From positions 666 through 64,665 of the forward strand of contig JBDRLC010000042.1 in NCBI GenBank assembly GCA_043813305.1: 64,000 nt of DNA. Reading direction: 5' to 3'. The notes under the pieces are model-generated. The model saw nothing but the letters and a program-made list of their open reading frames with translations. It ran no database searches and had not been told where the DNA came from. The DNA is from Candidatus Omnitrophota bacterium (GTDB lineage Bacteria > Omnitrophota > Gorgyraeia > Gygaellales > Profunditerraquicolaceae). The translations under genes and the position numbers were made by a program. Shown one piece after another: positions 1-64,000 of this stretch (position 1 is the stretch's first letter; each line of letters opens with the position of its first letter).

Positions 1-8688: not shown

Positions 8689-9333
8689 TTAATTCAAATA
8701 GTAAACTAAATTTTTTATCTCGCCTTTTCTTTTTATCCGGACGGTGAATTCCTTTTGATTACGCAGCTTATCGTAGATTTCCAGAGGTCTTTTGATTGAG
8801 TCTAGTTTTAGATCATTCACGCTCAACACGATATCACCTTCTTCTATTCCCACCTTCTCCGCTAGCGGCTGATTATTTATCTTAGCAATTTTGAACCCTT
8901 TAATCCTGCCACCTTCAAAGTGAGGAACTCCTACTGCCTGTTTTAGTGCAGTGTTTAGATCAGGAATCTGCGCAACCATGGCCTCGCGTTTAATAATTTT
9001 TTTAGTATCGGAAACATCCACTACTGGCTGATTGATACTCCCCAGGGGGAAAGCGACTTCAAGAACTTTGCCTTCTTTTAATATTTGGATAGCCGCTCTC
9101 TTTATTTTAACGATCTGGTATCCGCAAACCCGCTCCCCTATCCTGTATGGCCTCTGTAGACCCTCAGGCACAACTTCAATGATCGCTAGAGATTCCCCCC
9201 TGGGGTTGCTTTCAATTACCGTGCCGATCAGGGTAAAAGAAAGCTGATTAGCATGTATTTGGCCTGAGGCATAGATAGGGATTGCGCACAATATAAAGCT
9301 GAAGATTAATGTCCTGATTAACTTGATCTTCAT
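8689..9333 (-). CDS. gspC: Type II secretion GspC-like protein with PDZ domain
   Basis: N-terminal TM, LIGTVI...AII...YRIGE (HR domain), GFKI...[12 protein letters not shown]...R-G PDZ; ATGA overlap with the upstream gene. Confidence 0.75.
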
Positions 9334-12300
9334 TTTAAGGCTCCTGCTAATTTGACTAAAGGCAAAAGGCAAAATCTCACCAGTGATTTAACCGTTTTCT
9401 TATTCCTGATATAATCGGCAATCGGTGGTGAATGTCTGTAATAGAACCTGACGAAAGCCTCACCAATCCTGTTTGTCAAAAGGTAATCATCCCTGAACTC
9501 TCTTAAGAGCACTACTTCCCTCTCCATCGCTGAACCATAGGAAGCTGTGGCGATAAAGCATCCACCACCGCCGCCACCGCCGCCACCGCCGGCAGCTGCA
9601 GCTGCTCCCCCGGCAAGGCCGAATAAAGAAAAGTGATTGGTTTTTGCCTCTACATAGTTTTCATCCGGATGCACTATAATATCAAATACCTGTAGCCACT
9701 CCCCGCTGCTTTCATCGTATCTATAAATATTCAACGTCCCCTCTTCTACGTCCGTACCGTCAACGTAACCGTCATTATCATCATCCTGATAGGGAATCCT
9801 GATAACTGCCTCTTTATCTAATTCCGTTGTATTGCTGGCAAGAGATATGTTACGGTAACTATCCATATCCACTAAACTGGAGTTTGAATCATCTACTTTG
9901 TTTGATAGCAGGGTCTCATCGACTATAGTCACGGATAAAGTATCATCCGCACTTACTGCCTGATAGGGCATCGCCACCTTTGTCCCGTCATAAAGATAAG
10001 TCTCCTCTAACTTGGAAGAGTCAATTTTGGCCTGTTTTAAGTACTCTCCAGTTCCGGTCGTGGTCTCCTGGGAATCAGGATCCGAAGATTGATTATCTAC
10101 GCTAATGGTCACGGAGTCAGATGTATAAGTTACGCCGTTAACCGCAAGGGCCCTGATTAAGTAATTATTACTGGAAACAGCTGTAGTATCCCATCTGGAA
10201 AAATAAGGGTAACTAATGGAAGACCCGATATCAATCCAGGTGCTGTCTCCCTGTAATTGATATTGGTATGTTACCTGATCAGGAGAAATACGCGAATCAA
10301 CGCTTACCGAAAGACTGACGTTTCCTTTTACCGTCTCTGAGGCTTCCGGTTCGATGATCACCACCGGCTTGACATCTATCGCCGTGACCTTTATCTGACT
10401 GCTGGTCTTATCAGTAACTCCGGAATCATTAGTCACCTTCAATCCTACTACATAATAACCCGGATCAGTATAGGCATAGGAAGCGTCTCCCTGGGAGAGT
10501 GCCCGGTCATCACTGGCATCACCGTCAAAATCCCAGGCCTTCTCGGTAATTGTCCCCTGGCTTTGATCAGCAAAATCTATACTAAGTGGCGCTTCTCCCT
10601 CTGTAGTTGAGGGAGTAAAGGATGCGGTCGGCCTGGAGATCTCTCCGTCCTCTTCAATAATGATCTCACTTGATGCGGAAGCACTGAGATTATTCTTATC
10701 CGTTACTCTCACTTCCGGATTAAAGATCCCGACCTCCCTGTATGTATAAGATACCGTAGCATTATCATAAGTGCTCTGATCGAAACTTCCGTCACCGTCA
10801 AAATCCCACTCATAACGGATCAGATCAGCGCTATTTAAATTATTTGCCGTAAGATCAATGCTGCTGGGAGCCGTTCCTGAAGTATCGCTGAGACTCAAGC
10901 TTACGCTGGGAGCAGAGGAATTCTCGGATACGCTGATGATCGTTTCTGCGATCGTACTCAGGGCGGCAAAATCAGTCACTCTTAAAGTAGCTGTATATAC
11001 GCCTGCCTTTGAGTAATTCTTAACTACATTCCCGGATTTCTTGGACTTATGTTCGTATCGTCCGTCACCCTCAAAATCCCATTCGTACTTTGATATACCG
11101 GTTGCAGAGGTCGCGGAAACCGTAAACTTCACCTTAACTGGAGCCGTCCCGGAAGTGCTATCGGTGCTCACCGCGATCTGCGGAGCTGTAACCGGTTCCT
11201 GAACTTGAATTAAAGTCGAGTGCGTATCCTGCCCTCCGATGCTATCAGTTACCCTGACAGTTGCCACATAATTACCCGCTCCAGAATAAGCATAAGAGCA
11301 GTTTCCGCTGACAGAGGAATTCCAGGCGTAATTTCCCTTACCCTCAAAATCCCACTCATACCCGACGATCGAACCGTTTGTGCTTGTTGCTGAGACCGTG
11401 AAAACAACTGTTAATGGCGCTGTGCCGGATGTCGGCGCGGCTGCGGCAGAGAGATTAATCGCCGCAGATAAATCAACATCATCAACCGTGATCGTAATCG
11501 TCTCTGAATCACTCCCTCCCCTTCCGTCACTGACCGTAAAGGTTAACGTATAAGAACCTGATTGGGCATAGCTCGGCGTCCAGGAGAAGGTTCTGCTACT
11601 GAATGTTGCCCCTGTAGGCAGAGTAGCTGCTGAATAAGAAAGTGAGTCACCGTTGGCATCGGTCGCACTTACCTGGAAGGAAAGAGTGTCTGTTTCGCTC
11701 ACGCTTTTATCGCCTATGGAAGCTAATACCGACGCAGAGTTACTACTCCCAGTATCTGCCTGGACTGCGCTGGAAAGACCTGATTCATTGCCGGATGTGT
11801 CATAAGCAGAAACCTGGTAGCTATAAGTGGTGGATTCCTGCAATCCGGTATCAAAGTAAATGGTGCTGCTGGATAGATCCTCCAATGCTCCATCTCTATA
11901 GATCTTGTAACCGCTCACCCCGATATTATCACTCGAGGTACTCCAGCTTAAATTAATCTGCGTTGTGGATGCGGCGGTAGCAGTTAAATTAGTCGGTGTG
12001 CTGGGCGATTGGTTATCAGGGATCGCGCTGACGTATTCGTAGGCACCGATATCAACACTTACCGAAGGCCGTAAATTCCCATCAATATCCCTGCTTACCA
12101 GAGAAGTAGTATCATAACCGGAATTGATACAAGAGGAACCTAATTGCGGACGAAGATTACTCGGCGCATTCACGAATAAAGGATTGACGTTTACTGCATG
12201 ACTGTCTCTGGCAGGACCGTTGCCGTCGCCAAAGTAGCAATTATAATCTGTCTCCAAAAGTACCATTTCATTTTCATTAGAGATGTTGAAGTAACCGCAC

Positions 12301-13595
12301 CCGGATTGGGTGGTAATGATATTATTTTTAATCCGGATGGTTTCCGGAATGTAGGTATTACTCCCGTCAACAAGCTTCTGTAAGCGTATGGCATAAGACC
12401 CCTTGGCGTTATAGATAGTATTGTTGTATAAATCTAGGGAACCCGAATAGATGTAAATGCAATAGTTCCAGGAAACATCCCCTCCACCCTCAATAATGAT
12501 ATTATTGTAAACTTTAGCAGATGAACCATCGGCCTGACCGATAAAGCCTATTGCTCTTAAGGCCTCTGAGGAATCTCTACAATCTATGATGTTGTCGTGA
12601 ATGAGGATATTTTCGAATCTGTATCCGTTTTGATCAGCATAATCCTGGTTTATCGATATTGCCGGCCCCACCCCAACATCATTGTTGAAGATGTGGTTCC
12701 AGCCGAAATCAAGATCATCTGTGCCATAGCCTATGTACAGGGGATGGTCTAGTTTGTTTCCAGAGGTAGCTCCATGTAGAGTGTTGCCATAGATCTTATC
12801 ATTGTTTGAGCCTATGGGATTAATAATCGCATAGGCGTGGGTTTTCAGGCCTTCACAGTCATTGTTAATAAAGCGGTTATTCCTGCCGCTCATGCGTGCG
12901 CATTGACGGTATCTTGCATACAATTGAAAACCGGAGACTACGTAGTAGCTGCGTGAGCTGTTATACCAGTCAAAGTTACCCTCTGCACCAGTGTAGGTGT
13001 TAGCCTCAAAGCGAACGGTCTCACCCGGATAGGCTACCCAGGCAATCTCATTGTTCAGAGATCCTGAGACATTCCTGCCAAAGCTGACATTGTAGTAAGC
13101 GGTTTGATGGCCGTATCTGCCTGTATAGGTGCCTGACCTGATATAGCAGGTATCCCCTGCACGCATAGTGCTGTAATAACTAGCTGGGCTTCTCCAGGGA
13201 TCAGAGTAGGTTCCGCTTCCAGGATTATTCGGTGAATTTATGTCAACGAAATAGATGTTACCAGACCTTACGGTAAAGGGGATCGCGTTTGATAAACCTT
13301 CAGAGGTAGTGACTACGATATTGCCTGTAGAGGCACTGCTGCCCAACTGAAAGACTACTTTACTATCAGACCATACCGGATAGTTATCTACCTGTCCCCC
13401 TCCTACCGTGACGTAAGAGGATCCACGCGTTGCTCCAAAGTTATTACCTGAGATAGTGACAAAGACTCCCTTGTTACCCTGGCCACCGGTATTAGGGCCG
13501 GAAATTAAATCGGAATAAAAAACTACGGGAGCAGCGGCATGCGCGAGTGTATATATACTAAAAAACAAAATTGAAAGAAAAAGTATTTTTTTCAT
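9330..13595 (-). CDS. 1421-aa secreted surface protein: IPT/TIG, right-handed beta-helix, FN3, Ig/cadherin-like, 4x PKD, Ig, CFI-box-CTERM
   Basis: ATG 13595 after GGAGG; signal peptide; Asn/Ile-rich helix ending DIGAYEY; repeated YEWDF.GDG PKD; poly-Gly then [10 protein letters not shown]...LREFRD...YYRHSPPIA. Confidence 0.85.
12598..13530 (-). repeat. Copy A of a ~930-bp duplicated IPT + beta-helix coding module (copy B 21988-22920)
   Basis: Colinear at a constant 9390-bp offset; includes a 92-aa identical stretch. Confidence 0.9.
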
Positions 13596-13608
13596 CTCGC
13601 ACCTCCAT

Positions 13609-13641
13609 AAAAAAGCCCTACTCTCTTTGAAAGAATAGGGC
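13609..13641 (-). terminator. Riboswitch expression-platform terminator
   Basis: GCCCTATTCT-loop-AGAGTAGGGC followed by TTTTTT, just upstream of the SD. Confidence 0.85.
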
Positions 13642-13655
13642 ATTTTCTATGAAGG

Positions 13656-13748
13656 ACTTCGGCAACCCAGCTACCGTGTCTTATTTTATTAAGACGTAGG
13701 TCTGAAGTTTTGTGCCCTACCCTTTCGAGTAGTTTACCGTTTCGGTTA
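13656..13748 (-). ncRNA. Cyclic di-GMP-I (GEMM) riboswitch aptamer
   Basis: GGTAAAC-TACTC-GAAA-GGGTAG-GGCACAAAAC...CCTAC...GGTAGCTGGGTTGCCGAA matches the GEMM-I layout (GAAA tetraloop P2, CAAA junction, P3). G at the G20-equivalent position favours c-di-GMP over cGAMP. Confidence 0.88.
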
Positions 13749-13775
13749 AACTTGAGTTTTATCAGAGCCATAATA

Positions 13776-13804
13776 AATATAACATATAAAACTGCATTTG
13801 TCAA
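13776..13804 (-). promoter_or_regulatory. Sigma70-type promoter upstream of the riboswitch
   Basis: TTGACA-17 nt-TATATT with TG extension. Confidence 0.75.
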
Positions 13805-14280
13805 CATTAAGTTGAAATTTATTAAACTCATTGTTTCACCAATTGTTGGAAGGCATTAATCATGACAAAAATATACCATTTTCAAGATTAAAAGAAGATT
13901 AAATCAAAATTAATTTTTTTAATCTCCGACGGAAAAACGGCAAAAATCAAAGTTTTTTTAACCTGACCATACATTAAAAAAGCTGAAAAATAACATAAAA
14001 AAGATTAAAAAAATCATAATTTTTGGCACAATAACTTGCTTATTTTTTTATTAGGCTTTAAACCTGATGTCATTCCTATAGTTGCGTGATAAATAATAAT
14101 ACTAGTTGTCAGGAAATTTCATCTATTTGCCGTAACATATTGAAAATAAAGGAGTTTAGATTATAACTAAAAATATATATACTTTCTTACCTTATTGTGC
14201 CTCCTCCCTTTCAGCCAGAACTACTTGTAATGCATAGTATATGGACGTTTGAAGCATATTTAAAATTTTTCAATATCATA

Positions 14281-14309
14281 TTGACAAGGATAATAATTTA
14301 TGGTACATT
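14281..14309 (+). promoter_or_regulatory. Sigma70-type promoter for XRE/receiver genes
   Basis: TTGACA-17 nt-TACATT with TG extension; AGGAGG SD downstream. Confidence 0.75.
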
Positions 14310-14341
14310 CTTAAATACTGAATAGTTAAGGAGGAGTTGAA

Positions 14342-14896
14342 ATGAAATTGGGGAAAAAATTAAGTAAACTGCGGGGCAATATGACTCAGGCAGAACTTTC
14401 TAAACGCTCCAAGGTCGATAAGGCGATTATTAGCAAGATCGAATCCGGGAAGATGACCGGTACGGTGCAGAGTCATGAAAAGATCGCTTCGGTTTTCGGA
14501 ATGAAGCTATCTGAATTTTATACCTACCTTGAGGAAGACAGCTTTGAACCAGCAGAATTACACTCCGGCACTGCAAAAACAGATTATTACCAGGATTTCC
14601 TTGAAATCCTTACCTCCCTCCCGCTTTCAAAGAGAATGCTGCCGACTTTCATTAGCTTAAAACCTAAAGAACAAAAATTTCTGGAGGAAACTATCAGGAA
14701 ATCAGAGAGATTCATTTATTTGATTGAAGGAAGTTTAGAGATTGAAGTGGAAAAAAGAAAGTATCAATTAAAGAAGGAGGCTAAATCAAAGCACGGTGAC
14801 AGCCTTTATTCTCTAAGCCCTAAGCGCCATAAGATAAAAAATACCGGATCAACTGAGACAAAGGTATTGTGTATCAGTTCGCCGCCGGTATTGTAA
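14342..14896 (+). CDS. XRE-family HTH regulator with cupin domain
   Basis: MTQAELSKRSKVDKAIISKIESG HTH; ERFIYLIEG...GDS...HKIKN cupin. Confidence 0.88.
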   Translation: MKLGKKLSKLRGNMTQAELSKRSKVDKAIISKIESGKMTGTVQSHEKIASVFGMKLSEFYTYLEEDSFEPAELHSGTAKTDYYQDFLEILTSLPLSKRMLPTFISLKPKEQKFLEETIRKSERFIYLIEGSLEIEVEKRKYQLKKEAKSKHGDSLYSLSPKRHKIKNTGSTETKVLCISSPPVL

Positions 14897-14906
14897 GGAG
14901 AGAAAA

Positions 14907-15266
14907 ATGAAGAAAGTCCTTATTTGTGAAGATGATCAGAGTATTCAAGAACTACTAAAAGAATTCTTATCGAAGAATGACTGCGAAGTGGACAGTGCGG
15001 ATAACGGCAAAGAAGCAGTAAGCAAAGCGAAATCAGATAACCCTGAATTGATAATCTTGGATATACGAATGCCGAAACTCAATGGGTTGGAGGTAGCTGC
15101 AGAGATCAGAAAGTTTAACCAACAGGCAAAGTTAGTCTTTCTTACCGGCTTTCAAAGCCCAGAGCTGAGGAAAGAGGCTCAGAAATATAATATATCCGCC
15201 TATATTGTCAAATCCAACTCGCCCAAAGAAGTACTGCGGGTAATCCAGGGGGTTCTCAAAGACTAA
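14907..15266 (+). CDS. Single-domain response regulator
   Basis: ICEDD...ILDIRMPKLNG...LTG...YIVK. Confidence 0.9.
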   Translation: MKKVLICEDDQSIQELLKEFLSKNDCEVDSADNGKEAVSKAKSDNPELIILDIRMPKLNGLEVAAEIRKFNQQAKLVFLTGFQSPELRKEAQKYNISAYIVKSNSPKEVLRVIQGVLKD

Positions 15267-15275
15267 ACCTTACTG

Positions 15276-16265
15276 TCAATTCCTTCCGAATAAATTCTTC
15301 AAAAATCTGTGGAAGTAAATTAATGGCTTAGTTAGTATTCTGGTGAAGGTGAAACAACTAAAAATTTTAAAATAAAGTTTCAGTGTTTTATATAAGGTAG
15401 CTAAGCTTACTTTTTTAGATTGCGGCCCAAAATGATAAGCCCCTACAAAAGGAAAGGTTAAGGCTGCCCGTAGATATATAAATCCTGCCTTTCTCTTATC
15501 TTCTTGACGATAAAGATAATCTCCCCATCTGCAATAAACAATCGCCCTCCTGATCGTTCTTTTTAGCCAGCTAAAATCCCCGGAAATCTCAGGTTTACTG
15601 AGAATGAAGAAGATTGCCCTGATTCTATCTTCGTATCTGGTGCTGATATTCGATGGGTGTATTCTATATTTAGCTAAAAACTGATTGATAAATTTAAAGT
15701 TAAAGTTCTTAGCCAGTCTTAACCAAAGATCCCAATCCTGGGACATCTTTACTCTCGGATCGAATCTTCCTGATCTTTCTAAACACGAGCGTCGCAGTAA
15801 AACACTAGAGCAACAAATGAAATTTTTATCATAAAGGCGGTTAAAATCCATTATCTTTTCATCTTTATTATCCCAGTATCTGATAGTTTTACCGCTTTCA
15901 TCTATGGTGTATACGCAAGAATATACAAAAGCTAGATTTGGCTGCTCCCTCATCACCCTCATTTGAACACCCAGCTTTTCCGGCAGCCAGAGATCATCCG
16001 CATCCAAAAAAGCGACAAACTCCCCTGTTGAATTCTCCAGAGCAAGATTTCGCGCGGCTACAATCCCCTGATTCCTTTGATAGTAGTATCTGAATCTCCC
16101 TTTATATTTCTTTAAAAGTTCAACGGTATTATCAGTTGAGCCATCATCAACGATAAGTAGCTCATAATTTGTATAGGTTTGATTTAAAACACTCGCAACC
16201 GCTTCTTCGATATAACGGCCGGAATTATAGGTAGGGATAATTACACTAACCTTTTGCTTATCCAT
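15276..16265 (-). CDS. Glycosyltransferase family 2
   Basis: SVIIPTYN, VDDGSTD, FLDADD, QDWDLWLR. Confidence 0.92.
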   Translation of the reverse strand: MDKQKVSVIIPTYNSGRYIEEAVASVLNQTYTNYELLIVDDGSTDNTVELLKKYKGRFRYYYQRNQGIVAARNLALENSTGEFVAFLDADDLWLPEKLGVQMRVMREQPNLAFVYSCVYTIDESGKTIRYWDNKDEKIMDFNRLYDKNFICCSSVLLRRSCLERSGRFDPRVKMSQDWDLWLRLAKNFNFKFINQFLAKYRIHPSNISTRYEDRIRAIFFILSKPEISGDFSWLKRTIRRAIVYCRWGDYLYRQEDKRKAGFIYLRAALTFPFVGAYHFGPQSKKVSLATLYKTLKLYFKIFSCFTFTRILTKPLIYFHRFLKNLFGRN

Positions 16266-16288
16266 GATTCTAAGATTTCAAAAAGAGA

Positions 16289-16981
16289 CTAAAGCCTGCC
16301 TCTCAGTGTCTCAATAAAAGAATCTCTCTGTTCAATTGTGTGCGCGGGGCTGATTGTGCGCAGCACATCTTTAATCTCATAACGCAAGACCAGCTGATTA
16401 TACGCCACATCGCAGATGCGCATTAGCTCCCCATCTATCTCGATATCATCATCATCATCTTCCTCTAAAGAGTCTTGGTCATCTAAAGCTTCTATGAGAA
16501 AATTCTTGATCTCCTCCCCATACATCGTCCCCAGTGCCTGGATTATATTTGTCTTCCTGATAAAAGAGCTACTATTATAAACCTCCGATATGCGGGCAAA
16601 GGACTCATCCGGAAAGACCTGTAATATCTTCTTTCCGATAAAGAAATTGCTCCCTCTATTTATTCTTTTACCATCTATTACCTCTGATATTGGTAATTCG
16701 AAGTAATCAAGCACAAAATCTATTGCTTCATCTCTTCTGTTCATAAAGCTGACGAAGATGGCTCTACTCAGGAGATCCTCATTGACTAAGAATTCTTGGC
16801 CTTGCAACTCCTCGATTACTTCTTCAATAGACAATCTTCTGATTTTATTAATCTGCTTCTCCTGCTCCCTGCTAAAGTTTGAGTAGATGAAAGGTTTTGC
16901 CGGCTCAGCAGCAAAGACTAAATTACTGATCAAGATATAGGTAACTAAGGTAATAGTAGTAATTATAATTTTATTTTTCAT
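16289..16981 (-). CDS. Exported helical (HEAT-like) protein, partner of the large repeat protein
   Basis: Signal peptide; IIQALG...FLIEALDD...RICDVAYNQL; acidic Asp run. Confidence 0.7.
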   Translation of the reverse strand: MKNKIIITTITLVTYILISNLVFAAEPAKPFIYSNFSREQEKQINKIRRLSIEEVIEELQGQEFLVNEDLLSRAIFVSFMNRRDEAIDFVLDYFELPISEVIDGKRINRGSNFFIGKKILQVFPDESFARISEVYNSSSFIRKTNIIQALGTMYGEEIKNFLIEALDDQDSLEEDDDDDIEIDGELMRICDVAYNQLVLRYEIKDVLRTISPAHTIEQRDSFIETLRGRL

Positions 16982-17004
16982 ATTCTTTCTCCTTTTTATT
17001 TAAT

Positions 17005-20000
17005 TTACTCCTGTTCAGCCGGTGTCTTAGTAAAATCATAGTAATCCCAAACCGGCATAAAATCCTGCAGTTTTTGCCAACGAACCTGATCGCTATCTCC
17101 TTCAAGGTGCGATTGTAGGTAAATAGTGATTGCCCGCTCACTTGCATTGTCCACGCTATAGAACATTTTTCCACGGTGGAAGGTATCGATGTAGTAGATG
17201 CCGGTATTACAGGATAGATAGAACATCCGGGAGTACCTCATTTCCTCATCTACTATGTCGGCTGGGTCTCTGCGAAAGACAACTATGTTATTGCCATAAT
17301 GAGGCATAGGATAGTCAGCATCATCAATATTCTGGTCCGCAGTAACTCTGACAAAGTTCGGCTTTATTTCTGTAGAAGTAGTGCCATCTGCGTTGGTTAC
17401 AGTAAGACTAACGGTGTAATTTCCCATCGTCTCATAGGTATGCGTAGCATTCCTTTCTATACTGGTATTACCGTCACCAAAGGTCCAGAGATATGATGCT
17501 CCGTCCCGACCTGAGCTATCATCATCAAATACTACGGCCAGAGGAACACATCCTATACGAGGACCACTTCTAGAATCCTCGAATTCGGCCTCTAAGGGCT
17601 CGGGTGTGCCGCCACCAATAGCAACGAACTCTTTGGTCATAGTATTGCTTCCCAAGGGGCCATATACTGTAAAGCTTACAGTATAGGTACCGGGTGAAGC
17701 ATAGGTATGCTGAGGTTCAAGCTCCGTCGTATTGGTTTGGCCATCGCCAAAATCCCATAGCCAACTAGTAACCTCTCCTGTTGTATGCCCCTCGAATTCC
17801 ATAGTTAAAAACTCATCCTGGTAGAGCATATTGATATTAGCCTGTAATACCTCTGGGATCACGATACTCGATTCCATCCTTACGGCATCGGCAATCACAT
17901 TTCCCGAAGCAGTATTATTATTTAACTCTATGATATTCTCTCCTTGATTAAAGTAAAACTCACCTAACTGATTCCACTGATTACCATTAGCTGTCTGATC
18001 ACCATAGACTGTAGTGCTTCCTGAACTATGGTTAATTATATACGGTACGGTGGTAGTATTAGAGGCTGCTTGCGGCCAACGGGCAAAGACCTTATAATTT
18101 CCGCTAAAAGGAGTCTTGAAGATAAATTTATATTTATTCTCTCCTGAACCGGCTGAACTAAAACGATACCCCTCATTAAAGAAACCGGCTAAACTATTTG
18201 ATTCCTGCCAATCACCGATTTTTTCTATAGAAGGAGACCATTCAGTTAAATTGGTAATATAATATTGATGGTGAGCAGGATTTGATGAATCAGGTCCCAA
18301 GCCGCCGCTGAGAGTATAATCCCAGGTTTCAGCATCAGAATCAGAAAACCTCTGAATTGCGCTATTCCTTACGGTCTCAACCTTGTAATAATTAGGGTCA
18401 CCGGGGACCTGATATTTCAGATAATAATTGTGTGCCGGGTCTCCTCTAGGATCGCCAAAGTCATAAGGCGCAAGCGCACTCTCTCCGTCCTGAAATTCCG
18501 GCCAGAGATGCGGAAAGGCATGGGAAGTCCTCATTGAACTCAAGCTGAATCTCGCCCATTTAGAAGAACACATAAAGTACCTATCATCATCTCTAAAATA
18601 AATATCCTCTATTAGCTGGTCGGTTATCTCCTGATCTGTAGCATAAACAGCTCCGGAGCCATAGTTGGCATGGCCTACATAAATAACATGGGCAGCTATA
18701 GTCCTTAATGCTTGTTTCATGGTATGTTTATCATCAACAATATGGATGATGAAACTTTTATTACTGGCGATATTGTGGTATATCCAGTCCAGCCCATCTT
18801 GATACGCACCCATATCTGTTAAGAGGTCTTCAACCTCTCCCCTCATACTGGTAGGAGCATACCCCAGACAGAGATAGATATGTTCGGTGTTTACAAAATC
18901 ATTCGTAATCTCAAGCTCCAGATTGACCTCCTCTGACCAATCCCCCTGATCATCCCGAACCTTGAAGTAGATAGTATGCGTGCCTTCGGATAAGCCGGAG
19001 GTATTTACTACATCATTTGACCCAAAATCTCCGTCAATATCTGAACGCCAGTTGTAAGCAGTAATTGTGCCGTCTAAATCCTCACCAAAACCCATAAGCT
19101 CGACATTCTCTCCGGGTTGAGCAGGATTAGGATGTATAGAATCTATGTTGGCTACTGGTGGGACATTTGTCCCGGGATAAATATATACGAATCTTATTGC
19201 ATCAGCGCAGTAACTTCGCAGATGAAAACTCTCGGCATTCAGCCTAATCTTACCTCCCTCTGATACCTCAAAGGGATAGATACCGAGTAGATTCCATCTA
19301 CCGCCATCGACCATCTGGTTAACAGTTACCATATCTGAACCATTGCGATGAATAATTGTCAGTGGTGCAACCGTGGAGCGATTGAAATATTCCGTCCACC
19401 AGGCGTATACTTTGTAAAATCCCGTATGCGGTAAATTAACATGCCAGGTATAAGAGGATCTTCCGAAAGCAAAGAGTGAAGTGAGACCATAAGGATCAGG
19501 GGCGCTAGAGTTACTCCAGCTACCGGTATAAGATGTTCCGGGATCATTATTATTAATGATTACCTCGATGAGGGGTAAGCCAATAACCAGTTCTGTACTT
19601 GCCTCAGTTGACCACTCCCCATCATTATCCTGAACCTTGAAGTAGATGGTATGTGTACCTTCGGATAAAGTGGAGGTATTGAAAGAGGCTGACGTACTGA
19701 GGGTCCAGTCTATGCTTGAGCGCCAGCTGTAAGCAACAACCGTACCATCAGGATCTGTGCCAGAGCCTGAGAAGCTGACATTCTCCCCTGGATCAGCCGG
19801 ATTAGGAGTAATAGAATTTATGGTTGCTGTAGGAGGAATGTTTGCATCCGGATCAAATACAAATTTCACTGCATCAGCACAATAGGTTGTGTAAGTACCG
19901 GGGGGGGCGGGAACATTAAGCGTAACCGTACCCCCTGTTGTGCCGTTGAAGGAAAAGGCACCCAATAAGTTCCATTGGCCGCCATTGGTCCGTTGATTAA

Positions 20001-21279
20001 CATTGACCGTTTGGGAACCGCCCATATGTGTAACAGTCAGTGGTGCAACGGTAGAACGGTTGGAGAATTCAGTCCACCAGGCGTAGACATTGTATACACC
20101 GGTGTAAGGTAAGTTTGCATGCCAGGAATATGAAGCATATTGATAGGCATAAATTGAAGCGCTTCCATAAGGATTAACGCCGCTTGATGTCTTCCAAGTG
20201 CCACTTGAAGAGGTTCCTGTTTGACCGTTGTCAACGATAAACTCTTCGGATAAAGTTCCAATAGTCAATTGTTGATCTACCTCACTTGACCACTCCCCAT
20301 CATTATCCTGAACTGAGAAGTAGATGGTATGTACACCTTCGGATAAGCTGCTGGTGTTAAATGATTGCGCAGAACTTAGAGTCCAGTCTATGCTTGAGCG
20401 CCAGTGGTAGGCAGAAATTGTTCCATCAGGATCTGTCCCGCTTCCTGAGAAGCTGACATTCTCACCTGGGGTAGCCGGATTAGGAGTAATGGAATTTATG
20501 GTTGCTGTGGGAGGGATGTTTGCAGGTGTGCTAACTGTGAGAAGATCACTTACCTCAATTGACCACTCTCCATCATCATCCTGAACCTTGAAGTAGATGG
20601 TATGTGTACCTTCGGATAAAGTTGAGGTATTGAAAGAGGCTGACGTACTGAGGGTCCAGTCTATGCTTGAGCGCCAGTGGTAGGCGGAAATCGTTCCATC
20701 AGGATCTGTCCCGCTTCCTGAGAAGCTGGCATTCTCACCTGGGGTAGCCGGATTAGGAGTAATGGAATTTATGGTTGCTGTGGGAGAAATATTGCCTCCA
20801 GCGATATAGACAAATTTTACCGCATCAGCAGAATAAGTGGTATAGGTGGACGTAGCACGGGGAACATTTAACCTGACCGTACCTCCTGCGGTGTTATTAA
20901 ACGAAAAAGTACCTAATAAGTTCCATTGGCCGCCGTTAACTCGTTGATTACGATTAAAGGTCTGAGAACCGCCGTCATAGGTAACAGTATATGGTGCACT
21001 GGTAGAACGGTTGGAAAAGTCAGTCCACCAGACATAGATATTATAAGTACCGGTGTAAGGTAAATCAGCGTGCCAGATATAGGTTGCTGTATTCCAGGCA
21101 TAGATAGAGCCGGAACCATAAGGATTAGCTCCACCGGAGTTGTTCCAGGTGCCGCTTGAAGAAGTACCGGATTGACCGTTGTCAACGATGAACTCTTCGG
21201 CATAGGCATTACCAAAGGTAAAAATTGTTGTTAATGTAATAGTGGCAACAAAGATCTTTAATAAACTTTTTCTTTTCAT
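17005..21279 (-). CDS. 1424-aa secreted protein with golvesin/CBM-like and PKD-like repeats and a candidate split His/Cys peptidase domain
   Basis: ATG 21279 after GAGGAG; signal peptide; four beta-sandwich modules, three with the full IVDN...W...Y.WW...GGQWNLLG pattern; four PTATINSITPNPA...VQD.DGEWS units; two canonical PKD (WDFGDG, WTFGDG). Confidence 0.85.
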   Translation of the reverse strand: MKRKSLLKIFVATITLTTIFTFGNAYAEEFIVDNGQSGTSSSGTWNNSGGANPYGSGSIYAWNTATYIWHADLPYTGTYNIYVWWTDFSNRSTSAPYTVTYDGGSQTFNRNQRVNGGQWNLLGTFSFNNTAGGTVRLNVPRATSTYTTYSADAVKFVYIAGGNISPTATINSITPNPATPGENASFSGSGTDPDGTISAYHWRSSIDWTLSTSASFNTSTLSEGTHTIYFKVQDDDGEWSIEVSDLLTVSTPANIPPTATINSITPNPATPGENVSFSGSGTDPDGTISAYHWRSSIDWTLSSAQSFNTSSLSEGVHTIYFSVQDNDGEWSSEVDQQLTIGTLSEEFIVDNGQTGTSSSGTWKTSSGVNPYGSASIYAYQYASYSWHANLPYTGVYNVYAWWTEFSNRSTVAPLTVTHMGGSQTVNVNQRTNGGQWNLLGAFSFNGTTGGTVTLNVPAPPGTYTTYCADAVKFVFDPDANIPPTATINSITPNPADPGENVSFSGSGTDPDGTVVAYSWRSSIDWTLSTSASFNTSTLSEGTHTIYFKVQDNDGEWSTEASTELVIGLPLIEVIINNNDPGTSYTGSWSNSSAPDPYGLTSLFAFGRSSYTWHVNLPHTGFYKVYAWWTEYFNRSTVAPLTIIHRNGSDMVTVNQMVDGGRWNLLGIYPFEVSEGGKIRLNAESFHLRSYCADAIRFVYIYPGTNVPPVANIDSIHPNPAQPGENVELMGFGEDLDGTITAYNWRSDIDGDFGSNDVVNTSGLSEGTHTIYFKVRDDQGDWSEEVNLELEITNDFVNTEHIYLCLGYAPTSMRGEVEDLLTDMGAYQDGLDWIYHNIASNKSFIIHIVDDKHTMKQALRTIAAHVIYVGHANYGSGAVYATDQEITDQLIEDIYFRDDDRYFMCSSKWARFSLSSMRTSHAFPHLWPEFQDGESALAPYDFGDPRGDPAHNYYLKYQVPGDPNYYKVETVRNSAIQRFSDSDAETWDYTLSGGLGPDSSNPAHHQYYITNLTEWSPSIEKIGDWQESNSLAGFFNEGYRFSSAGSGENKYKFIFKTPFSGNYKVFARWPQAASNTTTVPYIINHSSGSTTVYGDQTANGNQWNQLGEFYFNQGENIIELNNNTASGNVIADAVRMESSIVIPEVLQANINMLYQDEFLTMEFEGHTTGEVTSWLWDFGDGQTNTTELEPQHTYASPGTYTVSFTVYGPLGSNTMTKEFVAIGGGTPEPLEAEFEDSRSGPRIGCVPLAVVFDDDSSGRDGASYLWTFGDGNTSIERNATHTYETMGNYTVSLTVTNADGTTSTEIKPNFVRVTADQNIDDADYPMPHYGNNIVVFRRDPADIVDEEMRYSRMFYLSCNTGIYYIDTFHRGKMFYSVDNASERAITIYLQSHLEGDSDQVRWQKLQDFMPVWDYYDFTKTPAEQE
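19608..20783 (-). repeat. Three near-identical intragenic PKD-like DNA repeats (~20560-20783, ~20287-20510, ~19608-19830)
   Basis: Shared long strings such as GTCCAGTCTATGCTTGAGCGCCAG; offsets 273 and 678 bp, both in frame. Confidence 0.9.
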
Positions 21280-21328
21280 CTTATTTTTCTCCTCTTCTTT
21301 TGACAAAATTTTTGCATATCTTAACAGT

Positions 21329-21345
21329 AGCATAAATCGTGCCAA
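21329..21345 (-). promoter_or_regulatory. Sigma54 promoter
   Basis: TTGGCACGATTTATGCT, GG-N10-GC. Confidence 0.8.
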
Positions 21346-21410
21346 TCCAAAATTGTTTAGCACTTTCTCATCTAAATATTATAAATGTTGGAATTTATAT
21401 TCAAAATGTA

Positions 21411-22997
21411 CTAAAAATTCACATATTCATATGCGCCAATATCAAATCCATTACCTTGCGGCCTTATAGCACCATCAAGATCCATCACAACTATTTTCTT
21501 TACTGCCTCTGTCCCTTTATCTATGACGGGACTTTTTATTTTTAGATGTAAATCTGCCGGTGCGTTCACAAATAGAGGATTGGCATTTACTGCCTCTTTA
21601 TCAACTGCCGGTCCCCTTCCATTTCCATAATAACAGTTATGACTAATTTTTAATGAAGCTGATTCTATTTGGCTGTCTATAGAAAAATAATTACCGCCGG
21701 ACTCTCTAGTAATTATATTATTCTTTATCCACATGATTTCAGGTTTATAGGCCCCATTTCTATGAATTCCAAATACTGAAAAACCTTGCGCATTATAGAT
21801 AGTATTATTGAAAAAATACAATGAACCGGAAATCGAATAAATGCAACTGTTACCTTTAGTAACTCCTCCGGCTTCAATAATTATATTACTGTAAACATAT
21901 GCAGATGAACCGTCTGCCTGAGCGCCAAAACCCAAAGCCCTGGGTACACTCCCCTTGGAATTCATTCTTGCGTCAATTATATTGTGGTGAATAAGGATAT
22001 TTTCAAATCTGTATCCATTCTGATCAGCATAATCCTGATTTATCAATATTAACGGCCCCACCCCGACATCATTGTTGAAGATGTGATTCCAGCCGAAATC
22101 AAAATTATCAGTACCGTAGCCGATGTATAGGGGATGGTCCAGTTTGTTTCCGGAGGTAGATCCGTGTAGGGTGTTGCCATAGATCTTATCACCGTTTGAG
22201 CCTACGGGATTGATGATCGCGTAGGCATGGGTTTTAAGGCCCTCACAGTCATTGTTGATGAAGCGGTTGTTCTTGCCGCTCATGCGCGCGCATTGACGGT
22301 ATCTGGCATAGAGTTGAAATCCGGAGACTACGTAGTAGCTGCGTGAGCTGTTATACCAGTCAAAGTTACCCTCTGCTCCAGTATAGGTGTTGGCTTCAAA
22401 GCGCACGGTCTCACCCGGATAGGCTACCCAGGCGATCTCATTGTTAAGAGATCCGGAGACATTCCTGCCGAAGCTGACATTGTAGTAAGCAGTCTGATGG
22501 CCGTATCTTCCGGTGTAGGTGCCTGATCTGATGTAGCAGGTATCCCCTGCTGACATGGTATTGTAGAAGCTGGCCGGGCTCCTCCAGGGATCACTGTATG
22601 TCCCGCTTCCCGGATTACTGGGTGAATTTATGTCAACGAAGTAAATACTACCTGATCTTACGGTAAAGGGGATGGCGTTTGAGGAACCTTCGGAGGTAGT
22701 GACTACGATATTACCGGTTGTAGCACTGCTGCCTAACTGAAAGACAATCTTACTATCAGACCAAACCGGATAATTATCTACCTGGCCCCCACCTACGGTT
22801 ACATAAGAGCTTCCCCGCGATGCACTGAAGTTCTTACCGGAGATAGTTACAAAGACACCCTTGTTACTTACACCGCCTGTATTAGGACCTGAGGTGAGAT
22901 CAGAGTAAAAAATTGCGGGCTCTGCCGCAAAGCAGAAGCTGCTTGTAAGCTTAATAAAAAACATAATTAATAGAATTTTAGGAAGTAGGAAACGCAT
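21411..22997 (-). CDS. Exported IPT + right-handed beta-helix protein (polysaccharide lyase/hydrolase-like fold)
   Basis: Signal peptide; near-identical to the N-terminal module of 9330-13595; ends DIGAYEY. Confidence 0.85.
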   Translation of the reverse strand: MRFLLPKILLIMFFIKLTSSFCFAAEPAIFYSDLTSGPNTGGVSNKGVFVTISGKNFSASRGSSYVTVGGGQVDNYPVWSDSKIVFQLGSSATTGNIVVTTSEGSSNAIPFTVRSGSIYFVDINSPSNPGSGTYSDPWRSPASFYNTMSAGDTCYIRSGTYTGRYGHQTAYYNVSFGRNVSGSLNNEIAWVAYPGETVRFEANTYTGAEGNFDWYNSSRSYYVVSGFQLYARYRQCARMSGKNNRFINNDCEGLKTHAYAIINPVGSNGDKIYGNTLHGSTSGNKLDHPLYIGYGTDNFDFGWNHIFNNDVGVGPLILINQDYADQNGYRFENILIHHNIIDARMNSKGSVPRALGFGAQADGSSAYVYSNIIIEAGGVTKGNSCIYSISGSLYFFNNTIYNAQGFSVFGIHRNGAYKPEIMWIKNNIITRESGGNYFSIDSQIESASLKISHNCYYGNGRGPAVDKEAVNANPLFVNAPADLHLKIKSPVIDKGTEAVKKIVVMDLDGAIRPQGNGFDIGAYEYVNF

Positions 22998-23613
22998 ATT
23001 TCGTAATTAAAGGTGCTGCCTCTTCAATAAACTCTTTAAGTATCATCGTCGTTTCTTCGCTACTCTCTTTAGTCGACGCAGAAAACCTGATTAGGGCGCT
23101 GGTATTACGGCCAAACTTCAATTTATTCAGCATATTCTGCCAGCGCATCGCCATGTAGCTTGAGGTCTTCATATTCTCGGTTTCAAAATAATAAATTACC
23201 ACCTGATTGCCCTTATCACCCTTCAAGACGAATTTATTGGCATAGAAATCTTCACCGGGGATACTTATCCTCATCTTATCCTTGTCAGTGATAAAGGAGC
23301 CCTGTCCTATAGAGCAGCTCTCCGGAAGATGTAATGCCACGCGGCTCTCTTTATAATATACAAGGGAGATCCAGACTGATTTATCTGCTTTTTTGTATTC
23401 TCTGATTAAAACTGACTCTGTCTCCAGGATCTCCTTTACATTATTCTCAATCTTCTCCTCTCTTCCGACCCAGCCCCTGACATTTAAAGGAATACCCGTA
23501 ATATTTACCTCTGCCTGCTTTCCAGCCTGACGGCTCCTGAATAGACTGATCGCCAGCAGAGATAAGACTAATATCGCAACCAGAATAATATACCTTAACC
23601 TGAATCCTTGCAT
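22978..23613 (-). CDS. epsI: EpsI-family exosortase-associated protein
   Basis: N-terminal TM, IPLNVRGW.G, REY, HLPESCSIGQG, YYF, ALIRFS; directly after exosortase. Confidence 0.85.
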   Translation of the reverse strand: MQGFRLRYIILVAILVLSLLAISLFRSRQAGKQAEVNITGIPLNVRGWVGREEKIENNVKEILETESVLIREYKKADKSVWISLVYYKESRVALHLPESCSIGQGSFITDKDKMRISIPGEDFYANKFVLKGDKGNQVVIYYFETENMKTSSYMAMRWQNMLNKLKFGRNTSALIRFSASTKESSEETTMILKEFIEEAAPLITKYAFPTS

Positions 23614-24428
23614 TGAAATACCCCCCATAACAACCATAAACCTACGAATGCGATTGCGAACATAAGGAATCCTGAGAAGTCATGAATAAAACCCTTGGTT
23701 GTCTCAGGTCCGTAAATATATAAAACCAGGCTTAATAGCAGGACTCTGCTTATGTTTGCGATTAAAGCAATCGGGATGGTACACAAAAATAAGGCAATTC
23801 TCTTTATAGCCTTTTCCTTAAGCAGATATGCGAATATACTCCCCAGGGCCAACATCACGATCAGAGAACGCAGGCCGCTGCAGGGATTCTCAACTACCAT
23901 CGTCCCGTTCGGGAAGAAGACCTCAAAACCTTCATTTCTTACCGGAAAATTTAAGGCGCTCTGTAAAACAAATACCACACATCTGGTAACAAAGAGTTTC
24001 ATCGGAAAACTGATCGCATTTATCGCCACTAAGGGCAGAGGAAACATAAAGATCAGAAAGGATAATGGAAAGAGAATCTTTTTGGTAATATTCCTTCCGA
24101 AAAGGAATAAACTGATCCCGAAGACCAACATTAAGATGGAGAATCCGCTGACAAAGAAAACCTCAAGCATTATGCTCAGGAAATGAATCATTAAAGAAAT
24201 GATAATCAGGCTCAGGCCGAGGCGGCTAAACTCCCACTTCTTACCCTTAAGCTCATCTCGTTTCAACCAGATCAATACTCCCGTAACTAAGGGCACCAGG
24301 AAGCCGTGCGAATAATAGGTGTCGGCTGCCGTGTATCGTTCAAATAACCAAAGGAATGTTGAGCGGTAGATGAGAATTACCGGGAATAGAATTAAACCAA
24401 TCGCTAAAAATATCATTTTCTTCTTCAT
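23595..24428 (-). CDS. xrt: Exosortase (EpsH family)
   Basis: YYSHGFLVP, catalytic PCSGLR, ANISR, FIHDFSG; multiple TMs. Confidence 0.95.
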   Translation of the reverse strand: MKKKMIFLAIGLILFPVILIYRSTFLWLFERYTAADTYYSHGFLVPLVTGVLIWLKRDELKGKKWEFSRLGLSLIIISLMIHFLSIMLEVFFVSGFSILMLVFGISLFLFGRNITKKILFPLSFLIFMFPLPLVAINAISFPMKLFVTRCVVFVLQSALNFPVRNEGFEVFFPNGTMVVENPCSGLRSLIVMLALGSIFAYLLKEKAIKRIALFLCTIPIALIANISRVLLLSLVLYIYGPETTKGFIHDFSGFLMFAIAFVGLWLLWGVFQCKDSG

Positions 24429-24434
24429 CTATGA

Positions 24435-25568
24435 TTACCTCAAAGGCTTCCAGGCAACCTGTTTTTCACCGCGAAGGAATTCCAAAAGCCCGGTTAATAA
24501 TGCAAAATTGGTGATGCAAAAGTAAAATGGAACATACAATACCCTGTTTTTTGCCTTGAGAAACCAACCCGTGAATGCACTGAGATAAAAGGAGATCTGC
24601 AGGAATAAGGATAACTTATATATCAATTCCGGCCTGGAAAGGAACAGGGCTATATTCACTAAAAATAATCCTAAAAGAAAAATAGGGATTAAATACCTTA
24701 ATACCTTATGCGATAATAACTGCATAGCAAAAAAACCGTATTTAAATGGATTCAATAAAAACCTCATATACCAAATTCCGTGGATCGTCCTGGTTGCTAC
24801 GCGCACCCTCATCTTAAACTCCTCTTTGGGATTGGTATTCCCCGTCTCATAAGAGATTGCCTCGGGTTCATAGACCACCCTCTTACCCTTTTTGTAAATC
24901 ATCTGTGCTATTACGAAATCGCTGATAATATCGGATTTTATCGGTTCATACAGCTGCTTGCGCACCGCATAACAGCAACCGCTTACACCGATTAGGGAAG
25001 TGATCAGGTTCTCCCGCTTCTTCAAAAACTTCTCATATTCCCAGTAAATCTCTCCTGTTCTACCTACTAAGCTATTGCTTTTATTTACATATGCCAGCTC
25101 CCCACCGACGCCTCCGACACTGGGATCAGCAAAATTAGAGAGGATTTTTTTGAGTAAACGCTTTTCGTAGATTGTCGTGGCGTCAGAAAAAAGCAGAATC
25201 TCTCCTCCTGCTTTCGTTACCGCTTCATTTTGAACGAATGTTTTCCCAAGGCGCTCCTTAAAACTAATCAGTTTTACGCCCTGATCCTTAAAATCCCGGA
25301 CGAATTCATTGGTTCGGTCAGTGGAAGCGTCAGAAGCAACGATAATTTCTAATTTCTCTTTGGGATAGTCTAATGCGATTGTATTTTTGAGCTTCTCCTT
25401 TATGCTCTTCTCCTCATTATGTGCGGCGATAATTATGCTTACCGAGGGAAAGATCTCCTTTTTCTCTATCTTCTTTTTCGTAAGCTTTGAGGCAATAATT
25501 AAAGTAAGCGGATAGCCGAAATATGTATAGATAATTAACCCTGCTAAAACCCAAAAAATGACCGTCAT
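24435..25568 (-). CDS. Membrane GT2 (CESA-like)
   Basis: YFGYP, IIAAHNEE, SDASTD, FSDA, YWEYE, C-terminal TMs. Confidence 0.9.
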   Translation of the reverse strand: MTVIFWVLAGLIIYTYFGYPLTLIIASKLTKKKIEKKEIFPSVSIIIAAHNEEKSIKEKLKNTIALDYPKEKLEIIVASDASTDRTNEFVRDFKDQGVKLISFKERLGKTFVQNEAVTKAGGEILLFSDATTIYEKRLLKKILSNFADPSVGGVGGELAYVNKSNSLVGRTGEIYWEYEKFLKKRENLITSLIGVSGCCYAVRKQLYEPIKSDIISDFVIAQMIYKKGKRVVYEPEAISYETGNTNPKEEFKMRVRVATRTIHGIWYMRFLLNPFKYGFFAMQLLSHKVLRYLIPIFLLGLFLVNIALFLSRPELIYKLSLFLQISFYLSAFTGWFLKAKNRVLYVPFYFCITNFALLTGLLEFLRGEKQVAWKPLR

Positions 25569-26350
25569 TTCTTACCTCTTAATTTAAAATATTTATTCCA
25601 TAAATGGTAATATCTTCGCGCTCCAATAATCTTTTTCGCGATCAGCTTAAGGTAGTAATTCACGGTATTTAGATTAGAGATAAACGAATCATTGTTCACG
25701 ATTCCTCTAAACCTTTCTAAAGAAGTCCTTTGCATAATAGCTATTCTAGAAAAGACATTTCTCCTCTTAAGGCTAAGGGGATTCCTGCCTGGTTTTGAAA
25801 CAAAAACATACTCATAGCCAACTTCATCGGCGATCTTCTTTATTTTCCTACTATAATCTCCTCCGGGTAAGGATAAACTTACGGCCGGCGTGTTTAATTT
25901 GCCTTCTATGGTCTTCTTGGAGATAGCCAGTTCCCCTCTAATCATATCCTCCTTAAGCAGGCTGATATAATTTGGGTGTGTATGGGTATGGGACTCTATC
26001 TTATTACCCTCCCGCTGCAATTCAAGGATCTGTCCCCAATCCATATAACCATCTTTTGCCACCTGGTCAGTATTAACAAAAAATGTAGCCTTAAAACCGT
26101 ATTTCTTCAATATTGGATAAGCCTCGGTGTAATCTGTAACGCAGCCGTCGTCAAATGTAATCATGATGATCTTTTTATATTCCCCTTCCCCTAAATCCGG
26201 GATGTCATCGGTGGTCAAGCTCTTAAAACCCTGCTCATGGAGATACTGCATCTGTTTATAAAAATCCTCAGAGGAGACTGTATAATTCTCGGCTCCCTTG
26301 TTCTTGCTTATACGGTGATACATTAGAACCGGTAAAAAGAGATCAGCCAT
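25565..26350 (-). CDS. Polysaccharide deacetylase (NodB/CE4)
   Basis: LMYH, ITFDDG, SHTHTH, SLPGG. Confidence 0.9.
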   Translation of the reverse strand: MADLFLPVLMYHRISKNKGAENYTVSSEDFYKQMQYLHEQGFKSLTTDDIPDLGEGEYKKIIMITFDDGCVTDYTEAYPILKKYGFKATFFVNTDQVAKDGYMDWGQILELQREGNKIESHTHTHPNYISLLKEDMIRGELAISKKTIEGKLNTPAVSLSLPGGDYSRKIKKIADEVGYEYVFVSKPGRNPLSLKRRNVFSRIAIMQRTSLERFRGIVNNDSFISNLNTVNYYLKLIAKKIIGARRYYHLWNKYFKLRGKK

Positions 26351-26355
26351 CTGGA

Positions 26356-28602
26356 CTACATGCTCCTATATAACTTAGCAGTCTCCTCTGCGATATTATC
26401 CCAGGAGAATTTACTCTTTGCCAAGTCTAGCGCATATCTACCCATTCGTTCCTGTAGGGGGTAATCAGCTAAGACCCTGGTTATCCGATCGGCTAAGGCA
26501 TCTACATTCTTAGCCGGAACAATAAAGCCGCTCTGCCCCTCTTCGATTGCTTCGCCGAGCCCACCTACATTTGTAGCAACTACCGGCCTGCCAAAGCCAT
26601 AGGCAAGCTGAAGGATGCCGCTTTGATAAACAGAAAGATACGGTAAAACCACTACATTTGCCTTATGAAAATAATCTTTTACCTGTGTAAAATTAATATA
26701 ATTAAGATTTAACTCAATATTCTTCTTCAGTCCTAATTCATTAATTTGTCTACGGTAATCCTTGAAATCCTCAATTGCCTTACCGACAATATGCAATCTT
26801 GCCTGCGGCATCCTCTCCTTAATGCTTTTAAAAGCCCGAATAAGATAACCCAGGCCCTTGTATTTGCGGATATAACCAAAGAATAATATATTAAACGAAT
26901 TCTGCGGCCTGACAAAATTACCATTATTATCATTGAAGAACAGATAATTTCCGTGAGGGATAACGCTTATTTTACGGGCAGGTATCAAATATTTACTCCT
27001 TAATTCTTCTCTATTAGCCTGCGCATGCACAACTACTCTATCTGCCAAAGAATAGAGTCTTCTATATAGGTAATAGTCCCCCCGCTTCTTTTCATGCGAG
27101 GAAAGATTATGAGCGGTAATCACTATTCGTTTATCGCTAAATACCTTGGCTAAATAGCATAATAAAAGGATAAACAGAGGGTATTGACTTAACTGAAACT
27201 GAATAATACTAACCTTTTGATGCCGGAAGATTTTTATTAATCTGAAAATAAATAGTGGATTTGTTTTAAAACGATTGAATAAACCTATCAACTCAAAGTT
27301 TCTCTGACTGTTTTTAAGTTCATAATCTATGCTGGTTACCAGGGAAACCTCAAGGAGATTAGAAAGCCTCTGAGCTAAATTATAGGTATAGTGACAGATT
27401 CCTCCTTTGCCTGCTATTTCAACCTGAATTACCCTCCTCTTCTCGCTCAGGCGCCCTCCATTGTTTATCTTAAAGGAGTTATAGATCCTGATATATTCTT
27501 CAACCATCTTGCGCGCTGAAAATCCACCCCTTACTCTTTCGCAGGCGCGGCTGGCTAAAGAACGAGCCCTATCCTTATGATTAACTAATTGAATCACCGC
27601 TTCTGATAGAGCCTTTGCATCTTTTGGTTTGATTAATAGGCCATTGTCCCGATCGATAACCCTTGCTATGTCTCCTACATCTGTGGCGACAATCGGTTTC
27701 TTTGCAGCCATCGCCTCTAATAAAGAGAGGGGCATGGCTTCTTCTAGAGAAGGTAAAACAAATATGTCAAATAATCCCAGCATCCGGGGGATATCACTCC
27801 TCATTCCGGTAAATATAACATTCCTCTCCAAAACCAGACTCCTCACCGTCAACTCCAAATCTCTGCGTAACTCTCCCTCTCCTACTATAAATAGCTTAGT
27901 ATTTGGATATGCGGATAATACCTGCTTAAATGCCTCTAATAAATAAAGGTGGCCTTTTTCTCGGGAGAGACGACCGATCGTCCCGATGACTAATTCATCT
28001 TCTCTGAGGCTAAATTCTTGTCTGAGATCTGAGATCTCCGACTGCTTCTGGACATGATTAATTTCAAAGCAATCCGGGTCAATACCATTATAGATAACCG
28101 ATACACCCAGGGCGCTGATTCTGCTGTTTATGATCTCCTGCTTTAATATATTAGAAACTGTGACAACGCTAGTAAACCTTCTTAGCAACAACTTATCTAT
28201 TTTTTCATAGATCCTCATCTTGATATTTCTACTAAGCCAATTGTGACAGGTTGCGATTTTCGCGGTATTTAGTCCAAGGCTGGAGAAGAAACCATAAAAA
28301 TTTGATTTATAACCATGAGAGTGGATAATCTTTATTTTATTTGCTTTGACAAATCTCCTTATAGAGAGAATCGTGGAGAAGTCAAATCTGCCTCTACAGG
28401 GAAAACTCAGAACTTCCAATCCGCTCTCTTTTGCCTTCTGCTTAAGTGCACTGTTGGAGCTGCTATTGCTTGAATCTTCAATTATTCCTATATAAGGAAT
28501 ATATCCGTCAGAGGCTAGCCCTTGGGATAGCGTCAGCATTGCATGTTCAGCGCCGTAAAAACCGGTGCTGCTGATTAGTTGTAATACTCTCATCGGAATC
28601 AT
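26356..28602 (-). CDS. Tandem GT4-GT4 fusion glycosyltransferase
   Basis: Two GT-B units: GRLSREKG...EAMPLSLLEAMA and FGYIRKYKG...QSGILQLAYG. Confidence 0.9.
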   Translation of the reverse strand: MIPMRVLQLISSTGFYGAEHAMLTLSQGLASDGYIPYIGIIEDSSNSSSNSALKQKAKESGLEVLSFPCRGRFDFSTILSIRRFVKANKIKIIHSHGYKSNFYGFFSSLGLNTAKIATCHNWLSRNIKMRIYEKIDKLLLRRFTSVVTVSNILKQEIINSRISALGVSVIYNGIDPDCFEINHVQKQSEISDLRQEFSLREDELVIGTIGRLSREKGHLYLLEAFKQVLSAYPNTKLFIVGEGELRRDLELTVRSLVLERNVIFTGMRSDIPRMLGLFDIFVLPSLEEAMPLSLLEAMAAKKPIVATDVGDIARVIDRDNGLLIKPKDAKALSEAVIQLVNHKDRARSLASRACERVRGGFSARKMVEEYIRIYNSFKINNGGRLSEKRRVIQVEIAGKGGICHYTYNLAQRLSNLLEVSLVTSIDYELKNSQRNFELIGLFNRFKTNPLFIFRLIKIFRHQKVSIIQFQLSQYPLFILLLCYLAKVFSDKRIVITAHNLSSHEKKRGDYYLYRRLYSLADRVVVHAQANREELRSKYLIPARKISVIPHGNYLFFNDNNGNFVRPQNSFNILFFGYIRKYKGLGYLIRAFKSIKERMPQARLHIVGKAIEDFKDYRRQINELGLKKNIELNLNYINFTQVKDYFHKANVVVLPYLSVYQSGILQLAYGFGRPVVATNVGGLGEAIEEGQSGFIVPAKNVDALADRITRVLADYPLQERMGRYALDLAKSKFSWDNIAEETAKLYRSM

Positions 28603-29909
28603 CTCTTCTGCTTTGCGTTGTTTTTGCTTAAAAGTTCCTCTCGGTTAATAATATTGCCTCTGACTACAAGAGCAAGTAATACCCAGAAAAAAGTGCCGAT
28701 CTGTAAATAGGTCCAACGGTCTCCGAAAAAGTTTGTAAACATCATAGAGACAACGCATGCGATGAAGCCCAAACCTAATCCTTTCAAGAAACTGTCTGAC
28801 GAAGAAATATAGAGCCGCCAGCCTGACCTGATCGCCAAAAGCAGTAAGCTAATAAAAATGATGAAGCCGATCATCCCCTGTTCCACCAGTATTTTTAAAT
28901 AGATATTGTGCGTATCAGCAAAACCTCCCGCCAAACCCAAATATGGCACTGTATTAAAACCGACACCGGCGATGGTATTATCCTGGAAGAGCTCAACACT
29001 CTCCTTCCACAAATCTATTCTTCTTTGGGCCGATGTCTCCAATTCCCCTTCCTCGGTTTTAGTTTGACTGATCCTTTCTACAACGCTAGGCGGCAGGAGG
29101 GATTGCCAAAATACCAAAAGCAATACTAAGGGGACAATTAATGATCTTTTTCTAAGTATGCTGATTACCAAAAAACCTGCCAATAGGCCAAAATATGCTC
29201 CTCTGGAAAATAAAAAGAGACATATATATAAGCCAAATGCTGCCAAAACGCCAAAGAGTATTCTCAGTAATTTCTTTTTATATGTGAGAAATAAGCCGAA
29301 AAATACAAATATATACTGAGCATAAAAGGCTGCCACCACATTCACACCCGTCCAGACAAAAGTCCCGTGTATCTTCTCCCGGGAAACCAAGAGATTCGGA
29401 AACCATTTCAACTGACCGCCGGTATAACGGTTCATAATAAGCACTGAAAAAGCCATGGCCAGAACTAACCACTTTATATGTTTCAAGCTTCGGATATTAT
29501 TAACTGTAACAAAATACAGCAGCGGAAAAATCATATAGTTCTTCCAGGCATGGAAACGTGGATCACCCAGGTTTAGGGGAGGAGCAAAACCTAAATAGGA
29601 AGATCCGCGCCAAAGAGAAAGATAAGTAAAAAGAATCATCACCAATATCAGCTTATTGAATGGCGTCTTTTCAAAAATACTTCGATTTCGTAACATCGAG
29701 CCGAATCCCCAGCCTAAAACAATAATCACAAGCAGGATATCTACAAAATCTTTACCGGAAGGAAATTGGTGTAATCGCTCAATTATATTTTGCAAAGGAA
29801 ACAGCGGCACTAAAAACATCAGACTCAGGTATACTCTGCCGGTTAAGGAGAAAATCAGTACCGCTGCTATACCGCCAAAGAATATTGCCGAAGCAACTAA
29901 ATCAATCAT
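28599..29909 (-). CDS. O-antigen ligase/Wzy-like polymerase
   Basis: Many TMs, FSRGA, R..LW, GVGF, THNIYL...EQG. Confidence 0.85.
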   Translation of the reverse strand: MIDLVASAIFFGGIAAVLIFSLTGRVYLSLMFLVPLFPLQNIIERLHQFPSGKDFVDILLVIIVLGWGFGSMLRNRSIFEKTPFNKLILVMILFTYLSLWRGSSYLGFAPPLNLGDPRFHAWKNYMIFPLLYFVTVNNIRSLKHIKWLVLAMAFSVLIMNRYTGGQLKWFPNLLVSREKIHGTFVWTGVNVVAAFYAQYIFVFFGLFLTYKKKLLRILFGVLAAFGLYICLFLFSRGAYFGLLAGFLVISILRKRSLIVPLVLLLVFWQSLLPPSVVERISQTKTEEGELETSAQRRIDLWKESVELFQDNTIAGVGFNTVPYLGLAGGFADTHNIYLKILVEQGMIGFIIFISLLLLAIRSGWRLYISSSDSFLKGLGLGFIACVVSMMFTNFFGDRWTYLQIGTFFWVLLALVVRGNIINREELLSKNNAKQKR

Positions 29910-31099
29910 AATTTACCTGCCTGATTAGAAAGAATATCACTATACAGTGTTTCGATTCTCTTTACTGTTATATCGAGGTTAAAAAGATCTCTTACCCTTC
30001 TTCTCCCTGCTTCCCCCATCTTTTCTATCAGTTCCGGATGATTAACCATATCCTCTAAAGCAGCAGCTAGTTTCGCCGGATTTGCCGAGGGAACAACATA
30101 GCCGTTAACACCGTTGATAATCAGCTCTGAAGGGCCGGGGACATCAGTCACTACTACAGGCTTACTCAAGGCCATCGCTTCTATTACCGTCAAACCAAAG
30201 CCTTCAGGGAATGTAGATGATGCCTGAACCAGGATATCTGAGGAAGCAATAATATTCTTAACATCGTTCCTCCAACCGGTAAAAATAATATCCTTATCCA
30301 GCCGAAGATTATTAACCATCTCCTTTAAGCTATGCTCAAATCTTTTATTACTTGAAGGAGATGCCCCGACTACCATAAACCTTACCTTCTTTATTCGCGG
30401 GGTTAGTATTTTCGCCGCTCTGATAAAGTCAGAGAAGCCCTTTCCTTCGACTAACCTGCCAACGATAACGATTATCCTCTCCTGAGATGAAATATGAAAT
30501 TCCTTCCGGATTCCGTCATTATACACAGCAGGATTATATTCATTAATATCGATACCATTAGGGATCAGTTCGATTCTCCTGTTCGGGTATTGCTTAATAT
30601 ACAGCTCCCTTGCCTTCTCTGTTAATACCACAAAGCAGTTGATCCATTTAGCAAAGAAGCGCTCTCTATTCACTGGCTCTTTTATATCGTGTAAATGACA
30701 GATGCAGGGTATTCCTAGAATCCTGGAAGCAATGATACCGGGAATAATGGAGATTATCTTGGCGTTAAGATGAAATAGAGAGATACGATATTTTTTGGCT
30801 AAGCGAATCAAAAATAAAGCCGTGGGAATATCAAATAGCATAAAATTGACTAATAAGGATAGGTATGCAAAGATGAAACCGTCTCTTTTTGTGCTGCGCT
30901 GTTTATACGGGATATTTATAACCTCAAGATCCATTTTCCTGATATTCTCTATGGCAGGGCCATTATGATGGACGGCAACAATAGGATGAAACTTCTCTCT
31001 ATCTATCTTACCCAGCCAGGATAATAGACATCGAGATGAACCGCCTAGGCCGGATGTCGGATCGTAATATAATATGTTGATCTTCTTTATCATTTTCAC
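29906..31099 (-). CDS. Glycosyltransferase family 4
   Basis: VGRLVEGKG, EGFGLTVIEAMA. Confidence 0.92.
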   Translation of the reverse strand: MKMIKKINILYYDPTSGLGGSSRCLLSWLGKIDREKFHPIVAVHHNGPAIENIRKMDLEVINIPYKQRSTKRDGFIFAYLSLLVNFMLFDIPTALFLIRLAKKYRISLFHLNAKIISIIPGIIASRILGIPCICHLHDIKEPVNRERFFAKWINCFVVLTEKARELYIKQYPNRRIELIPNGIDINEYNPAVYNDGIRKEFHISSQERIIVIVGRLVEGKGFSDFIRAAKILTPRIKKVRFMVVGASPSSNKRFEHSLKEMVNNLRLDKDIIFTGWRNDVKNIIASSDILVQASSTFPEGFGLTVIEAMALSKPVVVTDVPGPSELIINGVNGYVVPSANPAKLAAALEDMVNHPELIEKMGEAGRRRVRDLFNLDITVKRIETLYSDILSNQAGKL

Positions 31100-32028
31100 T
31101 TTGATCCTCTGACTAAATACCTTTTAATCTTGGTGATCCGGGAAATATCCGGATGGTAAAACAAGCTGAGCAGCGCAAACCTGCAGCTGTTCAGCCATTT
31201 CTTCTCTAAATAATACCTTGCTGCTATCTCCCAGAGAATATTAGCGTAGTCCTTGCGTACCTGCGTTTTATTCAGTCCGTCCCTCTTTGCACACTTTTTG
31301 GCGACTAAATACAAATATTTCAGCCCGTCAATCTTACTGCCTTTAGTTACGCTCTGATCATGTGTGCGGTAGACCGTCAACATTTCGTTTAAGAATCCTC
31401 CCTTTAATCCCGCATCCTGAAATCTGATACACAAATCAGAATTTTCACAGATTAATAGGTTTTCATCGAGTAATCCGACCTTTTCAAAACACTCCCTCTT
31501 CATCACCTGCGTGTTTGTATGCACGGGCAGACCCTTTTCAAAGTAAAAGAGTCCTTTTTTAATGTCGTATAATTCATGGGTTTTGGCATTGTAGCCGTAG
31601 GCATCTGGCTTGATTAATCTTTCATCCAATACCTTCCCCTCCATTGTCACTTTCTTCAGCGCCGTACAGACCCAATCGAAATTATGCTCCTGCATAAATG
31701 CAATTGACTTGCTCAGTTTCTCCCTCTCCCATAAATCATCGGCATCAAAGAAAGCCAGATAATCCCCTCTTGCCTCCTTTATTCCTTTATTGCGCGCTGC
31801 GGTACCGCCTCGATTCTCCTGATAAAAGTACCTTATTTTACCGTTGTATTGCTTCAGGTATTTGCTCAAAATCTGCTTGGTATTATCGGTAGAGCCATCA
31901 TCGATAATAATAATCTCAAAATCTTTATACGTCTGGTTTAAAACACTATTAACTGCACCGGCAATGTACCTTGCGCAGTTAAAGGTCGGTATCACCACAC
32001 TGACTAATTTGTTATTCTCTGATCTCAT
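31096..32028 (-). CDS. Glycosyltransferase family 2
   Basis: SVVIPTFN, DDGSTD, FFDADD. Confidence 0.92.
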   Translation of the reverse strand: MRSENNKLVSVVIPTFNCARYIAGAVNSVLNQTYKDFEIIIIDDGSTDNTKQILSKYLKQYNGKIRYFYQENRGGTAARNKGIKEARGDYLAFFDADDLWEREKLSKSIAFMQEHNFDWVCTALKKVTMEGKVLDERLIKPDAYGYNAKTHELYDIKKGLFYFEKGLPVHTNTQVMKRECFEKVGLLDENLLICENSDLCIRFQDAGLKGGFLNEMLTVYRTHDQSVTKGSKIDGLKYLYLVAKKCAKRDGLNKTQVRKDYANILWEIAARYYLEKKWLNSCRFALLSLFYHPDISRITKIKRYLVRGSK

Positions 32029-32044
32029 CTTAAATTTATTGACT

Positions 32045-34084
32045 CTAATTCAACTCTGCATATATCTGCGATAATTGCTTAATCTGTTTCTCTAAGCTGA
32101 ATTCAGACAACACCCTCTTTTTGGCATTGGCGGTTAAACTTTGCGCTAACTCCCTGTTATCTAAGAGCATCAGCACCGCTTCTGCCATCTCCCTGAAATC
32201 CCCGGGCGCAGTCAATAATCCACTGAGTCTGTTCTCAACTATTTCATTGTTGCCTGCGATATCCGTTGCGATCACTGGCTTTTTTAAAAGCATTGCTTCA
32301 ATTAAAACCGTTGGTAAACCCTCTATAAGTGCGTTGAGCACTATGATATCAGAAAGAGAGATCCATTCCGGGACATCACTGCTAAAACCGGTGAAGATAA
32401 CATATCGCTCTAATTCCATCTCCTTCACCATATCCTGCATCTTACTTAGATATCCCGGCTGATACTTATCGTCTCCGATCAGAAGAAACCTCACATCACC
32501 TCTCACCTTAATTACTTCCTTTGCCATCTTAATAAAACTGCTGATCCCCTTTCTCTCAATAACCTGCCCGATCTGGCTGACGAGATTACCTTTACCGTTC
32601 AGAGAAAATTTATTCCTTAACTCCTTCATCTTATCTGTGTTGACGTTGTAGTCGTTTACTTTTATCCCGTTATATATAAGTCGAATCCTCTCCTCTTTCA
32701 CCCCTTGATCTATGAACCTCTCTCTTACTCCGCTTGAAACCGCCAAAGTCAGATCTGCCAGCCTAAGAAATGAATTTTTAATCTCTCTCTTAGAATAGAT
32801 CGTAGAGTGGACATGGCAGATGCAAGGTATCCGGCATAATTTGGCGGTGATACTGCAGTATTGATTCGGATACAACCCACTTACATGTATAAATCTGATC
32901 TTCTCCTTTTTGATAAAAGAATAAAGTTTCAAAACCGTAAGCAGAAAAGAAAGGGGATTTTTTCTCTTCAGTCTGGAGAGTTTAAGGAGTTTAACTTTTA
33001 TGCCCGCCCTCTCCAATGCCTGCGCAAAGATTCCCTGCTTAGGCAAAACTACAATTGGTTCATAACCCTCTGACTTGATTTGTCTTACAATATTAAGCAG
33101 TACTTTTTCCTGTCCGGCTATAATATGGCTGTTGCCATGCACGTAAGCAATCCTTTTTTTAGCCTGCATATTAACAGCGTAACTCTTTACGCCAAAGGGA
33201 TGCCTGAATAGATAGAATCCTATACCCGAACTGATGCCGCACAGCGCTCCCCGGATCTGTAACAATTTGAGCTGACGTCGCTGCTTATCCCTATTTTTAA
33301 AAGTCGAGAAATAATTTTCTATATGATGACGAGAGATCCAATATAATTTCTTCAAGGCATATATATCGTTTGCGGTAATGAAATGCTTTAGCCAGAAGAA
33401 ATAATGCCCTTTGGCATCGCGATAAATTAATCGTTTTGCTTCATCATCGCAAAATCTTGGCTTGTGGGTAACCTGGGGTTTCTCAGAAAAAATAACCTTC
33501 TTCCTCATCTTTAAAAAGCGGTAAACCATATCCATATCATCGGCGCAACTTCCCACGGCTCCCGGACCTAAGTTGGGATCAAATGCTCCTATTTCTTCCA
33601 GCGCGGATCTCTTAAAAGCCATATTCACTCCATTACCCATGAGCAGATCATCTGTTGGTGTTTGAAAGTATTCTCGCTCTCCTGCCTGATTAGTAAAGTA
33701 GCTCGCCCCTAAAATACAATCGGGGTCCTGAGAGCGGAACTCTGCAATAATCTGCCAGAGCCAATCCTGCGCTGTGGTTACATCATCATCAGTAAATGCA
33801 ATAATTTTACCTCTGGATTCCCTTATGCCTCTATTTCTGGCATTAGACAATCCCAGGCGAGGTTCAAAAACATAACGCAGCCTCTGGTTAAACCGAGGCA
33901 TATAAGATTCGACCACTGCCCTTGTCTCATCCTTTGAATTATTGTCCACTACAATTATCTCAAAATCAAGAATGCCGTCGGTCTTTTGGTATAAAAGTGA
34001 ATCCAAAACGTCCTTAAGAGACCGAGAACGGTTATGCGTGCAAATAATTATACTTATATCCAAATGGTTATTGATACTTTTCAT
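32045..34084 (-). CDS. GT2-GT4 fusion glycosyltransferase
   Basis: N-terminal SIIICTHNR/VDNNS/FTDDD; C-terminal GQVIERKG/EGLPTVLIEAM. Confidence 0.9.
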   Translation of the reverse strand: MKSINNHLDISIIICTHNRSRSLKDVLDSLLYQKTDGILDFEIIVVDNNSKDETRAVVESYMPRFNQRLRYVFEPRLGLSNARNRGIRESRGKIIAFTDDDVTTAQDWLWQIIAEFRSQDPDCILGASYFTNQAGEREYFQTPTDDLLMGNGVNMAFKRSALEEIGAFDPNLGPGAVGSCADDMDMVYRFLKMRKKVIFSEKPQVTHKPRFCDDEAKRLIYRDAKGHYFFWLKHFITANDIYALKKLYWISRHHIENYFSTFKNRDKQRRQLKLLQIRGALCGISSGIGFYLFRHPFGVKSYAVNMQAKKRIAYVHGNSHIIAGQEKVLLNIVRQIKSEGYEPIVVLPKQGIFAQALERAGIKVKLLKLSRLKRKNPLSFLLTVLKLYSFIKKEKIRFIHVSGLYPNQYCSITAKLCRIPCICHVHSTIYSKREIKNSFLRLADLTLAVSSGVRERFIDQGVKEERIRLIYNGIKVNDYNVNTDKMKELRNKFSLNGKGNLVSQIGQVIERKGISSFIKMAKEVIKVRGDVRFLLIGDDKYQPGYLSKMQDMVKEMELERYVIFTGFSSDVPEWISLSDIIVLNALIEGLPTVLIEAMLLKKPVIATDIAGNNEIVENRLSGLLTAPGDFREMAEAVLMLLDNRELAQSLTANAKKRVLSEFSLEKQIKQLSQIYAELN

Positions 34085-35255
34085 TATTTCTCCACTTAGA
34101 GATGATCATTTGATAATAATTTATCAGCAAATCAAGATTTCTTTTTTCATTAAATCCTTCTGATATCGTTTCTGCTGCCTCCTGTCCAATCTTTTCTAAT
34201 TGGTTTTTATCCATTGAGCAAATTTCCTTAAGGCACCGCAGCAATTGCTGACTCTCATCATATTTGATTAAAAAGCCGTTTCGACCGCTAGTAATAATAT
34301 CTTCAAACCCGGAAGAATAGGTAGTTACTACAACTTTACCCTCAGCCATAGATTCAAGGCAACTATTTGGCAAATTATCGATCTTTGAAGGTAAAATCAC
34401 TGCCCGGGCGCCTTTTATAAATGGCAATAGTTGAGATCTCTGCATCGAGTCTAAGTAAATAACCCTTTCTCTAAAAGGTCCTGCCGCTCGCTTAAATTGC
34501 TCCTCTCTACCGTATCTACCGATAAAGATAAAATTGGTATTTGGATTTTCCTCTAATATATTTTGTAAATTAGCGAGTAAAAAATCAACTCCCTTCAGAG
34601 GCATAATTGACCCGTAGAATAACAAATAATCCAAACCTTTAGCATACTTATTAAATAATCCCGGATCGCTCTTTGTATGCTCTCTGGTGAAAGGCGGTCT
34701 GATCACTTCTATATTTAAAGGTTCGAAAAAATTAATTATCTCACAGAGTGTCTTGCTTGGCGCGTAAAGGCCCTGTGACTTTCTCATCTGAATTAATTCT
34801 AACTTCTCTACGAAAAACTGTTCGCTCAGATAGGAGAATCCTCCGTTTGCTGCACGCCAAAGGGGTGCAAAACTGGATATTCTTGTAACTGTGGGTAATA
34901 ATTTTGATCTGACTAAGAATAATCCGACAGAGAGATAGCTCGCGGCCTGCACAACATCTATCTCTTGCTGCCTGTGTTTCTTTAACAGAGCTTTTTTCAG
35001 CAAATATGAACCTAAAAGTATGTTAATTGTCCTTTGAACCTTTTTAAGCAAGTAAGAATTTACGGGTCTAAACTTCACCCTGTTTATTGTCACTCTATCT
35101 TTCTTCAGGATGCCGTTAGAATCGGTCAAAACAAATATCTCTACATCATGGCCCATTCTAGACAATCCTACTGCCACCCTCTGCAAATAATTTGCTAAAC
35201 CACCTGCAAAATTTGCTTCTGTAATGTATTCTGATGTTAAAAAAGCTATCCTCAT
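34068..35255 (-). CDS. Glycosyltransferase family 4
   Basis: MRIAFLTSEY, GGLANY, DNLPNSCLESMA. Confidence 0.88.
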   Translation of the reverse strand: MRIAFLTSEYITEANFAGGLANYLQRVAVGLSRMGHDVEIFVLTDSNGILKKDRVTINRVKFRPVNSYLLKKVQRTINILLGSYLLKKALLKKHRQQEIDVVQAASYLSVGLFLVRSKLLPTVTRISSFAPLWRAANGGFSYLSEQFFVEKLELIQMRKSQGLYAPSKTLCEIINFFEPLNIEVIRPPFTREHTKSDPGLFNKYAKGLDYLLFYGSIMPLKGVDFLLANLQNILEENPNTNFIFIGRYGREEQFKRAAGPFRERVIYLDSMQRSQLLPFIKGARAVILPSKIDNLPNSCLESMAEGKVVVTTYSSGFEDIITSGRNGFLIKYDESQQLLRCLKEICSMDKNQLEKIGQEAAETISEGFNEKRNLDLLINYYQMIISKWRNNEKYQ

Positions 35256-36307
35256 GTTTTTTTCTTTTTTTGCGCCTTGATATACTCAATAAAATCATCT
35301 ACCTGAGCTTCCTCCGGCCAGATATGGCATTCCTTCCATTTTAAATCCGGCTGCCAATAGCCCGGACATTTATGCACCGCGGAATCCAGAAAGGTATAAC
35401 TTATTTCACTAATCACAGGTTGATTATCCAAATATAGGAAATCGTAAGCCATGCACTGGCATTTTAATAAAGCGGAAACCCTGAATGCAATCTTTACCAT
35501 CTCCAGATCTACCTTGGATACGTCGTAATCGATTCTTCCGCTGCCTGAAGCGCGAAATTCGCCTTCTCGGTTGTACCTGATGAATCCGAATGCCCTATTA
35601 CCAATGATAGTGATCCGGGTGTCGTATGCATTTTCCGGGACAAATTCCTGGAAATAAACATATTTCATCTCCGGCTGCCACCAGGGTTGAGGTAAGGGCG
35701 GGTAGATATTAAATAATCCGAAAAGCATCCCGCGTTTAATCCTATAGAGTATTCTTTTTAATTCTGAGAAGTTCTTGGGTGTTGAGAATCTCTTTTTACT
35801 ATTAATCGTAGATGGAAAGATGCCTTCTTCGAATGACCTCTCAATGAGCCTTAGGGCATCCTCTTTTCCCTCTACCTTTATCACATTGGCAGAGCTCGCT
35901 CCTGTTGATAACTTAAATACCTTGGGGTAACTTGTATTTTTGGCCCATTCTACAGCAGTCTTTCTATCCCAGAAGATCCATGTTTGCGGAGCCGGTATAT
36001 TTAAGGCCTTAAAGATTAGATGCTGTGCGATCTTGTTATCGTAATGCCAGTAAGTATTATGGTCTGGGAATACCGGTATTCCCAGATAATGCTCGATTGT
36101 ATGCAGGATCCGGTATGCCTTGTTTCTTTCTTTTGGAATATGTAGAGGCCTCCACATTACTCCGTCACAATCTTTTATCTGCTCCAAGCCATCGTGCGCA
36201 GTTAAATCTACCCATTTTACCTCCACATTTCTCTTTTTAAGAAACTCCCACCACTTCTGGGAGTAAGATTCTGTTGGCATTCTGTCCGGATTTATCGCGA
36301 TCTTCAT
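35252..36307 (-). CDS. ATP-grasp (RimK-like) ligase
   Basis: YPKVFKLSTGASS, FQEFVP, DTRIT, FRASGSG, AYDFL, EISY. Confidence 0.85.
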   Translation of the reverse strand: MKIAINPDRMPTESYSQKWWEFLKKRNVEVKWVDLTAHDGLEQIKDCDGVMWRPLHIPKERNKAYRILHTIEHYLGIPVFPDHNTYWHYDNKIAQHLIFKALNIPAPQTWIFWDRKTAVEWAKNTSYPKVFKLSTGASSANVIKVEGKEDALRLIERSFEEGIFPSTINSKKRFSTPKNFSELKRILYRIKRGMLFGLFNIYPPLPQPWWQPEMKYVYFQEFVPENAYDTRITIIGNRAFGFIRYNREGEFRASGSGRIDYDVSKVDLEMVKIAFRVSALLKCQCMAYDFLYLDNQPVISEISYTFLDSAVHKCPGYWQPDLKWKECHIWPEEAQVDDFIEYIKAQKKKKT

Positions 36308-36308
36308 C

Positions 36309-38000
36309 TTAATTTAATACCTCATCCATCATATTCCCTAAATCCTCTACGGACTGCTTCTCAATGAAAATCCTATGCCAAATGTAATAATTCAGCAGAC
36401 TCCATAAGGTCATTGCATCCTTTTCTTTCTTCAAATCGAAAAGGTCAACATTCAAACTGTCCTTCAATGGACCGCTGGCGAATCTATCTATAAGCTGAAC
36501 CAGAAGGCCGTGATTACCTCCCCATTTACTTACCTCAAAACCAAAAGAACTCTTCTCTCTATTAATTATATCTTGAGGAATACCGATATCTTCACACATC
36601 TTGCGGATGAGGTATTTTTTTGACTTTAATTTATGCTCCCAGGATACCAAGAGGCTAAGTTTTATCACCTCTAAATCCGAAAAGGGAAAAAATAAATACT
36701 TACCGCAGGATTCGGCAAGTCTCCCCCAGATAACCTGAGTGGCAGCAGCATTGGTGATAAGTGTTGCGATGACCATAAAATCCAGGATATTTTTATTGGC
36801 CACTGTTTTTAGAAGATTAATCCTGGGTTCTAGAAGTCTTCTTTTGGATATACCAAACTCCCTTTGAATCCATGCTAAATTCCCGTATGCGCCGATAGAC
36901 CAAAAATTAAAGTCAATATCCCCATCAGTATATACGCAATTTTCAAAATATTGCGCAGGGGTATAACCTTTCTTGCTCCGCTGATATAGATAAATGAATA
37001 ATTTCTTTAATATCGGTTTAAAAGGAATATTCTTCCACACAGATGACATTAATCTGTATGTATTGCTAAATCCATCCATCCCGCAGAGCGCATCAGCACC
37101 CTGTCCGCAGAGTAGAATTTTTGCATCCGGCGATATCCCATGCTTAAACAGATTATACAAGCAAACACTCTGTAGATGATGAACCGGAGCTTCTGCCGAG
37201 GCTATTGCCTCAATCAAACCCAAAAAATATTCTTTCTTCGAAAACTGGTATGTTGTATGATCTGTCTTTAGGTATTCAGAAGTGCTTTTGGCATAATTAG
37301 TCTCGGTCATCTGATGATCAAATTCTCTCGGGTAATCAGTCGAGAATGTCTTCTTCTGATTCAGAAGATTGCCTGCTAAACTTACCAAAAGACTACTATC
37401 CAACCCGCCGCTAAACAGAGTTGTTACTTCTGATCGTTGCTCTTTGAGCTCACTAATTGTTTTAGTTAACCTCTCCAATATTAATCCTACACTGCCGTTT
37501 TGCTGGTAAGTATTCCCAATACTCAAATTTGTAAGGTATTCTTTTTTAAAAGAAAGTTTCTGTTTTCTGCTTGAGATAACGAGCCTCTCTGCAAAGCCTA
37601 GTAAATTAATCGATTTATAGAGTGTCCGCGGAGGAGCCACGCATCTATAAAGAAAGTATTCAGGCAAGGCATCCAGATTCTCCTCTAATTTAATCCCTGC
37701 CTGCTCAAGTAAACTAATATGTGAAGCACAAAGGAATTGCCCTCCGGACGTAATATGATAATAAACCGGTTTAAAAAACTTAGTATCGCATTCAATAGTA
37801 ATCAAGCCTCTTCTTCTAATGAATCTCACCTTAAGGTTGGAAATAGATTCCTGGAGAGTATAGTAATCCTGGAGTTTATCAAAGATAAATCCGTTTTGCT
37901 TAAAGTAAAGATTGACTCTTGTTTCCCGAAAGTCAAATTTCTCTTCAGCAAAAGAAGGAATTTCCAGTCTTAGTTCTTTGTTAATTGATAAGATGAACAT
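36309..38000 (-). CDS. Asparagine synthase-like amide ligase lacking the N-terminal Cys
   Basis: PP-loop FSGGLDSS, GQGADAL, K.LIR, REKSSF; degenerate Ntn domain. Confidence 0.8.
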   Translation of the reverse strand: MFILSINKELRLEIPSFAEEKFDFRETRVNLYFKQNGFIFDKLQDYYTLQESISNLKVRFIRRRGLITIECDTKFFKPVYYHITSGGQFLCASHISLLEQAGIKLEENLDALPEYFLYRCVAPPRTLYKSINLLGFAERLVISSRKQKLSFKKEYLTNLSIGNTYQQNGSVGLILERLTKTISELKEQRSEVTTLFSGGLDSSLLVSLAGNLLNQKKTFSTDYPREFDHQMTETNYAKSTSEYLKTDHTTYQFSKKEYFLGLIEAIASAEAPVHHLQSVCLYNLFKHGISPDAKILLCGQGADALCGMDGFSNTYRLMSSVWKNIPFKPILKKLFIYLYQRSKKGYTPAQYFENCVYTDGDIDFNFWSIGAYGNLAWIQREFGISKRRLLEPRINLLKTVANKNILDFMVIATLITNAAATQVIWGRLAESCGKYLFFPFSDLEVIKLSLLVSWEHKLKSKKYLIRKMCEDIGIPQDIINREKSSFGFEVSKWGGNHGLLVQLIDRFASGPLKDSLNVDLFDLKKEKDAMTLWSLLNYYIWHRIFIEKQSVEDLGNMMDEVLN

Positions 38001-38004
38001 AGTT

Positions 38005-39240
38005 TTACGTTGAACTCCATTTTACTTTCGCCAAAAATACGCCTCTAGTAATGATCTTTGATGCAGCTGCACCTATTCTGATCAAATCTTTTTTTCTAAT
38101 AACATAAGGATGAAACATATCTTTATCAAAGATAGACAGCTTAAGGATATAAATACCCGGTGCTAAGTTTATTCTGCCTAAATCTATATTTATGCTGCCT
38201 TTACCTTCAATGGCAGATGGGGAGGAATTTTCATCTTTGGTATTTGAAGAGCAGCACACTACTCCGTCAGAACGAAATATATCCAGCGAAAAAATTGGCT
38301 GCTCAATTCTTTCCCTTGCCTCATAATCGACCTTTATTGATATAGCTTCTCCGATACTAAAATCTTCTTTGCGTTTCGATAGGCCGCTATATAAATCAAC
38401 GCCTAAAATTTTAACCGGCGATGCCCCATTGATCCGAATTTTATAATCTTGTGAGCTTAGCTTCTTCTTGAACTCCTCTTCTCTCTGCTTATTGACTATA
38501 TTCTCGTAAAAGGGAATTGTATCTACCGGAGTGCCCTCTTTAATCGCCTGTCCTTTATCAAGCAGGATTACTCTTTTGCAAAGACTTCTAATTAAAGATA
38601 AATTGTGAGAAACCAAAAGAATAGTTGTGTTATCATTAAGCAGTTCTCTCATCTTCTCGGCACACTTGGCCTGAAAGGCCATATCTCCGACTGCCAGGAC
38701 TTCATCCACCAATAGAATATCGGTATCCATATGTGCGGCTACAGAAAAACCCAGCCTTGAAAACATTCCCGATGAGTATCTTTTTACCGGCGTATCAATA
38801 AACTCCCTAAGCCCTGAAAACTCGATGATCTCCTCTAATTTGCCATCGATTTCTTTTCTCTTCATCCCCAGGATCGTTCCGTTAAGATAGATGTTCTCCC
38901 TGCCGGTTAAGTCCGGATGAAACCCGGCAGTGACCTCGATTAATGCAGAAAGTTTTCCGTTTCTCTTAATCTCACCTTTATTCGGCTCCATGATCCTGGA
39001 AAGAAGTTTTAAGATAGTGCTCTTCCCTGCGCCATTTGGCCCGATAACCCCTACTACCTCCCCCTTCTCCAATGCAAAACTCACGTCTTTGAGCGCCCAG
39101 AATTCCTGCTCCTCTAGGCCGTTTCCTTTTTCTCTTTTAAACATACGCTTAAACAAGTTAGGAACAGTATCTCTCAAGGAGTTAAATCTCTCTCCTTTTT
39201 TGAATTTCTTATAAACATTCTGGAATTCGATCACCTTCAT
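38005..39240 (-). CDS. wzt: Polysaccharide ABC transporter ATPase with C-terminal carbohydrate-binding domain
   Basis: FWALKDVSF, GPNGAGKST, YSSGM, LVDEVLAVGD, Wzt_C extension. Confidence 0.93.
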   Translation of the reverse strand: MKVIEFQNVYKKFKKGERFNSLRDTVPNLFKRMFKREKGNGLEEQEFWALKDVSFALEKGEVVGVIGPNGAGKSTILKLLSRIMEPNKGEIKRNGKLSALIEVTAGFHPDLTGRENIYLNGTILGMKRKEIDGKLEEIIEFSGLREFIDTPVKRYSSGMFSRLGFSVAAHMDTDILLVDEVLAVGDMAFQAKCAEKMRELLNDNTTILLVSHNLSLIRSLCKRVILLDKGQAIKEGTPVDTIPFYENIVNKQREEEFKKKLSSQDYKIRINGASPVKILGVDLYSGLSKRKEDFSIGEAISIKVDYEARERIEQPIFSLDIFRSDGVVCCSSNTKDENSSPSAIEGKGSINIDLGRINLAPGIYILKLSIFDKDMFHPYVIRKKDLIRIGAAASKIITRGVFLAKVKWSST

Positions 39241-40023
39241 TTAAATATTCTCCGCAAATAGAGGTTCTGATTTATGAAAGATAATAAAGCCAACCACAAA
39301 TACCAGAATTGAAACTACTGCTGCATAGGAGACCCAGAAGAGATTCGGCATCTGGTGAAGAACCACCGCAGCATTTATCGCCTCTAAGATACTCCCTACA
39401 GGGTTGATTAATAGAAAAATCTCCCATCTTCCAAACATATGCGCATCAAAGAATACCGGGGTAAAAAAGATACCAAACATCAGGATTGTCTCAACGATAT
39501 ACTTCACATCCCGGAAGAAGAGATTTGCACAGGAGAAGATTAGACCCAACCCGGCGGTAAAAAGAATCAAAATCAACAGCAGTAAGGGAACCCACAAAAG
39601 ATAAATACTTACTCCTATTCTGGCAAATATAAGCAGTATAGATAAGGTCGAGGTTGCGATCATAAAATCAAAAAGACAAGCCAGAATTGAGGAGAAGGGG
39701 AGAACTTCCCTTGGGAAGTATATCTTGTTTACCAAATTTACGTTACCGACTAAGCTCTGAACCGAAAACTTAATCGAACTAACAAAGAATGTCCATGGTA
39801 AAACTTTTACTGAGATAGAGATAACTCCCGCAAAATCCATCGGTTTTCCGGAAACCACTGAGATCGCCTTTTTGATAACAATCCCTGCTAAGACTGCAAC
39901 CATAGGCATAAAGATTGCCCAGATAAAACCCATAGCCGCCTGCTTGAATCTTATCTTTATGTTTCTTACCGTAAGCATATACAATAGATCTTTATAACTA
40001 AGCAGGTCTTTGAGTATTGCCAT
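39241..40023 (-). CDS. wzm: Polysaccharide ABC transporter permease
   Basis: IKIRFKQ..G..W, KIYFPRE, FFRD, TPVF, INP; adjacent to wzt. Confidence 0.93.
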   Translation of the reverse strand: MAILKDLLSYKDLLYMLTVRNIKIRFKQAAMGFIWAIFMPMVAVLAGIVIKKAISVVSGKPMDFAGVISISVKVLPWTFFVSSIKFSVQSLVGNVNLVNKIYFPREVLPFSSILACLFDFMIATSTLSILLIFARIGVSIYLLWVPLLLLILILFTAGLGLIFSCANLFFRDVKYIVETILMFGIFFTPVFFDAHMFGRWEIFLLINPVGSILEAINAAVVLHQMPNLFWVSYAAVVSILVFVVGFIIFHKSEPLFAENI

Positions 40024-40025
40024 CT

Positions 40026-41216
40026 TTAAAATAGGTTGTCGTACCAGGTTTTTATTAATCCCATCCCGGTATCAATGTTAATCCTCGGCACATATCCTAA
40101 TTCTTTCTTCGCTTTATTTATTTCATGCCTCTTCTTCGCAGTATAAAATTCGATCTGTTTCTGAGTTGGTAATTCAAACTTTATTGTGCCGGAACTTCCG
40201 CTATCTCCGTTGGTTACAGTTGACGAAGCACCTTCTGTTACCGCAAGCATACTTAATTTTTCCTTGGGAATAAATCTCTTTATCGTTGACTTCACATATT
40301 TTAATAACTCGTATCTACTCAGATCCCTGCGCAAGTTGTAATTGTTTAGTAATGCCTTTACTATGCCCTTAAGATTATAAAGGAGATTCTTCCTCTGCTT
40401 TTTCATCTCCTTGATCTCCTTTATGCTTAAAGAGGGTATACTTTCAACACCGACCATATCCATATAATACTTATAGAATCTCTTCCAGGTAACCGGCTGA
40501 CCGTCAGAAATAATATAGGTTCCTCCATTACTGCGCTCATTTCCTGCCGCCAGGAACATACCGTCAATGAGATTATCCATGTAAACTGTATCACAGAGTC
40601 CCTCTCCGTCTTCTATAAGATATAATGTGTTGTTCCTTAATGCGTTTATGTATTTGGTCGTCCAATTAGCGCTGTAAGGGCCGTAGACTACAGTCGGACG
40701 GATAATTGTAATCGGCAGGTTATGTTTATGAAAATACTCCATAGCCAGCTTTTCTGCCTCAATCTTGCTATCGGTATAAACCTCGCCGTTACTTTTCATC
40801 GGAGAATCTTCACTGAATACAGAGAGATTCTGATTGCCGTAAACAGAGATCGTACTTAAATAAACTATTTTTTTCACGGAATTCTTCAGCGCAGCTTTAC
40901 AGATGTTATCCAATCCCTTTACATTAACCTCTCTCTGCTGTTCGGGAGTGCCTGCGTTTCCGTAAATTGTATAAAGAATAATGTCAATATTCTCCGTGGC
41001 CTTATTTACTTCTTCGCTGTTTAAAATATCGGCTTTAATCAAGTTTACCTTATCGAATCTGGAGATTCTGGCTATCTTATTAAAATTCCTCACCATGGCA
41101 GATATCTGGCTATCCTTGGTCTCGAAATAAAGCCTTTCGATAATTCTACTGCCGATAAAACCCGTTGCTCCGGTGACTAAAATTCTTTTATTCTTAAATT
41201 TGGTCACAAGATCCAT
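40026..41216 (-). CDS. NAD-dependent epimerase/dehydratase
   Basis: TGATGFIG, Y..SK, RPTVVYGP. Confidence 0.9.
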   Translation of the reverse strand: MDLVTKFKNKRILVTGATGFIGSRIIERLYFETKDSQISAMVRNFNKIARISRFDKVNLIKADILNSEEVNKATENIDIILYTIYGNAGTPEQQREVNVKGLDNICKAALKNSVKKIVYLSTISVYGNQNLSVFSEDSPMKSNGEVYTDSKIEAEKLAMEYFHKHNLPITIIRPTVVYGPYSANWTTKYINALRNNTLYLIEDGEGLCDTVYMDNLIDGMFLAAGNERSNGGTYIISDGQPVTWKRFYKYYMDMVGVESIPSLSIKEIKEMKKQRKNLLYNLKGIVKALLNNYNLRRDLSRYELLKYVKSTIKRFIPKEKLSMLAVTEGASSTVTNGDSGSSGTIKFELPTQKQIEFYTAKKRHEINKAKKELGYVPRINIDTGMGLIKTWYDNLF

Positions 41217-41218
41217 CT

Positions 41219-42214
41219 TTAACTTCTCCTTGCCCAGGGCATATCTATCTTTTGAGCGTTCTTATAGCAATCCTCAATCAACAGGACACATCTCCTCGCT
41301 TCTTTAGCGGTAATCAAGGGCTGCTGATTATTTTTGATATAGGAGATAAAATCATCTATCTGCTGCCTGAAATAATAGTTCAGGTTATTATTATCGCCGG
41401 AAGAAGCATCGATATTAATCGCCTGCACTTTACCTAAGCTCAATTTTAAACTGTTGAAGTCCGTAGGAGTAAACTCTAGGGAGCCGCGCTCTCCGGTGAT
41501 CCTGATCATCTTTTCCATGGGGATAAGTCTGGACATCTTTACTAAGCCTTCGGCGCCGCTATGCATCTTAAGCCGTAATTCGCAATTCGCCTCTACCCCT
41601 CCGAAACTATCATCATAATAATCTACCCGCTCATAATCACCTAACCACCAAAGAATCAAATCAAGCACATGCGCCCCTTTGTCGATTAATACGCCTCCTC
41701 CGGCATGCTCCTTATTAAAATAAAACTGGGAAACCGAAGACCAGCCGAAAACTCCGCCTTCTTTAAAGAGGAAACTCTTTATCCGGCCCAGCCAATTATT
41801 ACTGATAATCTCTTTTACTAACTTAGAGGTCTGATAATACCTCCTCACATGGCCGATCATAACCTTGGCCTTGCCTTTTTCTGCGGCAGCAATGATCTCA
41901 TCGCAGTCATTAACTGTATTTGCCATCGGCTTCTCGCAGAGGACATGGATTCCTTTAGCCAGGAAAAACGAGCTAGCCTCTTTATGCAACTTATTAGGTA
42001 AAGCAATGATTACTGCATCAACATCGTCTTTTATCTTTTTAAAATCGTCTTCTCTTGACCCAACACCTAAAAGATCTCCGATTTTATCTGCGGCTTCTTG
42101 GTTCCTGTCCGCTACCACCCTTACTTCTACATCCGGATGCTGCTTTAAGACCGGAACATAACTGCAATCCGTAACCGCTCCGCAACCGACAATCGCTAAT
42201 TTTAGCTTATTCAT
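41219..42214 (-). CDS. Gfo/Idh/MocA oxidoreductase
   Basis: VGCG, LCEKPMA, GGVLIDKGAH. Confidence 0.9.
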   Translation of the reverse strand: MNKLKLAIVGCGAVTDCSYVPVLKQHPDVEVRVVADRNQEAADKIGDLLGVGSREDDFKKIKDDVDAVIIALPNKLHKEASSFFLAKGIHVLCEKPMANTVNDCDEIIAAAEKGKAKVMIGHVRRYYQTSKLVKEIISNNWLGRIKSFLFKEGGVFGWSSVSQFYFNKEHAGGGVLIDKGAHVLDLILWWLGDYERVDYYDDSFGGVEANCELRLKMHSGAEGLVKMSRLIPMEKMIRITGERGSLEFTPTDFNSLKLSLGKVQAINIDASSGDNNNLNYYFRQQIDDFISYIKNNQQPLITAKEARRCVLLIEDCYKNAQKIDMPWARRS

Positions 42215-42220
42215 CTGTGA

Positions 42221-43351
42221 TCACCTTCTGCTGATTACTAATTCCTCAAATAATTGCTCAAAACTCCTGATCATCTTCTCTTCAGTAAAAAAACTTTCCA
42301 CTCTACTTCGACCTCTTTCACCCATTTTCTTGCGCAACTCTTTGTTAAACAATAAGCTAGAGATTGCTTCTACTAAAGCATCTGCGTCTTTCGCCGGAAC
42401 TAAGAACCCGGTTTCCCCCTGCACTACCAGTTCTTTATTTCCTCCTACATCCGTTGCCACCACAGGGTTCGCCGCAGCCATATACTCCAAAATAGAGTTT
42501 GATAGGCCTTCGCTGGTAGAACTTAAAACTGAAATATCTGAAATCGATAATAAGTCAGAGATATCAGAGCGAAAGCCAGTGAAGGTTACATTATCCTTGA
42601 TTCCCAGCTTATCTACATAATCCTTTAAAGTGATTTCATAACCGTTCTTTCCTGCACCAACAAGAAGAAATTGCACAGATTTACCATCCTTGAGGATCTT
42701 GGCTGCTGCATTGAGAAGATACTTATGGCCTTTGACCGGAGCTAAATTTGCCACCATGGTAATTATCTCTCTGGTTGGTTCTAAGTCCATAGACTGCTTA
42801 AGCTTCAATTTCACTGTTTGGTTGTTTTTAACCTCAGTCTTGATTCCGTTATAAATAGTGGCCAATTTATCGGGGCTGACTTTCTCTCTTTGAATTATTA
42901 CCTCCTTCAAGGCGTCGCAAACCGTAATAATCCTGTCGAATAGCCGATTAATAATCCTGTAAGTAAATTTGTGGCGATCCTTTAAATTAAATCCCATATC
43001 GCGCCTGCTTGATATCACCACAGGAACTCCGGCGATTCTCGCTACTATACTGCCCCAGAAATCTGATCCTTCTAAATAAGTTAACATTACCTGCACATTT
43101 TCCTTTTTGATCAATCTAATTAATCTGTTTGCCTTGCGCAAAGCATCAAAACCGTAAACCCTCTTAAGATTGAGAGTTACTGCCAGGATGCCGCTCTTTT
43201 TCAATCCCTCAAATACCTCTCCGCCCTTTAGGCAACAGATAATTACTTTAAATTTCTCAGGATCCAGGCCATAAACCAGCTGGGTAAGGTTCTTCTCCGC
43301 TCCCCCCTTTTCCCTAAGCACATCAATTAAAAAAAGCACGGTATTTTTCAT
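42221..43351 (-). CDS. Glycosyltransferase family 4
   Basis: GGAEK, VANLAPVKG, EGLSNSILEYMA. Confidence 0.92.
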   Translation of the reverse strand: MKNTVLFLIDVLREKGGAEKNLTQLVYGLDPEKFKVIICCLKGGEVFEGLKKSGILAVTLNLKRVYGFDALRKANRLIRLIKKENVQVMLTYLEGSDFWGSIVARIAGVPVVISSRRDMGFNLKDRHKFTYRIINRLFDRIITVCDALKEVIIQREKVSPDKLATIYNGIKTEVKNNQTVKLKLKQSMDLEPTREIITMVANLAPVKGHKYLLNAAAKILKDGKSVQFLLVGAGKNGYEITLKDYVDKLGIKDNVTFTGFRSDISDLLSISDISVLSSTSEGLSNSILEYMAAANPVVATDVGGNKELVVQGETGFLVPAKDADALVEAISSLLFNKELRKKMGERGRSRVESFFTEEKMIRSFEQLFEELVISRR

Positions 43352-44904
43352 CTTCGAATCAGTACCAGCCCATCCTTTTCCGCTACGGTACTGCCTAATT
43401 TCTTTATATCGGCAAAAATATCTTCTTCAACATATCGGGGGTTTAAAAGAATAAAAGAAACATTGTATTTTTCCAGCAATTCCTCTCTTTCCTTTTTTGT
43501 GGTATCCTTCTCAAAGAAGCGTATATTATCGCGCTTCCTCTCGTAACGATCTTTGATTAAAGGATTACCCTTAAGGAAAGAGACAACCTTTCCGGAAAAA
43601 GTAGGTAATACCCATGAGGTTTTCAGATCAGAGATAACCACGTCGTATGTGCCGATTTCGTTCTCAAAATATGAAAATTTATTAACTACATCCTCCCAAT
43701 CAGGCTTATGGAAAATTACTTTTTTATCCTTTAATGTTACAAAATGCCGAAAGTAATCTCTCCTGGCTAAGTTTAAGTTATAGGTCAACGCACAAACAAA
43801 AAGCCCTATAAATACTAATTTAAGCAAATTCGAATCTGTTTTGCAGGATAACGCTCCCTTTATTGTTGAACTGGAGAAAAGTTCCCATTCCCTGAATTTA
43901 TAAGCAATCGCTAAATGTAAATAAAAAACCCAAAAAAACAAAAAGCGGTGACCCAAGACTACCGGATAAAAATAAGATAAAATATAAAGAGCAAAGAAAG
44001 ATAAAAACCCCAAAATAATAAGCATGTTTTTTCTCTTCACGATATATTCCCAGATGAAAAGAATTCCCAAGAGCATAGGCCCCAAGCGATACATTACTGT
44101 TCTCGTGTAAAACAACGAACGAGGGCTAAAGCCCTTCTCAGCAAGCTTGGAAGGACGGACAGAGAAAAATAAATCGTACATAGAGAAATAGGGCCAAAAA
44201 AAAGTAAAAAGCATAGATATAAATGGCAGTGTTGCGACTAAAATTCTCTCTTTAAATTTTGCCTGCTTTTCAATCATTGCCAATATTATGACGGTTACAA
44301 ATAAAAGAGAGCCTGTTAATGGATGAGATTGGAATGTTAAAAAACTGAGTATAAAAGAGACAGAATAATATTTGATTTTATGTATCCTGAGATATCTGAC
44401 GATAAAATAAGAGCACCAGAAAAAACATGAAAATGCAAAGAACGACGGATAGACCAAGTGCGCAATCAGGGAATTAAACTGATATGAGTTACTCCAGAAA
44501 AAACTTCTTCCCCAAAAGAAAAGCATTGTCACGAGCATATACAGAGGTAGTCTTTCGTCCTTGAAGTATTCTTTGATAAAATAATATAATCCTGTCAAGA
44601 ATAATAGAATATTAACAATACTTGCCAGTGCAAATGTCGTAAAAACATTCAATTTGAGTGCATTTTTTACAAGCGACCAAAACAATAACCAAATTGTATA
44701 TCTGGGGGAAGGGTCCAATGAATTTATATGCGGGTTTTGTGGCATCATCGGATGGATAGACAGTTCCTTTAAACTGGCTGAATGTTCCCAATAATCCTCG
44801 ACAAATAAATGGTAAGGATAATTAAAGGATGCGAAAATGAAAAAAATCATTATCGCAACTGCGAAAAACCAATATTGTGAAAATACTAATTTAGTATCTG
44901 CCAT
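43348..44904 (-). CDS. Polytopic membrane protein, GT-C-like
   Basis: About 11-12 TMs, acidic EDYWEH after TM1, soluble C-terminal domain ...LLEKYNVSFILL. Confidence 0.6.
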   Translation of the reverse strand: MADTKLVFSQYWFFAVAIMIFFIFASFNYPYHLFVEDYWEHSASLKELSIHPMMPQNPHINSLDPSPRYTIWLLFWSLVKNALKLNVFTTFALASIVNILLFLTGLYYFIKEYFKDERLPLYMLVTMLFFWGRSFFWSNSYQFNSLIAHLVYPSFFAFSCFFWCSYFIVRYLRIHKIKYYSVSFILSFLTFQSHPLTGSLLFVTVIILAMIEKQAKFKERILVATLPFISMLFTFFWPYFSMYDLFFSVRPSKLAEKGFSPRSLFYTRTVMYRLGPMLLGILFIWEYIVKRKNMLIILGFLSFFALYILSYFYPVVLGHRFLFFWVFYLHLAIAYKFREWELFSSSTIKGALSCKTDSNLLKLVFIGLFVCALTYNLNLARRDYFRHFVTLKDKKVIFHKPDWEDVVNKFSYFENEIGTYDVVISDLKTSWVLPTFSGKVVSFLKGNPLIKDRYERKRDNIRFFEKDTTKKEREELLEKYNVSFILLNPRYVEEDIFADIKKLGSTVAEKDGLVLIRR

Positions 44905-46028
44905 TATTGAAACTGCTCCTGTAAAATATCCTTTAATTGGCTGCCCAAAACCCTAAGGGAAAAGTTGTTTTGATATAATTCATAGCCATTTTTTGCAATC
45001 TTTGTTCGCAGATTCACATCCTGCTTAAGTTGCCGAATTGCCTTTGCCAGAGGAAGGTATTGACCCATGGCGCATAATAAGCTATTTTCTCTATCAATCA
45101 GCAGCTCTCTTGACGCAGGAGAATCTCCAGTAACCACAGGTTTTCTCATCGCCATGCATTCATATACCTTGTTAGGAATTACCCGCTTTGCCTTTGCCGT
45201 ATTACCGAAGATTCCCAAACAGATATCCGCCCTTCTTATCTCCTCAGCTAACTCTACCGGAGGCATAAAATCAACAAATTCGATATTTTTTACCTTTAAC
45301 TCTTCGGCCAATTTAACTATAGAATCATATTCGTCACCAGAGCCGATTATTTTGAAATAAACCTCTTCTTCTTCAAGCTCCTTTGCCGCTTGGATAATAT
45401 AAGGTAACCCGTGTAAGGGGATATATTTTCCATGGAAAAGTACGGTAAATGGCCTTGAATCACTAGCTACCTGACAAGGCCTAAATATGGAGTCATCGGC
45501 ACCGATAAAAATGCGTTTAAACTTCTCTCTAGGCAAATTATACTCAGTACAAAAATAATCAATGTGCGCATTAGTATCCAAAATAACCAAATCTGCCAAT
45601 TTGCAGGCGTACTTATCTACCCACCGTAAGATCCTCGACTTAAAGGTCCCCTTTTTCACAACCTTCCTATCCAACACTAAAGAATCATATAGCGAAAGAA
45701 AGGCATCAAAGACCAGAGGAATATTCTTGATCTTACTTAAGGCCTTGGCGATAAAAACATCAAAATGACCGCTGTAGCCTACAATCATAAAATCAGATCG
45801 GGAGGAAAACAAAAATTTCCAGGATAATTTTGTGTAGACCCAGCTCATTCTCAATAATAAGGATATATCTAACCAACGACTAGAAGCCCTGGCCACCTTC
45901 TCTTTGGTATTTAGCCAGATCTGACTGTGGCACTCTGTGACCTCAACGCCGTTGTTGGTCAATCCCAAGATGATGATTCTATTGCGCGGATAATCCTTAT
46001 CATATGTTCCCCAATAGCATACTTTCAT
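44904..46028 (-). CDS. Glycosyltransferase family 4
   Basis: YPRN, FHGKYIPLHG, IPNKVYECMA. Confidence 0.88.
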   Translation of the reverse strand: MKVCYWGTYDKDYPRNRIIILGLTNNGVEVTECHSQIWLNTKEKVARASSRWLDISLLLRMSWVYTKLSWKFLFSSRSDFMIVGYSGHFDVFIAKALSKIKNIPLVFDAFLSLYDSLVLDRKVVKKGTFKSRILRWVDKYACKLADLVILDTNAHIDYFCTEYNLPREKFKRIFIGADDSIFRPCQVASDSRPFTVLFHGKYIPLHGLPYIIQAAKELEEEEVYFKIIGSGDEYDSIVKLAEELKVKNIEFVDFMPPVELAEEIRRADICLGIFGNTAKAKRVIPNKVYECMAMRKPVVTGDSPASRELLIDRENSLLCAMGQYLPLAKAIRQLKQDVNLRTKIAKNGYELYQNNFSLRVLGSQLKDILQEQFQ

Positions 46029-47470
46029 CTCTGCCTCCTGAATGAATTCACGCAGAGATAACCTTGTATTTTCTTTAGGTCATCTTTTCTGATTTCTCTG
46101 GAAACGTATAAAAGTAGAAAATAAACCACGTATAATATTGAATACTTTAAGAGTAGTAAAGGTCCTGCTGTATAGAAGACTCTACAGAGCAAAGATATGA
46201 TCAAAGAAGCTACCACGACCTTCAAAAATGATGGCAGTGCAATCAGGGTGCCAAACCTCCTAAAAACGAAGATTGCACTGAAGCAGCAACCGAGTAGCAT
46301 CGTCAGAGTCGTAGCAATCGCTGCCCCTTGTGTACCGTATAGCGGGATTAACTTCCAATTTAATATTAAATCTATAGGAACCAAAAGGATGCTAATTAGC
46401 AAAACCTTTTTTAACTCATTGTTTGCTACTAATATGGTGTTCAGGGTAAGAAAGCAACAGAGAAATCCTGCGCCGAAAATTAAAATACTCAAAATCGACC
46501 CGGCTGCAAGATATGTCGAAGAATAGACTAAAGAGATCAATTCCCCGGAAGTAGCTGTGATTAGCATGATACCTGGTATTAATAAGATCAAAAGGAAACG
46601 TAAGGCTTGATTAATATACCTCTTGGTTGATTCTCTATCCCCCTGACTTATTGAATTCGACAAACAGGGCAGTAAAGTAATAGTCAAAGAGTAAAATACA
46701 AAGTAAGGAACTCTTGCAAAAGATGTCGCTGAGGCATAAAAACCTGACTGTGCTGGTTCTTGAATCAAGGCTTTTACCAATAATAGATCAAGGCACATTA
46801 GAAAATGATAGACAAAACAATAGAGGGTATAGGGAGTTGCGAATTTGACTACCTTCTTCCAATCGTATTTAGCCGCCTTCTGCTTAATTCCCACAAGATA
46901 CTTAGCTACAAATAATGCAACAATTGAAGCAATGATATTTCCAATCAAGGCCCCATTTAATGAAAATCCCATTAAAACAAGTAGAAGAATGGACCCAATC
47001 CTACTAATTCCGTAGACTGCAATTGCTATGGCGTTCCTGACAAAATGGCGCAATCCTCCTAACGTATTATGAAAGAGCATATAATAGGCCATAAACGGTA
47101 CATCTACTGCTGCCAATCTAAGATAAAAAGTAAGTCGTTTATCATTTAATAGAGACGCGATCAATGGCGCAGTAACAAAAATTATCAAACATATTGCGAC
47201 TGTAAGAATCATCTCCATTCTTATAGCTACATTCATTATACTAGATGCATGCTCTTCATTCTCAGCAATGAACTTTTTAACAGTAGCAGGAATTCCTGAA
47301 TTAGCGAGAATTTCGAACCAGACTAAAATAGAAATTATAACTGCGAACATGCCATACAGCTCAGGTCCCCACAATCGTGCTAACCCGATGTGTATTCCCC
47401 AATTACAGGATACGAGTATGATCTGGGCAAGGCCAATGGCAATAATTCCTCTTCCGATTCTCTGATCCAT
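46025..47470 (-). CDS. wzx: Wzx-type flippase
   Basis: LARLWGPELYG, many TMs, LIPLYGTQGAAIAT; start taken at ATG 47470. Confidence 0.88.
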   Translation of the reverse strand: MDQRIGRGIIAIGLAQIILVSCNWGIHIGLARLWGPELYGMFAVIISILVWFEILANSGIPATVKKFIAENEEHASSIMNVAIRMEMILTVAICLIIFVTAPLIASLLNDKRLTFYLRLAAVDVPFMAYYMLFHNTLGGLRHFVRNAIAIAVYGISRIGSILLLVLMGFSLNGALIGNIIASIVALFVAKYLVGIKQKAAKYDWKKVVKFATPYTLYCFVYHFLMCLDLLLVKALIQEPAQSGFYASATSFARVPYFVFYSLTITLLPCLSNSISQGDRESTKRYINQALRFLLILLIPGIMLITATSGELISLVYSSTYLAAGSILSILIFGAGFLCCFLTLNTILVANNELKKVLLISILLVPIDLILNWKLIPLYGTQGAAIATTLTMLLGCCFSAIFVFRRFGTLIALPSFLKVVVASLIISLLCRVFYTAGPLLLLKYSILYVVYFLLLYVSREIRKDDLKKIQGYLCVNSFRRQR

Positions 47471-47477
47471 TTTAAGC

Positions 47478-48242
47478 TTACCCCTTCTCCCTCTTGCCGA
47501 TAACTTTTGCTGGTACACCGGCTGCAATACTGTAGGCAGGAATATCCTTAGTTACCACTGCCCCGGCACCCACTACACATCCGTCTCCTATTGTCACGCC
47601 TGGCACAACAACAACGTGAGCCCCCAACCATACATCGCTGCCAATTTTAATTCTTTCATGTGATTTCCCTTGCAGCGCGATAAATCTTGAAGCGTCTTTA
47701 TATTTATGATTCACAGAGATCAATGCACAATGACTAGCTATCTGAGAGTATTTTCCAATCTCAATTCCGCCGCTACCATCAAACCAGGAGAACTGACCGA
47801 TGCATACGTTATCACCGATTACGATATCCTTAGGTCCTGCCTTTAAAACACAATACCGGGGCAGATGTACGTCATTGTCTATTTTAATCATACTTGCTTT
47901 GCCGTCTTTTTCCCTAACACCGGCATCTAGTGTGCTGCCCTCGCCGATTGATACCCGATCACCTAAAAAAATCCTTTGCGGGGCATTTAGCCGGATATTT
48001 TTTTCGATAAAACAAGTTGAACCGATCTTCCCCAGGATAAATTTATAAGCAACCTGCCGCAATATTACTCCGAAGACAGTAGGAAGAGCAGAAAAGAATA
48101 ATAGGATTAACCCTCTCCAAAGGAATCTTAAGACAGATTTCTCCCCTGTCTGTCTTTGAACATATTTCCAGAAATTATCCCGAATATCTCCTTTTGTGAT
48201 ACTCAACAGCTCATCGCGTATTTCTAAACTTGCTTTTTCCAT
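47478..48242 (-). CDS. Hexapeptide-repeat O-acetyltransferase
   Basis: [10 protein letters not shown]...[18 protein letters not shown]...GVPA. Confidence 0.9.
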
Positions 48243-48243
48243 A

Positions 48244-49386
48244 TTAACCCTTCCCTAGAGGAATTTCTGACTTTCGTTTCTGCCTAGAGAGAAGAAACTT
48301 GAAATATCCGAACAAATCCTTTACAATTGCAGTCTCGACAAAGCAGCTGGATACACAGTTGTAGCATTTACTCTTGAGCAACTGGCCACGTTTGATCAGA
48401 TTACCAGGTCGATGATATAGTTCCCAAGCGCTACTCTCAAGGCAGTTCCCAATTTTATCTGCTAACAAACAGTAAGAGAGTTCGCCGTAAGGGTCAAGCA
48501 TAAACCCGTCTAGCAAAAAAACACAGGGAAGACTTCTAGCTTCCCCTTTACCTAAAATATTAATCAGATCGGAGTAATAATAAGCTGAAAAATTTAGTAA
48601 CGACTTTTCTTCCGACATTCTCTTAATAAAGGAAAGCATAAACTCTCTGTTTTTGCCTTTGAATTGTAAATCATCTTCCAATGCTTTATTGTCATAGAAT
48701 TGATCGGTAGAACAAGCAACAATAAATTTCGTATAAACACCTAACTTCTCTGCCCACTGCCGCAGATTTGCGGCATCGTAAAGATTCTCAGGTGTCAGTG
48801 TACAATTGATGCCGTATCTTAAATTGGAGTTTTTTTGAATATCTTTAATCTTTGCTATACTCTGGTTAACCTTATCAAATGCCCCGGGAATATTCCTGAT
48901 GTAATTGTGCGTTGCAGCCATGCCATCTAATGAGATACCGACAAAAAAATCTAGCCCTTTACCAGAACAAATCCTAGTTATCTTGCTGCATTTTTCCTGA
49001 ATTTGTAAAGGATTAAGGCCGTTCGTGGTAATTATAATTTTCATTAACTTTGGCATTTTCTTTACAGCCAATTCGATGATTTCAGGTAGATCTTCCCTCA
49101 AGGTCGGTTCTCCGCCGGTTAAGCTAATGATTTCGAGCGACTGAAATAGTTTATCAGAAAATACTTTATTTATCTGATCTAGAGGCATCTCCGGCTGTGT
49201 TTTTTTCTTCCATATATTGCACATCCTACAACGAGAATTGCATTTATACGTCACCGCAAAGAGTAGGTGCTTAGGGCCCAAGGTTCTAAAACTACTTTCA
49301 ATATGATAGTCATAGAACCCTCTTAAATAGGTTAATTGATGTTTTAATAACATACGAGCCGATAATCTACGGGAAAGATCCTTCAT
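48244..49386 (-). CDS. Radical SAM protein with SPASM/twitch-like C-terminus
   Basis: [21 protein letters not shown]; C-terminal Cys cluster C...C...CYNCVSSC. Confidence 0.9.
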
Positions 49387-49389
49387 AAT

Positions 49390-50574
49390 TTATATACCAC
49401 CTGAATGCGCAAAAGTTAGCCGGGAGTAAAGCTTCTCGAATCTCTCGCTCAGCTTCTGGGAAGAGTATTGATTCTCCATCTTCTCACGAGCCTTACGGCC
49501 TAGAGAATCACGCAATGCTGAATTTCCAATTAAATTCCTTATATGCTTAATAAACAGATCATCTACTCCGGGCGTAATCATCATTTCTTTCTGATCAACA
49601 AAATCCAGCCCCTCTACCCCCTTAGCTGTAGTTACAATCGGCCGGGAACAGGCGGCTGACTCGAGAATCTTAACTCGAATACCTGAGCCTAAATCTAAGG
49701 GAACTAAGATTATGTCTGAAGCAGAGATGGCATCTAAATAAGGCTGACCATGAAGATAACCTGTAAAAATCATCTTCTCCTTTTTATACTTTAAAACGTA
49801 TTGAGCATTGCGACCAACTATGAGGAATTTAGTATCGGGGTAATCTTTTATAATCGCTGGATAAATAACCTCGGAGATCTTCCTTACTGCCTCAATATTG
49901 GGAACTGTTTCAAAGGTGCCCATAAAACTTAAAATTATCTCCTTATCCTGCACTCCATATCGTTCTCTGAATGCCGAGCGCCCCTCTGGGGTGAATTTAA
50001 ATTTATTTAAATCTTGGCAGGGAGGGATCACCTCTATCTTCTCCTCAGGGATACCTAGTAACTCTACATGCTGTCTTTTGTCAACTTCTGACAACGTCAC
50101 AACTCTATCAGCCAGCCTGCAAGCGAACCTCTCTATCTGCTTTAGAGGAAGAGTGATATACCATTTTCTTCCCATATCTCTAAATTTGGAGTACTCACAA
50201 TTATGGTTATAAAAAACCAGCGGTTTCTTGAATTTCATCTTCATCAGAATCCCTGCGAATACTGAATATATGGTCTCGCACTGAATTAGATCACAATGAG
50301 AATCTCTCATCATCCGTTCAGCTGCTTTGAAATACAGGGGATTGAAGAGGAGTGAAGGCATTTTCAGGCGATCTAATATTGACCGTGGACAATATTCCAC
50401 AGAGATGCCTTCCTGGGCAGGACTGCCGTTTGTGTTCTGCGAATGAATACGAGTCAGCAAAAGGTGTATACGGTTATCACTGGAGATGCATTTTAGAAGA
50501 TCGTAAACTAACCTCCCTGATCCGTGAAAGGGTGGAAATATATCGAACGGAACTAAAAGTAATATTTTTCTCAT
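49390..50574 (-). CDS. Glycosyltransferase family 4
   Basis: PP.HG, HNCE, GSGIRVKILE. Confidence 0.88.
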   Translation of the reverse strand: MRKILLLVPFDIFPPFHGSGRLVYDLLKCISSDNRIHLLLTRIHSQNTNGSPAQEGISVEYCPRSILDRLKMPSLLFNPLYFKAAERMMRDSHCDLIQCETIYSVFAGILMKMKFKKPLVFYNHNCEYSKFRDMGRKWYITLPLKQIERFACRLADRVVTLSEVDKRQHVELLGIPEEKIEVIPPCQDLNKFKFTPEGRSAFRERYGVQDKEIILSFMGTFETVPNIEAVRKISEVIYPAIIKDYPDTKFLIVGRNAQYVLKYKKEKMIFTGYLHGQPYLDAISASDIILVPLDLGSGIRVKILESAACSRPIVTTAKGVEGLDFVDQKEMMITPGVDDLFIKHIRNLIGNSALRDSLGRKAREKMENQYSSQKLSERFEKLYSRLTFAHSGGI

Positions 50575-50583
50575 ATCCTATCA

Positions 50584-52017
50584 TCACCTATAAAAAAGTA
50601 ATCTGCCTATAATTGACTTTGCGCCCCTGAATACTTTTCTGGTTTCTCGCAGATTACTCATTCTCTTCAACGTATCAAAAATGAAAGTTGGCCTGAAATA
50701 GAAGTGTCTGTGGGCATATAATCTGATAGTATCTACATCCTCTTTAGAAAAGTTCTCTGTTTCAATAATCGCATTACAAGCTGCAAAATCCTTCCATTGA
50801 TTAACCCTTAACCAACCATTACTCTTACACTCTTCATAGAGTTTGGTTCCCGGATGAGGAACAACGATCGCAAACTGTGCACTACTTGGTTTCAAACTTT
50901 TAGCAAATTCTACGGTTTGCTTCATCTCCGCTTGGGTCTCACCGGGTATACCCAATAAGAAGAAAGCCTGCGTCTTGATGCCTAATTTGCGACATAAGGC
51001 AAAGGCCCTCTGGGCATCCTCAAGCTTAATCCCCTTTTTGATCTTATCGATAATCCTCTGAGATCCTGATTCTACGCCAAAAAAGATATTGTAACACCCA
51101 GCTGCCTTCATCTCCTTGAGCAGCTCTTCATCCACCTTATCAACCCTTGCCTGACAGAACCACTTTAGCTTGATTCCCCGCTCTCTAATTAACTGACAGA
51201 TCTTAATCAGACGTGCTTTATTAAAATTTATCGTATCGTCATCAAAGTATATTTCCTTAACATCATATTTTTCTTCCAGTTGTTGAAGTTCTTCCACCAC
51301 ATTCTCAGGACTGCGCGCCCTGAATTTCTTTCCGTACATGGTGTTAGGCCAAAGGCAATAGGTGCATCCGTACGGGCAACCGCGTGACGTACATACACTG
51401 GTACCCTTTAATCCTCCGTAGTGAGCGGTCTGGTAAGGCTCGATCTTTACAATATCCCTATCCGGGAAGGGGATCTCATCCAGATCATCCACCAATGGTC
51501 TCTGAGGATTAAAATGAATACCGCTAGCATCCCTCCAGGATAAACCATCAACCTTACTAATATCCCGGTTCTTTGATAAGCTCAGGGCCAAATCTCTCAG
51601 CGTGTACTCGAATTCCCCCCTGCAGATACCGTCTACAAACGGATTCTCCTCTAGAATCTCTTTGTGAAAGAAAGTAGGGTGGGAACCTAGGAGAACGGTG
51701 AAGAGGTTGGGTAATTTCTCTTTTAAGGCTTTTGCTGTAGCAAGATCATAGTCAATTGAAGGGGTAGAGCATTCGATTACCACCATATCCGGACGTATCT
51801 TGGCAGCAGCGTTAGAGAAATCATCAATCGACAACTCATCGACGATCCCGTCAAGGAAACATGCATCTATCCCGGCCTCCTTTAATACTGCCACGGTATA
51901 ACCCAAATACAGCGGATACTCGATATATTTATCCTTCCTTTTATGCGGCCACCTGACATCTGATCTTACTCCGTATCCCGGACCCGGCCAGGGAGGGTTA
52001 GTTACTAAAACCTTCAT
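50584..52017 (-). CDS. B12-binding (class B) radical SAM enzyme
   Basis: N-terminal cobalamin domain (LGSHPT, RGEFE), TSRGCPYGCTYC, FDDD, FGVESG, GIPGET. Confidence 0.9.
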   Translation of the reverse strand: MKVLVTNPPWPGPGYGVRSDVRWPHKRKDKYIEYPLYLGYTVAVLKEAGIDACFLDGIVDELSIDDFSNAAAKIRPDMVVIECSTPSIDYDLATAKALKEKLPNLFTVLLGSHPTFFHKEILEENPFVDGICRGEFEYTLRDLALSLSKNRDISKVDGLSWRDASGIHFNPQRPLVDDLDEIPFPDRDIVKIEPYQTAHYGGLKGTSVCTSRGCPYGCTYCLWPNTMYGKKFRARSPENVVEELQQLEEKYDVKEIYFDDDTINFNKARLIKICQLIRERGIKLKWFCQARVDKVDEELLKEMKAAGCYNIFFGVESGSQRIIDKIKKGIKLEDAQRAFALCRKLGIKTQAFFLLGIPGETQAEMKQTVEFAKSLKPSSAQFAIVVPHPGTKLYEECKSNGWLRVNQWKDFAACNAIIETENFSKEDVDTIRLYAHRHFYFRPTFIFDTLKRMSNLRETRKVFRGAKSIIGRLLFYR

Positions 52018-52029
52018 CTTTTGATTCTC

Positions 52030-53157
52030 CTATTTTATTAAACTTCTGCTCTCTAATTCATTACGCGCTACTTCATAACTATCCACTGCGGTCTGGCTCT
52101 TTACCCAGCGGATTAACTCTAAGAATCCTTGCTCAAACTTCACGCGCGGCTCATAACCGAGAGTCTTTTTTATCCTTGTGATATCTCCGTAACAGTGCCG
52201 GATATCACCTTCTCTAAATTTATTCACTATCTCGGGTGTAATCTTGCCTTCTTTATCTAGCTCTTTCAGTAAGATATCTAGTAACTGCTGTAGATTTGTG
52301 CTTCTACCGGTTCCTACGTTAAAGACCTCGTAATCCGCCTCCCTCTTCTCCATCGCCAGTATATTTGCCTGGACGATGTCGGAAACATGAGTAAAATCTC
52401 TGCCCTGGAGGCCATCCTCAAATACAATCGGATTAAGACCGTTAAGAATCCTTCCTGAAAATATTGCCGCTACCCCTGTATAAGGGTTTGAGAGTGATTG
52501 TCGGGGACCGTAGACATTAAAATATCTTAAGGCCACCGCGGGAATATTATAAGCCCTTCCCACGCTGATAAACATCTCCTCCTGGTCACGTTTGGAGACA
52601 GCATATACCGATGTAGGAAATAAAGGCTTGTCTTCGTCTGTAGGAATAGGTTTTACCTCTTGCCGGCAATTCGGACACTTCATCTCCCATTGATGCCTGG
52701 ATAACTGTTCTGCAGAGCGTAACTTGGGAAAGACTATTCCGCAATCGTTACAGCTATACTTGCCTTCTCCGTAAATCGACATTGAGGAAGCTACAATCAT
52801 TTTTTCAATATCCTGTTTTTCGTTCACGATGATATCGAGAAGATTTGCCGTACCTAACGCATTGACTTCGGTATAATAAGATATCTCATACATTGACTGC
52901 CCTACACCTACAGCAGCTGCCTGATGGAATATGATCTCTGCCCCTTTGATTGCTTTTTTCAGTGCCTGGCGGTCCCGGACATCAGCTACAATAACCTCTG
53001 CATCTTTGTGTAAATACTCGGGTATCTTTGCTTCTTTACCGTGTACTTGAGGAGTAAGATTATCAAAGACTTTAACCTTATGGCCCCTTTTGACCAACTC
53101 TTCTACTAGATGTGATCCGATAAATCCTGCACCGCCGGTAACCAAAATTGACTTCAT
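52030..53157 (-). CDS. NAD-dependent sugar epimerase/dehydratase with CxxC...CxxC insert
   Basis: TGGAGFIG, YAVSK, LRYFNVYGP; CNDC and CPNC. Confidence 0.9.
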   Translation of the reverse strand: MKSILVTGGAGFIGSHLVEELVKRGHKVKVFDNLTPQVHGKEAKIPEYLHKDAEVIVADVRDRQALKKAIKGAEIIFHQAAAVGVGQSMYEISYYTEVNALGTANLLDIIVNEKQDIEKMIVASSMSIYGEGKYSCNDCGIVFPKLRSAEQLSRHQWEMKCPNCRQEVKPIPTDEDKPLFPTSVYAVSKRDQEEMFISVGRAYNIPAVALRYFNVYGPRQSLSNPYTGVAAIFSGRILNGLNPIVFEDGLQGRDFTHVSDIVQANILAMEKREADYEVFNVGTGRSTNLQQLLDILLKELDKEGKITPEIVNKFREGDIRHCYGDITRIKKTLGYEPRVKFEQGFLELIRWVKSQTAVDSYEVARNELESRSLIK

Positions 53158-53158
53158 T

Positions 53159-54112
53159 CTATTTCTCCTTTGATTGCAATTCTATCTTACGTACCCGGTA
53201 TAAGGTATCTTCGATTAAACGCCTGTTGGATGAGATTAAATCTCCGATTAAACCCAGCATGAACATTTGAAATCCTATTATCAGGAAGACTGCTGATAAG
53301 ATTAGTGACTGTATATGTCCTGCCTGCCTGCCGGTTACAATATAAAAATATATAAACCTTAATCCTAACAATACTCCCAGGCCAAATAATGCGCCTCCGA
53401 TATAAAAAAATACCCTCAGAGGCTGATACATGGTATACATCCGGATGATTGTTGTCGCAGACCTCTCGATGTATTTGAGGATACTTGAGAAGAGTCGTGA
53501 TTCGCGAAGCTTTTTATTTGTTCTGATCGGGACACTGACGATAGCCATATGCTTCTTTCCGGCCTGGATAATCGTCTCCAGGGTATAGGTATAGGGAGAG
53601 ACAATATTTATATTTAAAGCCATCTCCCTGCTGTAGGCGCGGAAACCGCTGGTTGCATCCGGTACATCTGTCTCAGAAAACTGCCTCACCGCCCAGCTAC
53701 CGATTCGCTGTAATTTTTTCTTGATCAAGGAGAAATCCGGGTTTGAATCTATATCCCGCGCCCCCACAACAAAATCTGCATCGCCCTCTAAAATTGGCTT
53801 GATTAGTTTTGCTATATCTTGACCGTTATATTGGTTATCCGCGTCGGTATTGACAATGATATCCGCTCCTAACCTTAAAGATGCATCGATACCAGCTGCA
53901 AATGCCCGGGCCAGACCTCTTTGATTCTTAAGCCTGAGAATATGGTCAACCCCTATCTCTTTTGCTACCTCTACCGTACGATCTGTAGAGCCATCATCGA
54001 TGACCAATAATTCTATCTTATCGATCCCCTTAATTTGACGGGGTATATCCTTTACTGTTAAAGGTAAAGACTGCTCTTCATTTAAACAGGGGATTTGCAC
54101 AATCAGTTTCAT
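53159..54112 (-). CDS. GT2, polyprenol-phosphate glycosyltransferase (DPM1-like) with 2 C-terminal TMs
   Basis: QIPCLNEE, DDGSTD, TDADNQY, DATSGFRAY. Confidence 0.88.
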   Translation of the reverse strand: MKLIVQIPCLNEEQSLPLTVKDIPRQIKGIDKIELLVIDDGSTDRTVEVAKEIGVDHILRLKNQRGLARAFAAGIDASLRLGADIIVNTDADNQYNGQDIAKLIKPILEGDADFVVGARDIDSNPDFSLIKKKLQRIGSWAVRQFSETDVPDATSGFRAYSREMALNINIVSPYTYTLETIIQAGKKHMAIVSVPIRTNKKLRESRLFSSILKYIERSATTIIRMYTMYQPLRVFFYIGGALFGLGVLLGLRFIYFYIVTGRQAGHIQSLILSAVFLIIGFQMFMLGLIGDLISSNRRLIEDTLYRVRKIELQSKEK

Positions 54113-54115
54113 CTT

Positions 54116-55438
54116 TTATAATCTCCAATATAATAATCCTGAGTCCTGTAATAACTCTTGATCAAAAGAACCTTTGACGTCGACTACCACACCGCCGGTA
54201 TGATTATTCTTTAGATGTCTTTTTAGATTAGTGATTGTCAGGTCTCTTTTAAATATATCGTGACTTACGGCGATTACTATTGCATCTGATTTAAGATTAG
54301 GCTTATATTCGGTTAATTTAATACCATATTCCTTCTTTACTGATTTTTTGTCGGCTAAAGGATCGCAGACAACTACGTTAACTCCGTAGTCTTTAAGCTC
54401 TTTTATGATATCGATTACCCGGGAGTTGCGTATATCGCTGATGTTTTCTTTAAAGGTAATCCCCATCACCATTACCTTGGCTCCCTTTACCCTCTTCTTT
54501 GCTTCGATCAAAAGCTTGACCGTCTCCTGAGCAATAAACCGGCCCATATTGTCGTTGATTCTGCGTCCTGCCAGGATAACCTGAGGATGGTAACCGATCT
54601 CCTCTGCTTTAAAGGTAAGATAATAGGGATCGACTCCTATACAGTGACCGCCGACAAGCCCGGGAAACATCTTGATAAAGTTCCATTTAGTTCCTGCTGC
54701 CTTGAGAACCGACAAGGTATCGATTCCCATCTTATTGAAAATTATCGCTAACTCGTTTATCAGGGCGATATTCAGATCCCTTTGAGTATTTTCTATTACC
54801 TTGGCTGCCTCGGCACACTTAATTGAGCGGGCCTTGAACACGCCTGCTTTTACAATCAAGCCGTAAACCTTGGCAATCTCATCGAGAGCTGCTTTATCGC
54901 ATGCGGAGACAACCTTAATTACATCTTTAATACTGTGGATCTTATCTCCCGGGTTAATCCGCTCCGGTGAATACCCGACTTTAAAATCCTTCCCGAATTT
55001 GAGCCTCGAATTTCTTTCTATGATCGGCACACAGATATCTTCTGTAACCCCGGGGTATACTGTTGACTCAAAAACAACCATACTCCCTCTGGATAGATTC
55101 CTTCCCACTATCTCTGAAGCGCCGGTTAAATGAGTTAGGTCGGGTTGTTTATTCTTGGATATCGGCGTAGGCACAGCAACTATAATAAACCTTGCTTCTT
55201 TGAGTCTTTTAGGATTTGAGGTAACCTCAAAATAGGAAGCGGATTTAATCTCTGATCGCTTTAGTTCATGATTAGTATCTGTGTATCTCTTTAGACTAGA
55301 GATGCGCTTCTTATTTAAATCAAATCCTAGCGTCCTTGCAACCTTTCCGAATTCAACTGCCAAGGGAAGACCAACGTAACCAAGGCCGATGATTGCAATC
55401 TTCTCCTTTTTGGACTTGATCTGATTATAGAGACCCAT
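54116..55438 (-). CDS. UDP-N-acetylhexosamine 6-dehydrogenase (WbpO/TviB family)
   Basis: [40 protein letters not shown]. Confidence 0.92.
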
Positions 55439-55508
55439 ATCTTTACCTTTCTATTGATTAAGGTTTATAGGGTTTAAGGTGAATCTTAGGCTGAGTCCTA
55501 GTCCTGGC

Positions 55509-55739
55509 TTATTTTTTCTTCTTTCTGATCAACAATCCTGTAGCTAAACCAGCTAATCCTAAACCAAGGATGGCTACTGTAGCCGGCTCAGGAATAACGG
55601 TCACGACCCCTGTAGGAGTCTCGCCGCCATTGCCACCGCCACCACCACCACCCAATGCTGCAAAGCCTGAGCCGCCTCCGCCGCCATCACAACCGGCGAG
55701 CGCGACTAAGGTGATCAGAATAAATAGTAACTTTCGCAT
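55509..55739 (-). CDS. 76-aa lipoprotein/PEP-CTERM micro-protein (second copy)
   Basis: ATG 55739 after AGGAGAGG: MRKLLFILITLVALAG-C17, poly-Gly linker, IPEPATVAILGLGLAGLATGLLIRKKKK. Confidence 0.85.
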   Translation of the reverse strand: MRKLLFILITLVALAGCDGGGGGSGFAALGGGGGGGNGGETPTGVVTVIPEPATVAILGLGLAGLATGLLIRKKKK

Positions 55740-55758
55740 CTCTTCCTCTCCTTTTTTC

Positions 55759-56727
55759 TTAGTCAACTTTTTTCTCTTTAAAATACTCAACCGTTCTCTT
55801 TAGGCCTTCCTGAAAACGAACCTGAGGAGTAAATTTTAATGTTTTCTTGATCCGCGAGATATCTGCGCAGGTACGAAAGACATCACCCGGACGGGGATCT
55901 AAAAATGCCGGTTTTATATTCTTGTTGATAATCTTATTTAGTGAATCTACTAATTCTAATACTCTATGGTCCCTTCCGTTAGCAACGTTAAGGATTACGT
56001 GCTTTACCCCGGGAGTTTGCGCGGATAAAATATTCGCCTCAACCACGTTATCAATATAAGTAAAATCCCTCGACTGCTTACCAGTACCAAAAATAGGCGG
56101 TTGCTCGTCTCCTAGAATACAATCGATGAATTTAGGAATTACCACTGCATATTCATCATCCAAAGCCTGCCTGGGACCAAAGACATTAAAATATCTCAGA
56201 CATACTGTTTCTAGATTAAAGTACTCTGAAAAAATACGGCAATAATACTCCCCGGTCAATTTACTCAAGGCATAGGGTGAAATCAGTAACGGATAGGCAT
56301 CTTCTTTTTCGGGAAATTTATCCGTATCCCCGTACACTGAACTTGAAGAGGCAAATACCAGACGCCTGACTTTATTCTTTGATGCTGCCTGGAGTAAAAA
56401 TAGGGTCCCGTCTATATTTACGTCATTATAACTCTCAGGGTCTTTTAGTGACTTTGGTACAGAGCGCAGAGCTGCCTGGTGTAAAATATAATCTACGCCT
56501 CGACAAGCCTGATCACAGGTATTTTTATCCCTGATATCCCCTCTGATTAATTCATAGGTATCCTTACCAAGTCCCTTGGCAAACTCCAGATTCTCCTCCT
56601 TACCGCTTGAAAAGTTATCCAAGACCCTGACAAAATGCCCATCTTTTAATAATCTCTCTGTAATATGAGAACCGATAAATCCTGCACCGCCAGTGACTAA
56701 ATAGCGCAACGACGCTCCTTTTGTCAT
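55759..56727 (-). CDS. UDP-(N-acetyl)glucosamine 4-epimerase (WbpP-like)
   Basis: TGGAGFIG, HQAAL.SVP.S, SPYALSK, YFNVFGPRQ. Confidence 0.9.
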   Translation of the reverse strand: MTKGASLRYLVTGGAGFIGSHITERLLKDGHFVRVLDNFSSGKEENLEFAKGLGKDTYELIRGDIRDKNTCDQACRGVDYILHQAALRSVPKSLKDPESYNDVNIDGTLFLLQAASKNKVRRLVFASSSSVYGDTDKFPEKEDAYPLLISPYALSKLTGEYYCRIFSEYFNLETVCLRYFNVFGPRQALDDEYAVVIPKFIDCILGDEQPPIFGTGKQSRDFTYIDNVVEANILSAQTPGVKHVILNVANGRDHRVLELVDSLNKIINKNIKPAFLDPRPGDVFRTCADISRIKKTLKFTPQVRFQEGLKRTVEYFKEKKVD

Positions 56728-57146
56728 TTATCCCCTCCGTCTAACTTATCTACTGCTATCTCCAGACTGTTCACGCGCTTGAATAGAGTATTCTTGGCTT
56801 TGCTAATATTTTCCATTGCCACTTTCTGCGCATCAAGAGCATTATTAACTTCCCTAATCTCTCTGTTAGCTTCTTCGATCTTAATATTCGTGACTTTCAG
56901 CTCTGTCTTTATTTCCCCCAATCTCTCGAAGAGTGCTTTTGTTTGAGCACCATAGCCATCTATCATCCTCTTTGTATCAGCCAACTTTGCCAAGACATCC
57001 CTTCTTTCAATGGAGTGTACCTGCATTCTCAAAAATAAAAAGTAGGTCAGTGCCGCATTCCCGGCCAGAAGCAAGATCAGGATTATCCCGATAAACCATA
57101 CCACAAAGACCCTGGAAGAATAATTCCTTATTAATCCCATGCTCAT
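56724..57146 (-). CDS. Single-TM coiled-coil protein
   Basis: One hydrophobic segment then ~90 aa of heptad pattern. Confidence 0.7.
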   Translation of the reverse strand: MSMGLIRNYSSRVFVVWFIGIILILLLAGNAALTYFLFLRMQVHSIERRDVLAKLADTKRMIDGYGAQTKALFERLGEIKTELKVTNIKIEEANREIREVNNALDAQKVAMENISKAKNTLFKRVNSLEIAVDKLDGGDK

Positions 57147-57148
57147 AG

Positions 57149-58540
57149 TTATACTCCTATCTCTTTTTTGATCTGTTCTGCTAATGAATTGGCTATATTC
57201 TCGATTAAGTTCTGATTCTTTCCTTCGACCATCACCCGTGCCAGGCGCTCGGTACCGGAATATCGTAGGAGGATCCTTCCCTGATTCTTTAGTTGTGCGG
57301 TGTACTTGCGAATCCTCTGATTAAGTAGGGGAATCTGACTAAAGGGTCTCTTCTCCCTTACTGCTACATTCACCAACACCTGCGGTAATTTAGTAATACA
57401 CCTTGAGAGTTCACCCAGAGAAGTCTTACTCTCTTTCATTACATTGAGGATCTGTAAAGCGGTAAGCAGCCCGTCAGGGGTGGATAGATAATCTAAAAAT
57501 ATGATGTGCCCTGATTGTTCCCCGCCCAGATTAAGCCGATTCTTAAGCAGTTCCTCCAAAACGAATTTATCGCCTACATTAGCGGTGATTATCTTCCCGC
57601 CGCTCTCCTCTATCGCTATTTTAAGGCCGTAATTACTCATCACGGTTGCCACAATCGCATTCCGGGGTAGTTTATTCTTTTTTAAGAGGTGCTTGGCGAT
57701 AATCGCTAAAGTATAGTCACCATCTAAAACTTCCCCTTTTTCATTGATAATGATCCCTCTGTCTCCGTCGCCGTCAACCGCTATACCGATATGCGAACGG
57801 GTTCTTTTCACCAGCGCTCTTAAGAAGCTCGGATCAATCGCCCCGCCGAGATTGATGTTATCTCCGCAGGGGTTATCGTTAATGCAAAAGACCTTTGCTC
57901 CTAAGCCACTAAATAGCCTGCTGCCAAAGGGAGACGCTGCCCCAAAGGCACAATCCAAAGCTATGCGCATACCTTTCAGACTCAGTCCACCTAAGGTTGA
58001 AGTGAGGAACTTAATGTATCTTTCTTGGGCATCTTTTATCTTTCTGAACCTGCCGGTTTTTCTCTGCGGCCGCTCTTTTAACCTGTGGGTTAAGCTGTCC
58101 AATATAATATCCTCTATTCTCGCCTCTTCTTTAGTTGAAAACTTGTGGCCTTTGGAGTTAAAGAATTTTATGCCGTTATCCGTGGCTTTATTATGTGAGG
58201 CAGAGATCATAATCCCCATATCCGCCTTCAGGTTCCTGGTTAAAAAAGACAATCCGGGTGTAGTGATTATTCCTACGGTTAATACATCTATACCCCATTT
58301 CTTAATTGCATCGGCAAGCAATCCTTCGATTTGCTGACCACTTAAACGGGTGTCTTTGCCGATGACTATTTTAGGGACAGTCCCCTTCGCTTTGCTCGGG
58401 GACAGTCCCTGTTTTATAATGAAGCGGGCGATCCCGTTTCCTATTTTTGTGATCATCTCATCGGTCAAAGGATAAACCCCGGGAGTGCCCCTTATGCCGT
58501 CTGTACCGAATAACTTTTCTCTTTTAAATCTGTTTTTCAT
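57149..58540 (-). CDS. glmM: Phosphoglucosamine mutase
   Basis: FGTDGIRG, GKDTRLSG, ISASHN, DGDGDR, GGEQSGH, RYSGTE. Confidence 0.93.
   Translation of the reverse strand: MKNRFKREKLFGTDGIRGTPGVYPLTDEMITKIGNGIARFIIKQGLSPSKAKGTVPKIVIGKDTRLSGQQIEGLLADAIKKWGIDVLTVGIITTPGLSFLTRNLKADMGIMISASHNKATDNGIKFFNSKGHKFSTKEEARIEDIILDSLTHRLKERPQRKTGRFRKIKDAQERYIKFLTSTLGGLSLKGMRIALDCAFGAASPFGSRLFSGLGAKVFCINDNPCGDNINLGGAIDPSFLRALVKRTRSHIGIAVDGDGDRGIIINEKGEVLDGDYTLAIIAKHLLKKNKLPRNAIVATVMSNYGLKIAIEESGGKIITANVGDKFVLEELLKNRLNLGGEQSGHIIFLDYLSTPDGLLTALQILNVMKESKTSLGELSRCITKLPQVLVNVAVREKRPFSQIPLLNQRIRKYTAQLKNQGRILLRYSGTERLARVMVEGKNQNLIENIANSLAEQIKKEIGV
58373..58410. repeat. REP-like double palindrome inside glmM
   Basis: AGGGACAGTCCCC-12 nt-GGGGACAGTCCCT. 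Confidence 0.7.
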
Positions 58541-58546
58541 TTAGAC

Positions 58547-59335
58547 TTAGAGGTATCTATAAAGGTAACCCGGAATATGGTATTGGATGTTTGTCAAAAC
58601 GTATCCTAAGATCTTTGCCTGGGCTTGCCTCAATATTCCGTCGCTATGCTTGACCACACCCTTCTGGGTTTTACCGGCCTTGATTACCATAAGCACGCCG
58701 TCTGTCTGAGCACCCAATAAGCCGGCATCGGTAACCGGTATAATCGGAGGGGTATCAAAGATGACGTAGTCATATTTTGACTTGAGTAAGTTAATCAAAC
58801 CCCTCATCTTTGCCGAACCCAGAATCTCAGCGGGATTAGTGGGGATCTTTCCGACAGGCAAAATAGTCAAGTTGTTTATACCTATATTAATCAAGATATC
58901 ATCAATATTGGCACCGTCATAGATTAAATCGGATAATCCCAACTCTGCATCAAACCCCAGGTACTTGCTGATCTTGGCCCGGCGCAGGTCGGCATCTACA
59001 AGAAGTATCTTCTTCTTATTTAAGTCATGTGCCATGGAGATAGAGAGATTTATTGCGGTGATCGTCTTACCCTCGGAGTGGGTGGAGCTGGTAATCGTAA
59101 TAACCTTTATCGGCTTATCTGTCTTTATAGACTGGATATTAGTGCGCAGCCTCTTATATTGTTCAGCAACCGGAGAACGCGGCTCGAAGAAAGAGACAAT
59201 CCGCGGATCAATCTTAGAATCTACCGTTCTTTTGGCGATAAACTCATACTTGACATCCGACTTCTTATCCAGCTTCTCTATCCTCTCTATTCTCTCTTTA
59301 GCTGCTTTCTTTAGTGCTTCGGTAATCTTTCCCAT
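58547..59335 (-). CDS. CpsD/CapB-family tyrosine kinase
   Basis: EQYKRLRTN, SEGKT, VDADLR, FDTPP, C-terminal Tyr cluster YHIPGYLYRY. Confidence 0.92.
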   Translation of the reverse strand: MGKITEALKKAAKERIERIEKLDKKSDVKYEFIAKRTVDSKIDPRIVSFFEPRSPVAEQYKRLRTNIQSIKTDKPIKVITITSSTHSEGKTITAINLSISMAHDLNKKKILLVDADLRRAKISKYLGFDAELGLSDLIYDGANIDDILINIGINNLTILPVGKIPTNPAEILGSAKMRGLINLLKSKYDYVIFDTPPIIPVTDAGLLGAQTDGVLMVIKAGKTQKGVVKHSDGILRQAQAKILGYVLTNIQYHIPGYLYRYL

Positions 59336-59352
59336 CTGAATTCTCCTTTTGA

Positions 59353-60177
59353 TTAATTCTGCCCTGAGTTATGCAGATCTCTTTCTTTGATAGTTTCTTG
59401 AATCATCTTTTCGCTAATTTTTTTGGTATCATAAATATATCCAGAAATCAGGGCGCTGTCGCAGACAAGATTGATGATCCTGGGGATACCTTTAGAATGG
59501 GAGTGAATTAGATCAAGCGCCCCGCGCTCAAATAAATTGTGCTCTCCGTTGGAGCTAACTAATTTGAGACGATGCGAGATGTACTGACCGGTCTCATCTC
59601 TATCCAGCGCATTCAAATGATAATAAACTGCGATCCTCTGCTTGAACTGCTCTAAATTGACATTCTCCAATTTTTTTCTTAATTCCGGCTGGCCCAGGAG
59701 AATGATCTGGATTAATTTTTCTTTCTCGGTCTCAAGATTAGATAGCATTCTTACTTCCTCTAATACCTTGGGGGTTAAATTCTGTGCCTCGTCGATGATT
59801 AGGACGACGTTTAGATCATCGGCAAGCTGCTTAATCAGCCAGTTGTTTAATTTTGCCAGCAGCTTCTGTTTAGTCCCGCCTTTATATTCGATCTCAAATT
59901 CATCGAGGATCTCAGAGATCAGCTCTTTGGGGGTAAGGTGGGTATTGGTAATCAGCGCCATCTTAGTGTTCAGGTCCAGCCTGTTAAATAAAGTCCTGCA
60001 GATGGTGGTCTTACCCGCACCGATCTCTCCGGTCACTACCACAAACCCCCTTCTTTCATTAATCGCATAGAGCAGACTGTTCAATGCCTCTGAATGCTTA
60101 GTGCTGGCGAAGAAGAACTTCGAATCGGGGGTGACGTTAAAAGGCTTCTCGCTAAAACCATAAAACTTTTCGTACAT
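59353..60177 (-). CDS. ExeA-like AAA ATPase (PEP-CTERM locus type)
   Basis: MYEKFYGFSEKPFNVTPD, GEIGAGKT, IIDEAQNL, LLGQPEL, GIPRIIN. Confidence 0.9.
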   Translation of the reverse strand: MYEKFYGFSEKPFNVTPDSKFFFASTKHSEALNSLLYAINERRGFVVVTGEIGAGKTTICRTLFNRLDLNTKMALITNTHLTPKELISEILDEFEIEYKGGTKQKLLAKLNNWLIKQLADDLNVVLIIDEAQNLTPKVLEEVRMLSNLETEKEKLIQIILLGQPELRKKLENVNLEQFKQRIAVYYHLNALDRDETGQYISHRLKLVSSNGEHNLFERGALDLIHSHSKGIPRIINLVCDSALISGYIYDTKKISEKMIQETIKERDLHNSGQN

Positions 60178-60188
60178 AGTCTTAACTC

Positions 60189-61496
60189 CTACCTTTTGAT
60201 CATTGACATAAGCATAGTCACAGTAATTAAAGAAAAAGACACTACTAAAAAGGCCACGGCTAAGCTTATATTTCTGGTTTTCTCCTTGTCAATCTCATCC
60301 TGTGTGGTGATGCGTGAAATTGCTCCCAGTACAGGAGAATTCAATGAGTTCTTTGCATCTTCGATATCGAGGAATGAATGATCGAGGAATTCCCTCCCGA
60401 AAACCAATCCTGTTCCGGCGGCTCCACCGAGGAATAGACCCATGACAATAAGATTAAATTTATTCGGTTTTGTCGGTTTTAAAGGTAGGCGCGGCGGTTC
60501 GATAACTGTATAGCGCGTGCCTTCTTTGGAAGCCTCCAGCCGCTGGGTAATCTTAGCGGTCTCAAGACGCTGTAGTAACATCTGGTATATTCTTTTATTG
60601 ACATTTATGTCTCTTGCTGAAGATACCTCGACTTTATCCATTAATAACAACTTGTAGATTGCCCTATTTATATCTTGATCCGACTCACCGGCAAAAACAG
60701 AGGATCCGGGGAAAATACTATCCTCCTCTTCGATGATGCTATCTAATTCCCTCTTCAGTACTCCCCTGGCCGTATCGTCTAACGCAGTCTCTGTTTTAGG
60801 GACTTCAAAATTACCTGATTCTAATTCCTTTTGAGATACTTGCAGTCTTCCCCTGAGATCGATTACCATTGGGTGCTTATCGGTAGAATCCACAAGTAAT
60901 GCTTTCAGCTTCTCTTCAAGTTGATTAATCTCGGATTCTTTTACCTTTCTTTTATAAATCGCTAACTGCTCTTTTATAAAACGTATCGCCACATCCGTCT
61001 CTCTAGTCTGTGATTGCATGTTCTTCTCAATCAAGATTTCGGTTATGGTCTGGGTAATCAATTGAGTCATCTGGGGGTCCCCTCCGATGTAGGAGATCCG
61101 GATAATATTGGGCCTGCGCATAAAAACGTCTATATTGTTTCTTAGATTCGTGATAAACCCTTCGAACTCTAGTTGAGTTGTGATATTTTTTGCCAGATTC
61201 AACTTATTGGTTAACTCAACTAAACTGTTCCAGCCTAAGACAACCTCTCTGATACTTTGGATTCTCTGGGATGCTGTAGTGGAAACAGCGAGGTTTTTGA
61301 TCAGGGGATTGATAATCTTCTCCTCTTCCACCAAGATCGTCGTACTAGATCTATATTTAGGAGGCGTCAGGAAACAGGCCATAATCCCAATCACCAAACC
61401 GGCAAAAATCGGCGCGATGAATAACCATTTTCTGCGAAAGAGTACCCTTAAGATATCTAGGGGGTTGCGAAATTTTGAGAAATCTTGATTTTCCAT
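60189..61496 (-). CDS. Polysaccharide co-polymerase (GumC/Wzz)
   Basis: Two TMs, periplasmic coiled coil, TDKHPMV, IEPPRLP..P, LGAI. Confidence 0.88.
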   Translation of the reverse strand: MENQDFSKFRNPLDILRVLFRRKWLFIAPIFAGLVIGIMACFLTPPKYRSSTTILVEEEKIINPLIKNLAVSTTASQRIQSIREVVLGWNSLVELTNKLNLAKNITTQLEFEGFITNLRNNIDVFMRRPNIIRISYIGGDPQMTQLITQTITEILIEKNMQSQTRETDVAIRFIKEQLAIYKRKVKESEINQLEEKLKALLVDSTDKHPMVIDLRGRLQVSQKELESGNFEVPKTETALDDTARGVLKRELDSIIEEEDSIFPGSSVFAGESDQDINRAIYKLLLMDKVEVSSARDINVNKRIYQMLLQRLETAKITQRLEASKEGTRYTVIEPPRLPLKPTKPNKFNLIVMGLFLGGAAGTGLVFGREFLDHSFLDIEDAKNSLNSPVLGAISRITTQDEIDKEKTRNISLAVAFLVVSFSLITVTMLMSMIKR

Positions 61497-61529
61497 TCTT
61501 AATCTCCTTTTAACTTGCTGAATTAAATC

Positions 61530-62306
61530 TTAACGTAGTGTTTCCGAAGCTCTTTTGCCGCTGGAAACACTCTCTGGACCGGAAGCCGCTATACCTACTG
61601 TTGAGGCTGCCGGGCTGATCACTCTGATTATCTTAGCCATTACTGTTGAAGGCACATAAAGCACATCTCCGGGACGCAAATTGATATTCTTCTTAAGGTT
61701 GCCTGCGTAGAGAATCGAATAAAGGTCTATCTTCTTGACTTCGGGTTCTCCGCTTGCCGTAGGGGTGATGATCTGGCATTTGCGCATGGCTGCGGAGTGA
61801 GTAGGAAGGCCTGCTTCAAATACTGCTTCCCGTACAGGTATATTCTCTGAGCGCATATAGTATTTGCCCGGGGCAGTAACTTCCCCTAAAACATAAAAGA
61901 CCTTGCTCTTAAAATCGATAATCGTCACTGTTACCTGGGGATTATTCACATAAACCGAAAGAACATCGGCAATTTTTACCTCCAGTTCCTGCTTGGTCAT
62001 ACCCTTAACGTCTATATCTCCGACAAACTCATACTGAATCACGCCTTTCTTGTTTATCGGGAATATTCCGGTGAATTCGGGATGACGCATCACGCTGATC
62101 TCAATAATATCATCGGCACCGAGCGTATATGTCATGGGGTCGAAATTGGTTTCACCTGTCTGATTAGTGGTAACCGTGGTTGGCAGCTGAATCTCTATTG
62201 AGTCATTTGTTTCTGTGACCTGCACTTCATCAGATTGCGCTGTAACCTGGCCGCTATAAACCAACAAAATAAAACTCAAAATCAGCAATTTAGTCAATAT
62301 CTTCAT
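61530..62306 (-). CDS. wza: Polysaccharide export (OPX) protein
   Basis: YTLGADD, G.I.....GDI...G.T, YVLGEV..PG, LRPGDVLYVP; signal peptide without lipobox Cys. Confidence 0.85.
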   Translation of the reverse strand: MKILTKLLILSFILLVYSGQVTAQSDEVQVTETNDSIEIQLPTTVTTNQTGETNFDPMTYTLGADDIIEISVMRHPEFTGIFPINKKGVIQYEFVGDIDVKGMTKQELEVKIADVLSVYVNNPQVTVTIIDFKSKVFYVLGEVTAPGKYYMRSENIPVREAVFEAGLPTHSAAMRKCQIITPTASGEPEVKKIDLYSILYAGNLKKNINLRPGDVLYVPSTVMAKIIRVISPAASTVGIAASGPESVSSGKRASETLR

Positions 62307-62505
62307 TTTGTTCCTCCTCCATGATAATAATCGTTTCCTTAAAGCTTTTTAGGGTCTTCAGGTCATCATTATTATAGATGCGCCAGCCCCGCCAATCTCT
62401 TTTGGCAGGCCTGACTTTTTTAGCCTTCTCCCAACGGACTATGGTCCTAGGAGTAACACCGATCCTCTCTGCTACATCCGTTATACTCATTCTTCCGTCA
62501 TTCAC
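62290..62505 (-). CDS. Small MerR/BldC/Xis-like winged HTH protein
   Basis: GTG start after GGAGGG; SITDVAERIGVTPRTIVRWE...RDWRGWRIY; 71 aa with no effector domain. Confidence 0.85.
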   Translation of the reverse strand: MNDGRMSITDVAERIGVTPRTIVRWEKAKKVRPAKRDWRGWRIYNNDDLKTLKSFKETIIIMEEEQNEDID

Positions 62506-62540
62506 TTTAACCCTCCGTGTTTAAAAATTATTCTGATTAT

Positions 62541-62600
62541 ACCTGTCATAGTCTGTCCTAATTCGTCCTAGTTTATCCTGTAAAGTCATGTAACTTCTTA
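62541..62600 (-). repeat. Six degenerate direct repeats with 10-bp period
   Basis: Minus strand TAAGAAGTTA CATGACTTTA CAGGATAAAC TAGGACGAAT TAGGACAGAC TATGACAGGT. Confidence 0.7.
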
Positions 62601-62603
62601 TAC

Positions 62604-62620
62604 AGCAACTTCCATGCCAA
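62604..62620 (-). promoter_or_regulatory. Sigma54 promoter of the EPS operon
   Basis: TTGGCATGGAAGTTGCT, GG-N10-GC. Confidence 0.82.
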
Positions 62621-62917
62621 GTCAAGGGAATTCGCACAAATATACAGCTTTAGTTTATAACAGATTGGAAACAAAGGAGTTGTGATATCGGTATTTTGCA
62701 AAGACTTACTGCTCTGTCCGGAGATTAATCGATAGATGTTGTTTTATATCAACGCTAAAAATGCTTTCTTGTGTGCCTATAAAAGATATTCCATTATAAC
62801 ATTTTGCAATACATTGAGTTACAAGCGTAGTAGATTATTGTAAACAAAGTTCCTAAAGATAACGTTTTCATTTTCTGGTAATTTACTGATTCTGGAGGGG
62901 TATTCGAGGGATACAAA

Positions 62918-63934
62918 TTATAATACGCGATTTATCGCTGAGTCAGAGATGTTCATTTCACGCAAGAATTGCTTAAGTAGGTTGATATCTGTGTTCTTCT
63001 CAATCTGCTCAACCCTTCTCAATGCGTCATTGCGGTCCATCTTTCCGCTTCTGACCATATTGCTAAAACCTATTTCAAGCTTACTTACGCCATAGGCCTT
63101 TCCAGTCAAATAATTGACTAAGGGAACTAGTGCGCAATCGACTCTCCAAGATGTAGCAGAGCCTTCCGGCACTGACCAACCCATCTCTCTTTGAATTGTA
63201 TTTAGGATGGTATTGCGGTCCCATCTGATATAATCATAAAGATGAATATCCTTGAGGTCATGGGGTGAATCTGAACCATACTCCTTCTTCATTTTATTAA
63301 ACAAGTATTTATATTTGAACATATTCACGGCAACCGGAGATATTAATCTCCTCCACTTTGAGGGAGGTTTTCTATGCACCGATAGGCTATGAAAAGGATT
63401 AGTAGATTCATCAGGTGAATCCCCCCAGATTATCAACTTAATCCCTCTCCTCCTGGCAGTATTATAGGAGGCAGACTCAAAACCATATTTACAGGCCTCA
63501 CATGTCTGATCTACAACAAGGTCAGGGCCATATCGTGAGTTGATTATAAATTTCTCGGCTACTATTTTCTTTGTAATTTGGTTTTTTGAGCTTACGCGAA
63601 TCAGGGGTATATCGAGACTCTTTGTGATTGCCTCGAGATTTTTGTTGGCAATTTCTGTCTCAAAATCATTATCATTATGAACAGCTAGTGGCTTGAGATT
63701 AAGAACCTTCTTGGCATAAAAAAGGGCGTATGAACTATCCCTTCCCCCACTTACCGGCACAATGCAGTCATAAGGAGCGTTTTTATCAATAGAACCAGAT
63801 ATCTCCCTACGCAATGCTTCTTCACCTTTGGGAACGAACTCCTTATAATCCCGACAAAGCTGACACAGCCCATTCCCATCCAATTTTATTCCCTTTGCTG
63901 TTTCAGGCATTATACACTTTTTACAACGCTTCAT
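62918..63934 (-). CDS. N-acetyl sugar amidotransferase-like PP-loop protein (WbpG family)
   Basis: MKRCKKC...CQLC, VSGGRDSS, DC, GW motifs. Confidence 0.8.
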   Translation of the reverse strand: MKRCKKCIMPETAKGIKLDGNGLCQLCRDYKEFVPKGEEALRREISGSIDKNAPYDCIVPVSGGRDSSYALFYAKKVLNLKPLAVHNDNDFETEIANKNLEAITKSLDIPLIRVSSKNQITKKIVAEKFIINSRYGPDLVVDQTCEACKYGFESASYNTARRRGIKLIIWGDSPDESTNPFHSLSVHRKPPSKWRRLISPVAVNMFKYKYLFNKMKKEYGSDSPHDLKDIHLYDYIRWDRNTILNTIQREMGWSVPEGSATSWRVDCALVPLVNYLTGKAYGVSKLEIGFSNMVRSGKMDRNDALRRVEQIEKNTDINLLKQFLREMNISDSAINRVL

Positions 63935-63964
63935 TAATTACTCCTTCTTTTGATAATTAGAGAG

Positions 63965-63993
63965 AGTATACCACATACAAATAATATTTACAA
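63965..63993 (-). promoter_or_regulatory. Sigma70-type promoter
   Basis: TTGTAA-17 nt-TATACT with TG extension. Confidence 0.6.
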
Positions 63994-64000
63994 GTAGGGC

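What the first reader, a model, noticed from the sequence alone, without database searches (positions are those of the whole stretch)
55509..55739. Second, independent lipo-PEP-CTERM micro-protein of identical length inside the EPS operon
Seen: also exactly 76 aa with Cys at position 17 (ALAG-C). Its 32-aa linker is poly-Gly rather than Ser-rich, followed by IPEP-TM-RKKKK. It sits 49 kb from the first copy, between two nucleotide-sugar genes. Inference: linker sequence has diverged while architecture and spacer length (32 vs 34 aa) are kept, suggesting a selected 'molecular ruler' tether family. Each of two sigma54 operons of the system carries one.
Basis: partly seen in the sequence, partly recalled or inferred. 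Interest (0 to 1): 0.8.

Follow-up and report, generated by a model that had tools for sequence, protein, structure and literature searches.

The report
Tiny lipid-anchored exosortase substrate protein
This is a real gene for a 76-residue protein with a lipid-attachment signal at one end and an exosortase sorting signal at the other, one of a large unnamed family in the slime-synthesis loci of Omnitrophota bacteria, but its spacer length is not a conserved 'ruler'.

Summary
Window 55509-55739 (minus strand) encodes 76 aa: a signal peptide ending in the lipobox LAGC (Cys17), a 32-aa Gly-rich coil, then VIPEP, a membrane helix and RKKKK. The tail scores above the curated PEP-CTERM cut-offs. The gene lies between TviC-like and TviB-like nucleotide-sugar genes in a ~55-kb exosortase/EPS cluster of a Candidatus Omnitrophota MAG.

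It is not independent of the copy at 6476-6706: the two are paralogues (43% identity). Both belong to a large uncurated family. A profile search gave 4,993 representatives, and the best hits are almost all 75-122-aa proteins with the same lipobox, Gly/Ser coil and (H)NPEP tail.

Family members co-occur with exosortase. They recur in two gene contexts, after the priming sugar transferase and beside the TviC-like epimerase, which match the window's two copies.

The 'molecular ruler' idea fails its own test. Cys-to-PEP spacing runs 30-81 aa (median 45-49), and the window's copies are at the short extreme. The shared length of 76 aa is coincidence.

Most likely the product is a minimal substrate of both Lgt/LspA and exosortase: a roughly 33-aa lipid-anchored flexible peptide joined at its C-terminus to surface or EPS material. 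That function is inferred, not shown.

The parts
55509..55739 (-). Target gene: a 76-aa lipobox + PEP-CTERM micro-protein, stop codon included
   Evidence: ORF and sequence. TIGR02595 and PF07589 score above cut-off. A syntenic homologue on contig C52 keeps the frame, with 25 synonymous against 22 non-synonymous codon differences.
55689..55739 (-). Residues 1-17: signal peptide (MRK, then a hydrophobic core) ending in the lipobox L-A-G-C, with Cys17 as the predicted lipidation site
   Evidence: Read from the sequence. The AF2 model gives a helix at 2-17. PF08139 scores only 14.7 bits, under its cut-off of 20. Lgt and LspA are present in the genome.
55593..55688 (-). Residues 18-49: a 32-aa Gly-rich linker with no predicted fold
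   Evidence: AF2 gives coil at 18-51 with block pLDDT 49-65. The ESM Atlas model has mean pLDDT 0.52. The target is one of 2 of 126 family linkers with Gly at 45% or more.
55512..55592 (-). Residues 50-76: PEP motif, transmembrane helix and RKKKK (the PEP-CTERM sorting domain)
   Evidence: AF2 gives a helix at 52-75. Against the C52 copy this part has 12 synonymous and 4 non-synonymous codon differences.
55740..55751 (-). Purine-rich ribosome-binding stretch (GGAGAGGAAGAG on the minus strand) directly before the ATG
   Evidence: Read.
6476..6706 (-). Paralogue (copy 1): 76 aa, I-A-G-C lipobox, Ser-rich 34-aa linker, N-P-E-P. Its ATG overlaps the stop of the sugar transferase (TAATG).
6706..7641 (-). 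Priming polyprenyl glycosylphosphotransferase with an internal PEP-CTERM-like module (residues ~90-116) ahead of the catalytic domain
   Evidence: PF02397 229 bits and TIGR03025 297.3 bits. TIGR02595 scores 14.8 bits, under its cut-off of 16. The motif is conserved in 5 of 5 homologues whose alignment reaches it.
4984..6450 (-). Two larger PEP-CTERM proteins (5785-6450, 221 aa; 4984-5604, 206 aa) downstream of copy 1
   Evidence: TIGR02595 scores 22.3 and 24.9 bits.
55759..56727 (-). TviC-like NAD-dependent sugar epimerase. Its stop lies 19 nt before the target's ATG.
   Evidence: NF011728 scores 246.5 bits, below the equivalog cut-off of 760, so the assignment is at family level only.
54116..55438 (-). 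TviB-like nucleotide-sugar dehydrogenase, starting 70 nt after the target's stop
   Evidence: TIGR03026 scores 372.7 bits (cut-off 189.8). NF011729 scores 494.3 bits, under its cut-off of 592.
23595..24428 (-). Exosortase, the only one found in the genome
   Evidence: PF09721 scores 201.5 bits. TIGR02602 scores 154.2 bits (cut-off 105.55). The XrtA model TIGR03109 scores 160.5 bits, under its cut-off of 208.
22978..23637 (-). EpsI-family exosortase-associated protein
   Evidence: TIGR02914 scores 80.8 bits (cut-off 42.8).
62605..62619 (-). Sigma-54-type -24/-12 match upstream of the wza-like gene that heads the gene string containing the target
   Evidence: No terminator-like site was found on the minus strand in 55200-56000 or 61400-63000.
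25565..29909 (-). Polysaccharide deacetylase (25565-26350), a double GT4 glycosyltransferase, and an O-antigen-ligase-like protein (28599-29909). These are candidate partners in the inferred mechanism.
   Evidence: TIGR03097 scores 76.7 bits, under its cut-off of 188.1.

Best explanation
The ORF is a real gene for a pre-pro-lipopeptide, a minimal double-signal surface protein.

Shown here:
- It has a lipoprotein-type signal peptide (lipobox Cys17), a structure-less Gly-rich spacer and a PEP-CTERM exosortase sorting domain.
- It belongs to a large, uncurated family of 75-130-aa proteins of Candidatus Omnitrophota.
- Family members co-occur with exosortase and sit inside exosortase/EPS loci.
- Spacer length in the family is free to vary from 30 to 81 aa, so it is not a ruler.

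Inferred from the established roles of Lgt/LspA and the proposed role of exosortases:
- After Sec export, Cys17 is diacylglycerol-modified and the signal peptide is removed.
- The exosortase (23595-24428) cuts at the PEP motif, removes the C-terminal helix and transfers the new C-terminus to an acceptor.
- The product would be a lipid-anchored, flexible peptide of about 33 residues whose far end is joined to surface or EPS material. This would be a covalent membrane-to-matrix tether or anchor made together with the polysaccharide.
- The acceptor is unknown. A free amine on de-N-acetylated polysaccharide is one candidate, and a lipid, as with archaeosortase, is another.
For: Gene reality:
- HMM scores are above the curated cut-offs, and the ATG has a ribosome-binding stretch.
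- A syntenic homologue on contig C52 (GlmM, 138-aa ORF, epimerase, micro-gene, dehydrogenase) has flanks at 73% nucleotide identity. It keeps the frame with one 3-nt indel, and in the PEP-CTERM part shows 12 synonymous against 4 non-synonymous codon differences.

Family:
- A profile of 7 sequences searched against 1.84 billion representatives gave 4,993 hits at E<=1e-3 and 125 at E<=1e-10. Of the best 150, 127 are 135 aa or shorter, and 124 of those 127 have a lipobox Cys plus a PxP tail.
- The family consensus is [LIV][AST]GC followed by a Gly run (104 of 124), a linker that is 24% Ser and 24% Gly, and H-N-P-E-P (44 of 124).

No folded domain: AF2 with 103 sequences gives helix 2-17, coil 18-51 and helix 52-75.

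Link to exosortase:
- All 15 genomes with a full-length member listed in the phylum sample are among the 83 of 301 that have PF09721. In 9 of the 15 the two genes are within about 6 kb.
- In 30 further loci, exosortase and/or EpsI lies within about 5 kb in 16, the priming sugar transferase in 12 and a TviC-like gene in 6. In the first 15 loci the counts were sugar transferase 8 and TviC-like 2.

Pathway present: Lgt and LspA are found in G000, with one exosortase plus EpsI in the window.

Spacer rather than glycan carrier: the target has only 4 Ser/Thr in 32 linker residues and is among 6 of 126 members with S+T at 15% or less. Flexibility, not Ser content, is what the family shares.

Literature: exosortase is proposed as a Cys/Arg/His endopeptidase or transpeptidase. 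Archaeosortase ArtA removes the C-terminal helix and a lipid is attached (passages of 10.1101/2023.06.07.544157). PEP-CTERM proteins are tied to EPS loci and sigma-54 (PMC1569441, passages and section 5).
Against: - There is no expression or protein evidence; no sequencing run was listed.
- Lipidation and exosortase cleavage are inferred from motifs only, and no signal-peptide predictor was available. The lipoprotein-site model PF08139 is under its cut-off (14.7 against 20).
- Lnt was not found in the 86%-complete genome, and the LolCE-like match is under its cut-off (338 against 362 bits).
- The acceptor of exosortase transfer is unknown for any PEP-CTERM protein, so 'tether to EPS' is a model.
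- The exact TviC-micro-TviB arrangement was not seen elsewhere. Only 1 of 22 TviB-like loci examined had a family member within 4 kb upstream, and there it was not adjacent.
- Only about 15 of 83 exosortase-positive genomes in the sample show a full-length member, so the protein is not a universal part of the system.
- Asp at +2 after Cys occurs in the target and C52 but in only 3 of 124 in the family. In E. coli, from recall, this would mean inner-membrane retention, which fits a surface tether poorly if the rule applied here.
Confidence: 0.6

Rival explanations
1. Molecular ruler: the Cys-to-PEP spacer is held at about 32-34 residues to set a fixed distance between the membrane and the attached layer.
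For: The two window copies have linkers of 32 and 34 aa, and the C52 copy has 31. In the only other genome seen with two copies (G163), both linkers are 37 aa although the proteins share only 41 of 82 residues. Random family pairs differ by 2 or less in 25 of 210 cases.
Against: - Across the family the linker runs 31-71 aa (sd 7.1; n=124-126). In genome-derived members it runs 30-81 aa (median 49; 49 rows after two doubtful ones of the 51 were dropped by hand).
- Within each gene context it also varies. TviC-context linkers are 32, 31, 50, 58 and 60. Sugar-transferase-context linkers are 34, 37, 41, 53, 42, 39, 30, 58 and 56.
- The spacer is a Gly/Ser coil with no predicted structure, so it cannot fix a distance the way a rigid coiled coil does.
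- Low-complexity repeats change length easily.
- Paralogues within one genome share descent, so similar lengths are expected.
Confidence: 0.07
2. Glycan carrier: the linker is an O-glycosylation substrate, a mucin-like lipoglycopeptide. The polysaccharide or oligosaccharide is built on or ligated to its Ser/Thr by the O-antigen-ligase-like enzyme of the locus. Exosortase only frees it from the inner membrane.
For: - Family linkers have a median of 31% Ser+Thr.
- PEP-CTERM proteins are generally enriched in Ser/Thr/Asn, and glycosylation has been proposed (PMC1569441 section 5; passages).
- The window encodes an O-antigen-ligase-like protein (TIGR03097 76.7 bits, under its cut-off of 188.1) and many glycosyltransferases.
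- Copy 1 is translationally coupled to the priming sugar transferase.
Against: - The target has only 4 Ser/Thr in 32 linker residues and is 53% Gly. Six of 126 members have S+T at 15% or less, so a Ser-rich acceptor is not a family constant.
- No glycosylation evidence exists for any member.
- This model is not exclusive of the tether model.
Confidence: 0.15
3. Doubly lipidated peptide: by analogy with archaeosortase and rhombosortase substrates, the exosortase replaces the C-terminal helix with a lipid. This would give a short peptide with lipid at both ends that loops on, or bridges, membranes.
For: ArtA-dependent removal of the C-terminal helix with lipid attachment, and anchoring-moiety attachment after rhombosortase, are reported (passages of 10.1101/2023.06.07.544157). 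The protein has nothing but two anchors and a coil.
Against: No lipid acceptor is known for exosortases. The tight association with EPS genes rather than lipid genes points to polysaccharide. This is pure analogy.
Confidence: 0.08
4. Accessory or regulatory substrate: the micro-protein occupies or primes the exosortase, or the PEP-tagged priming sugar transferase. It would then act as a cofactor, competitor or assembly factor rather than a structural product.
For: The conserved module is sugar transferase (with an internal PEP-like motif), PEP-CTERM protein, micro-gene, PEP-CTERM protein. It is duplicated in tandem in G163. Copy 1 is translationally coupled to the transferase.
Against: No binding or regulatory evidence exists. 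The linker is highly variable and low in complexity, which is unlike a specific interaction surface. The target copy is not next to the transferase.
Confidence: 0.07
5. Not a functional gene: a chance ORF, or a remnant of a larger PEP-CTERM protein.
For: The ORF is small and of low complexity, and an antisense 77-aa ORF also exists. One relative (G243) has an in-frame TAA.
Against: There are thousands of full-length small homologues with the same three parts. Frame and synteny are conserved at 73% nucleotide identity, with an excess of synonymous change in the tail. The ATG has a ribosome-binding stretch. HMM scores are above cut-off. The long hits match only through their own C-terminal tails (24 of 150).
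Confidence: 0.03

Closest known systems
PEP-CTERM/exosortase substrates (TIGR02595, PF07589), e.g. the flocculation protein PepA (NF033554)
   Same: A C-terminal PEP motif, membrane helix and basic cluster at the extreme C-terminus, above the curated cut-offs. An N-terminal signal peptide. The gene lies in an EPS locus with exosortase, EpsI, a chain-length determinant, a PEP-CTERM-system ATPase and a tyrosine kinase. There is a sigma-54-type promoter match and an NtrC-type regulator in the window.
   Different: Described PEP-CTERM proteins are mostly 200 aa or more and are poor in Cys (0.4%; PMC1569441 section 5). Here there is no passenger domain at all, and the signal peptide is of the lipoprotein type. 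PepA's own model scores 16 bits against a cut-off of 80. No NCBIfam or Pfam model specific to this architecture matched any of 103 members.
Braun's lipoprotein Lpp of E. coli (recalled, not searched)
   Same: It works alike in outline. Lpp is a very small lipoprotein whose N-terminus is lipid-anchored and whose C-terminus is covalently joined by a transpeptidase to an extracytoplasmic polymer.
   Different: There is no sequence relation. Lpp is a rigid trimeric coiled coil linked through a C-terminal Lys to peptidoglycan by L,D-transpeptidases. This protein is an unstructured Gly/Ser coil with a PEP-CTERM signal, and its length varies 2.7-fold across the family.
Archaeosortase (PGF-CTERM) and rhombosortase (GlyGly-CTERM) substrates
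   Same: The same tripartite C-terminal signal logic. The sorting enzyme removes the helix and an anchoring moiety is attached (passages of 10.1101/2023.06.07.544157).
   Different: Different motif, enzyme subfamily and organisms. Those substrates are large proteins without an N-terminal lipobox.

Membership tests
PEP-CTERM sorting-domain proteins (TIGR02595 / PF07589) | PEP motif + transmembrane helix + basic cluster scoring above the curated cut-off | tested here: met
   TIGR02595 scores 24.6 bits (cut-off 16) and PF07589 scores 26.1 bits (cut-off 20.7).
PEP-CTERM sorting-domain proteins (TIGR02595 / PF07589) | Domain at the extreme C-terminus | tested here: met
   The match runs over residues 49-76 of 76.
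PEP-CTERM sorting-domain proteins (TIGR02595 / PF07589) | N-terminal signal peptide | tested here: met
   MRK, a hydrophobic core and a lipobox are read from the sequence. The AF2 model gives a helix at 2-17. No dedicated signal-peptide predictor was available.
PEP-CTERM sorting-domain proteins (TIGR02595 / PF07589) | Exosortase encoded in the same genome | tested here: met
   PF09721 scores 201.5 bits at window 23595-24428. All 15 genomes with a full-length family member also have exosortase.
PEP-CTERM sorting-domain proteins (TIGR02595 / PF07589) | Cleavage or transfer by exosortase | not testable with these tools
   This needs biochemistry.
Bacterial lipoproteins (Lgt/LspA substrates) | Lipobox [LVI][ASTVI][GAS]C at the end of the hydrophobic core | tested here: inconclusive
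   L-A-G-C with Cys17 fits the rule, and the Cys is invariant in 103 aligned members. However, PF08139 scores 14.7 bits, under its cut-off of 20.
Bacterial lipoproteins (Lgt/LspA substrates) | Lgt and signal peptidase II present in the genome | tested here: met
   PF01790 scores 200.5 bits and PF01252 scores 139.5 bits, in adjacent genes on contig C59. Lnt was not found in the 86%-complete genome.
Bacterial lipoproteins (Lgt/LspA substrates) | Acylation of the Cys | not testable with these tools
   This needs labelling or mass spectrometry.
XrtA (exosortase A) system | Exosortase reaching the XrtA model cut-off | tested here: not met
   TIGR03109 scores 160.5 bits against a cut-off of 208. The general exosortase model TIGR02602 is met (154.2 against 105.55). 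Several XrtA-system accessory models score just under their cut-offs (TIGR03015 311.8/324.5, TIGR03007 238.9/278.85).
PepA flocculation protein (NF033554) | Full-length match above cut-off | tested here: not met
   16 bits against a cut-off of 80, matching the tail only.
   31-71 aa in the representatives and 30-81 aa in genome-derived members.
   The model shows coil with pLDDT 49-65 over residues 18-51, and the linker is 53% Gly.

The most novel reading that the evidence does not exclude
These micro-proteins are the missing covalent link between the cell envelope and the exosortase-associated matrix. Lgt lipidates the N-terminus. The exosortase then trans-peptidates the PEP-end onto free amines of the de-N-acetylated polysaccharide made by the same locus. 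The result would be a lipid-peptide-polysaccharide conjugate, an Lpp-like anchor for EPS. Spacer length would be tuned per organism rather than per family, since copies within one genome match to within 0-2 residues in the two genomes that have two. As natural substrates of about 33 residues, they would also be the most tractable objects for finding out what exosortases attach proteins to.
Probability: 0.12. Interest if true: 0.8.

Novelty: new variant of a known kind. Interest (0 to 1): 0.45.

Why it matters
What exosortases do with their substrates is still open: the cleavage site, the acceptor, and whether the step is a transpeptidation (passages). This family is the smallest natural substrate imaginable. 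It consists of two sorting signals and a 30-80-residue coil, is encoded next to the exosortase and the priming sugar transferase, and is abundant in metagenomes (4,993 representative clusters). A mature product of about 33 residues can be analysed whole by mass spectrometry, so the chemistry of both ends could be read directly.

For annotation, the family is currently named only 'hypothetical protein' or 'PEP-CTERM sorting domain-containing protein', and no dedicated model exists in the libraries searched. The practical lesson for the scan is that equal lengths of two paralogues do not make a ruler.

Tried and rejected
- **Related loci by the micro-protein.** The search for related loci with the 7-sequence alignment gave an error because no stretch was conserved enough. 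With the 3-sequence alignment it matched 600 stretches but tblastn confirmed none.
- **Single-sequence homologue search.** It found only 3 proteins. The profile searches were needed.
- **Synteny through the TviB-like neighbour.** Of 22 loci examined, only L036 held a family member within 4 kb upstream, and it was not adjacent. Four other regex hits in that scan were judged false by eye. The exact TviC-micro-TviB order is therefore not widely conserved, although adjacency to a TviC-like gene recurs (2 of 15 loci; 6 of 30, one of them the same record as L036).
- **Sequencing runs.** None was listed for window 55300-57200.
- **ESM Atlas.** The nearest clusters are 83-88-aa PF07589 proteins labelled Thermodesulfobacteriota on 4-7 members, with scores of 0.92-0.93 and 150-155 shared features. 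This is only a lead that the family may reach beyond Omnitrophota. I could not check their lipoboxes. The structure rows are meaningless for a coil.
- **Dedicated curated family.** None was found. Of 103 members scanned against NCBIfam, 89 hit TIGR02595 and the rest of the list is tails of other PEP-CTERM families. 'lipo-invert' NF058595 hit 5 of 103 weakly.
- **Literature.** Full-text searches were PEP-CTERM+lipoprotein+exosortase (11 papers), PEP-CTERM+Omnitroph (1), PEP-CTERM+lipobox (3) and exosortase+XrtA+PEP-CTERM (6). By title and abstract start, none listed a paper on lipobox-bearing PEP-CTERM micro-proteins. I read passages and section 5 of PMC1569441 and passages of 10.1101/2023.06.07.544157. 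PMC9850573 was seen only in the listing. Supplements were closed, and subscription journals are not covered, so 'not described' is limited to these searches.
- **Remnant-of-larger-protein idea.** Rejected. The 24 long hits match through their own tails only.
- **Within-genome length matching.** It could not be extended. In 401 class-level genomes, only G000 and G163 showed two full-length copies.
- **Complex prediction.** Complex prediction was not used, because an enzyme-substrate pair is a poor use of the job.
Full report
**What is there**

On the minus strand, an ATG at 55739 opens a 76-codon frame that stops at 55509-55511. The ATG is preceded by the purine-rich stretch GGAGAGGAAGAG. The product has three parts:
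- Residues 1-17 are a signal peptide: MRK, a hydrophobic core and the lipobox L-A-G-C, with Cys at position 17.
- Residues 18-49 are a 32-residue linker with 17 Gly and only 4 Ser/Thr.
- Residues 50-76 are P-E-P, a hydrophobic helix and RKKKK.

The tail scores above the curated thresholds of both PEP-CTERM models: TIGR02595 24.6 bits against 16, and PF07589 26.1 bits against 20.7. The lipoprotein-site model PF08139 is below threshold (14.7 against 20), so the lipobox rests on the sequence rule and on family conservation.

An AlphaFold2 model built with 103 homologues gives helix 2-17, coil 18-51 (pLDDT 49-65) and helix 52-75. There is no folded passenger domain.

**Surroundings**

The window comes from a 1.25-Mb, 65-contig genome that is 86% complete with 6.5% contamination. 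Its nearest TviB-like loci are titled Candidatus Omnitrophota.

From about 62300 down to about 5000, nearly every gene is on the minus strand and belongs to one very large exosortase/EPS cluster. In order along the minus strand:
- A wza-like exporter, a chain-length determinant, the PEP-CTERM-system ATPase, a tyrosine kinase and GlmM.
- A 140-aa ORF with no family match.
- The TviC-like epimerase, the target, and the TviB-like dehydrogenase.
- Glycosyltransferases, two radical-SAM enzymes and an acetyltransferase.
- A Wzx-type flippase and an ABC-2/Wzt exporter.
- An O-antigen-ligase-like protein and a polysaccharide deacetylase.
- The exosortase (23595-24428) and EpsI.
- Giant surface proteins.
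- The priming sugar transferase (6706-7641), copy 1, and two 206-221-aa PEP-CTERM proteins.

An NtrC-type sigma-54 activator and a histidine kinase end the window.

The target's ATG is 19 nt after the epimerase stop. No terminator-like site lies on its strand, so it is most likely co-transcribed. A good sigma-54 -24/-12 match lies upstream of the wza-like gene (62605-62619), and a weaker one lies at the start of the sugar transferase (7631-7645). Such matches are not enriched in the window overall.

**Is it a real gene?**

A 3.6-kb contig of the same bin (C52) carries the same gene order: GlmM, a 138-aa ORF, the epimerase, the micro-gene and the dehydrogenase. Its flanking genes are 73% identical to the window at the nucleotide level. 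C52 is either a second locus or a contig from a related organism in the bin.

Its micro-gene is 75 aa and 71% identical in protein. It differs by one 3-nt indel. Codon differences are 25 synonymous against 22 non-synonymous overall, and 12 against 4 in the PEP-CTERM part. This is the pattern of a translated, constrained gene.

**Relation of the two window copies**

They align end to end at 43% identity (E = 5e-8 for the single comparison) and share a small S-G-F motif in the linker. They are paralogues, not independent inventions.

**The family**

- A profile of seven sequences (three from this genome, four from relatives found) was searched against 1.84 billion representative proteins. It gave 4,993 hits at E<=1e-3 and 125 at E<=1e-10.
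- Of the best 150, 127 are 135 aa or shorter, and 124 of these have a lipobox Cys and a PxP tail. The other 24 are long proteins that match only through their own PEP-CTERM tails.
- The family consensus is [LIV][AST]GC and then a Gly run (104 of 124), followed by a linker of 24% Ser and 24% Gly, and then H-N-P-E-P (44 of 124).
- About 30% of members (38 of 126) also carry a small-aliphatic-Phe triplet, mostly 8-15 residues after the Cys.
- Sources name members 'hypothetical protein' or 'PEP-CTERM sorting domain-containing protein', and every organism name seen was Omnitrophota/Omnitrophica.
- No NCBIfam model specific to the architecture matched any of 103 members. The two window copies hit only PF07589 above cut-off in Pfam.

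**Distribution and context**

- In 301 genomes sampled across the phylum, 76 had any match to the profile, mostly PEP-CTERM tails. At least 15 had a full-length small member (150 further rows were not listed). All 15 are among the 83 genomes with an exosortase, and in 9 the two genes lie within about 6 kb.
- In 401 genomes of the class, 57 had a match at E<=1e-9.
- I fetched 45 loci. In the first 15, a homologue of the priming sugar transferase lay just upstream in 8 and a TviC-like epimerase in 2.
- In 30 further loci, exosortase and/or EpsI lay within about 5 kb in 16, the sugar transferase in 12, a TviC-like gene (at least 47% identity) in 6, and none of these in 8.
- The window's two copies therefore represent the family's two recurrent contexts.
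- In G163 a four-gene module (sugar transferase, PEP-CTERM protein, micro-gene, PEP-CTERM protein) is duplicated in tandem right after the exosortase and EpsI.
- The exact TviC-micro-TviB order of the target was seen only in this genome's two contigs.

**The ruler test**

- Cys-to-PEP spacing is 31-71 aa (median 45-45.5, sd 7.1) in the 124-126 representatives. This sample is biased towards the profile's own length.
- In genome-derived members it is 16-81 aa (median 49, sd 11.1) over 51 parsed rows. After I dropped two doubtful rows by hand it is 30-81 aa with median 49.
- Only 6 of those 49 are 34 aa or shorter, and three of the six are this genome's. Only 4 of 124 representatives are that short.
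- Lengths also vary within each gene context.
- The spacer is an unstructured Gly/Ser coil.

The shared total of 76 aa is coincidence: the linkers are 32 and 34 aa and the tails differ.

One residue of the idea remains. The only two genomes with two copies have linkers that differ by 2 aa (G000) and 0 aa (G163, 37 and 37, with 41 of 82 residues identical). Random family pairs are that close in 25 of 210 cases. With two genomes, and with paralogues sharing descent, this is a hint and no more.

**How it most likely works**

Shown: the three-part anatomy, the family, the co-occurrence and linkage with exosortase and EPS genes, and the presence of Lgt and LspA in the genome. Lnt was not found and the LolCE-like match is under its cut-off.

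Inferred:
- Sec export is followed by diacylglycerol transfer to Cys17 and cleavage by signal peptidase II.
- The PEP motif sits at the outer face of the inner membrane, where the exosortase cuts it and passes the new C-terminus to an acceptor. Exosortase is a proposed Cys/Arg/His endopeptidase or transpeptidase. Its archaeal homologue removes the helix, and a lipid is attached (passages).
- The product would be a lipid-anchored flexible peptide of about 33 residues, joined at its far end to surface material.
- Because the gene is embedded among sugar-nucleotide and EPS-assembly genes, I favour the polysaccharide or matrix as the partner. This would be a covalent membrane-to-matrix tether, working in outline like Braun's lipoprotein (recalled) but flexible and of free length.
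- The deacetylase of the locus could supply amine acceptors. This is speculation.

The target is an outlier in composition. It is one of 2 of 126 members with a linker that is at least 45% Gly, and one of 6 of 126 with Ser+Thr at 15% or less. That argues flexibility, rather than a Ser-rich glycosylation platform, is the shared requirement.

Two smaller features stand out:
- The target has Asp at +2, which is rare in the family (3 of 124).
- It has Val-Ile before PEP instead of the usual Asn (Asn in 38 of 49, by eye). The three Val-Ile cases are the target, C52 and G269, and all three lie next to a TviC-like gene.

**Comparison and novelty**

The protein is a member of the PEP-CTERM domain class and sits in an exosortase locus. 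The exosortase is XrtA-like but under the XrtA cut-off. The protein is not a member of any named PEP-CTERM protein family.

The combination of a lipobox with a PEP-CTERM tail and nothing in between, as a conserved and abundant family tied to the exosortase and the priming transferase, did not appear in the libraries or in the papers I could search. I rate it a new variant of a known kind, of moderate interest. The ruler claim that made the finding look striking is refuted. The family would, however, be a useful minimal substrate for working out exosortase chemistry.

**Limits**

- There are no expression data and no signal-peptide predictor was available.
- All function is inferred.
- Family counts rest on regular-expression parsing of lipobox and PEP positions.
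- Genome samples are of related, often incomplete MAGs.

Noticed in passing
window 6706-7641 (-), residues ~90-116; also L065, L067, L069, L070, L073: The priming polyprenyl glycosylphosphotransferase carries an internal PEP-CTERM-like module ahead of its catalytic domain: R-A-P-E-P-S-T, then a helix, then basic residues. TIGR02595 scores 14.8 bits against a cut-off of 16. The motif is conserved in 5 of 5 Omnitrophota homologues whose alignment reaches it, and each of these lies just upstream of a micro-gene. This suggests the transferase itself docks to, or is cut by, the exosortase.
   Followed up: partly
G000 contig C52 (L011), 3574 bp: A second, syntenic copy of the stretch from GlmM to the dehydrogenase, with its own 75-aa micro-gene, at about 73% nucleotide identity to the window. 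It may be a paralogous locus or a contig of a related organism in the bin, which has 6.5% contamination.
   Followed up: partly
L093 = G163:C1:155500-169000: Downstream of the exosortase and EpsI, the module of sugar transferase, PEP-CTERM protein, micro-gene and PEP-CTERM protein is duplicated in tandem. It is followed by seven more PEP-CTERM genes.
   Followed up: partly
L100 = G344:C59:1-2921: The micro-gene's frame runs on without a stop into the signal peptide of the next PEP-CTERM gene, giving an open frame of 310 aa. This is either a natural fusion or an assembly error.
   Followed up: no
L074 = G243:C10, around 50519-50770: A family member with an in-frame TAA in its linker. It is probably a pseudogene or a sequencing error.
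   Followed up: no
window 21330-21344 (-) and 46239-46253 (-): Two further strong sigma-54-type -24/-12 matches (TGGCACGATTTATGC and TGGCACCCTGATTGC). The first lies just inside the annotated GTG start of the 1452-aa ORF and the second inside the flippase gene.
   Followed up: no
window 9330-13643 (-) and 17005-21363 (-): Two giant surface proteins (1437 and 1452 aa). The first has a CFI-box-CTERM domain (100.1 bits, cut-off 40) and a choice-of-anchor Q match, so a second C-terminal sorting signal type is present beside PEP-CTERM in one locus.
   Followed up: no
window 56724-57146 (-): A 140-aa ORF between GlmM and the epimerase with no Pfam or NCBIfam match. It is conserved as a 138-aa ORF in the same position on C52.
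   Followed up: no
window 38005-40023 (-) and 46025-47527 (-): Both an ABC-2/Wzt-type exporter pair and a Wzx-type flippase lie in the same gene string. The cluster may therefore make two polymers or combine two pathways.
   Followed up: no
window 55570-55803 (+): A 77-aa Pro-rich ORF antisense to the target. It is the mirror image of the Gly codons and is not supported as a gene.
   Followed up: no
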